64,000 nucleotides of DNA, taken from sequence record MH383160.1. The stretch is one strand, 5' to 3'. The notes under the pieces are model-generated. The model was not told where the DNA came from, did not search any database, and saw only the letters and a list, made by a program, of their open reading frames with translations. Shown here one piece after another: positions 1-64,000 of the stretch. Every line of letters begins with the position of its first letter. The stretch's first letter is position 1. A program made the translations under genes and the position numbers.

Positions 1-619
1 ATATAGTACTAAAACATTTGAGTACTGTCAATTAGATAATATTATATTTCTTAAAATAAAATGCGTCCTGTGTTGGTTGATACTCAATGCCATTGCCGTT
101 ATTGACTTCAACTAATAAACCTTTGTCAATAAGTTTTTTAATAGTACGATACCCTTGTTGAAAATTGGTAAAATGTGAATCATTACGAAAGGTATAACCG
201 TGCTTAACTGCTTCATCAATAGTTTTCTTTTCGATTTTAGATAATTTCATTTTGTTTCTCCCGTGTTGGTATAGATATATAATACTAAAACATTTGAGTA
301 CTGTCAACGTGATATTAGTTTTATTTTCTTATTATACTGTTGATGCTCATAAAGGTTTATCTTTCCAGTATTCTCAATTACTATTCTGTTGTTGGTGTCC
401 ACGTCGATTACACGTAGTTTCCCGTTGCTTAACTTCCTAGGCAATAGGTTACCATTAATAAACTCATTAGCAAGCTGTACGGCCTTTGTGATGATTCTCT
501 GAGGTGCTTTATAGTGTACCCGTAAGATGTTATCTTTATATAGTTGAACCTTAATCATTTTGTTTGTCCTATAAAAAAGGCGGGAACTGATCCCGCCGTG
601 TTGTTAGTACTGCAAGTTA

Positions 620-1024
620 TTAGATAACCTGGCGGCGTTTACTGTATACTGTTACACGATTACCCTTACGATCATGTCGGATCTCTTTCTGGTTGCGAAT
701 CAGTTCACTTGGACGCTTAAGGTTTGCCAGGTGATCCGCGTGAGTCCATGCGGTGTGGTTTACCTGTACTTTGATATCAGAATCAGCGATAAACTCATCT
801 TGTGCATCAAGTATTGACGCCAGTAAATCCGCTCGTTTTAGTTCTGCTGCTGTTAGTACTGGCTCCGGTGAATTCACAATATCAGAGATCTCTTTGAACT
901 GTACGGCCCAGCGTTGACCTTTCGGTGCATCTTTGCCCATGTCTTTAAATGTTTCGCCTTCCTCGCGTGCAACAATACGGGCAGCTTCACGGGTAGCGTA
1001 AAATTTAGTAATCATGGTATACAT
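620..1024 (-). CDS. Early hypothetical protein, paralogue of 12330-12596
   Basis: Shares FxATRExARIxARxxGxTFKDMG...G.RWAV and (I/K)HDRKGNRVTVYS blocks with 12330-12596. Confidence 0.8.
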   Translation of the reverse strand: MYTMITKFYATREAARIVAREEGETFKDMGKDAPKGQRWAVQFKEISDIVNSPEPVLTAAELKRADLLASILDAQDEFIADSDIKVQVNHTAWTHADHLANLKRPSELIRNQKEIRHDRKGNRVTVYSKRRQVI

Positions 1025-2086
1025 CCTATTAGTTAAGTTAGTACTACAAGTTAGAGTCTATTATAAAGTACTATCTGGGCAATGTCAAATAGTACTTTAA
1101 ATGGATTCTATTACATGTCTTTCTTACGTTTTACATCGTGGTAGCGAACTGTTATTTCTTTGTTGATCTCTTCCTCGATGCGGTGAATAACTTTTTCTTT
1201 CGGGTTGAAACCTATAACGGTTTCTTTAATGATCTCCAAGCCCGTGTATTCGCCTTGTGTACCGTAACCGTATGTAAAGGTTTCGTGTCCCAGGTCTTCC
1301 CAGCGGTCGCCAATTAACGCAGACACGTAGCAAGAGTGGTAAGTATTGCCGTGTGAATCAGTCCACCGATTAACATTAATGTCAAAGGAGGTTACAATTT
1401 TCAGTTCCACTTTCTGGGCAAGGATCATAGCCATTTTTATTTCTCTCTCTTTGTTAGGAGGGGAACCGTTTCCCCTCACTTGATGTAAACTATTATACAG
1501 TACTAAGATACTTTGTCAATACTTATTTTTTGGAAAGTTTACGCATTAATTCTACGCTTTCTTGTGAACGTTTTGCTACCTGGCAAGCTGTATGGGTAGT
1601 AAACATTTTTGTATAGTCTGACGCTTTGCCACCGAACCGAGCGGCACGTTCACGGGCACTTGGAACTAATACTATTTCTTTCTTGCAGATAGTGCACTTA
1701 GCCATTTTTATTTCTCTCTTTTAGTTAGGAGGGGAACCATTCCCCTCGCTTGATGTAAACTATTATACAGTACTAAGATACTTTGTCAATACTTAATTAT
1801 TGTAAATGTCGTGAATAGTGATAAAGTTTTTACGACCGTAAACCTGCAAATCAGTATCAATAAAGTGCTTATCTAGTACATCCTCGACGCTTAACGCGGT
1901 GTCGTGGATATCTTCGTAGAATTGAGGATCTACAATCTTGCTTAAGTCATCCGGCGTTAACTTATCATTTAACCATTGAACCGCCTGGATATCTGCTTCA
2001 CGTTTCCAGTCTTCCAGGTTAGTAGTCAGTACTTGCTCGATTTCGTTAGCTGTCAGTAGAATCCGCATTTTTATGTTTCCTTATCA

Positions 2087-2260
2087 GTGGTTGATGTAAG
2101 TATTATACTCTTTTACTTTCTATTGTCAAACTATTTTATCAGGGGAGGTTTTCTTATGTCTTACTCCTGGACTACTTAACGGGGTTACTTGTTTCGTTCC
2201 CCGTCCTGATGTAAAACATTATACTTGATTCTAAGTACAATGCAAGTACTTTTTAAAAAT
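2087..2260 (-). repeat. ~175-bp dispersed repeat (copy 1): two tandem promoters flanking an ORF-less hairpin pair
   Basis: Aligns by eye with 12046-12225 (shared ttgtcaaactattttatcaggggag, ttactcctgg, ctacttaacgggg, ccccgtcctgatgtaaaacattatac). Confidence 0.85.
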
Positions 2261-3723
2261 AGTTTTCAGTACTAGCCACCAGCATATAATAGATACATTT
2301 ATGCACCCGGTGGGCTGAATTGTTTCTATGCGTATATAATAGCAAAGGGACTGACCGGAGTCAATCCCTTTTTCAAATATTTTTAAACTTCTTTCGGGTT
2401 GCGATATGTGATAGCGTTCGGGTACATTTGTTTAATGTTATTCCATGCCTGGTTAACATTGTAACCACTTGAGCGAATCAGTTGGTTACTACCGACACCT
2501 TGAAACACTACTTCGAATAAGAATTCTTTCATGCTTTCACCTCGCGATCTGCTTTACCTTTACGCCAGGACATTACTAATTGTTCGCGTTGCCATAAGTC
2601 GAGTGATACAAAAAGTTTTGCGGTATCACTTTTAGGATACTCTCCAGTAGTACCTAACCGATAAAACAGATCTTTCAGTACTGATAATTCTACTTGAATC
2701 ATTTTATTACTCCTGATTGCGTTAATACTTCTACAATTGCATGAATGATCATAAGTACAGCTAAAACAATAATCATCGGATTCATTTGCATAAGCTGTAC
2801 TCCTTCTATTAATCTTTCAGCCAATGATCTTGAATGAATTTTTCACAGAATCCCTGTTTCATGGATTCTAACAGGCGTTCGCGGTGAGCGGCGGCATATT
2901 GCTCAGTACTATGCGTTACGCCAGGCTGATAACGTGATACCCCATCCGGTCCGATGTATTGTACATCCCACGGTTTTTCGTTAGTATCAGACCATTTACG
3001 AACGATTAGTTGACCTTGCATTTTTCTTTCCTCTCAGTGGGGAGAATCATTTCTCCCCTTCATGTAAACTATTATACAGTACTGGGTTGCATTGTCAATA
3101 GTTTTTATTCACCTTGTTTGAATTTAGTTTTCTGCATTGATTCCATGATTGCAACCAATACGCCGTGGATCTCGCTTAACGCGGAATCACTAAAAGCATT
3201 AATGAATAGTCGATCATTCTCGCGAATATTTTTAATGTACTTTTCAGCAGTAGTTGCGAATTCATTCAACGGTAGATCAAATGCTTTATCCCATGATGGA
3301 TGGCGTAATTGTAACAGTACTGGATTATCACGATCACCAGGGGAAAACGTACCAGTGATGAAACATACGCCCGGAATACTTTCGAACTGGCAACGGACTT
3401 CCTTTGTGATAGTAGTATGAATGTACATTTATTGTTATCCTCTATTAAATTAATATTACAGTTTATGAATCAATTCTTTATCTAAGCGATAGCGTACATT
3501 ATTAATAGTAACGGCATTGTTTTTAATGCTACGCTGTACAGGTCCACCAGCAATAACAAATGTTGCTTTATTGCCCCGAACAATGATAGCACTTCCAGGA
3601 TTACCGAAATCATCTTGTACTAAAATACTTGATAAGTTTTCCATTTTTTATTTCCTCTTAGTAGGGGAAGATGTTTCCCCTTGATGCAAGTACTATAACA
3701 GTACTGAAAACTAAATGCAAGTA

Positions 3724-4080
3724 CTATGATAAAATCATGATAGGATATTCACTATCGATCAGTACCTCGAATCCGAAACCTTCGTACCATTCTTTAAGAT
3801 TAAAGGCGTTATCTTCTCCCGTATCGCATTCTAAAATGATACAATCTGAATCATCGGCGGCATCAATAAAGGCATTCATTAATTCGTTACCTTCACCATT
3901 GCCCCGACTATCAGGATCAACATAAAGAGAATCAATAAACGCTACACGGTCATAATCAAGATCCGGTGCAATGATTCCACGTTTAACAAACCAGTACTGC
4001 AATTGTGCTACTTTGCCCTGTACTTGATAGCCAGTGATCTCGCCATTGTCAGTAGTACGCGTGATATGTTGTATTCCCAT
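3724..4080 (-). CDS. GNAT-family acetyltransferase
   Basis: Acetyl-CoA motif A (FIDSLYVDPDSRGNGEGNELM) and motif B (NLKEWYEGFGF). Confidence 0.85.
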   Translation of the reverse strand: MGIQHITRTTDNGEITGYQVQGKVAQLQYWFVKRGIIAPDLDYDRVAFIDSLYVDPDSRGNGEGNELMNAFIDAADDSDCIILECDTGEDNAFNLKEWYEGFGFEVLIDSEYPIMILS

Positions 4081-4143
4081 GATTTCAATCCTCAGTTAAG
4101 ATATAAAATATTATAAACTATCTTTCAGTACTGTCAATACTTT

Positions 4144-4401
4144 TTATCTCATAGATCTATGCCAACAATTACGCGGATCTCTTTTAAAAGTACTATCATG
4201 ATCCTCCTGGCAAGTAATACAATACATGCACCCTATAACGGCCTGGCGTCGATTCTCAGGAATTTTATCGCCGCAGTCGAGGCAATGTACCAGTGATTCT
4301 CTTTGTGCGTTAATTTGCTTTCTAGCGTGGTTAACGGCGGCCTGAATCACTGCGTTAATCTCGTCTTGTTCGGCCCCATCTTTCGCGAATCCTACAGCCA
4401 T
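4144..4401 (-). CDS. TraR/DksA-family C4 zinc-finger protein (YbiI-like)
   Basis: N-terminal helix with acidic D..EQDE residues followed by CLDCGDKIPENRRQAVIGCMYCITCQE. Confidence 0.9.
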   Translation of the reverse strand: MAVGFAKDGAEQDEINAVIQAAVNHARKQINAQRESLVHCLDCGDKIPENRRQAVIGCMYCITCQEDHDSTFKRDPRNCWHRSMR

Positions 4402-4732
4402 TATTTTAACCTCATTATAAAAATACTATAGTACTGTAATGCGACAATAATATTACTTGTTCTTACTTTTTCCAATCCACATGATACCACATATTCATCC
4501 CCATATGTGCGGAACGATACACCATGAAAATTTTTATACACTTGCACTACTAATCATAACCTTTCGTCTAACCAACTGCATAGAATTATACTACTTTACG
4601 CAAATTGATCAAGTATTGATCAGATCATTTTTTGATCAATATTATACAGTTACATTTGTGCACCCTATGGGTTAGTGACGTTCTCGTCTTGATGTAAGTA
4701 TTATGCCAGTACTGGATGATATTGTCAATAGT

Positions 4733-7700
4733 TTATTTTAATTTTTTTCTGTCATTGATTAATGCTTTCAGTACTATACTAATGATTTGCAATGATTCAT
4801 CAATGACTATAAAATTATTTTCTTTCATTAGATGATAGTTACCATTGATTGTATATTCTAAGGAGTACTGTTTACGTTTAATTTTTGATAATGTTTCTAT
4901 TTGTTTTTGTACTGATTTCATGCTAATCATTGTTAAACGTCCTGTAACGCATTCTAACGAGATAAACGGTTGAGTACTGGCATTGTATAGGGTAATGAAT
5001 TAAAGCCCACCAGCGTTAACCAGTGGGCTATAATCTTACATCTTGCGGATAATCTTAACAGTATCTTTCACCGATTTACCGTCTTGCTGACATTGCTCGA
5101 TCATTGCGTATTGTTCTGCGGTCAGATCCTCGCCAGTTTTTGCCAGTACTGCGTCGATGAATGAATCCAGTGCGATCATTTTGTTTCTCTCTTAGGTTAA
5201 GTTAACTACTGTTGATAAAACTTATTATACAGTACTATCAAACTATGTCAATAACTTTAATAGTACTGGTAATATATTTTAGCGGTAGTCGTCGTATGCT
5301 TTATTCACCTGGCGAATGTAACTTTCAAAGGCTTCGTCTACCGTTTCATACTCCCGAACATAATCACCATAGGAAACTACATACATACCTTTTTGATCTT
5401 CAAACGTCATGATGATAGAATCCAGACCAACGATTTCAGTTTTTGCGATGATAGCCATTTTTTAATTCCTTAGTAGTGTAGTTGATAAAACTTATTATGC
5501 CAGTACTATCAAACTATGTCAATAGCACTGTGATAATATTTTTAGTTAATAATAGTCAGTGTAAAATTGTAATCCCCTGCCTGGTATAGTACTTTATCGC
5601 CGAACGTGCCGACACGTTTCATATTGCAATAGATACCCATAACACTTTTTACATCTTTGATATTCCGAACGCCTGTAATATCTTTATTAAAATAATCGTG
5701 GTCAGAAAATAAAACTTGTTTTGCATTTTTCAGTACAGTGCGGATATTAGCCATTTTGTTTTCTCTCTGTTAGTGGGGAGAACTATTCTCCCCTTGATGT
5801 AAACTATTATACAGTACTATAATCTATTGTCAAACTATTTTTTTATATTATTCGAAATCTTCTGGACCGGACTGATAATCATCTTCACCGTATGCACTTT
5901 CTAACCGCTCACCAGTGTAATCATCAGTTAAGCTATCATCCTCATAGTTCACGTCTACGCCTGTGATGTAAAACTGGCTATCGTCTGGATCATTGAAATT
6001 AATTTTTTGGATGTTTACAATAACTGTATTGATGCCCAGGACACCGCCATCAGCCGTTACAAAGTACTGATAGTTTTCACAACCGCCTGAATTGAAACCG
6101 TAATTAATTTCGGCCCGACCATCATTTAAACGCAGTGCCTGGGCAATGATTTCATTTTCAAAGTTAGATTGAGCAATTGAGATAGTCATGATTCGTTTCC
6201 TTATTACCAGGGGAAACCGTTTCCCCTTGCGATGTAAAACATTATACGCTTATTGAGATAGTTTGCAAGTACTTTTTAAAAATAGTTTTCAGTACTCAAA
6301 CATTATACAATAGATACACTCCTGCACCCTGTGGGCTAGTGAGCTATCTCTCAATGAATATATAATAGCAAACTGGCTGACCGAAGTCAACCACTTTTTC
6401 ATTTATTTTTAGCTTTTAGAATCGCCGCCTTTCGCGTCATGCCTTGCTTGATGTACTCATTTACTTTCGCTTTTTTAGCGTTTACCTTGTCTGCTTTCGT
6501 TTTAGGAGTACTGTAAATTATACCGTTAGGATTCATTTAAATCACCATAAAGAATAGATAGGTTACTAACAATGCCGCGATCATTGCACCGACCAGGGCC
6601 GAACTGTAATAAGCTAATGATTTCATTTTTTAGCCTGAAAATAATGTTTAATTTGAGCGGCGGTCAGTGCACAATTACGCAGGAAGTTTTCTGTATAACT
6701 GCGTCGAGTACTGAAAGAAAATTGACCTTTACCGTTCCCGATAGTAACATCAAACCGAGCATTATATTGTTTCATTTTGTTTCTCCTGTTCTTGGGGAGA
6801 ATCATTTCTCCCCTTCATGTAAACTATTATACAGTACTAAAAACTAATTGCAAGTATTATTTTTTAGATTTACGTAAACTTTCTACCATCTCAGGAGTAA
6901 GCCCCAGCGGGTAGGAAACCACTTCATCCACAAAACGCAAAGGGAATACCCCATCTAAAGTTGAACGTGCTTTCTTATTAGTACTCTTTTTTGATGCTTT
7001 CATTTCATATTCCTTAATTAGTGGGGAGAACTATTTCTCCACTTCATGTAAACTATTATACAGTACTAAAAACTAATTGCAAGTATTATTTTCTAAAAAA
7101 TGTTTGTATGCTGAATCAACCACTCTTTCGATAACATACGCTAACGGCACGTATCCAACTACATGACTACAATAAAAAGGACTACGATTAGAATCATCGT
7201 ATGCAAATACTTTTTCAGGATCTGCATCAATCACATACATATTAACCTTTAAGATGTCGATCTTATCCTGTACAGTAAGCATATTAATTAACCTTTTAAG
7301 TACTGGCTTAAGTAGTCTTTTTGATCTTCGGTGATTGCAGTCATCTTCCCTAGTACTGGGTTGATGATATAATCCCCTGTAACGTCCTGTGACGCATTCT
7401 CAGGGTGTTTAACGGCTGGGGTAGCCATAGCCATTGCCTGGACTTGTTCGACGCTGTAACGCTCATAAAGGCGGCATTCTTCCGGTGTTAACATAGCATC
7501 AGTACGCTTCATCGGTTTAATGATGCTTTCGATCTCATTCAGTACTTGATTAACGTTCATGGTATAATCCCCAATATAAGCGGCCTAAAACGACCGCTAA
7601 CGATGTTTTGATTAATAGGTGTAAGGTTGACGCTCAAACAATGATTGCACGTTGTACGCCCCGCTAATGGGCTTTGCTGGCAAATCGATTTTATATTGTT

Positions 7701-8417
7701 CACGCTTAAAGATAATAAAACGGCAATTGTTTTTAACATCAAAATTGATTGAACGTTCCAGGAGTTTTCCATCGTGCACAAATACAAGATAACCGCTTGG
7801 TACTTGTTTTGTAGTACTGGTTGCAACCATAGACCGACGAACATGAGTACCTGCATCGATTAAAGTACTGATATTTTTCATTTTAGTTTCCTTAGTTGTC
7901 TTGATAAAATCTATTATGCCAGTACTATCAAACTATGTCAATAGTACTGTGATAATATTTTTACTTACTTTTTGCTTTCTTAATTGCTTCCACCTGGTCG
8001 GCCCATTCTTTACCCCATACTTGTAAATTATAATGGTACTGGCAAAGAGCAACGCCCCGCTTTAAACCAGTAATAGATTTTTTACCACATTGACAAGTTT
8101 TCATATTAGTTTCCTTGTAGTGGGGAGAATCATTTCTCCCCTTGATGTAATGTATTATACTTTATTCGATTTACTTTGCAAGTACTTTTTTAATTTAATT
8201 CATCCAGGCAAAGGATACGCTCAACGCCCAAATCAGTTAAACTAATGGTCGGCACTTGATAGGTTTCAATGTATGCTACAGTTGCCCACTGACCGAACTC
8301 ATTAACGGCCCAGGTATTCATTGCATTTTGCAATTCCGCACCTGCCTTGTTAGTAATGACTGCAACTACTTGTTCGTTGCCAGTAGTACCAGATACGCGA
8401 GTAATGATAATAGCCAT
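4733..8417 (-). other. Cluster of small early hypothetical CDSs: 4733-4930, 5036-5179 (47 aa, not in ORF track), 5542-5754, 7073-7282, 7288-7560, 7612-7881, 8190-8417
   Basis: ORFs with RBS, most behind a cassette promoter; 5036-5179 translated by hand (MIALDSFIDAVLAKTGEDL...). Confidence 0.7.
5848..6189 (-). CDS. Acidic early protein
   Basis: 113 aa with a strongly D/E-rich C-terminal half (DVNYEDDSLTDDYTGERLESAYGEDD...EDFE); own promoter and RBS. Confidence 0.75.
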   Translation of the reverse strand: MTISIAQSNFENEIIAQALRLNDGRAEINYGFNSGGCENYQYFVTADGGVLGINTVIVNIQKINFNDPDDSQFYITGVDVNYEDDSLTDDYTGERLESAYGEDDYQSGPEDFE

Positions 8418-8654
8418 TGTTTTGATTCCTTTGATTTGGAAGGAGAACCGTTTTCCCCTCTCGATGTAAAACATTATACGCTAATCTATTAATCATGCAA
8501 GTACTTTTTATTACTTTTTGCAAAATACTTTAAACGCTCTCAATCGCATTCTAACGACCTTAACGCCACCAGCTAGGGCGATGTATCAGATAATCAGTTT
8601 AATGCGTTAGAATCGATTATAGGCGGTGCTAGTGGACTGGAATACTATAGACAC

Positions 8655-8692
8655 AAAAAAGCCCACTGTTTAAGGTGGGCTATTGATTCAGT
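8655..8692 (-). terminator. Intrinsic terminator, near-identical copy at 9391-9420
   Basis: AAAAAAGCCCAC-tgtttaag-GTGGGCT hairpin with U-tract on the minus strand, downstream of 8703-9185 and 9435-9734. Confidence 0.8.
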
Positions 8693-8702
8693 ACTTTAAT
8701 TG

Positions 8703-9185
8703 TTATGCTTCAACTTTGCGATGAGCTTCGATCCATTCCTCGCGAGTCATACCGCTTTCTTTGATAGCGTCCAGTACTACCGCAATGCAGTTACCGCGTA
8801 CAGGAATCAAATGTTCTTCACCGTTATCAAGTACTACAGTAACACGTTCTTGAATCCATTTTTTAGGTTTAGATTCTGGCTTATCTTCACCATACTTAAC
8901 CGCCAGGGCTTTATGTGCCATTTCTACAACTACTTCCAGATCCAATCCAGACACTGCCGCCTGGATACTGTCAATTGTTGCTTGCAGTTCGGCTTCACGG
9001 GCTTTTTTCTGTTCTTCCAGTTCTGCTACCTTTTTGGCTTGTAATTCTTTCGCTTCACTGTACGCAATGTTAAAATTGTTGCGTACTGCTTTCATGGTAT
9101 CGTTATCCAGGTCAGCCAGCAATTCAGCAGCAATAACAGTATCGTTTGAAATCAGTGCTTTCAGGAATGATTTTACATTAGCCAT
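8703..9185 (-). CDS. H-NS/StpA-like nucleoid protein with a divergent DNA-binding loop
   Basis: N-terminal coiled coil (ELQAKKVAELEEQKKAREAELQ), basic linker, and a C-terminal domain VLDNGEEHLIPVRGNCIAVVLDAIKESGMTREEW that aligns by eye with the H-NS C-terminal domain. Confidence 0.6.
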   Translation of the reverse strand: MANVKSFLKALISNDTVIAAELLADLDNDTMKAVRNNFNIAYSEAKELQAKKVAELEEQKKAREAELQATIDSIQAAVSGLDLEVVVEMAHKALAVKYGEDKPESKPKKWIQERVTVVLDNGEEHLIPVRGNCIAVVLDAIKESGMTREEWIEAHRKVEA

Positions 9186-9434
9186 TTTATAAATCCTCAA
9201 TTAAAGTTTAGTTTACGTTTATTAGTGTATCAAAGTTTTTTTGACGTGTCCAGTTTTTCGTTCGACTTACTGGCGGTCTACTTAGTGCTCCCCGTCTTGA
9301 TGTAATACATTCTACGCCTTTTTGCGGTATTGTCAACTACTTTTTTAAAACTATTTTCAAAGTATCTCAGTACTACAATACTACAAAAATAAAAAAGCCC
9401 ACTGTTTAAGGTGGGCTAGTGATTCAGTACTATA

Positions 9435-9734
9435 TTATAAACAGTTAATTACTCCGGTGTGCGTTACTTTCTCAGTATCCATAACCGTGACCGATCCACG
9501 CTTAGTACTTGCATCATAATAAATTGTTGTGCTACCGTTTTCGTCTTCTTCATGGAACGGGCCGTTTTTAAATGCTTCTGGTTGGATCTCTAAATCCTTT
9601 AAAACAATCTCGCCCGTACTTTCATTGGTCATCGCAACAGTGCACTGAATGAATTTTTCACTACTCACATCTAACGACGCATTAACAGCGAAAGAGGAAA
9701 CAGATAAAGCCAGGGCGATGATTGCAATTTTCAT
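9435..9734 (-). CDS. Exported protein with signal peptide and a terminal Cys pair
   Basis: MKIAIIALALSVSSFAVNA signal peptide; Cys near the mature N-terminus and at the C-terminus. Confidence 0.75.
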   Translation of the reverse strand: MKIAIIALALSVSSFAVNASLDVSSEKFIQCTVAMTNESTGEIVLKDLEIQPEAFKNGPFHEEDENGSTTIYYDASTKRGSVTVMDTEKVTHTGVINCL

Positions 9735-12045
9735 TTGATTATCCTTAGTTACTAGGGGGAACCTCTCCCCCGTGCTATGTAAAATATTATACAGTACTAA
9801 AAACTAATTGCAAGTACTTTATGATTTTTTATAAAACATTTCGGCAGTGATATTTTTACCCGTTGGTTGTACTTTATCCAGAATTTTTTGATGCCCAGGC
9901 CGTCCAAATGAATATGATCCGTAAACCGTAAACCAGTAGTTACCCTCAGTGTTTACATGTACAGCACAATAGGGAACGCCCCGCGATTCATCACTAGTAA
10001 AGTGTGCTACCGTTCCCGTTACATTCGAAGTCGTTGATTTGATTTGTTCAAGCATTTTCTTATTCCTTAGTTACCAGGGGAACCGCTCCCCCTATGCAAA
10101 ACATTATACGCGTTTAAAAACTAATAGCAAGTATTTTAATAAAAAGTATTTGAAAAATAATTGTTGACAACTGCATCCAGTACTGGCATAATACTTATAT
10201 AAAGACGATACAGTCACTAACCCACAGGGTGCCGAGATCCGTCTATTAAATGATTCAGTACTGAAAAAGTAACGGGGAGTTATTATCTCCCCGCGTTGTT
10301 ATTTGGTAAGGTATAAACAGAAGTCACCTTTATTTGCTACGCCGCCAGTGTAACGCGATGAATAGTTAGAAATATCTTGTACTTCTGCTATTACCAGTGT
10401 ATCATCATTCATTTCGTCGCAGAAGCAAACGGCTGGATCTTTAACGCCGATATTGTCGGCATGTTCCCGCATAGATTTAACCAGTGCTTCCAGTTGAGAA
10501 AGAGTAGTGATATTAGCCATTGTATTTTCCTCATTACCAGGGAGAACCATTTCTCCCCTCTATGTAAAACATTATACAGTACTAAAAACTAATTGCAAGT
10601 ACTTTTTAATTAAATTCCATAAAATCATTCTCAACGTGCACAACAATCTGATTATTTTTAAAGTCCGCAGAAAACTCAATACAATCATATACTGCTTTTT
10701 CTGTTACCATACTATGAGTACCAATCGGATTAATAGGGGATTGAATTGTTTCAATCTCGTTACCTTGTTCATTAACAATTAAAATATTAAACATAACTTT
10801 TACTCCTGATAGTGTTTACCTGATATAAAGTATTATACGCCTTTATTGCTTAGTGTCCAGTACTTTTTAAAACATAATCAAAGACACTTCTCACATCATT
10901 GATCATCGCCTGGCGGTTAGCAGGTAAAGCATCAGGATCACCACTATCCCAAGCCTGTATGAAGCCTCCAAGCTCTGAATAAACTTTATTACGCAATCCG
11001 ATTAACTGTAATTCTTTTTCTTCAAGCTCTTTGATACGTTCAATTAAATCACTCATTAGATAATCCTTAGTACTTAACTGTAAGATCCGCAACGGTCGCA
11101 GTAGTGCCCGTCTTCCTCGTCATCGTCAACGAATTGCCCGACGAAATGATCTACTTTCGCTTTCAGGTTATTATAATCGTTTTCTACTTCCTTTAATCGT
11201 TCCTGGTAGTATTCCAGTGCCTCAAGATACGCCGCCTCAGCAGTTTTTGCACGCATAGCTAAATTCATGCCACGCGATTCATCATAAAGCCAATAACCAT
11301 CAGTGCACTGGCTAATAGATAATGACTTGCTTAATACTGTATAGCTAATTACTTTGCTCATTAGATATTCCTCAGTAAAGGCGGGAACCATTCCCCGCCA
11401 TTATCTCAGTACTAAATTAATATGCGATTGATTCTACTACGCCATCAATAACATTGAATTGATACTCGTTACCCTCGATCAGTGCCGTGATGTTCTCAGT
11501 AGTGAATTGATCCTCATATGCATTCTCTAAATCACGGTACAACTTGCGGGATAATTCACGAATAGTTTCAGTGAGTAGTTCCTCAAGCTCATTAACTAAC
11601 GTTTCTTGTTTTGCGGTTAAATCAGTGTAAGCCGATTCAATGTACCCGCTTACAGTATTCTCATGCGAGTAGTGGGAGTGAGAACGCTTTACACTCATCG
11701 GCAAATCATCTTCATTCAGCAGGTGACGGATTGAGCGATACTTAGTTAATGCTCTTACCTTGCGTAAAAACTTCACTGCGTCAACGTGGTCAGTACTGAT
11801 TGATGCACCGTCACCTTGCGACCAAAAACCACTGAATCGTAAATCTGCGTCATTAATGCCATATTCCGGTAGTACTGTTTCTTTATAGTATTCAATTTCA
11901 CTTTCAGAAAAATAATCATCGTTTAAGTTTTTTTCACGTTCCCGAACCAGTTCGATAGCTGACGTTTGTTGTTCTGCGTTCAATTCAGAAAAAGCCATAA
12001 CATAAGTAGTAGTAGTGATAGTTTTCATTTTGTAACCCTCATTCA

Positions 12046-12225
12046 GTAGTTGATGTAAGTATTATACGCTTTTAAAAACAATTGTCAAACTATTTTATCA
12101 GGGGAGTTTTTCGTGTGCCTTACTCCTGGGCTACTTAACGGGGAGTTACTTATTTCGTCCCCCGTCCTGATGTAAAACATTATACGCCTTTAAACATAGT
12201 TTGCAAGTACTTTTTGAAAAATAGT
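12046..12225 (-). repeat. ~175-bp dispersed repeat (copy 2)
   Basis: See 2087-2260. Confidence 0.85.
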
Positions 12226-12329
12226 TTTTAATCACTTTTATATAGATACACTCCCGCACCCTATGGGCTATCGCCTTGTGTCCGGCTTGTAAGTATTATC
12301 TCACTAAGCCGGATAATGGTCAAGTACTT

Positions 12330-12596
12330 TTATTCAAGTACTGCTATCTTTTTAGTACTGTACACAGTAACACGGTTGCCCTTGCGGTCGTGCTTTATTT
12401 CTACCACTCGACGCGATACACTATCAGGACTTTTTAACGCCGATAACCAGTACTGTAAGGATCTGGCTGTACTTTGCTTTACTACCGCCCAACGTTTACC
12501 ACGTTCCGATTGCACGCCCATATCTTTAAACGTTGCCCCGTCCTGGCGAGCGGCGATCCGAGCTTGTTCACGCGTTGCAAAGTATATAATATTCAT
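12330..12596 (-). CDS. Early hypothetical protein, paralogue of 620-1024
   Basis: Start trimmed to MNIIYFATREQ; shared motifs with 620-1024. Confidence 0.75.
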   Translation of the reverse strand: MNIIYFATREQARIAARQDGATFKDMGVQSERGKRWAVVKQSTARSLQYWLSALKSPDSVSRRVVEIKHDRKGNRVTVYSTKKIAVLE

Positions 12597-14165
12597 GCTG
12601 TTATCCCATCGTTGATGTATGAATAAAATCCTATTATAAAGTACTATCACCGTGCAATAGTACTTTAAATAAATTCTATTACATTCCAACCATTGCAGCA
12701 CGGATCGCCGTAGTGCTATATTTGAATCCGTCCGGCGTTTTATCTTGTCCAGTCTGTTCTAAAAATAGCATCATATGACGGGCCGCATCATTGCGATTAG
12801 TGTTAGCGGCAATAAAGTCCTGGGCCAACCGGTATAATGATTCATCGTTATTAATCCAAAGGCTTACATTCCATTGAGTTTTGTTAGCGTGACCTAAGAA
12901 CATTTTTGATTTAGCCATTTTTAAATCCTCGTTTGATTTGAGGCGGGAATAGTTCCCGCTCTCGATGTAAAGTATTATACGCTATTTGTTAGTACTGTCA
13001 AACTACTTTTTAAAACTTATTCGTAAATCTTGCCACTGTCAGCCCATACCAGGAAACGAGGCATATTATCCCATGCATCTTGTTTTAAATTTAAACCGTG
13101 TAATACTTCTGTACTTTCCATTCCTGGTACTGGTTTACTATACACCGCGAACAATTCACCCATATACTGATAAGCCATCGTTAAATCACTTGCGATCATC
13201 TTATGGATCATCGCATCAAGCATCACGGTAGCGGCGTATTGTTCACGCTTAAGCGGTAACATTGCAATAAGTTCCCGATAAGCTGAAATGTGAATTTTTA
13301 CCGTTTCTGCCGGAAGATCTTTCATCTCGTCGCGGAAGTTAACCAGGTTAGCAATAATTTTATTGATTTGAGTAGCCATCGTTTTAATCTCTCTTAAAGT
13401 GTAGCGGGAAGTGTTCCCGCTCTCGATGTAAAACATTCTACACCTTTCCCAATACTTTGCAAGTACTTTCTACAAATACTTTTAAAATAGTTTTCTTTCT
13501 ATATAGGAGTACTATCATTCAGTACTGCTACACTAGAATCAATCAACCAAATCACTACTATACCCCATAAAACGGCCTCAGACGCATTCTAACGCATTAA
13601 TACACCTAAGCTATACATTTGCACCGCCACCAGCTAACCAGGGCTTTACGATGCGTTTAAACGCGTTAAATTATTTTCAATTATTTTGTTTTTTGCTATT
13701 GACTCAGTACTAAAAAAGCGTATAATTACTACATAGACGCGAGAAAGCGGATATCCCAAGGGGTGCGGAATTGTGCCCAAAATTCAAGATATAAAAAAAA
13801 GGATACACTCCCGCACCCTAGCAGGTCAAAGCACTTTCTCAGTACTGAATCATAGTACCATAGTACGCCCCAGGATGGCAAGCAAATTAATTAAAACTTT
13901 TTTCATCCAGGGTATTGCTTTATTTTTCCAGTACTGTATAATAGTTTCATCAAGTCGAGAAAGACTATAGCCCACCGGGTGCATAGTTACGCCCAAAATT
14001 TCAGTACTAGATTATTTTTTAAAAATATTCATCCAGGCGGTTGACATTGCCCCCAGTTTATTAGATAATGATTCCAGATTCAGAAAAATCTAACTCCAGA
14101 TACTGCGGGGAAACTATCCCCACGCGGTAGGGGAACTATTGGAAAAAAACAAAATAAAATTTTGA

Positions 14166-14295
14166 TTTAGCCGTCTATACTTCCAGACGTGTAACCATCT
14201 AGCCGTTTAGCCGTCCAAACGTCTAGCCATACAGCCATCCAGAAATCTAGCCGTTTAGCCGTCTAGATAGATAGCCATCTTTACTTCCAGACTTC
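14166..14295. repeat. Iteron-like array: 8 x AGCC(G/A)T, a 19-bp direct repeat and an 11-bp direct repeat
   Basis: AGCCRT at 14169, 14201, 14209, 14225, 14233, 14249, 14257, 14273; ATCTAGCCGTTTAGCCGTC at 14197 and 14245; TACTTCCAGAC at 14178 and 14282. Confidence 0.9.
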
Positions 14296-14389
14296 TGGAG
14301 GGCTAGACATATCTACGTCCAAAATCCATCCAGGGTAACTACGCCCAAAATCCGTCAGTACTATACCATAGATCTATCTTTTGAAAGGG

Positions 14390-14463
14390 AGTATTCAGTA
14401 CTGCCACAATAGCCCTCACTGTTACTGTAGGAGGATGAAGACTATCATGTAGTACTGAATACT
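14390..14463. repeat. Perfect 13-bp inverted repeat
   Basis: AGTATTCAGTACT (14390-14402) and AGTACTGAATACT (14451-14463). Confidence 0.85.
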
Positions 14464-15345
14464 GTTAGAGGGAACCCACCAGCTTGTGCTGGTGGCATAA
14501 TGCTTTAGATTAAAATCAGTACTAATACCATTCTGTTAATATCAGTACTGTTATTACGATTTTCATATGAGGTTCAAAAAGATGTACCACCACAGGAGGA
14601 ACTATCTTTTCTGTACTGTCTCACGACAGGAGGTAGAGTAAATGAATTGTTCGCAGCAACTCATCTCTCTATGTAGAACATTATACAGTACTGAATCATA
14701 ATGTCAATAGCTTTCTTTCATTATTCAGTACTGATATTCTTGAGAACTACCCGACTACAAACATCATTATATCCCACAAATCATAAACGTCCCAACGTAA
14801 ATTTCAACTTTCGAAGATCCAACTTTTATTTCATAGGTACTCCAAAATTTTTAGGATCGAGATTTAGGATGGAGTACTAACCAACTTTTTGCTGGAGCCT
14901 CAAGGGGTAATGGAATTTTACCCCGAAGGGTAAAGGGGTAATTGAAATTAAGGTGAAAGTAATAATTCAGTACTAATCATTGCGTGATTACTTTTGATTA
15001 CATTTGATGTAATTTGAAAAATGGAAAAGGAGCTTGGAAACTACAAAGTACGGCAGACTTCCTCTGCCTACTTAGTGGCATATTAGTACTGAATCATTCA
15101 CACACATTTCCGTGCATTCTTGAGCAATCTTGTCTATACTAATCAGTACTGAATCATATATAATCATTCTGTGATTCTACGGTGCTCATATAAATGTTTA
15201 TATATGATTACTTATGACTACCTATGATTACGGGGTTTAGCCTGGGGAGAATCCTAGTGATCGCATTTGTCCAGGCTGAATTTTAACAATTCGCCTGTAC
15301 ATAAAGGTTGTTCACTAGGAGCTTCCCCTGTCTACTTGTGTTTAA

Positions 15346-17468
15346 TTACTTCCTATATATAAGCATTAAGATATAGTAGTACTGATTGTACTGTACATTC
15401 TCTTTAATATTATAAGGGTCTATAGCAATCTCGGTACATCTGTTAAATGCATATCTATTAAATGCCAGTGGAATTATAGATCTAATCCATACTTGTTCAT
15501 TTTCTTTTAGTTTACTTATATAGAAGTTTTTATACTCTTTATGCATAGTATTATGTCTATTAATATGATAGTACTAGTGTTAGTACTGAGCACAATTTTT
15601 CTTTATAGTTCTTAGGGTATATAGAATCTTTTATGCACTCATTGAAGTGCCATAGGTATAATCTTGGGTCGCATTCTTTATATATTCTTACGGGGACGAA
15701 TGTTAGTTTTCTTATATAGAATTCTTTATGTTCTTTATTCATATTAGTACCTGAATATAAGTAGGATTATGTTATAGTACTGGTTAGTACTGCAATGATT
15801 CTCTATACATCGATTAACAGTTATGGAATAGCTATATCTGGCGTAAGCATTATCCAGCGGGATTTTACATTGAGCACTTAGAGAAAGTACAGTAGGTAGT
15901 GTATTCAAATAGAAGTCTTTGTAATTATTCATACAGGAATAGTATACCTATGATGCCGGAGTACAGGTTAGTACTGTTACCATCTTCATTTGCGTTTAAA
16001 GTCATTTGAATACAATTATTGTAGCATACTCTGCCGAAATATGTATTAGTACTTAAAGGTGGTGTAGTCCTTAGAAACATTTGTTCTGAGGGGCTTATGT
16101 ATTTGGAGTAGAATTCTTTATGTTCTTTATTCATATTAGTTAGTGTCTGTATATAAGTAATAGTAAGAATACGTACTGCACATCTTCATCTTTAGTATTG
16201 AGTACTGTACGTATTGCGTCATGGAACAAGAATATAGTACTTGGGTCATGAAAATTTAAAGGGGTTCTGGGTACGGCACATTTGTAGTTCCCTTTAACAA
16301 ATTGTGTGTAGTATTCTCTATGCATATTAGTACCTATATATTAGGGCGAGAATGTAGTACAATTCATATGGAATGTAATTTGGGGTGATCGCACACTGTG
16401 TATGGTAAATGAATTGTTCGGTATTTTTCTTATCCTTGATATCTATTGGGATTTGTGGTATAAGCATTTGGGAGTTTAGATCGAGATGGCTTAAGTAGAA
16501 TTCTTTATGCATATTGTTCTCTTAGAATACGAAAGCTAGGTACAGGGTATGATACAGTACTCGATGATAGCTGTCAAAATCTAGTATACATGCTTTAGTA
16601 CACATAGTAAAATACACTTTATCATTTTGTGCATTGATACCGCGAGGTTTATCTAATAGATTAGTTCTGAGGTACATTGGGAAATATTTTGTGTAGTATT
16701 CTTTATGCATGTTAGTACCTGAATATAAGTAGGATAGTGTTATATAGCTGGTCATAACTACTACTATTTTCTATACTTCGTTCTATGCAGTTATTGAATC
16801 CAAGTACTGCCAAATCGTTATCCAGAGGGACTTTATATCTGGCGTAGTGTTCAAAAATGCTGGGGAGAAATTGTTTGTAGTATTCTTTGTGCATATTGTT
16901 CTCTTTAGTACTTGAATATTAGGGCGAGGATGTAATACAGTTTATATGTTCTATCCTCGTACATTAGGGTGTACTTAGTACATTCTTGGAACATTGTTTT
17001 TGCGTCATCTTTTATGCCCAATGTAACGTTTGGTATAAGGCTTTGTAGATACATTGGGAGTTTCTCTATGTAGTATTCTTTATAGTTGTTCATATTATGT
17101 GTTATTTCGTGAAAACAAGGGTTAGTACTGCATAGTACAAGTCATACGTATCTTTAGGGTTAATAGCACCTTTAATACATTCTTTCATTAATTCATTATA
17201 GATAATTTTAGTACTGAAGGTATTGGATGTTACTATATCGGAATTAAGGTACGACAAGTAGAATTCTTTATGTTTGTGCATATTAGTACTTATATATTAG
17301 TAAAAGGATGTGATACAGTACTCGATTATAGTCTTCAATATATATCGAGGATTTAGTGCACTGAATGAAGTAGTCTTTTTCGTAGTTTTTTTCTATACCC
17401 AATGGTTCTGTTGGTAGAAGGTGTTGGAGATACATTGGGAGTTTCTCTATGTAGTATTCTTTATGCAT
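15346..17468 (-). other. Tandem array A1: 11 paralogous ~59-69 aa CDSs (15346-15546, 15560-15742, 15744-15932, 15925-16134, 16140-16325, 16327-16512, 16522-16710, 16712-16894, 16905-17093, 17102-17281, 17283-17468)
   Basis: Shared N-terminal M(H/N)xx(K)E(F/Y)Y and C-terminal Yx(I/V)LxL(I/V)(F/Y)xY; tight TAA-T-ATG coupling. 17102-17281 translated by hand. Confidence 0.85.
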
Positions 17469-18126
17469 AGTTTGTAATATACGTAATGAGGTGATGCATT
17501 TTCTTATTAGTACTGATAATTTCCTGTACATGTTTTGTCAGATTGTACGCGTTTTTATAGAGTACTGGATTATCGATTACAGTACTGTACATGAATAGTT
17601 CTTCTTCCTGTAGTTCTTTGTGTTCTAGTTCTTTGAGGAATTGCAGTACTGTATCAGTTTCGTCAGTAGGTTGTGCTTGCCAGAAGTGCATTTTCTCGTG
17701 TACTTTTTCTGATCCTACGTAGTATCCATCACCGATTTGGAATTGAGCACTACTGATATCATTTGGTGTATTACAATTCACGAATAGGTATACGTTTCCA
17801 TAAGAGATATTCAAAACACACGGGATACCATTTAACTGTATAGTTAAGCCGAAATATACGTTTTTTATATTTTTAGTACTAGTATTAGTACTCAATACTT
17901 TTAAATCAGTATTATAGATATTCGCATAATCAATAGAGATATTATTTTTCTTCAAGTACGATTTGAGGTTCTTAGATACGAGAACTGTACTGAATTTATC
18001 CTTTTTATTTCGTTTCTTTAGTACATTAGGGTGATAAGTATATGAAGATGTAACTGATTCTGCTTGAATACTGTTGAGGTACTTAAAGTGCTTAAGGTAT
18101 TGTTTACTGTGTGCATTAAGTTTCAT
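17461..18126 (-). CDS. Hypothetical protein (221 aa) interrupting the small-ORF array
   Basis: ORF with AAGGA RBS; unrelated to its neighbours. Confidence 0.75.
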   Translation of the reverse strand: MKLNAHSKQYLKHFKYLNSIQAESVTSSYTYHPNVLKKRNKKDKFSTVLVSKNLKSYLKKNNISIDYANIYNTDLKVLSTNTSTKNIKNVYFGLTIQLNGIPCVLNISYGNVYLFVNCNTPNDISSAQFQIGDGYYVGSEKVHEKMHFWQAQPTDETDTVLQFLKELEHKELQEEELFMYSTVIDNPVLYKNAYNLTKHVQEIISTNKKMHHLITYITNYA

Positions 18127-18136
18127 TTGGTTTCCT

Positions 18137-19746
18137 TTATATAGATGCCAGGGCGAGGATTTCCCTGTAGGGATTATCTTGTGTTAGTACAGAATAAATG
18201 CAGCTATTGAGATTAATATTTTTAGTACTTTTTGTTCCTAGTTTGTAGTAATCAACGAATGTGTCGTACATGAAACGGTCTTTTATGGTTATACGTTCTA
18301 TATAGAATTGTTGCATAGTATTCCTTATATAGAGATTAGTTTCATTACTTCTCTGTATGTGTACTTTTCGTTTTGTGCATCTCTTGTGACGACATATAGG
18401 AAGGTGTGTTTATCTTTTTTGTTCCCGCAATTGTAGAAAATATTGAACTTATTGAAGTTGAATCTTTCGGCGTGTTGTAGTTTAGTTAAATAGAATTCTA
18501 TGTTCATTTTATTCCTTACATTTCAATAAGTTTAAGTACTGCTCGGTACGTGTACTTAGTTGTCAGTGCTTCTTTAATAGAAACACAGAAGTAATGTTTT
18601 TTGTCTCTTATACTGCCGCGTTTGTAGTACCACACATGGGAGTTGTGACTGTACTTGTCTCTGTCGGATAGTTGTTGGTAGTAGTAGCTTATATGATTCA
18701 TTATAATGTAATTAGCCTTACTATATTAAAGTACTCGGTTCCTGGTGTACCTTGTAGTATATTACGCACGACATTTTTTTGGTGCTGGATGATTGCTGAA
18801 GGTGCGGTTCTTTTTAGTTTTTTTAAAGTACTGAATTCTTGTTTAAGTATGAACTGTACATCTTTAGGGAGAATATCTATGTAGTACTGATGAATGTTTG
18901 TAGTTTTCATATAGCACCTTTTAGAACTTAAAGATGAGGTTCAGGATAGAGCGGTACTTAGTTTCAGGGAACTGATGTTCTATTGCATAACGTGTCGCCA
19001 TCCTGAAATCGTAATTGTAATATAGATTATCCTTTCTCATAGGTGGTGCTAAAGAGAATGATAGCTGGTCTTGCTTGTGTAGTTTACTACCATAGAAATC
19101 TTTATGATTATTCATAGAAGTAGATTAGTCCTATTAAACCTGAGTACATAATATTTTTGTTATTGCATTCGATTGCTTCTAGAGTACTACGTATACAATT
19201 ATTAAAGCAATCTCTACCGAATTGAGTATTGGTACTTACAGGTGATACACTCCTTAGAAACAATTGTTCTTCGTTGCTAAGGTATTTGGTGTAGAATTCT
19301 TTATGTTCAGTATTCATATTAGTACTCGATTAATAGGGTAAGGATGTAATAGTATTGCATACATTCTACCCCTTGTAAAGCATTTCTTATGTTATTATTC
19401 CTGTACGAGTTCAGGAGTTTAGGGCTACGTTTGAGGTGTTTGAAATTAGTTTGTGTATGCAGTAGGCTTTCACGTAGACCTTTTGTTGGTAGTGCATCGA
19501 TGTAGTACTGTTCGATATTCATATAGATAGCAGTACTAAGATTTTTGATAATTGTTTATTGCTATCCCCGCAGATGTTGCTGTGTAAAATACTCACAATG
19601 AGGGTATCAATTGCATTGTTCATCATAAGGGTGCATCCTGGACTATTATAATTTTTTAGCTCAATTAGCCACGAACTATCCGAGAGAAATTCCCCGTACT
19701 CTAGTTCATTTAGAGTATTGAGGTAGTACTTAAGAGTATTTGTCAT
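18137..19746 (-). other. Tandem array A2: 8 related small CDSs (18137-18316, 18325-18507, 18516-18701, 18701-18910, 18921-19115, 19108-19317, 19319-19522, 19519-19746)
   Basis: Same N-terminal (F/Y)Y motif and hydrophobic C-terminal helix; 19108-19317 is a clear paralogue of 15925-16134. 18137-18316 translated by hand. Confidence 0.8.
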
Positions 19747-19771
19747 GTGTAGTTCTCCTTATATTCCTTCT

Positions 19772-19800
19772 ATAGTACACCAGTACTGAAAGGATGTCAA
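19772..19800 (-). promoter_or_regulatory. sigma70 promoter for the small-ORF array, divergent from the plus-strand array
   Basis: TTGACA-17-TACTAT on the minus strand with AGTACT in the spacer. Confidence 0.7.
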
Positions 19801-19848
19801 GGGTTTTCTTTATGGGGTAAATATGATATAATGAATAAGGAGGGAAAT

Positions 19849-20985
19849 ATGTTACCTTTTGCAAGAATGATGAATTATGGGAACGTAGCACCAGATAAAC
19901 TAAAAATACGTGATATTGTTGCAGGTGCTAATTCATTATTACTAATAACAGAGGATAATGAATTATGGGTGCGTGGTAATAATGCGTATGGCAAATTAGG
20001 TATAGGAACTGATACTATAGTGAATGTAACCGAGTGGACTAAAGTTAGAGATGATGTTAAGTTTGCTTGTGCTAGTAATTTAGTATGCGTTGTATTAACT
20101 GTAGATAATAAAATTTTATACTGTGGTGATGAATGGTTTGAATCTGGTGGTTCGACAAGTTCTAAAGTTGTTACATGGAAAGATGTTACGACACAATTTA
20201 GTGCAGTGAATCTAAGCACAGTTCGTGAAATGAAAATAACTTATTATTGTGTAGGATTACTTACAAATGATAATAGATTATATGCTAAAGGATATGATAA
20301 TAACCAATCATTTGGTGGTTCAACAAGCAAAGTTAATGCTGTATTAGTTGCGTCAAATGTTTCAAAATTCTACACTTCTCTATCTGGTACTATATATTCT
20401 AGTACTACTGGTGGTTACTATCGCTGTGGTATAAGCAATACTGGAGCATTGGGTACTAGCACAAATTTAACTTCTTATAATTTGTACTCTGCTCCCGAAT
20501 TTGCATCCGAATGTGCAGTTGGTATGTCAACATTAAACTCTGGTATATTATATTATGATACTAATGGTATCACTAGATATGTTATAGCAGGTCAAAATAG
20601 AAATTATCAACTAGGTAATTCTTCTTCAAATACCACAAACGTATATTCGTATACAGAATTAACCGGATATAGAGGCAGGTTTAGGGATTTGTGGAGTGAT
20701 ATGAATAACTCTGTTCTTTCTTTTGCTATAAGCACAGATGGCAATACTTTATATTATGCTGGTACTAACAATACACTATCTTCTGGTGATCCTGGTGTTG
20801 AATATTCATCTGCATTCAAAGAAGTACCACACGGGTTTAATGATATAACAAAGGCGGCATCGTTAGCATATCTATCTATAGTGCAAGATTCAACGGGATG
20901 GTATTATTCTGGAAATGCAACTACGTTATATGGTTTGCCATCGAGTGGTGAATTTATACCATTACCATTACCAACATTAATTTAA
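19849..20985 (+). CDS. Array gene 1: RCC1/BLIP-II-like beta-propeller with MLPFARMMNYGN tag
   Basis: GxNxxGxLG repeats (RGNNAYGKLGIG, GQNRNYQLGN); start trimmed to MLPF after the GGAGG RBS. Confidence 0.85.
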   Translation: MLPFARMMNYGNVAPDKLKIRDIVAGANSLLLITEDNELWVRGNNAYGKLGIGTDTIVNVTEWTKVRDDVKFACASNLVCVVLTVDNKILYCGDEWFESGGSTSSKVVTWKDVTTQFSAVNLSTVREMKITYYCVGLLTNDNRLYAKGYDNNQSFGGSTSKVNAVLVASNVSKFYTSLSGTIYSSTTGGYYRCGISNTGALGTSTNLTSYNLYSAPEFASECAVGMSTLNSGILYYDTNGITRYVIAGQNRNYQLGNSSSNTTNVYSYTELTGYRGRFRDLWSDMNNSVLSFAISTDGNTLYYAGTNNTLSSGDPGVEYSSAFKEVPHGFNDITKAASLAYLSIVQDSTGWYYSGNATTLYGLPSSGEFIPLPLPTLI

Positions 20986-21057
20986 ATATAGGCCAGTACT
21001 TGATACTGGCTTTCTTTTTTTTGTATTAAATATAGTATAATGAATAAGGAGGGATTT

Positions 21058-22167
21058 ATGTTACCTTTTGGAAGAATGGTTAAGTACGGAAATATTGTAC
21101 CTGGTCCTAAAAATATAATTAAAGTTGGTGCTTCTACACAAGGTCAATTCTTATTGACTGATTCACATGATTTATATTACATAGGTAGAAATCAAGGTGG
21201 TGAATCTGGAAATGGTAATACCAACACGGTATCTTCATGGATATTAGTAAGTGCAGATGTTTCTAATTTTTTCGTGGGTGATCGTACACTTGTTATTATT
21301 AAAAATGATAATACTATATGGACATCAGGTCAAACGTACTGGTTCTCATCTTCTACAACTACTTCTTACAGTACTGTATTAGTTGAAAGGACTAGTTGGT
21401 TTACCACGGCTATACCAGTAAGTGAGATTGCTAATATTGTATGTACAAATGGTTTAATATTTGTACTTAGCACTAATTCAGTACTCTATGGTGCAGGAGA
21501 TAATGGATATCGTGGTTCTTTGGGTATTGGTTCATCATCAATTTATACATTAACTCAATGTGCTACGAACGTTCGTAAAGTAATGACAAATGCGAATGAT
21601 AGTATGTATCTTACATTAGATAATAAGCTATATAGTTCTGGATGGAATAGTAGTGGGCAGCATGGTACGGGGAACCAAACACAAATTAATACTTGGGGAT
21701 TACGTAGTTCTGGTGTAATCGATGCAGCAATTGGTGGTAATGCATTAAATTACTATAATGGTACATCATATTTCGTATGTGGTCAAACTCCAAACTTTCT
21801 TAGTTCAGGTACGACTACATTCCGTGCAGTTCCTGTAAGTACTTTGCCTAATAGTTCTCCGTTGTTTATGACGAATTCACCTGCATTAAATACTGCTACA
21901 CAAATGGTAATTACTAGTACATATCAGAAGGGTGTTGGGGCGAACCGTGGTTTGGGATTAAACAATTCTCAAACTGGTGCTATATATAGTGCTACCAATT
22001 TACAATTACCCGTTGAAGTTAGTGAGATTAGGGATGTTCTTTTTAGTGATGGTTTGACATCGATATTAACCAAAAATGGAGATGTGTATAGTACTGGATC
22101 GTATTACGCCATTCCAGGTGCAATCGAGGATGTTGCAGTCTTTACTAAAATTGATTTACCAAAATAA
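21058..22167 (+). CDS. Array gene 2: RCC1-like propeller with MLPFGRMVKYGN tag
   Basis: GRNQGGESGNG and GWNSSGQHGTG repeats. Confidence 0.85.
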   Translation: MLPFGRMVKYGNIVPGPKNIIKVGASTQGQFLLTDSHDLYYIGRNQGGESGNGNTNTVSSWILVSADVSNFFVGDRTLVIIKNDNTIWTSGQTYWFSSSTTTSYSTVLVERTSWFTTAIPVSEIANIVCTNGLIFVLSTNSVLYGAGDNGYRGSLGIGSSSIYTLTQCATNVRKVMTNANDSMYLTLDNKLYSSGWNSSGQHGTGNQTQINTWGLRSSGVIDAAIGGNALNYYNGTSYFVCGQTPNFLSSGTTTFRAVPVSTLPNSSPLFMTNSPALNTATQMVITSTYQKGVGANRGLGLNNSQTGAIYSATNLQLPVEVSEIRDVLFSDGLTSILTKNGDVYSTGSYYAIPGAIEDVAVFTKIDLPK

Positions 22168-22237
22168 CATAATGCCAGTACTTGATACTGGCTTTTATTT
22201 TTTGATTAAATATAGTATAATGAATAAAGGAGGAATT

Positions 22238-23425
22238 ATGTTACCTTTTGCAAGAATGGTTAAGTACGGGAATAAAGTCATTCCATATGTTCCCAATTTT
22301 ACTAAATTAGTCACCCCAGCAGTTGGTTATTCATTTACATGCACAATGCTGCTGGATGTAAATGGATCAGTGTGGGCTATGGGTCTTCAGAATGGTGGAA
22401 TTTTTGGGTTAGGGAATACTACACAGGTTACTGAATGGACAAAAATATATAGCAATGTTAAAGATTTTTGGTGCAGTACAGGGAATGGGTTTTGTCTAAT
22501 ACGAACAAATGATGATAGATTCTTTTATAGTGGTTTAGATAAATGGCTAGGTAATAATACAACAAATACTGTAACAACATTCACTGAATGTACGAGTTAT
22601 TTTACACAATTTGGTATTTCAAAAATCAAAGAGATATATGTAGGTCTTGATTATGCTTTGATTTTAGGTACTGATAATAGTTTATATTTGTTAGGTGATA
22701 ATAAAAATTCAAAGTTTGGTTTAAACACTGCATCATATTTTAATAAATTTACATTTTTAGTCGATAATGTTAAAAAATTCTGTTCATCCATCACACCCTC
22801 TAACTGGATTATTAAACTAGATAATACAATATGGCGTACTGGGACAACATCTCATGGAACGTTGGGAAATGGAGTTCAAAACACATATATATTTCCTTGG
22901 GTTCAATATAAGGGCACACCTGTTACCGAAGCTATAGACGTTTTTTGTAGTGCGAGTTATATTGGTATTATAACTAAAGGTACACCAGAATCATGTCCTA
23001 TGTATACAATGGGCTATCAAGCTGATGGTCAGTTGGGTAATAATACTACAGCAGGGGGTTATAAATTAACGCCAACGTTATCGAAAACCGTTCCAGATGA
23101 TAGTGAATTCATTCGAATTGAAAACATCTCATCCCGTGGCCTGGTATATTATAGCTCTGGTAAAATTTATAGTACTGGTTATAATAACAATGGTCAATTG
23201 GCAAATAACAGTACAATTAATTCTGGTTCATTTGTTGAAGCAATTTTACCTGATGGTGTTAATTTTAAGAAAAGTGAATCACTTGTAGCTGGGAACGATG
23301 CAACGTTGTATATGTACATTAATAATAAATTATACTACGCGGGGAAATCCCCTGATAATATTTCAGCAAGTAGTTCATCTGTCATGAAAGAGTTCCCACT
23401 TCCAACAATCAATGCCAGTACTTGA
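22238..23425 (+). CDS. Array gene 3: RCC1-like propeller
   Basis: GYQADGQLGN and GYNNNGQLAN repeats; the stop codon lies inside the next cassette hairpin. Confidence 0.85.
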   Translation: MLPFARMVKYGNKVIPYVPNFTKLVTPAVGYSFTCTMLLDVNGSVWAMGLQNGGIFGLGNTTQVTEWTKIYSNVKDFWCSTGNGFCLIRTNDDRFFYSGLDKWLGNNTTNTVTTFTECTSYFTQFGISKIKEIYVGLDYALILGTDNSLYLLGDNKNSKFGLNTASYFNKFTFLVDNVKKFCSSITPSNWIIKLDNTIWRTGTTSHGTLGNGVQNTYIFPWVQYKGTPVTEAIDVFCSASYIGIITKGTPESCPMYTMGYQADGQLGNNTTAGGYKLTPTLSKTVPDDSEFIRIENISSRGLVYYSSGKIYSTGYNNNGQLANNSTINSGSFVEAILPDGVNFKKSESLVAGNDATLYMYINNKLYYAGKSPDNISASSSSVMKEFPLPTINAST

Positions 23426-23477
23426 TACTGGTATTCTTATTTGTATTAAATATAGTATAATGAATAAAGGAGGAATT

Positions 23478-24665
23478 ATGTTACCTTTTGCAAGAATGAT
23501 GAATTATGGGAATATTGTGCCTGTACCACTACAAATTAAGAAAATAATACCAACTGATACTGATGTTGTTGTACTTTATACTGATGGTCAACTATACGCA
23601 CGAGGAAATAATGCTTTTGGGAAGTTTGGAAGAGGCAACAACACTGCATTAAGAACATGGACATTAATTAGAGAAAACGTTAACGATTTCTGGATCACAC
23701 AAGGAACTTTGTTAGTTCAAGATAATGACTTAAATTATTACTATTGTGGATATGGTGATCATATTGGTTTACCAAGTAGTACTACTACGTTTTTAAGTTA
23801 TAACCAATATATTGAAAATTTGTTCACGCAAAGTTCAAGTACTTCAATTAAACAGATGTATGCAGGTACTACGTGGTTTACTTTCTTAATGGATAATAAT
23901 ACAATATGGAGTACTGGTTGGAGTGGGGGTAAACAATTCGCTGATGGTACGGGTAGTACTCAACAAATAACAGATGGATCATTTGTAAAAGCTGTCACGC
24001 CTGATGTTGATATTGCACAAATACAGTCAACAAATAACTGTGTAATGTTTTTTGATACACAAAATAATTTATATATTGGTGGTGGTACGTCAGGTATAAG
24101 TACTAGTACTACATGGACTTCATATAATGAATATACTTTATATAAACCAAGTACAACATACACAAAAACGTTACAATACACTGGATGCTCAAGTGGTGCA
24201 GTCAGTGCTTTGGTTGAGAATCCAAGTACTGGTGCACGTCAGTTTCTAGTTGGTGGTTTAGCGAATAATGGTGCATGGGGCAACAATACCACAACCAGTT
24301 CAGCACTTGCTGTATTAGGGAGCAATAGTACGACATTACCACCCGGTACTTTGTATTCAATTCATACTGGATACCCAACACAATCTAGTATACTAGTTAC
24401 GAGTACTGGTGTATATGCAACTGGTTTAAATGCGAGTAGTTATGCTGGCTCTTTGGGTGTAGGTTCTAATGTTACTATTGGTAAATTTACTGCATGTCCA
24501 ATGCCTACACAAATAACATATTCTATGTATGATAAAATAAAAATATATAGAGGTTCATATCGTACATTTCTAACTGATATGAAAAATATATATTCAACCG
24601 GAACTTATGATGATGGTGGTCCTAGTACAACTAGATATGTACTAGATACACCCCGTCAATTATAA
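23478..24665 (+). CDS. Array gene 4: RCC1-like propeller
   Basis: RGNNAFGKFGRG repeat; MLPFARMMNYGN tag. Confidence 0.85.
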   Translation: MLPFARMMNYGNIVPVPLQIKKIIPTDTDVVVLYTDGQLYARGNNAFGKFGRGNNTALRTWTLIRENVNDFWITQGTLLVQDNDLNYYYCGYGDHIGLPSSTTTFLSYNQYIENLFTQSSSTSIKQMYAGTTWFTFLMDNNTIWSTGWSGGKQFADGTGSTQQITDGSFVKAVTPDVDIAQIQSTNNCVMFFDTQNNLYIGGGTSGISTSTTWTSYNEYTLYKPSTTYTKTLQYTGCSSGAVSALVENPSTGARQFLVGGLANNGAWGNNTTTSSALAVLGSNSTTLPPGTLYSIHTGYPTQSSILVTSTGVYATGLNASSYAGSLGVGSNVTIGKFTACPMPTQITYSMYDKIKIYRGSYRTFLTDMKNIYSTGTYDDGGPSTTRYVLDTPRQL

Positions 24666-24736
24666 TATAATAGCCAGTACTCAGTACTGGCTTTCTTATT
24701 TGTATTAAATATAGTATAATGAATAAAGGAGGAAGT

Positions 24737-25474
24737 ATGTTACCTTTTGGAAGAATGGTAAAGTACGGGAATAAAATTGAATATAAGCCAGATGGTGAAC
24801 AATTAATCACGACAATAGGAACAACACAATTTACAGTTCCTGCTGGCGTTACCGAAATATCAGTATGTGTTATTTCGCCGGGTGGTCAACGTGGTGCTGG
24901 TGGCGGCTTATCGTGGCGTAATAATATTCCGGTTACTAGTGGTGAGTACTTAAGTGTTTCTCTTACACATCCCAACACTACTACACCAGTTGAAAACGGT
25001 TTATATCGTGGAACTGAAAAACTATGTGTTAGCTTCACTGGTGAATATAGGGTTGGTGGACTAGGTGGGAAAGCTGCTAACGCTATTAATGATGGTGGTG
25101 GTAATGGGGGCAACGCTGGTGTAAGTGGTGGTGCAGTCATTGGTGGTGGTGCTGGTGGCTACACTGGTAAAGGTGGTAACGGAGATGCAATCACTGGTGA
25201 AAATGGTGCTGGCGGCGGCGGTGGTGGTGGTGCATTCTATAATACCTCGTTCATTGGTACGGGTGGTGGTACTGGTATCATTGTTCAAGGTGCTAATGGT
25301 ATTGGCGGTAGATACGATGGTTCATATAATGGTGGTGCTGGTAGTGGTGGTGCTGGTAAGATGTATGGTGGTGGTGGTAGTATATGGGATAATTTTTCTT
25401 ATACGGCTGCTGGTGGTGGTGCTGTGCGAATAATATGGGGACGTGGGAGATATTATCCTAACAATTCAGTCTAA
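24737..25474 (+). CDS. Array gene 5: glycine-rich (polyglycine, adhesin-like) protein with the same MLPFGRMVKYGN tag
   Basis: Many GGxGG/GGGGGG runs, ending GGGAVRIIWGRGRYYP; no RCC1 repeats. Confidence 0.8.
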   Translation: MLPFGRMVKYGNKIEYKPDGEQLITTIGTTQFTVPAGVTEISVCVISPGGQRGAGGGLSWRNNIPVTSGEYLSVSLTHPNTTTPVENGLYRGTEKLCVSFTGEYRVGGLGGKAANAINDGGGNGGNAGVSGGAVIGGGAGGYTGKGGNGDAITGENGAGGGGGGGAFYNTSFIGTGGGTGIIVQGANGIGGRYDGSYNGGAGSGGAGKMYGGGGSIWDNFSYTAAGGGAVRIIWGRGRYYPNNSV

Positions 25475-25546
25475 AATATAGGCCAGTACTTGATACTGGC
25501 TTTCTTATTTGTATTAAATATAGTATAATGAATAAGGAGGGGAATT

Positions 25547-26689
25547 ATGTTACCTTTTGCAAGAATGGTTAAGTACGGGAATATAGCACCAGTTCCAGTA
25601 GTTCCTACAATAAAAGATTTTAAGATTGGCTTTTCACATGAAGTGTTATTGGACAGTGCAGGTGATGCATGGGGTATTGGATACAATACAGATGGGCAGT
25701 TAGGCTTTTTGGATGCAAATACCAATTCACTAGGTGTGTGGTCTAAGATATATACTGATGTTCGATTAATTGGAGTTACTGCTAGATATACAGTGGTAGT
25801 TACTAATAATAATAGAATCCTTTACGCAGGAAATAACTTAATTTCTAGTACTACTACTCTTGGGTGGACCGATATAACTGCCAGTATGGGTCCGGTTGCG
25901 GTGGATAGCATCGATGCATTATATTGCACAGATGGTATGATGCATATTAAAACTTCAGATGGTTCTTTATATGCATATGGTCGTAACATGAACGCAAACA
26001 GTGGTGTTACTGGTGGTGTTATTAGTGTTGCAACTAAGGTTAATTTGCCTTCTGCTGTAAATGACATGCGATATACGTTTAGTTATGGTTCAGTACTATG
26101 TCGATTGGATACGACTTCTATATACGCATGGGGACGAAACACAAATGGTGAATTAGGCCAGGGTAATACAACAGCTATCGTTACCCCAAAACTATTGTCT
26201 GGTGCTTCTATTGCAATGGGTACTTCGTATAATGCTACTGCAATTGTTTCTGGTTCTGCATCGTTAGTTACGTGTGGTGGTCAGAACAGTGGTCAGTTGG
26301 GTAATGGTATTACTACTGATGGTAATGTTTACGTATATGCTGCTAGAACATACCCAGGCGATCTTAATACTATAAGAAGTCCAGTGGATTGTAGTACAAC
26401 GTACACCTCTGCATTTATGAGTCCAGATGGTATATATTACACTGGTGCTAACCGAAGCATGTTTGGTGGTATTAGTGGTGCTGCTACCGTTGGTGTATAT
26501 ACTAAATGTAGTGATTTACCAATAACATATTCTAATATAATTCAGTGGGGTAGTGGTACTATTGGTGGTGCTATATGTAGTAGTACAGAGTTATACCAAT
26601 GTGGCATCGGTCGATACATTGCTGGCGATGGTGCGAGCACAACCAGGTATGGATTTAGGAAGACACCATTACCTTGGGATGTTTATTGA
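25547..26689 (+). CDS. Array gene 6: RCC1-like propeller
   Basis: GYNTDGQLG, GRNTNGELGQG and GQNSGQLGNG repeats. Confidence 0.9.
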   Translation: MLPFARMVKYGNIAPVPVVPTIKDFKIGFSHEVLLDSAGDAWGIGYNTDGQLGFLDANTNSLGVWSKIYTDVRLIGVTARYTVVVTNNNRILYAGNNLISSTTTLGWTDITASMGPVAVDSIDALYCTDGMMHIKTSDGSLYAYGRNMNANSGVTGGVISVATKVNLPSAVNDMRYTFSYGSVLCRLDTTSIYAWGRNTNGELGQGNTTAIVTPKLLSGASIAMGTSYNATAIVSGSASLVTCGGQNSGQLGNGITTDGNVYVYAARTYPGDLNTIRSPVDCSTTYTSAFMSPDGIYYTGANRSMFGGISGAATVGVYTKCSDLPITYSNIIQWGSGTIGGAICSSTELYQCGIGRYIAGDGASTTRYGFRKTPLPWDVY

Positions 26690-26760
26690 AATTATGCCAG
26701 TACTTTGTACTGGCTTTTCTTTTTGTATTAAATATAGTATAATGAATAAAGGAGGGAAGT

Positions 26761-27936
26761 ATGTTACCTTTTGCAAGAATGGTTAAGTACGGGAATAGAG
26801 TTCCAGCACCTTCAGGTGTTATGAAGATAAGTACATCTCATGTACATATGGGTATGTTATTCGATACAGGCAATTTATATCTACGTGGATTAGGTACACA
26901 GTACAGGTTAGGAAATGATAGTACTGCGACACTACAAAATGGGTGGGTCAAGTGTCCATATAAAGTTTCTGATGTTTGGTGCTTCTTCGCAGCGACAATT
27001 ATACTTACGACTGATGGAGAATTTTACTTAGCTGGTCAAATGGGTTATGTCGGTGTCTCTGCATCACCAGTTCCTGGATGGACTAATATCACATCTTTAT
27101 TGTCTACAATACCAGCACTTACTACAGTGGTAGATATAGCTTCTACTGAAACTACCGAATCAAATGGTTCGTTATTGATTTTGTTAAGTAATGGGGACTT
27201 ATATGGTATTGGGCGTAATACAGGAGGTGTATTGGGTGTTACTGGTATACAAACAACGCCGATTCAGATTGCTACTGGAGTTAGTATGATTGCGGGAACA
27301 CCGTCAGGTGAGGCTTTCCATTATGTCAAAAATAATCAATACTACAGATGTGGGAATAACGCAAGTTACAACTTAGGGTCAAGTTCTTCTAAACTTTCTA
27401 CATTTACGGTAAGTACTGATATATCGGGAACAGTTATTGGTATTTCATGTACTACATTAACGACTTCAGTACTTACATCTAATAATGGTAATATTAGAGT
27501 ATATAATGCTGGCAGAAACACTGATTATTGTTTAGGAATAGGGTATGGAGACACTAAGACTATAATGAGTCCATTTAGTATGACTCCAGCAATTGTTGGT
27601 ATCACACCAGATGCTAATTCAATGAATAACCACTGTTTGAATTATTCTTTAATGGCAATGACACAGAATGGTAAGCTTTATACATGTGGTAGTGGTGTTG
27701 CTCTTGGTTGGCCTGTTTCTATTGAATCAGAAAGATCTTATTATCACCAGGTACAATATGAGGATATGGATATTGCACCAGATGTTAATGCATTTTCAGC
27801 ACAAGGGGGTTCCGGTGTGTTATACGCATTAGTGGGGACAAATGAGGTGTACTGGTGTGGTAGTGGTTCTATGTTCCAGGAACAGAGTGCAGGTACACGA
27901 CAAGTTAAAATGAAGAAAATGATTTTACCGGAATAG
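26761..27936 (+). CDS. Array gene 7: RCC1-like propeller
   Basis: N-terminal blade closely similar to gene 10 (HMGMLFDTGNLYLRG vs HVGLLYSTGNMYMRG). Confidence 0.85.
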   Translation: MLPFARMVKYGNRVPAPSGVMKISTSHVHMGMLFDTGNLYLRGLGTQYRLGNDSTATLQNGWVKCPYKVSDVWCFFAATIILTTDGEFYLAGQMGYVGVSASPVPGWTNITSLLSTIPALTTVVDIASTETTESNGSLLILLSNGDLYGIGRNTGGVLGVTGIQTTPIQIATGVSMIAGTPSGEAFHYVKNNQYYRCGNNASYNLGSSSSKLSTFTVSTDISGTVIGISCTTLTTSVLTSNNGNIRVYNAGRNTDYCLGIGYGDTKTIMSPFSMTPAIVGITPDANSMNNHCLNYSLMAMTQNGKLYTCGSGVALGWPVSIESERSYYHQVQYEDMDIAPDVNAFSAQGGSGVLYALVGTNEVYWCGSGSMFQEQSAGTRQVKMKKMILPE

Positions 27937-27945
27937 GAGGAAAAT

Positions 27946-29133
27946 ATGTTACCTTTTGCAAGACTGGTCAAGTACGGGAATAAGATACCACCACCCGCTG
28001 GTATCCGCAAGATTAATACTTATGGATTAGGGCATTTATTTTTAACTACCGATGGTAAGTTATTTGCATATGGTTCAAATAATGAGTATCGTTTTGGTAC
28101 ACCAACCACTTCGATTGTTGGTGGAGTGCCTAGCTTAGTTCTTATAAATGTAGCTATGATATACTGTCATCCAGCATATACTATATGTCTAATGAATGAT
28201 GGAAGATATATGGCGGCGGGGAATTTAAGTCAATTTGGATTAGGTTCACAAACAAGTTTCGTTGATGTGAGTTCATTTTTCAGCACATTAGGAACTATTA
28301 CAAAGATTGCAATTACACGCCGTGAAACACCAGGAACTAGTACAATATACGCATTGAATAGTACTGGAATATTATATGCTATGGGTTCAAATAACCGTGG
28401 ACAGTTTGGTAATAATACCCTAACTGGGAAGATAGGTGAATTTGTACAAATCAACACTAACTGTAAAGATGTGGTAACCTGTTCTTATGAAACAGTTGTT
28501 GTGTTAAAGAACGATAACACAGCTTGGTTTTGTGGTAATTATGGATTAACATCTGGATCATCTGATATTAAGGTATTCACCAATATAGGTGATACTGATA
28601 TCCTTTCAATCAATTCGGATGGTTCAGGCGGCTCATTGTTATACACCAAGAGTACTGGATTATATGTTCGTGGTTTGCTCACTTCATTGTATGGATTGAC
28701 GTATACTTCAGGTTCCCAGGGAACTAACAGATTAGCAGTTCTTCCCTTTACATACGATAGTGCTAATTTTAGATACTGGACTGATCCAGAGGGTCAAGGA
28801 CCATCATGTTGGATTCAGGATTTGAGTACAGGTACACGTTATGCAACTGGCTCTACTAATAGTAGCAATGGCAGATTAGGATTTAGTGTTCCGACAGCTT
28901 CTGGTAATAGTTTCAGAGAGCAGGTTATAAACCTACCAGAAGGTACATCAACAATGACAGTACTGTCAGTTGGTATGGGAAATAATTATTCTGCATTAAT
29001 TAGCACCGATGGTATAGTATATGGTTCAGGTGCATTCAACGGGTATGGTGCATATCCAGGAACAGAAGTGGTGAACTACCCTGACTCCAATCCTACACTA
29101 TTTCAATATGAGCCAATTAAATTGGGTATATGA
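27946..29133 (+). CDS. Array gene 8: RCC1-like propeller (RBS only, no own cassette)
   Basis: GSNNRGQFGN repeat; starts 10 nt after the gene 7 stop. Confidence 0.85.
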   Translation: MLPFARLVKYGNKIPPPAGIRKINTYGLGHLFLTTDGKLFAYGSNNEYRFGTPTTSIVGGVPSLVLINVAMIYCHPAYTICLMNDGRYMAAGNLSQFGLGSQTSFVDVSSFFSTLGTITKIAITRRETPGTSTIYALNSTGILYAMGSNNRGQFGNNTLTGKIGEFVQINTNCKDVVTCSYETVVVLKNDNTAWFCGNYGLTSGSSDIKVFTNIGDTDILSINSDGSGGSLLYTKSTGLYVRGLLTSLYGLTYTSGSQGTNRLAVLPFTYDSANFRYWTDPEGQGPSCWIQDLSTGTRYATGSTNSSNGRLGFSVPTASGNSFREQVINLPEGTSTMTVLSVGMGNNYSALISTDGIVYGSGAFNGYGAYPGTEVVNYPDSNPTLFQYEPIKLGI

Positions 29134-29214
29134 AGTATGTATATCAAACAGCCAGTACTTGATACTGGCTTTTCTTTTTGATTAAATATAGTATAATGAA
29201 TAAAGGAGGGATTT

Positions 29215-30394
29215 ATGTTACCTTTTGCAAGAATGGTTAAGTACGGGAATATAGCACCTATATATGAATCTAGTGTAATTAAAATGCAAGCACCATCGGC
29301 TTTTACCAACAACACATTGATGATTCTGTATAAGAACGGTGATTTGTGGGGTATTGGCGGTAACAATGCTGGTATATTCGGTCTTGGAAATACAACGACA
29401 CAGACCAAATGGGTTCGCTTAATGCAAAATGTGAAAAATTTTTGGTGCACAAGGAATGCTTCATATAGCTTAGTTCAGACCAATGATAATAAATTTTATT
29501 ATGCAGGTTGGAACCTTTGGACTGGTACATCTAGTGCAGTTCAAAGTACTACATTTGTTGATTGTACGTCTTATTTTTCAGGTTTTAATGTGGATAATAT
29601 CAAGGAGATATATCCAAATGTTCGTAATATGTTTTTACTAACAAATGATAGTGTTCTTTACGCAATAGGTGATAATTCAACCTATGAGTTGGGTAGTAGT
29701 TCATCTACACTTACATCATTTACACAGGTTAATATTAATGTTAAAAAGGTTAGTTCATTTTTCAATAGTCCAACTTGGATAATTAAAAATGATAATTCAG
29801 CATGGAGATGTGGTAAAACTAGTACTGGTACATTGTTAACTGGTTCTGCTACTGATACTTTGACGAGTTGGACAAAGTATAGTTTTCCTACAGGCCAGTA
29901 CCCCGTTGATATAATTTCATATAACAATATGTTGGGTATAGTTCTTAATGTAGATAATACTTATCCGCTATATGGTGTAGGGTCACAAAATTCACGGACA
30001 ATTAGGAAATGGTGTTCTATCTAATACTAATAAGATATCTTTAACGCCACAAAGTACTTATTTACAATTAACTAATGTTTCCGATTTTGAATTTATACAA
30101 ACATATTCACAAAATCCTAGGGGATTATTATATAGAAATGGAAGTCGTATTTTTGGAACAGGGTATAATAATTATGGACAGCTTGGTAACAATTCATCTA
30201 ATAATGCTTCAATTTTTGTCCAAGCACAATTTCCAAATTCTGTAGTTTATGATCCGTCAACATCGTTGGTTGCTGCGAATGACAATGCATTATTTGCATA
30301 TGTGAATGGGAAATTATACTACACTGGTATGTCTCCAGTGGGGACAGTTGTTGGTACATGGACTTTAACTGAATACCAATTGCCACAAATTTAA
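29215..30394 (+). pseudogene. Array gene 9: RCC1-like propeller split by a +1 frameshift at CGG 29995-29997 (pseudogene, recoded gene or sequence error)
   Basis: Frame 1 stops at 30024. Skipping C29995 gives GSQNS-GQLGNG...GYNNYGQLGN...LPQI* (stop 30392-30394), colinear with the C-terminus of gene 3. Confidence 0.85.
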
Positions 30395-30404
30395 GGAGAA
30401 AATT

Positions 30405-31574
30405 ATGTTACCTTTTGGAAGAATGTTAAAGTACGGAAATATTAAACCAACTCTTCCTGAAATAAAGAAATTGGATGGTAGTCAATTACATGTCGGATTA
30501 CTTTATAGTACAGGGAATATGTACATGCGTGGTTCTGGTTCGAACTATAAATTAGGTACAGGGGATGCTAGTGATGTATTCGGTGGTTGGGTACATGTAC
30601 CCTATGAAGTTGATGATTTTTGGGCGTGTGTATCCGGTACATTAATAAAGACTGTTGATAATAAATTATATTGTGCAGGTCTATACATGGGTGGATATTT
30701 TGGGGCTAGTGGTTCATATGTTAACTGGACTGAAGTAACTTCATTATTTGTAGGTATTGACGTGTCGCAAATAAAGAATATAGAATTTACGTCAGCGGGT
30801 ACGTCAGGTAGTACACTAATATTGATGTTAGATGGTCGTTTATATGGGTTCGGTATGAACAGTAGATCCGAGTTAGGTGTTAATAACAAAGTTGTATCTC
30901 CCATTCTTATAGATACTGGGGTAAGTGCAATAGGAGCACATAAGTTAGGGGGTTCATCGTTCCATTATATAAAAGGCGGTAAGTACTACAGATGTGGAAC
31001 ATCGGTTGGTAGTAATATTGGAAGTTCTTCTTTGACTACTTTTACTGTATTGAGTATTCCTGATAACGTTATATCTATGCAAATATTATATGACAACGTA
31101 CAGTTATTATGTGTAGGAAGTTCTGGATATAGTATCTATATGGCTGGTTCGAATGATTATGGTGGAAGAGGTGTTGGCGGTTCTACGGTTTATACTACAT
31201 TCAGGAAAATAGATCTTACAGGATTTGGTGTTGTTCCCAGTGAAATACTATTTGAAAATGCCGGAAATGGTTATGTTAATATATCAACTGATAGTACTGG
31301 AGTATATACATGTGGTGGTGGTGCGGGTGTTAACGGTTTAGGTAGACCAACTAATGTAATACCAAGTTCACAGTTGGGGGTAGTTCAGTTCAGTACTGGA
31401 GTAGAACAATCAAATATAAGTCGTGTGTATTCACAGAGTTCGAGTTCTGTTATATATTGTATAGTCAATAATGAATTGTACTGGGCTGGTAGTAATTCAT
31501 ATTTTACTGATCAAACCACATCCACTGGTACACAATTTTCATTTATTAAGATGAAGGACATGCCTTCTGCTTAG
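30405..31574 (+). CDS. Array gene 10: RCC1-like propeller (RBS only)
   Basis: GMNSRSELG and GSNDYGGRG repeats; MLPFGRMLKYGN tag. Confidence 0.85.
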   Translation: MLPFGRMLKYGNIKPTLPEIKKLDGSQLHVGLLYSTGNMYMRGSGSNYKLGTGDASDVFGGWVHVPYEVDDFWACVSGTLIKTVDNKLYCAGLYMGGYFGASGSYVNWTEVTSLFVGIDVSQIKNIEFTSAGTSGSTLILMLDGRLYGFGMNSRSELGVNNKVVSPILIDTGVSAIGAHKLGGSSFHYIKGGKYYRCGTSVGSNIGSSSLTTFTVLSIPDNVISMQILYDNVQLLCVGSSGYSIYMAGSNDYGGRGVGGSTVYTTFRKIDLTGFGVVPSEILFENAGNGYVNISTDSTGVYTCGGGAGVNGLGRPTNVIPSSQLGVVQFSTGVEQSNISRVYSQSSSSVIYCIVNNELYWAGSNSYFTDQTTSTGTQFSFIKMKDMPSA

Positions 31575-31645
31575 ATTTTATGCCAGTACTTAACACTGGC
31601 TTTTCTTTTTGATTAAATATAGTATAATGAATAAAGGAGGATTTT

Positions 31646-32851
31646 ATGTTACCTTTTCCAAGGATGATAAAATACGCAAATAAAATGAAAGTTCCTGAAG
31701 TGAAAGAAATCTTTATTTACAATGGTTATAGTGCGTCAGTTATTCCAGCAACAGCACTCTTACTATTATATAAAAATGGAGACTTAATGGGTATAGGTGG
31801 AACTAGTTCACAAAACTATGGATTCGGAAATGGTGTACCTAATGCGAAAGTAAAAGAGTGGACTTTAATATACCAAAATGTAAAACGTTTTAGAACAGCC
31901 CAAGGTTCTTTTAATTTAATCCAAACCGAAGATAATAAATTTTATTACAGTGGCGTAGGTAGAGCTATTGGTACAGGATTAAGTACTGTCAGTACTTATA
32001 CTGATTGTACTTCATATTTTACATCAGTATTCAATGCAACACAATTGTCCCAAATTAAGGACATTCAAATTGTAGGGGAGGGTATTTTTGTTTTACTTCA
32101 AAATGGTACGCTATATGGAATGGGGGCCAATACACAGGGATATTTTGGTAATAACACAACCACAAGATTATCAACATTTACTTCAATTAATACGAATGTG
32201 GATAGTGTAAAAACAGGTTCAAGTGCAGTGATTGTACAGAAAATTGATAAAACACTTTGGGTCACTGGTCAAAACACATGGGGTTCACTTGGTATAAGCA
32301 ATGGTGAAACTAACATTAGAGTATGGACACAAATGGGTGCATTAGCCAACAATACTGTTATACATTATGAACTTGGTGGGAGTGCATCATGGGTTGTATC
32401 TAAACACAACACGAATAATACATATACAGTTCGTGCAAGTGGGATTCAATCGGAAGGTAACTTGGGTAATGGTTCAGCCGCTTCATCAGGGACAGTATTA
32501 TCTACAATCTCCACTCTACCAATATCCGATAATATGGAAATGAAATCAAATTCATTAACATATGGTGGGCTTACGGTTAAAACTACCAATTCACTTTATA
32601 TGTGTGGTATAAACACATATGGTAGGCTCGGTCGCGGTAATACAACATCAAGTACTACATTTGTAGTTCCAGTTGATGCACCTAAAGTTGGCAGCATCGA
32701 GTTATTCTGTCCAAGTGAATGTACAAATGTGTATATGGATAATCAAGGGGATGTGTATTTGAGTGGCTATATCCCACAAGCGACAGGTACAACAGTTTCT
32801 GATTATTACACTAAATTTCAATTATATAAAATACCCAGTCGTGGTATATAA
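31646..32851 (+). CDS. Array gene 11: RCC1-like propeller
   Basis: GQNTWGSLG and GINTYGRLGRG repeats; MLPFPRMIKYAN tag. Confidence 0.9.
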   Translation: MLPFPRMIKYANKMKVPEVKEIFIYNGYSASVIPATALLLLYKNGDLMGIGGTSSQNYGFGNGVPNAKVKEWTLIYQNVKRFRTAQGSFNLIQTEDNKFYYSGVGRAIGTGLSTVSTYTDCTSYFTSVFNATQLSQIKDIQIVGEGIFVLLQNGTLYGMGANTQGYFGNNTTTRLSTFTSINTNVDSVKTGSSAVIVQKIDKTLWVTGQNTWGSLGISNGETNIRVWTQMGALANNTVIHYELGGSASWVVSKHNTNNTYTVRASGIQSEGNLGNGSAASSGTVLSTISTLPISDNMEMKSNSLTYGGLTVKTTNSLYMCGINTYGRLGRGNTTSSTTFVVPVDAPKVGSIELFCPSECTNVYMDNQGDVYLSGYIPQATGTTVSDYYTKFQLYKIPSRGI

Positions 32852-32922
32852 AATAAAGCCAGTATTTTGTACTGGCATTTTTTTGTCCTAAATATAATAA
32901 CGATTTACATTTGGAGGATACA

Positions 32923-34075
32923 ATGCTACCCTTTGGAAGAATTATCACATCATCAAAAAAGAACATACAACCTTCTGTTACAAAAATAGCTTCATCTGAT
33001 ACAACAGTTTTTGCCCTTATGTCAGATGGTACGTTGTACAGTAGAGGCTCTCAAGAGTTTGGGCAAATGGGTATAGGTAATATTATAACACAAACCAAAT
33101 GGGTTTTGTGCAATACAAACGTAGAAGATCTATGGGTTCGGGTATGAGTCAACATTAATTAAAAAGAAAGATAATACGATGTGGTATGCTGGAAATGGTG
33201 CATCATTCGGTTTATCAACTGATAAGTCAACAACGTGGGCTTCTGCAAAGATAGTGTTTGATAGAATAACAGCACTTGGAAAAACAATAAAACAAATTGC
33301 AGTTAGTGCAGGTGCATTAAGCGTATTATGTACAGACAACACGATATGGAATACGGGTTATGGTAGTTATGGACAACTGGGAAATGGTAGAAGTACCGAT
33401 TCACTTTCATCATTTGTACAAGGAACAGTACCTACTGGAGTAACACCATCCAAAATACTGGCAAATTTTCTTATGCAAGGATTTATTGGAACCGATGGGA
33501 GATTGTATTATACTGGTGCAATATCAGGCGTAGGTACAACCGACATGACGTTATATTCAAAGTACACGTTATGTTCTCAAATAACTAATACCTATACGGT
33601 GAAAGATTATACAACAAACTCAAGTTACTTCGCTTTTGCTATAGCAAGTAATAATAGTACTAATAAATTATTTGCATATCATGGTGGTGGACAATACTTT
33701 GGTCAGTTAGCAAATGGTTCTACATCACAAACATATATTTCGTTAAGACAAACAACACAAGCACCAGGTGATATAATAAGAAGCAGTGTGGGTTATTCAT
33801 ATTTTTCTAATCATATTATAACTTCATTAGGTGTTTACGCAACTGGTTATAACACAGGCGATAACGCAGGTCAATTGGGTATAGGTACACAAACAGATGT
33901 GTCGGCCTATACCAAATGTGTACTACCAATAGAGATGAATATGAATAACGTATATGTTACAGCAACTTTATACAGAACTTACTTAACCGATGGTATACAA
34001 ATTTACAGTACTGGACAAAATATTACAGATGGCGGTATTGCCAGTACTGTATTTGTCAAAGATTCACCATTTTAG
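32923..34075 (+). pseudogene. Array gene 12: RCC1-like propeller split by a +1 frameshift at CGG 33139-33141
   Basis: Frame 1 stops at 33147. Skipping C33139 gives LWV-GYESTLIKKKDNTMWYAG, continuing into ORF 33179-34075. Confidence 0.85.
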
Positions 34076-34718
34076 GAATATTGTACAAAGTGTATGCGGT
34101 TATTTTAGAACTCTTTTTAAATTCATCGTAAAGATAATTCAAAATTTTGGAACATTCAATATACTTTTCAATATCTTTATGGATTAATGAGTACTGAAAC
34201 ATTAAATCAGATGATATATTGTAGGTACTACCTTTTAAACTGTTTAAAATATCACAGATTTCAGGGTTTACGGGTACTTCGTCAAAATTATCATCTAAAA
34301 CATTTATTTCAAAATCAAAGCTATCTTTGTTTTTGATTAATTTGATAATAGAATCACCATAAACATTATATTGTTTTAATGGATTTACTACAATGTTAAA
34401 AAGATTGGATGTATTACAATCAATATCCATAAAGTATGTATTATCATTATACTTAATATTGAAACATCCGTACTCAATAAAATCACCCGGAGTTATTGAT
34501 GAGTTTCTTCTCGTTTCAACATAAGAAGCTTTAATTTTGTTTTTATTTAAAAGAGTAATAAATTTCTTAGACTGTTTAGCACCAGCTAAGTAAGTATTAT
34601 AACTTGGTCTTTTAAAAATTATAGGACTAGTCTTCTCACCAGAGAAATATTTTTTTATAAATTTACGCTGTTTAACGAAATAATTTTTATAAAACAAACC
34701 TAATTTTGTTTTCATCAT
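34056..34718 (-). CDS. Hypothetical protein (220 aa), convergent with the array
   Basis: ORF with GGAG RBS; CCAGTACT-tgat-AGTACTGG hairpin at 34733-34752 just upstream. Confidence 0.75.
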   Translation of the reverse strand: MMKTKLGLFYKNYFVKQRKFIKKYFSGEKTSPIIFKRPSYNTYLAGAKQSKKFITLLNKNKIKASYVETRRNSSITPGDFIEYGCFNIKYNDNTYFMDIDCNTSNLFNIVVNPLKQYNVYGDSIIKLIKNKDSFDFEINVLDDNFDEVPVNPEICDILNSLKGSTYNISSDLMFQYSLIHKDIEKYIECSKILNYLYDEFKKSSKITAYTLYNIPKMVNL

Positions 34719-34759
34719 AACTCCTTATACATCCAGTACTTGATAGTACTGGATTTTTA

Positions 34760-37540
34760 TTATGACATACGCTTATTATGAATGGAATTATGAATGGATT
34801 TTAAATAATTATATAATTTTATCAATCCACTACCAGTAGCTACAAACAGTAGTGCTGTTGGTATCATACATCCAAACATGGTTATTAATTCATGTATTTC
34901 CATACCATCACTATTTGGTCCCACATCAAATATAACAACCAAAACAACACCTAAAATGCTTAGACAATAATATCCCATAAAGACCATAAAAGTGATATAT
35001 CCGGCACTTGATTTAATATTACATAACATATTATACACTGGATTAATACAGAAGAAGTATAATAACCATACCAGTGTTCCAGTACTGAACATAATGATTG
35101 AAATAATGGAAAATATCTCACGGTAACTCATATTATTTCCTCATACCCAAACGTTGGTGGATTTCAGAGATCTTTATATACAATAGTACCACAAGGTGCA
35201 GTACTAAACAACATATAATTACGGCTAATACCAATGAACATATCATAAGACCGAAGGTTATTGTATTCAAAGATGATGTGAACAGTCCAATTATTAATAC
35301 AATAAAACCAAAATTGAATACTGTACCCAACACAGTATATGCTGGACTATATCTCTTTTGGATTACATCATATATATTTGATAATGGTCGCTTATGGAAG
35401 TACTTCCCAATGCACACGAATGCATTCAGTGAGAAGATAAATGTATACGCCATTACTAGTAATTGACCAACGAAAGATAATTCTATCCCGTTCATACTAA
35501 CCTCGTTTACGTTTTTTAATTGTACTGTGCATCTTTTCGAAATAGGGAACCAAAACATATTGAACAGTTTGCCAGATAACCATTAGATTATGCACTGCAC
35601 CACCAAGGATACCAAACACTAGAACAATAATTGCCATAATAGGATCACCGTCTACCATACCCCATTTAAAGATATGTAAAATCCAAGCAATGACTAGACA
35701 AAATAAACTAAGCCAATACGTAATGAAAAATCCGGCTTGTAATTCATAATCATCAGCAATTTCATCGTATACCGTTTCTAAAAATGATACACAAAAGAAT
35801 TTACCAATTATAACCACAGTACTAATAAACAGCATAGCAGTTAAGATAATAAGAGCAATTTCCATTACATCCCTCGTTTACGCTTTTGATTGCGTCTAAA
35901 TTCAGTTAGTCCACGGCTAATCGGCGGCATCAGACTACATAAAAAAGTAACAGTTGTTGGTAGTAACATCAAGTCAATCATTGCAGTGTTATCTGGTGGA
36001 TCAAAAACCAAAAAATACACACAAGAAACACTAATAATGGTTGAACCGATAAAAGGAATACAAAATTCTTTTATCTGTTTTTCAACATAATCAAACATCT
36101 TGAGTACAAATAAAAATCCAACCCAACACATAATGAAATAGAATGAATACAACGTGTAAATCAATGTTACGATATCCATTAGTACCTCGCATCAGGAACT
36201 TTAGCACGTAATTTATGAACGACTGGGAACAACAACAAACTTACATATGCAATAGTTGAACCCCAATAGAATACTAATACAATTGGTTCACCATTAGAAC
36301 GGAAACCTCTACTAATCATTGAGTAGTGAATAATAGGCATAATCATCGCCATACCAAACCATGCGTGTAATTTTAATTGCAGCATGTTATCAGCGATGAA
36401 TACTGAAATTGGTCGTTTAAAGAACCACATCAGAAAGTAGAATCCAGCACTAATAATATAGTACAAAGTACTAACTTTCATATACCACGGCAGTAAATCA
36501 ATAAAGTACTCCATCATTCCTCCGGTATCTTATTTCGAAGTTCAATCATAACACAACAAATTTTAATGGTCAATATAAAAGTTAAACATATCATCCCAAG
36601 TGTGCCGTAAACTGCGGAAAAAGCTGGTAGTACCTTTCCTGTGAGTGTTGCTACAATACATGCAATCAATGTTGATGCAAACAACGATTGATTAATGGCA
36701 GAATTCATAAAATCTTCACCATTACGTTTATAGAATTGTCGTTTAAAATACCATCCTAGAAACATAACTACCCAAAATGATACATAAGTTGTTAGAATAA
36801 TCCCTGCAAGTGAATGTGCAACTGAACTACTCCTTAAAAACTCAAGATAAGCTTCAAACATTAGAAGTCTCCGCGAATTTTATCTCTACCATGAATAATG
36901 AGATGGATTAAGTATACAACTAACCAAATGAACAACCCAAAGAATACAATATATTGTGAGATTGAGTTCAAGTGAGGATTAGCACAATAAATTAAGTGTG
37001 CCATAAGACCAACAATTGCAAACAAACCTTGAACAAGTGTGTAAAGAACTAGTGATGAATTCCTCACTGGATACAGTTTAAAAACAATTTTCTTTTTAAA
37101 ATACCATAGTACTACAACTAGTGCATGATAAAAGAAAAAACCAAAAAGATAAATCAAAGTAATACTAATCATTGTATCTGATTTAAAAAATTCTAACATT
37201 AGAATCCCCATTTAAAGTTATCACGAGCTTTAATAATAAAATACATAGTACACACCAATAACCAGACGATTAGTCCTGAAAACACAACATATTGTGTAAT
37301 GTGTGGTGTATTATCAATTTGTAACATGTAAATCACATATGTCATCACACCAAATAAAATAAACCCACCTTGTATAATGCTATATACAACTAAGAATACA
37401 TTATCATACGAATACAATTTAAAAACAACTTTCCTTTTAAAATACCAAAGACTAATTACAATTGAATGATAAAACAAGAATACAAACATGTATATCAGTG
37501 TAATACCAAGCATTATATTAGATTCAAAAAACTCACGCAT
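34760..37540 (-). other. Tandem array of 8 paralogous small membrane proteins (34760-35131, 35133-35495, 35497-35865, 35865-36179, 36179-36517, 36514-36861, 36861-37199, 37199-37540)
   Basis: Each 104-123 aa with about 3 hydrophobic segments, an aromatic/basic motif (often WYFK or KYF) after the first, and a basic C-terminal tail; overlapping stop/start codons. Confidence 0.85.
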
Positions 37541-37566
37541 TGGGTGTCTCCAGTGATTAAACTTTT

Positions 37567-37598
37567 GTTATAGTACTACACATTGTTAGTACTGTCAA
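37567..37598 (-). promoter_or_regulatory. sigma70 promoter of the membrane-protein array
   Basis: TTGACA-17-TACTAT with AGTACT overlapping both hexamers. Confidence 0.7.
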
Positions 37599-37605
37599 TA
37601 TGGAA

Positions 37606-38376
37606 TTAAATTTTCTCAAGGAACAAGTTTTCGCACTGTTCTTCCCAATCGTATGGGTTGTTGTTATATACTGCCGAAATCAACAGTGGCATACGCAGTG
37701 AAGGTGAACGAAGAGAATCTTCGTGCTTCAACATCCAGTTCAGAATTGCTTTACTACCATTACGGTTAATACCCTTAGATTCTAAAATGTTAGTCTGATT
37801 CATCACGTTCTCAATGTGAATCATGATATCGCTTTTGGTCTGAATCTGTAAGTCAACGTATACAGAACGAGACATAAGAGCAGCATAGTGAGCAGACATT
37901 TTAGTTTTAGCTTTAGCATCTAATGCTAAATCTTTGTTCGTAATGAATACGATGCGACCATTAAAATCAAAGCTATTAGGAATACCGTTAGTGGTTAAGT
38001 ACTTAGAGCTAGTCATATAAGACACAGTACGCTTACCACTATCCAGCACTGCTTTGAGCAGGTTCATACCGTCTTCTGAATCAAAGATGCTGTCCATATC
38101 ATCCAGTACTAATACGTTAGTGCTGTGACGATTCTTGTACAGAACTTCGTACAGAGCAAGAGTAGTCATCTTGCCACTGATAGTAGCTACGTTCCATTCT
38201 GCTGCGTCATGAGCTTTCTGGAGGCGTTTAGACAGGGTGTAAGTTTTACCAACACCAGGTGCACCGCTGACAACCATACTTTTTACAGTACTGCTATCGT
38301 CGAGCAAACACTCAAGAGCAACCATCATGGAGTTGAAGTTTTTCTGGATTTGAATGCTACGTGCTTCTCTGGTCAT
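37606..38376 (-). CDS. AAA+-type P-loop ATPase
   Basis: Walker A GAPGVGKT, Walker B VLVLDDMD, sensor-1-like IVFITN. Confidence 0.85.
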   Translation of the reverse strand: MTREARSIQIQKNFNSMMVALECLLDDSSTVKSMVVSGAPGVGKTYTLSKRLQKAHDAAEWNVATISGKMTTLALYEVLYKNRHSTNVLVLDDMDSIFDSEDGMNLLKAVLDSGKRTVSYMTSSKYLTTNGIPNSFDFNGRIVFITNKDLALDAKAKTKMSAHYAALMSRSVYVDLQIQTKSDIMIHIENVMNQTNILESKGINRNGSKAILNWMLKHEDSLRSPSLRMPLLISAVYNNNPYDWEEQCENLFLEKI

Positions 38377-38455
38377 TTCGTTATCCTCATCAGTTGATGA
38401 AATAATTATAGCAAAAAGGGTTGACCGAAGTCAACACTTTTACAAAAAAAACCAT

Positions 38456-38782
38456 TCAGTACACACAATTACCAATATCAATATTTTTACCATTATAGGT
38501 AATTATATATTTTATCTTATTTGGTTTTATAACAAAAACTTTTAATTTTTGATTTAATTTATCATTTGAAAAAATAGTATATGAACCACTCCCGTCTTTA
38601 AAAACTTCTTGACTTTCGAACATAAATTTCTTTCCATCAATTTTAGCAGCTTTTGTTGAAACATCCAAATACAGTTGATAAATCTTATCAGATTTTGAAG
38701 ATTTACAAGTAGTTGATGATTCATTTTTTGCATTCACTGTTGTTGATAAACACATTAACATAACTAACATTAACTTTTTCAT
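38456..38782 (-). CDS. Exported small protein (signal peptide, terminal Cys pair)
   Basis: MKKLMLVMLMCLSTTVNA signal; C...IDG..F.F...C pattern. Confidence 0.75.
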   Translation of the reverse strand: MKKLMLVMLMCLSTTVNAKNESSTTCKSSKSDKIYQLYLDVSTKAAKIDGKKFMFESQEVFKDGSGSYTIFSNDKLNQKLKVFVIKPNKIKYIITYNGKNIDIGNCVY

Positions 38783-38802
38783 TTTAATTAACCTCTTTTA
38801 TT

Positions 38803-40266
38803 TTATAAAATTACTTCACCAAAAATACCATTAATATCACGTTCAATAATGTACTCACCTTCATGTTTGGCTAAGAATTGTTTTATTACTTCAATTACAT
38901 TTTGACGATGTATGTTGTTGTATGTTTCAGTATAACCATCACCTCTGTTATAATAGCCAATATTTTTATGTGGTTTTCCACACAATGCAACAGTATGAAC
39001 TTGTGTTTCTAACTCCGATGCCAAAAATCCCCCTTCTTCGGTGTGAAAAAAAATAACTAATACATTAGTCCAAAAATTATCAACACCATACTCTTCTAAA
39101 AAAGATTTGTTAATTTTTTTAAGTCGGGGTTTGATACTGTTACCCTGTTGGGTTATTCCGAATTTATCCGATTCGTTTGTTTGATCAACGTTCATATATG
39201 AACGTGTAGGTTTGTTTTTCTTAAACCCGTACTCATTATACATTGAAAAACCATATTCAAAACTGAAAAAATCTGCAATATTAATTTTTTGTTGAATTGA
39301 ACTATCACTACGAGAATATAAAAACACACTACGGTAATTAGTGTATTCACCGTCCCAACCAATAAATGTAAACGTCACTTCATCAGTTGAGCGATTACAT
39401 AATTCTTTTTTAATTTGATATTCACGCTGTTCTTTTGTCCAACGAAACCCGCCAGTACAGCGACAACTTAAATGCCCCTGTTTGAGTGTGTGCATTTCTT
39501 GCTCAAATTCACCAGTACATAAACCATTTTTTGTATATTCATCGTTTGCACAAATTGGACATGAGTATACAAGTTTACTAAATCTCCCATAATCATTAAC
39601 TGTATCACTACGCTTGAACGTGGTCTTTGGATGAAACTTACCAGTATTCATTATTTCGTTAATGTGATTTTCCAATCCGTTATTGCTTTCACGATGATAC
39701 TGTTTCTTTCTTTCATTCCCACATTTAACACATCCATCATTTGTACCATTCGATCCAAATAAAATACCATTTATAGTTGCACTGTTCATGAGTTCATCTG
39801 GGTGATGTTCACATACAAGAGTTGGTTTATATGTATTACTTTTAATTATACCAGTTGGAATTGATAATAATTTCTTTCCAGTTTTTGAAATTTTTCTTTC
39901 TATTCGAATAATATATTGATAACGAGTCCATTTTGGTATCTCACTACAACCACATGGAATTATTGAATTCAAATATGACGATTGTGCAATAATATACACA
40001 CCCAAACCATGCAATTGAACATCATTTGCACAAATTTTACAAATTTTAAGATAGAACTTAGCTTTGGTCTTTGGATTTCGAATTAATCCCAACAGACTTT
40101 CATCACATTCTGTATTAGTATCCTGCTCCAATTGATCAAATGAATCAGGAATTGGCAATTGTGGATGCTTTTCACGAAGAATGAATAACGAAATTCTAAA
40201 TGCTTCTTCACTTTTTGCCAAGCTTAATGCATTTTCAACTTCAATTGAACGATGTACTTTATACAT
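38803..40266 (-). mobile_element. Putative free-standing homing endonuclease with multiple CxxC Zn-ribbons and a C-terminal GIY-YIG-like domain
   Basis: CKIC, CEHH, CVKC, CPIC; C-terminal SYMNV...KFGIT...RL...LETQVH...GYTETY matches the pattern in 49187-49960. Confidence 0.65.
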
Positions 40267-40309
40267 TTAAGGTTCCCATTTATTATCATATGATGAATAA
40301 CAAAAAATT

Positions 40310-41275
40310 TCAAATTGAATTTGATAATATACCTTTCCAGTACTGAACCCGTCCAGCACCATTAATTTTAGCTTTAATCTTATCTTTTTCGACAAGACCT
40401 TCTTTGTAATCAATTGAAGTATTATCACACTTAATTACATCTAAGTCAAGTACTTCTTGGGTAGTTAATGATGTATTATCTGCGATTTGTTGTAGAGTAA
40501 TTACATCAGTACCGAAGTATTCTGCTAAACGTATAAAAGATAGTTTCATGTATTACCTCTCGTTTCGATAAAATAATTATAGCAAAAAGGGCTGACCGAA
40601 GTCAACCCTTTATGTTATTCTAAGTCACTCATAGTACTAATAGTTAATCCCATTTCTTCTGCAATGTTGCATAGCAAACCAACAGCATTACGAAGAATAT
40701 CAGTGTTGTCCACCGAGAATGATGAGTTTTCATTTACAGTTGAAGACTCAATGTAGTACTCAAAATAACGAGAAGTTGAACGCACAACTTTAACACCTTC
40801 ATACTTCTGTAGTTCAGAGTTGATACGCTCGATTAGTGAATCTTCCAGTACTCGATAGTCACCATTCATTCCACGTTTCCATCCATCAGCAGGACGGAAA
40901 TAAAAAGTTTTTGTACGTTGAATTGTTGAGATTGTTAGTGGGTTGTATTCTGCGATTTCACTTAAAGATGCCATGTTGTATTCCTCATTTGGTGATGTAC
41001 ATAATACAGAAAGATAGAACAGGTGTCAATGTTTATATCTAAAATATCCAAATACTTTGGTGTAGCACATACTACATCAACTAATCCTCGCTGAAGACAA
41101 CAATAAGGAATGACACGAACAATGCCGCATAACAAGGAGCTATCTTCATGTACCACGGGACTTCATAATACCATGTACCCAATTCATCCCACGAAAAGAG
41201 TATACTCAAACCGAAGCCGATTAGCGATAGTACAATAAAAGAAATCCAGAAACGCTTTGAATATACTAATAACAT
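40310..41275 (-). other. Hypothetical CDSs 40310-40549, 40615-40974, 41081-41275 (two hydrophobic segments)
   Basis: ORF track with RBS. Confidence 0.65.
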
Positions 41276-41313
41276 GTTATGTTCCTTTGTGTAACCGAAG
41301 TCAACCCTTTCCT

Positions 41314-41829
41314 TTAATAATTATTCATTTCATCTTTGATTTGTTCTTCAATTTCGTCGAACATATCAGTACTAGATTCGTTCTTACTACTTACGTTCTG
41401 CATATCTTTAACGTACTGTGGACATTCAACATCAGTAAACTTATACCACGTAGGCTTCATCTGGAGCTTCTCAATCAAACGATCACGAGACATTTTAATC
41501 TCTGACTCCGTTGGTACGTAGTCATTACAAAACTCAGCAGGGAAGCCGCTAATGTCGTTTACTTCAGTGTTTTGAATCTTCATACCACGACGCAGACATT
41601 CGTTGACAATATCAATATGACGCTTCTGTAAGTACAATAACTTGTTGTAGAAGAATGTTACATGACCTGAACCCAACAGGTAAGTACTGTTAATTTTGAA
41701 ATCACGAACTCGCTTACGTGCTTGAACGTGTTTTTGTACAGCACCAAATACACGTGGGAGTTCACGATATTCAGCCATCAGATGTTGGTCAGCAAGTTCT
41801 TTAACGTGTACTAAGTTAATGCGTGTCAT
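41314..41829 (-). CDS. denV: Pyrimidine-dimer DNA glycosylase (T4 endonuclease V)
   Basis: MTRINL...[20 protein letters not shown]...GHVTFFY.KL, close to T4 DenV; acidic C-terminal extension. Confidence 0.97.
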
Positions 41830-41883
41830 GTATTCATCCTCTCGTTTCGATGAAATGATTATAGCAAAAAGGGCTGACCGTAG

Positions 41884-42297
41884 TCAACCCTTTTTTCTTT
41901 CAATTAAACATAATCTACCAGCATGTACCATGCGATGGTGATTAGAACAAAGAATTACACACTTTCGAATTTCATCTTTGATAGATTCTCGACTTTTACT
42001 GAACATAGAACTTGGTGTATGTTCTTTGGTATTAGGTTCAAGATGATGAAAGTCTAAACATTCTGGATACTTCATCATGCAAATACTACAACCATAAAAT
42101 GATTTAACTCTGGTCATGAAATCTTTATTTTTTCTTTTGATTTCTTCAAGTTTTTTTACATCAGTTTTTTTATTTCTGGTTTTCTTACTGGTAATATTAC
42201 TACAACATTTGCATGTATTTCTTTGTTTCCCAGTATCACTTCTTATACCAAATTCACTAATGTCTTTTTCAATATTACACGTGATACACTTCTTCAT
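41884..42297 (-). mobile_element. HNH endonuclease
   Basis: CxxC pairs, then CLDFHHLEP...CVILCSNHHRMVH. Confidence 0.85.
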
Positions 42298-44412
42298 GGT
42301 TTAACCCATTTATTCAACAATTCACCCAACTTCACAATCTCATACCCATCCAGATAGCCATAGGAACACTCAGGTGTTTCATAAGTTGAACCATCATGGA
42401 TACCTTGACATTGGCTTTTGGAACGTTCAAGCAATCGTTGCAGTACTGATACGTCATCAAGAACGTAATACAAGTTAGCATATGGGTCCGTCACAATACA
42501 GTACTTAAACATGCCAAATGTATCAATCGATTTTTCAACCTTAGCAAATTGTTTCTTTTCTTTATTATACAATGCGTACATATTAATCTCCATAATCAAG
42601 TTTAACTAACTTACCATCCAGATACCCAAAGTTTTCTGGCTTCGCATCTGAATAGAAGAAGTCAGTACTTAACTCTGAATTCAATGCTAAAGCACACAAC
42701 TCCACCCAAAATAAACCCCTATGTTGCACTGGCTTACAACGTTTCTGTACAGTTACTAGTCCAGTACATGATGACCACAATGTAGGACAGATACTACTAT
42801 CACTACGATTAGAGTACTGCATCCACGAACGTTCATTGAGGTTAGCTATCATTCCCGTTAAGAATAACTTCCAGCTTTTGAAGGTTGGAATCTTGATAGC
42901 GTATTCCCCAATGAGGATAACAGTTCGGGTTGCACCTTTCAAATCTATATTCATAATATTAGTACGAATCAGATTCCCAGTACTCGATTGCTTCTTTCAG
43001 CAATTCTTTAGCACGTTGTTTTGCAATGCGAGCGGGTAACAGATATGTGTACATTAACTGACGCTTCACTTCATTCAGTGAAAGCTGTTCATGGTACAGT
43101 GCATCCATCAGTCGATTACGAGTACGTAGTTTCATATAAGTTATCCTTATTTCAAAGAATCATAGTAAGCAGTGTCAAAGATTGGAGTCATAATAACATA
43201 GTCAATACGGTCAATGTAAGTTGAACTCCACATTTCTGGTTTGTCATATAACTGACGCTCGCGTTCATTCATACGAGTCAGTACTTCTTCCAATTTACTA
43301 CGTGAATCCATCAATGTATTACTCGAACCATAAGTGAAGTACTCAGTCCAATGATATTCATATTCAGTACTGATAGATTGAATAGTACCATCTTTGAAAT
43401 GAGCTAAGGCATAACCTTTCTCTACAAAGTTATCAGGTGGAAGAACACCATCTGGATTAGTTTTCAATGCTTGTGCTAACTTTTCTTTAATTTCAGTTAA
43501 CGTGCATACTGAACGAATGTTCTTCAGGTTTGATACTTGAAAATCACTGTACTTTCCAAAGAAAAAGACACGCCAATCTTTAGGTTCATTATCAGATACG
43601 GTAGCATCAGGGTGATGGGCGAGTAAACGAAGAAGGCCAGCTTTGTGACCGTTAATGTAGATTTCATGGATGTGGTTAGCAGTTTTCTTAAAAGTAATCA
43701 TGGTAGATCCTCGATTGTAGGGATGAGAAGTTCATCCCCTTGATAAGCATTATACAGTACTGAATGTGTTTGTCAACTCAAAATAAATTCATTTCATGTG
43801 CGTATTGTGGTTCAAGATAAGATAAGTTTTTGAAACTGTCTTTCAATTCTGCATCATCTACGTACACAGTACCAGGTACATTCCCCATAGTGAAGCCAAC
43901 CCAAACAGTCATGTTTCCAGTTCCTAAGCGGGGCATTGATAGCGTCCCGTCAGGTGAAACATCAAACGCTACACTAAAGTCATCCGTTACAACTTCCGAA
44001 CCATTTTCCAGAATAATACAACCACGTTCTTTAAGCTTCTGAATGTGGATAGCAGCCTCTACAGCACGTTTAAAGTTATAATAAGACTCTTTATCCTCGA
44101 ACATTGATTGTTTAACCAGACGCTTGTTTAGCTCGGTTACTTTGTGCATTTGACGCATTACTTCAACTCCCACAGTTGTAGAATTTCATAAGAGCCTGGT
44201 GGTGCTGGATTGATAATCTCAGGGTATTCAGTACTGTTAGGATTACCACCAGCATTGAACTCAGCAAGTAATAATTCGAGTTCATTCCTATCATGAACAA
44301 CAAACACGCAATATCCAGTTCCTTCTTCAAGAACTGTAGTTGATCCCGCACAATCCCATACGGTATCAATACATAATAATTCTTTAGTGTTTTTATTACG
44401 CAACGCAAACAT
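42294..44412 (-). other. Hypothetical CDSs 42294-42599, 43147-43701, 43778-44173, 44158-44412 (42294 and 44158 have similar N-termini)
   Basis: ORF track; an early cassette with GGGATGA..TCATCCC hairpin and TTGACA promoter lies at 43720-43775. Confidence 0.65.
42583..42954 (-). CDS. Minimal protein-kinase-like protein
   Basis: VILIGEYAIKIP (beta3 Lys), SDAKPENFG (catalytic loop), LVKLDYG (DFG-like). Confidence 0.6.
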   Translation of the reverse strand: MNIDLKGATRTVILIGEYAIKIPTFKSWKLFLTGMIANLNERSWMQYSNRSDSSICPTLWSSCTGLVTVQKRCKPVQHRGLFWVELCALALNSELSTDFFYSDAKPENFGYLDGKLVKLDYGD

Positions 44413-44421
44413 ATATGTCTC

Positions 44422-45457
44422 CTATCGATTCGGCATATTCTTTCGTAGTCGCAAGAGAAATTCAACCACTGACCATGTTGTAATGAAGGCAATATAAGTT
44501 GCAAGGAATCCAGTAAGAATGAATGCAACCAGCGTACTACCATTTGGGGAATCAGTTTTAATGCCGATGACACCATCGGCTACAGTGAAACATGTAGCCA
44601 TTAATGTGTAACCTACGTACAACACAAAGAAAAACTCATTCTCCATTGAAGGATAGAAACGGTTAAACACTTTATAAAATTTAAAGTACAGTAGGATTAT
44701 ACCAACAAAGGCATAGAATGTAAACAGTGTTGTTATAATATATGAGATTAGGTTCAAATTATACATATCAACGCTCCGGTAGATTATCACGTAATGTTTT
44801 AATTCGATGATACATTTTCATACCAATATTACCAAAGATACCATATCCAAGTACTAAAATGTATGCAATAAGCATAGTAATAATTACTATAGTGCCAAAA
44901 CTATAATGTACACTACTGATACCCATTGTAGTTTCAACGATTATTTGAGAAACTGAAAGAATCAAAAGTACAACTACAATTGGATGATTTGGGTACATTC
45001 GGTTGAACAACGTTTTGTACTTAAAGAAGCACAGTACTCCACCGAATAAGAAGTAAACAATGTAAATGCAAGCAACAGCATAGGCAAACATGTTAGTGTA
45101 ATAAATCATTACCAATCCTTACTTTTCAGGGATATTAGAACGCCATATATCAATGCGATGAACTAGTCCAAAGAACAACCATACTGGAACGGCAGCTATC
45201 ATAACAACAAATGAAAACCCAGTCAAGACCGATACCAGATTTAATTCATCAGTACTATACCCACATATCAGTACTTCTAATATTCCCCACGTACATGCAC
45301 AAAACATCAAGAATGAAATTGGGGCATCATAGTAGATACGTTCATATAAAGTAGTGTATCGGAAGAATGCAATAATGTAGCAAAACATATAATACACCCA
45401 AACCAAAGATACTACATAAAATGATACTTTGTTTATTAATTCAAAATATTGTTCCAT
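44422..45457 (-). other. Second cluster of 3 membrane-protein paralogues (44422-44790, 44768-45115, 45119-45457)
   Basis: Same hydrophobic architecture; F(K/R)(F/Y).K/T.F/Y.R.YP motif; R.N(M/L/I)P.R/K tails. Confidence 0.8.
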
Positions 45458-45802
45458 TTTTACCCCAATATATATTCAGAGAGTAATGTATTAGCTTCAT
45501 CTTTGTTCTTAAGGTAATACATGTAATATAGATTCGGTTCACCATCTTTAGCACTCAAATCGAAGTACTTTAAACTATGTACTTTCATAGTAAAAACAAA
45601 TAATGACTTAAAACCAATTTCACCGTACTTAATAAACAGTTCATCCAAATGAATGTAACTTTTTGATTTGGATAATTCTTTAACGTCTGCATCAATTTCA
45701 GATAAAAGATGCTTACCTATTAAGTTTTCAAATGAACGCATGATTTTATCCTTTACCGCAATTTTTATGGTTTATTAAGAATACACCAGAACATCAGTTC
45801 TG

Positions 45803-64000: not shown

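What the first reader, a model, noticed from the sequence alone, without database searches (positions are those of the whole stretch)
20992..32960. Near-identical ~100-bp terminator/late-promoter/RBS/tag cassette makes each array gene an autonomous, swappable unit
Seen: nine copies of hairpin, T-tract, TAAATA and GGAGG (eight near-identical, one degenerate), running on into conserved ATGTTACCTTTTG.AAGAATG-type coding sequence. DNA identity, including synonymous positions, drops right after codon ~12. Genes 8 and 10 lack the cassette and appear co-transcribed with genes 7 and 9. Inference: the conserved block provides recombinase-independent crossover points for duplication, deletion and exchange of heads (an integron-like outcome without attC or integrase) and insulates expression of each gene.
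Basis: partly seen in the sequence, partly recalled or inferred. Interest (0 to 1): 0.75.

Follow-up and report, generated by a model that had tools for sequence, protein, structure and literature searches.

The report
Shuffled tagged-gene array in jumbo phage
A giant E. coli phage carries a row of twelve genes for virion-associated binding-type proteins. Most are preceded by the same ~100-base stop/start/tag block, and comparison with 17 relatives shows that whole genes have been gained, lost and swapped at these blocks.

Summary
The window is Escherichia phage UB (Asteriusvirus, ~350 kb). Positions 19849-34075 hold 12 tandem + strand genes: 11 RCC1-like beta-propellers and one glycine-rich protein. 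All start with MLPF[AG]RM[VM][KN]YGN.

Nine junctions carry hairpin + T-run + TAAATATA + GGAGG + tag (eight near-identical, one degenerate). Genes 8 and 10 have only stop-SD-tag. Synonymous sites in codons 2-12 are far more uniform than codon usage predicts.

- All 18 arrays compared differ (5-16 units; 45 unit types), although the flanks are mostly 82-99% identical.
- Mosaic boundaries fall in the cassettes (29 of 43 distinct ends in 8.5% of the array, p=2e-21).
- 20 unit pairs occur in both orders.
- Orthologous bodies carry the cassette version of their own lineage.

The tag is a separate module. AlphaFold2 predicts it disordered on two unrelated folds. In a distant relative it also heads Kelch, lectin-like and Gly-rich proteins. 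Published mass spectrometry found eight array proteins in phAPEC6 virions.

The closest known systems are the PeSL cassettes of T4-type phages and the capsid-targeting tag of T4 internal proteins. I rate it a new variant of a known kind. Promoter, terminator and tag functions remain inferred.

The parts
19817..19884 (+). Array leader: GTAAATATGATATAATGAATAAGGAGGG, then ATG 19849 and the 12-codon tag of gene 1. No hairpin.
19849..20985 (+). Gene 1 (unit type U), RCC1-like, 378 aa.
20992..21093 (+). Cassette 1: hairpin 20992-21010, T-run, TAAATATA at 21027, SD, ATG 21058, tag codons 1-12.
21058..22167 (+). Gene 2 (type B), RCC1-like, 369 aa.
22174..22273 (+). Cassette 2 (ATG 22238).
22238..23425 (+). 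Gene 3 (type H), RCC1-like, 395 aa.
23414..23513 (+). Cassette 3 (ATG 23478).
23478..24665 (+). Gene 4 (type A), RCC1-like, 395 aa.
24673..24772 (+). Cassette 4 (ATG 24737).
24737..25474 (+). Gene 5 (type E), 245 aa. Glycine-rich, not RCC1. Homologous to Pfam Gly_rich_2 proteins and carries the same tag.
25482..25582 (+). Cassette 5 (ATG 25547).
25547..26689 (+). Gene 6 (type D), 380 aa. AlphaFold2 model is a seven-bladed RCC1-like propeller with a disordered tag.
26696..26796 (+). Cassette 6 (ATG 26761).
26761..27936 (+). Gene 7 (type L), RCC1-like, 391 aa. No terminator hairpin after it.
27934..27981 (+). Short junction: the stop TAG overlaps the SD (TAGGAGG), then ATG 27946 and the tag. No hairpin, no TAAATA.
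27946..29133 (+). Gene 8 (type a), RCC1-like, 395 aa.
29151..29250 (+). Cassette 7 (ATG 29215).
29215..30394 (+). Gene 9 (type M), RCC1-like. The ORF ends at 30024 (269 aa) after a frame change; the +1 frame stays open to TAA 30392-30394.
30392..30440 (+). Short junction: TAA, GGAG, ATG 30405, tag. No hairpin, no TAAATA.
30405..31574 (+). Gene 10 (type F), RCC1-like, 389 aa.
31582..31681 (+). Cassette 8 (ATG 31646). The tag is slightly diverged: MLPFPRMIKYAN.
31646..32851 (+). Gene 11 (type T), RCC1-like, 401 aa.
32858..32957 (+). Cassette 9, degenerate: hairpin GCCAGTATTTTGTACTGGC, CTAAATATAATAAC, GGAGG, ATG 32922, tag MLPFGRIITSSK.
32922..34075 (+). Gene 12 (type I), RCC1-like. Split by a frame change into 32922-33146 and 33179-34075.
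34733..34752 (+). Related hairpin CCAGTACTTGATAGTACTGG plus T-run beyond the array. Possibly a relic of a former last unit.

Best explanation
What it is. The region is a hyperplastic array of genes for virion-associated proteins, probably expressed late, in an Asteriusvirus jumbo phage (Escherichia phage UB). Each unit has a variable binding-type body. Most bodies are seven-bladed RCC1-like propellers; one in UB is glycine-rich. In a distant relative the bodies also include a Kelch propeller and a concanavalin-A-like lectin domain.

The repeated block. Each body sits behind a shared composite block with four parts:
1. An intrinsic-terminator hairpin with a T-run, which would end the upstream transcript.
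2. A T4-late-type promoter core, TAAATATA.
3. A strong Shine-Dalgarno sequence.
4. A 12-codon N-terminal tag (M-[LI]-P-F-x-R-x-x-x-Y-G-N). It is a flexible extension outside the folded domain. It most likely docks or targets every array protein to one common site in the virion.

How it works. The block is about 85-90% identical over roughly 100 bp at every junction, and the SD+tag part is present at all junctions. General homologous recombination, between co-infecting relatives or between junctions of one genome, can therefore cross over there. That deletes, inserts, replaces or moves whole bodies. The result always has a correct start, tag and, usually, its own promoter and terminator. This is the PeSL model of T4-type phages, extended to a late promoter and into the coding sequence.

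What is shown: the anatomy; the shuffling among relatives; the position of mosaic boundaries in the block; the lineage-specific cassette versions on orthologous bodies; the modularity and predicted disorder of the tag.

What is taken from the literature: virion association, from published mass spectrometry.

What is inferred: promoter class, termination, the recombination pathway, and what the tag binds.
For: Anatomy and chance.

Identity of the window: 100% match to phage UB, MH383160.1.

Array variation:
- The flanks are 82-99% identical in most relatives, while the array spans 6.4 to 20.7 kb.
- 206 units fall into 45 types, and all 18 arrays are different.
- 36 adjacencies recur in at least two genomes, and the same unit has alternative neighbours. 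For example H follows B, A or D; A follows C, H, D or Y.
- 20 of 252 co-occurring type pairs occur in both orders.

Position of boundaries:
- 98 of 120 alignment ends (29 of 43 distinct ends) lie in cassette zones that cover 8.5% of the array (p=2e-21). They pile up at the hairpin and at the end of the tag.
- No shared segment of at least 60 bp at 88% identity was found between bodies of different types.
- Columns left of the hairpin follow the upstream unit. Columns from the loop onward follow the downstream unit, with residual mixing.
- Cassette divergence is 3% when both neighbours are shared, 9% for the same downstream unit only, 13% for the same upstream unit only, and 15% when both differ.
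- Short junctions follow the upstream unit, while downstream units such as B, F, Q, N and P occur with either junction kind.

Concerted evolution of the cassette:
- Upstream 75 nt are 85% identical within EJP2 and 88% within UB, but 71% between the two, even for orthologous bodies (type N: body 98%, upstream 63%, tag 81%). Identity starts at about codon 16.

Synonymous-site uniformity in the tag.

Tag as a separate module:
- M1, P3, F4, Y10 and N12 are invariant among 34 paralogues that share about 22-25% identity.
- AlphaFold2 gives pLDDT 53 and 46 for residues 1-10, against 92 overall, on two unrelated folds.
- All 14 genes of a distant 361-kb contig carry the tag, including Kelch, Laminin_G_3 and Gly_rich_2 proteins.
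- Only 2 of 120 homologues of the glycine-rich body carry it.

Late expression and virion association:
- Eight array proteins were detected in phAPEC6 virions (PMC7247149 Table 1, mapped).
- The RCC1-like gp1 of GAP32 is structural. An ATAAATA late motif and a gp55-like sigma factor are described for Rak2-like phages (PMC5259590).
- TAAATA-N14-24-GGAG-N4-9-ATG occurs 12 times in the window against 0.43 expected. Ten are in the array and one is at the only gene matching a virion structural protein family, which has a perfect TATAAATA.
- TAAATA is invariant in 119 cassettes and in four other lineages.
Against: - No transcript, terminator or recombination data exist for this phage. The promoter class rests on a 6-8 nt motif in AT-rich DNA, and a perfect TATAAT lies 3 nt downstream of TAAATATA.
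- Within one genome the cassettes are hardly more alike than between genomes of the UB group (14.1% versus 15.2% divergence). Ongoing intragenomic conversion is therefore weak on that timescale.
- No recent duplicate units were found.
- Conservation of the block could be maintained wholly by selection on expression and on the tag peptide, with recombination a by-product.
- Some array orders come from short-read assemblies. A 100-bp repeat can be mis-joined, and the phAPEC6 record shows such a problem at its origin.
- Where in the virion the proteins sit, and what the tag binds, is unknown. Mass-spectrometry coverage was low (1-5 peptides each).
Confidence: 0.72

Rival explanations
1. The block is conserved only because each gene needs the same strong late promoter, terminator, ribosome site and functional N-terminal peptide. 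Recombination at it is an unselected side effect, and the array differences arise mostly from differential loss out of a large ancestral array.
For: - The tag is conserved at protein level in distant lineages whose synonymous sites vary (L019, L020, 7t3).
- TAAATA and the SD are conserved across lineages.
- A recognisable backbone order (K B J C A .. D ..) exists in six genomes.
- There is little within-genome homogenisation.
Against: - Loss alone cannot give 20 unit pairs in both orders, or units with several recurrent neighbours.
- Loss alone cannot explain orthologous bodies carrying the cassette version of their own lineage.
- Rare codons (AAG, TAC, GGG) are fixed in the tag against body codon usage. 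This points to shared DNA descent or conversion rather than protein selection alone.
- Whether recombination is 'selected' cannot be decided from sequence.
Confidence: 0.18
2. A dedicated site-specific or nuclease-driven system moves the units, with the hairpin as its recognition site. This would be integron- or homing-like, for example through one of the HNH endonucleases encoded nearby.
For: - The hairpin stem GCCAGTAC/GTACTGGC is invariant in 119 junctions.
- The hairpin is palindromic, containing AGTACT.
- An HNH endonuclease gene lies in the window at 59861-60649.
- The switch from upstream-linked to downstream-linked variation falls at the left arm of the hairpin.
Against: - No integrase-like ORF is present in the window.
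- The fEgEco12 paper reports no transposase or lysogeny genes (PMC13070987).
- Exchange also happens at 32 junctions that have no hairpin and at the 3' end of the tag.
- Hairpin sequences differ between lineages while the architecture persists.
- A stem plus T-run is what an intrinsic terminator needs (ARNOLD annotations in G17).
Confidence: 0.05
3. Much of the apparent shuffling is an assembly artefact: 100-bp near-identical repeats spaced 1.2 kb apart are mis-joined in short-read assemblies.
For: The phAPEC6 GenBank record starts inside a cassette that lacks its SD. It carries a 2,423-bp two-unit repeat equal to the excess of the record over the published genome length. 73 of 109 adjacencies are seen in one genome only.
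Against: - 36 adjacencies recur in independently sequenced genomes, and the conflicting contexts of B, H, A, D, M, F, C, R and G are each supported by at least two genomes.
- Array length between conserved flanks varies from 6.4 to 20.7 kb, which mis-joining cannot produce.
- The block is shorter than common read lengths and insert sizes.
Confidence: 0.05

Closest known systems
PeSL (promoter-early stem-loop) cassettes of T4-type phages (Arbiol et al. 2010, PMC2839356; Comeau et al. 2014, PMC4122927)
   Same: - A composite terminator stem-loop plus promoter plus SD, about 100 bp, repeated at gene junctions in a hyperplastic region.
- Differences between close relatives are whole-gene insertions, deletions and replacements bounded by the repeats.
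- The moved gene brings its own promoter and terminator.
- No site-specific recombinase is involved.
   Different: - The promoter part here has no -35 element. It matches the T4-late type (TAAATATA) rather than sigma-70 early promoters.
- The genes encode virion-associated proteins of about 40 kDa, not small early ORFans.
- The repeat runs 36 nt into the coding sequence and fixes a shared N-terminal peptide.
- The units form one uninterrupted tandem array of paralogues.
- Mini-circles have not been looked for.
T4 internal proteins with the capsid targeting sequence (CTS) and the polymorphic IP locus of T-even phages (reviewed in PMC3012670, citing Repoila et al. 1994)
   Same: A short N-terminal peptide is the only conserved part of an otherwise highly diverse set of virion-carried proteins encoded at a variable locus. 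The tag is modular and can sit on unrelated folds.
   Different: - T4 IPs are small proteins, packaged inside the head and ejected. Their CTS is removed by the prohead protease at a Glu.
- The UB-type tag has no Glu.
- The bodies here are 25-45 kDa, near-neutral, G/S/T/N-rich binding-type folds.
- Their location in the virion (inside or outside) is unknown.
Integron gene-cassette arrays
   Same: The outcome is the same: a one-directional array of single-gene units that are gained, lost and reordered at a repeated junction element that includes an inverted repeat.
   Different: - There is no IntI integrase and no attC or attI sites.
- Most units carry their own promoter instead of using a common Pc.
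- Exchange maps to a homologous block, including coding sequence, rather than to a folded single-strand site.
Multi-receptor-binding-protein sets with conserved N-terminal anchors in large phages, for example RaK2/K64-1 depolymerases and CBA120 tailspikes (from my own knowledge, not tested here)
   Same: Many variable binding proteins per virion, attached through a conserved N-terminal part, in the same broad group of jumbo phages.
   Different: - Those anchors are folded domains of about 100 residues or more on trimeric beta-helix tailspikes.
- Here the shared part is a 12-residue disordered peptide on monomer-sized propellers.
- A role in adsorption is not shown for the proteins here.

Membership tests
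PeSL cassettes (T4-type phages) | Composite of stem-loop terminator, promoter and SD conserved over about 100 bp at gene junctions | tested here: met
   Nine copies in UB and 147 of 188 junctions in 18 genomes.
PeSL cassettes (T4-type phages) | The promoter is a sigma-70-type early promoter (-35, -10, AT-rich upstream element) | tested here: not met
   No -35 match lies 16-18 nt from the TATAAT, and the cassettes are not among the sigma-70-like sites. The invariant element is TAAATATA, shared with the one gene in the window that matches a virion structural protein family.
PeSL cassettes (T4-type phages) | Lies in a hyperplastic region; indels and replacements between relatives are bounded by the repeats | tested here: met
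PeSL cassettes (T4-type phages) | Excised mini-circles carrying one unit and one chimeric cassette | not testable with these tools
   Needs PCR or long reads on lysate DNA.
Integron | Adjacent intI tyrosine recombinase | tested here: not met
   No ORF of suitable size or family is present in the 64-kb window. The rest of the genome was not scanned here. The fEgEco12 paper reports no transposase or lysogeny genes (PMC13070987).
Integron | attC recombination sites at cassette ends; promoterless cassettes read from a common Pc | tested here: not met
   The repeat is a 19-nt hairpin plus T-run. Exchange also occurs at junctions without a hairpin, and most units have their own promoter-like motif.
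T4-type internal proteins with capsid targeting sequence | A short N-terminal peptide shared by otherwise unrelated virion proteins | tested here: met
   The tag sits on RCC1, Gly-rich, Kelch, Laminin_G_3 and unassigned bodies. Virion association comes from PMC7247149 Table 1, mapped.
T4-type internal proteins with capsid targeting sequence | Prohead-protease cleavage motif (L/I-x-E) at the end of the tag | tested here: inconclusive
   UB-type tags have no Glu. Tags of L020, EJP2 and some metagenomic homologues read MLE or ILE. No N-terminal proteomics are available.
T4-type internal proteins with capsid targeting sequence | Located inside the capsid and ejected with the DNA | not testable with these tools
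   Needs protease or antibody accessibility tests, cryo-EM, or ejection assays.
RCC1-like beta-propeller proteins (Pfam RCC1, RCC1_2, WD40_RLD) | Seven-bladed propeller built of RCC1 repeats | tested here: met
   Pfam hits for 9 of the 10 genes scanned, and PHROG family 4219 for gene 9. AlphaFold2 model with pLDDT 92.5. Best PDB matches are UVR8, RPGR, HERC2 and RCC1, with TM 0.63-0.79.
RCC1-like beta-propeller proteins (Pfam RCC1, RCC1_2, WD40_RLD) | Chromatin or DNA-condensation function, as implied by the database name | not tested
   There is no evidence for it. The proteins have pI 5.2-9.2, about 6% basic residues and 38-49% G/S/T/N. The name is inherited from the eukaryotic founder of the family.

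The most novel reading that the evidence does not exclude
The 12-residue tag is a universal plug that docks any protein carrying it to one site of the jumbo-phage virion, either on the surface or by targeting to the inside. The late-promoter/terminator/tag cassette then lets the phage population hold and reshuffle a combinatorial library of binding modules (45 or more types; propellers, lectin-like and glycine-rich folds). That would be a recombination-driven 'plug-and-display' repertoire, a natural phage-display system, distinct from tail-fibre swapping, DGRs and integrons.
Probability: 0.4. Interest if true: 0.8.

Novelty: new variant of a known kind. Interest (0 to 1): 0.62.

Why it matters
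Scope of the known principle. The finding would extend PeSL-type modular shuffling. That principle is known for small early ORFans of T4-type phages. Here it would apply to genes that carry a late-type promoter motif and whose products are found in virions, in 350-kb jumbo phages. It would also show that the recombination substrate can reach into the coding sequence, so that every swapped body automatically receives a shared N-terminal tag.

Annotation. These genes are named 'chromosome condensation' or 'DNA condensation' proteins in dozens of phage records. This work instead points to a variable set of virion-borne binding modules.

Testable handles:
- A 12-residue peptide that may be sufficient to load foreign proteins onto or into a jumbo-phage particle.
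- An array whose turnover can be followed in laboratory crosses.
- A candidate determinant of host or environment adaptation among otherwise near-identical therapeutic coliphages.

Tried and rejected
- HMM search. A profile search of 1.84 billion proteins with the paralogue alignment was swamped by giant multi-RCC1 proteins (164,148 hits). It said nothing about the distribution of the tag.
- Rfam. No family matched in 19000-35000.
- Sigma-70 scan. 85 sites were found against 83.7 expected, and the cassettes were not among them. An early PeSL-type promoter is therefore not supported.
- Within-genome homogenisation. I expected strong homogenisation of cassettes within a genome. The difference was small (14.1% versus 15.2%). 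Concerted evolution showed only between lineages.
- Chimeric bodies. I looked for them as a sign of recombination inside genes and found none of at least 60 bp at 88% identity. The apparent L/e chimera in UB versus JP4 is a 77%-identical allele pair.
- Hairpin regex. My first hairpin pattern undercounted: 119 of 188 junctions. A generic pattern gives 147. Some 'hairpin-less' junctions carry the EJP2-type cassette.
- phAPEC6 duplication. It looked like a copy-number variant. It is most likely an assembly artefact at the record origin.
- SD-tag RNA pairing. Pairing between the SD and codons 3-4 is weak and is not conserved in L019. I rejected it as the reason for synonymous conservation.
- Whiskers. 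I considered that the proteins form the 'hairy' whiskers of phAPEC6. Phage CBB has whiskers but no RCC1 homologue (PMC5259590), so they are not the whiskers themselves.
- Repoila et al. 1994 could not be read.

Full report
IDENTITY AND SETTING

The window matches Escherichia phage UB (MH383160.1) at 100% identity. UB is a 353-kb member of the genus Asteriusvirus, the 121Q/PBECO4 group of Rak2-like jumbo myoviruses.

The array is the only long + strand block in a region otherwise read on the - strand. GC skew flips accordingly.

The neighbours are early-type genes: many 60-80-aa ORFs, a sigma factor (61737-62702), a protein kinase of the T7 gp0.7 type (45803-46477) and an HNH endonuclease gene (59861-60649). 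One gene matches a virion structural protein family (47600-49147).

THE OBSERVATION

Twelve tandem genes lie between 19849 and 34075.

Eleven start with ATGTTACCTTTTG[CG]AAGAATG or a close variant. None is expected by chance. The twelfth has a degenerate version at 32922.

Nine junctions carry the hairpin GCCAGTAC-loop-GTACTGGC with a T-run. All nine are scored terminator-like: 23 sites against 7.0 +/- 2.9 in shuffles. The same hairpins were annotated as terminators by ARNOLD in phage G17.

Eight of the nine are followed by an identical TTAAATATAGTATAATGAATAA and then by AAGGAGG.

Gene 1 has the promoter/SD/tag part without a hairpin. Genes 8 and 10 have only stop-SD-ATG.

Identity among copies is 0.78-1.00 over the first 40 nt of coding sequence and drops to 0.39 from +40.

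Across one representative of each of 45 unit types, codons 2-12 use a single codon far more often than the bodies' own codon usage predicts. Examples are GGG in 29 of 41 against 11% expected, AAG in 27 of 29 against 28%, and CCT in 43 of 45 against 33%.

WHAT THE GENES ENCODE

Nine of the ten genes scanned hit the Pfam RCC1, RCC1_2 or WD40_RLD families. Gene 9 matches the RCC1-type PHROG family 4219.

An AlphaFold2 model of gene 6, built with 34 paralogues, is confident (pLDDT 92.5, pTM 0.89). It matches seven-bladed RCC1-like propellers (UVR8, RPGR, HERC2, RCC1) with TM 0.63-0.79.

Gene 5 is different. It is a 245-aa glycine-rich protein homologous to Pfam Gly_rich_2 proteins. Its model is also confident (pLDDT 92.1). 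Its only structural leads are weak: a cyanophage fibre and the ALK glycine-rich domain.

The proteins are near-neutral (pI 5.2-9.2) and 38-49% G/S/T/N. That is not the make-up of DNA-condensing proteins, so the database name is inherited from the eukaryotic founder of the family.

Genes 9 and 12 are interrupted by single frame changes. The rest of each gene stays open in another frame. The same breaks occur in every genome that has those unit types.

THE TAG IS A MODULE OF ITS OWN

Among 34 paralogues that share about 22-25% identity, the invariant columns are M1, P3, F4, Y10 and N12 plus four glycines. R6 and G11 are nearly invariant.

In both models, residues 1-10 have pLDDT 53 and 46. No secondary structure appears before about residue 20. 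The most conserved segment therefore lies outside the fold.

A 361-kb metagenomic contig (L019) has a 14-gene array. Every product starts MIPF[AVT][RK]..., including a Kelch propeller, a Laminin_G_3 (concanavalin-A-like) protein, a Gly_rich_2 protein and a 230-aa protein with no family.

Arrays with the tag also occur in a 19.7-kb contig (L020), in Salmonella phage 7t3 and in the divergent Asteriusvirus EJP2.

Of 120 homologues of the glycine-rich body, only two carry the tag. The rest begin differently and align from about residue 20. A tag grafted onto unrelated folds is what a docking or targeting peptide looks like.

VIRION ASSOCIATION AND TIMING

The published structural proteome of phAPEC6 lists gp003, gp005, gp006, gp007, gp009, gp010, gp549 and gp551 (PMC7247149, Table 1).

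Mapping the record shows that all eight are array units: types n, D, L, M, Q, F, C and c. They include the truncated 269-aa M product. Several other units are not annotated in that record and could not have been scored.

The single RCC1-like protein of GAP32 was also found in virions (PMC5259590).

The same paper describes an ATAAATA late motif before structural genes, and a gp55-like sigma factor, in Rak2-like phages.

In this window the arrangement TAAATA-N14-24-GGAG-N4-9-ATG occurs 12 times against 0.43 expected. Ten are in the array. One is before the gene that matches a virion structural protein family, and there it reads TATAAATA, the T4 late consensus.

TAAATATA is invariant in 119 cassettes. 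TAAATA is kept in EJP2, 7t3, L019 and L020, while the neighbouring TATAAT drifts.

No -35 element accompanies the TATAAT, and the sigma-70 scan did not pick the cassettes.

A late promoter is therefore the better reading, but it is an inference.

THE COMPARATIVE TEST

The flanks of the array are 82-99% identical in most relatives. The distance between them ranges from 6.4 kb (ph0011) to 20.7 kb (CMSTMSU).

I cut 18 arrays at their tag start codons into 206 units. Clustered at 85% or higher nucleotide identity, these give 45 types. At a looser threshold they give 36 families.

No two arrays are alike:
- UB reads U B H A E D L a M F T I.
- 121Q reads C c B J A E j D L M Q I.
- PBECO4 reads K B J C A R D H T I.
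- JP4 reads C B H A l E D e a M F T.
- ph0011 reads N d A V b.

On average 44% of units and 11% of adjacencies are shared. Twenty of 252 co-occurring type pairs occur in both orders.

Alternative contexts are each supported by at least two independent genomes. H follows B, A or D. A follows C, H, D or Y. M is followed by F or Q. Differential loss alone cannot explain this.

Where the boundaries lie:
- Of 120 ends of high-identity alignments between UB and the others, 98 lie in cassette zones that make up 8.5% of the array. For distinct ends the figure is 29 of 43 (p=2e-21).
- Most of the remaining ends lie within a few bases of a cassette zone. The ends pile up at the hairpin and at +30 to +49.
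- Bodies of different types share no segment of at least 60 bp at 88% identity. Only their 3' cassette parts match.

Crossover positions within the block:
- In an alignment of 119 hairpin junctions, columns to the left of the hairpin follow the upstream unit. Columns from the loop onwards follow the downstream unit, with residual mixing.
- Cassettes differ by 3% when both neighbours are the same, 9% with only the same downstream unit, 13% with only the same upstream unit, and 15% otherwise.
- Of 188 junctions, 147 have hairpin plus TAAATA, 9 have TAAATA only, and 32 are short.
- Short status is fixed by the upstream unit (K, M, W, X and others). Downstream units such as B, F, Q, N and P occur with either kind of junction. 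Crossovers can therefore use SD+tag alone.

The clearest single case is type N. Its body is 98% identical between EJP2 and the UB group, but its upstream 75 nt are 63% identical and its tag 81%. Identity begins at about codon 16. The downstream N-to-O junction in UE-S1 carries an EJP2-type cassette.

More generally, cassettes are 85-88% alike within a lineage and 71% alike between lineages, whatever the bodies. That is concerted evolution of the block, uncoupled from the genes.

MECHANISM

The best-supported reading is homologous recombination at a repeated block of about 100 bp, or about 45 bp at short junctions.

The block also serves as terminator, late promoter, ribosome site and tag. Every product of a crossover is therefore an in-frame, tagged and normally self-expressed gene.

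A RecA-like recombination protein is listed for phAPEC6 (PMC7247149).

It differs from PeSLs in promoter class, in gene class, in being one tandem array of paralogues, and in reaching into the coding sequence.

Whether the array proteins sit on the surface or inside the head is open.
- For a surface position: the binding-type folds (propellers, lectin-like, fibre-like), the G/S/T/N-rich neutral composition, and the absence of a conserved Glu for protease removal in UB-type tags.
- For an internal position: the CTS analogy and the inner body seen in phAPEC6.
- My estimate is roughly 55% surface, 25% internal and 20% something else.
- They are not the long whiskers themselves, because phage CBB has whiskers but no RCC1 homologue (PMC5259590).

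CAVEATS
- No expression or recombination experiment exists for this group in the papers searched.
- Within the UB group, cassettes of one genome are barely more alike than those of different genomes.
- No recent duplicates were seen.
- Some deposited orders could contain assembly errors. The phAPEC6 record starts inside a cassette and carries a suspicious 2,423-bp repeat.

NOVELTY

The RCC1 multiplicity has been noted before, as 'eleven similar RCC1-like proteins' interpreted as DNA condensation or as tandem duplication (PMC7247149). Single terminators and repeat regions are annotated in some records.

I found no description of the following: the composite cassette, the shared tag, its presence on unrelated folds, or the shuffling.

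I rate the finding a new variant of a known kind (PeSL-type modular shuffling combined with CTS-type tagging), of moderate to high interest.

Noticed in passing
window 29215-30394: Gene 9 (type M) ends at 30024 after a one-base frame change near 29985. The +1 frame then stays open for about 130 codons, to TAA 30392-30394. The same 269-aa ORF occurs in the six fetched genomes that carry this unit (UB among them) and in phAPEC6, where the 30-kDa product was detected in virions. It is either an inherited break that still spreads or a programmed frameshift.
   Followed up: partly
window 32922-34075: Gene 12 (type I) is split by a frame change into a 74-aa tagged N-terminal piece and a 298-aa remainder (33179-34075). 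The break is identical in 7 of 7 genomes with this unit. Unit type R (not in UB) is broken in the same consistent way in 5 of 5 genomes.
   Followed up: partly
window 34733-34752: A cassette-like hairpin (CCAGTACTTGATAGTACTGG plus T-run, + strand) lies beyond the array, between two minus-strand ORFs. In Turkey3, WPEC5, Ecwhy_1 and EC.P1 a further + strand RCC1 gene lies beyond the homologous minus-strand ORF. The hairpin may therefore be the relic of a lost last unit.
   Followed up: no
L023/L024 (phAPEC6, MK817115.1 record origin): The circular record starts inside a cassette whose SD is missing. It also contains a two-unit repeat of 2,423 bp, exactly the excess of the record (352,598) over the published genome length (350,175). 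This is probably an assembly artefact caused by the repeated cassette, not a real duplication.
   Followed up: partly
P0021-P0060 (homologues of window 24737-25474): Most Gly_rich_2 homologues from other phages and bacteria lack the MLPF tag. They share a different N-terminus, M-[LI]-E-[LMT]-L..., ahead of the same body. This may be a second tag of the same kind in other phage groups.
   Followed up: no
window 21041-21060 and every cassette: An in-frame ATG lies 18 nt upstream of each tag start, inside the promoter/SD segment (ATGAATAAAGGAGG...). Mechanical ORF calling therefore gives MNKGGI-MLPF... and, for genes 3 and 4, ORFs that run back across the hairpin. The SD spacing fits the MLPF start.
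   Followed up: no
window 25537-25565 and equivalents: The SD (GAGGG) is predicted to pair weakly with CCUUU of tag codons 3-4, enclosing the start codon in an 11-nt loop. The pairing is weak and is not conserved in the distant array L019.
   Followed up: partly
window 49145-49189 and 50419-50463 (- strand): These are the only two other places in the window with TAAATA-spacer-GGAG-ATG. One precedes the gene matching a virion structural protein family at 47600-49147 and reads TATAAATA, the T4 late consensus. The other precedes a small ORF upstream of an endonuclease-like gene.
   Followed up: partly
L002 (UE-S1), junction N to O: A UB-group genome carries one EJP2-type cassette next to a unit pair (N, O) that is 94-98% identical to EJP2. 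This is a footprint of transfer of a multi-unit block between lineages.
   Followed up: partly
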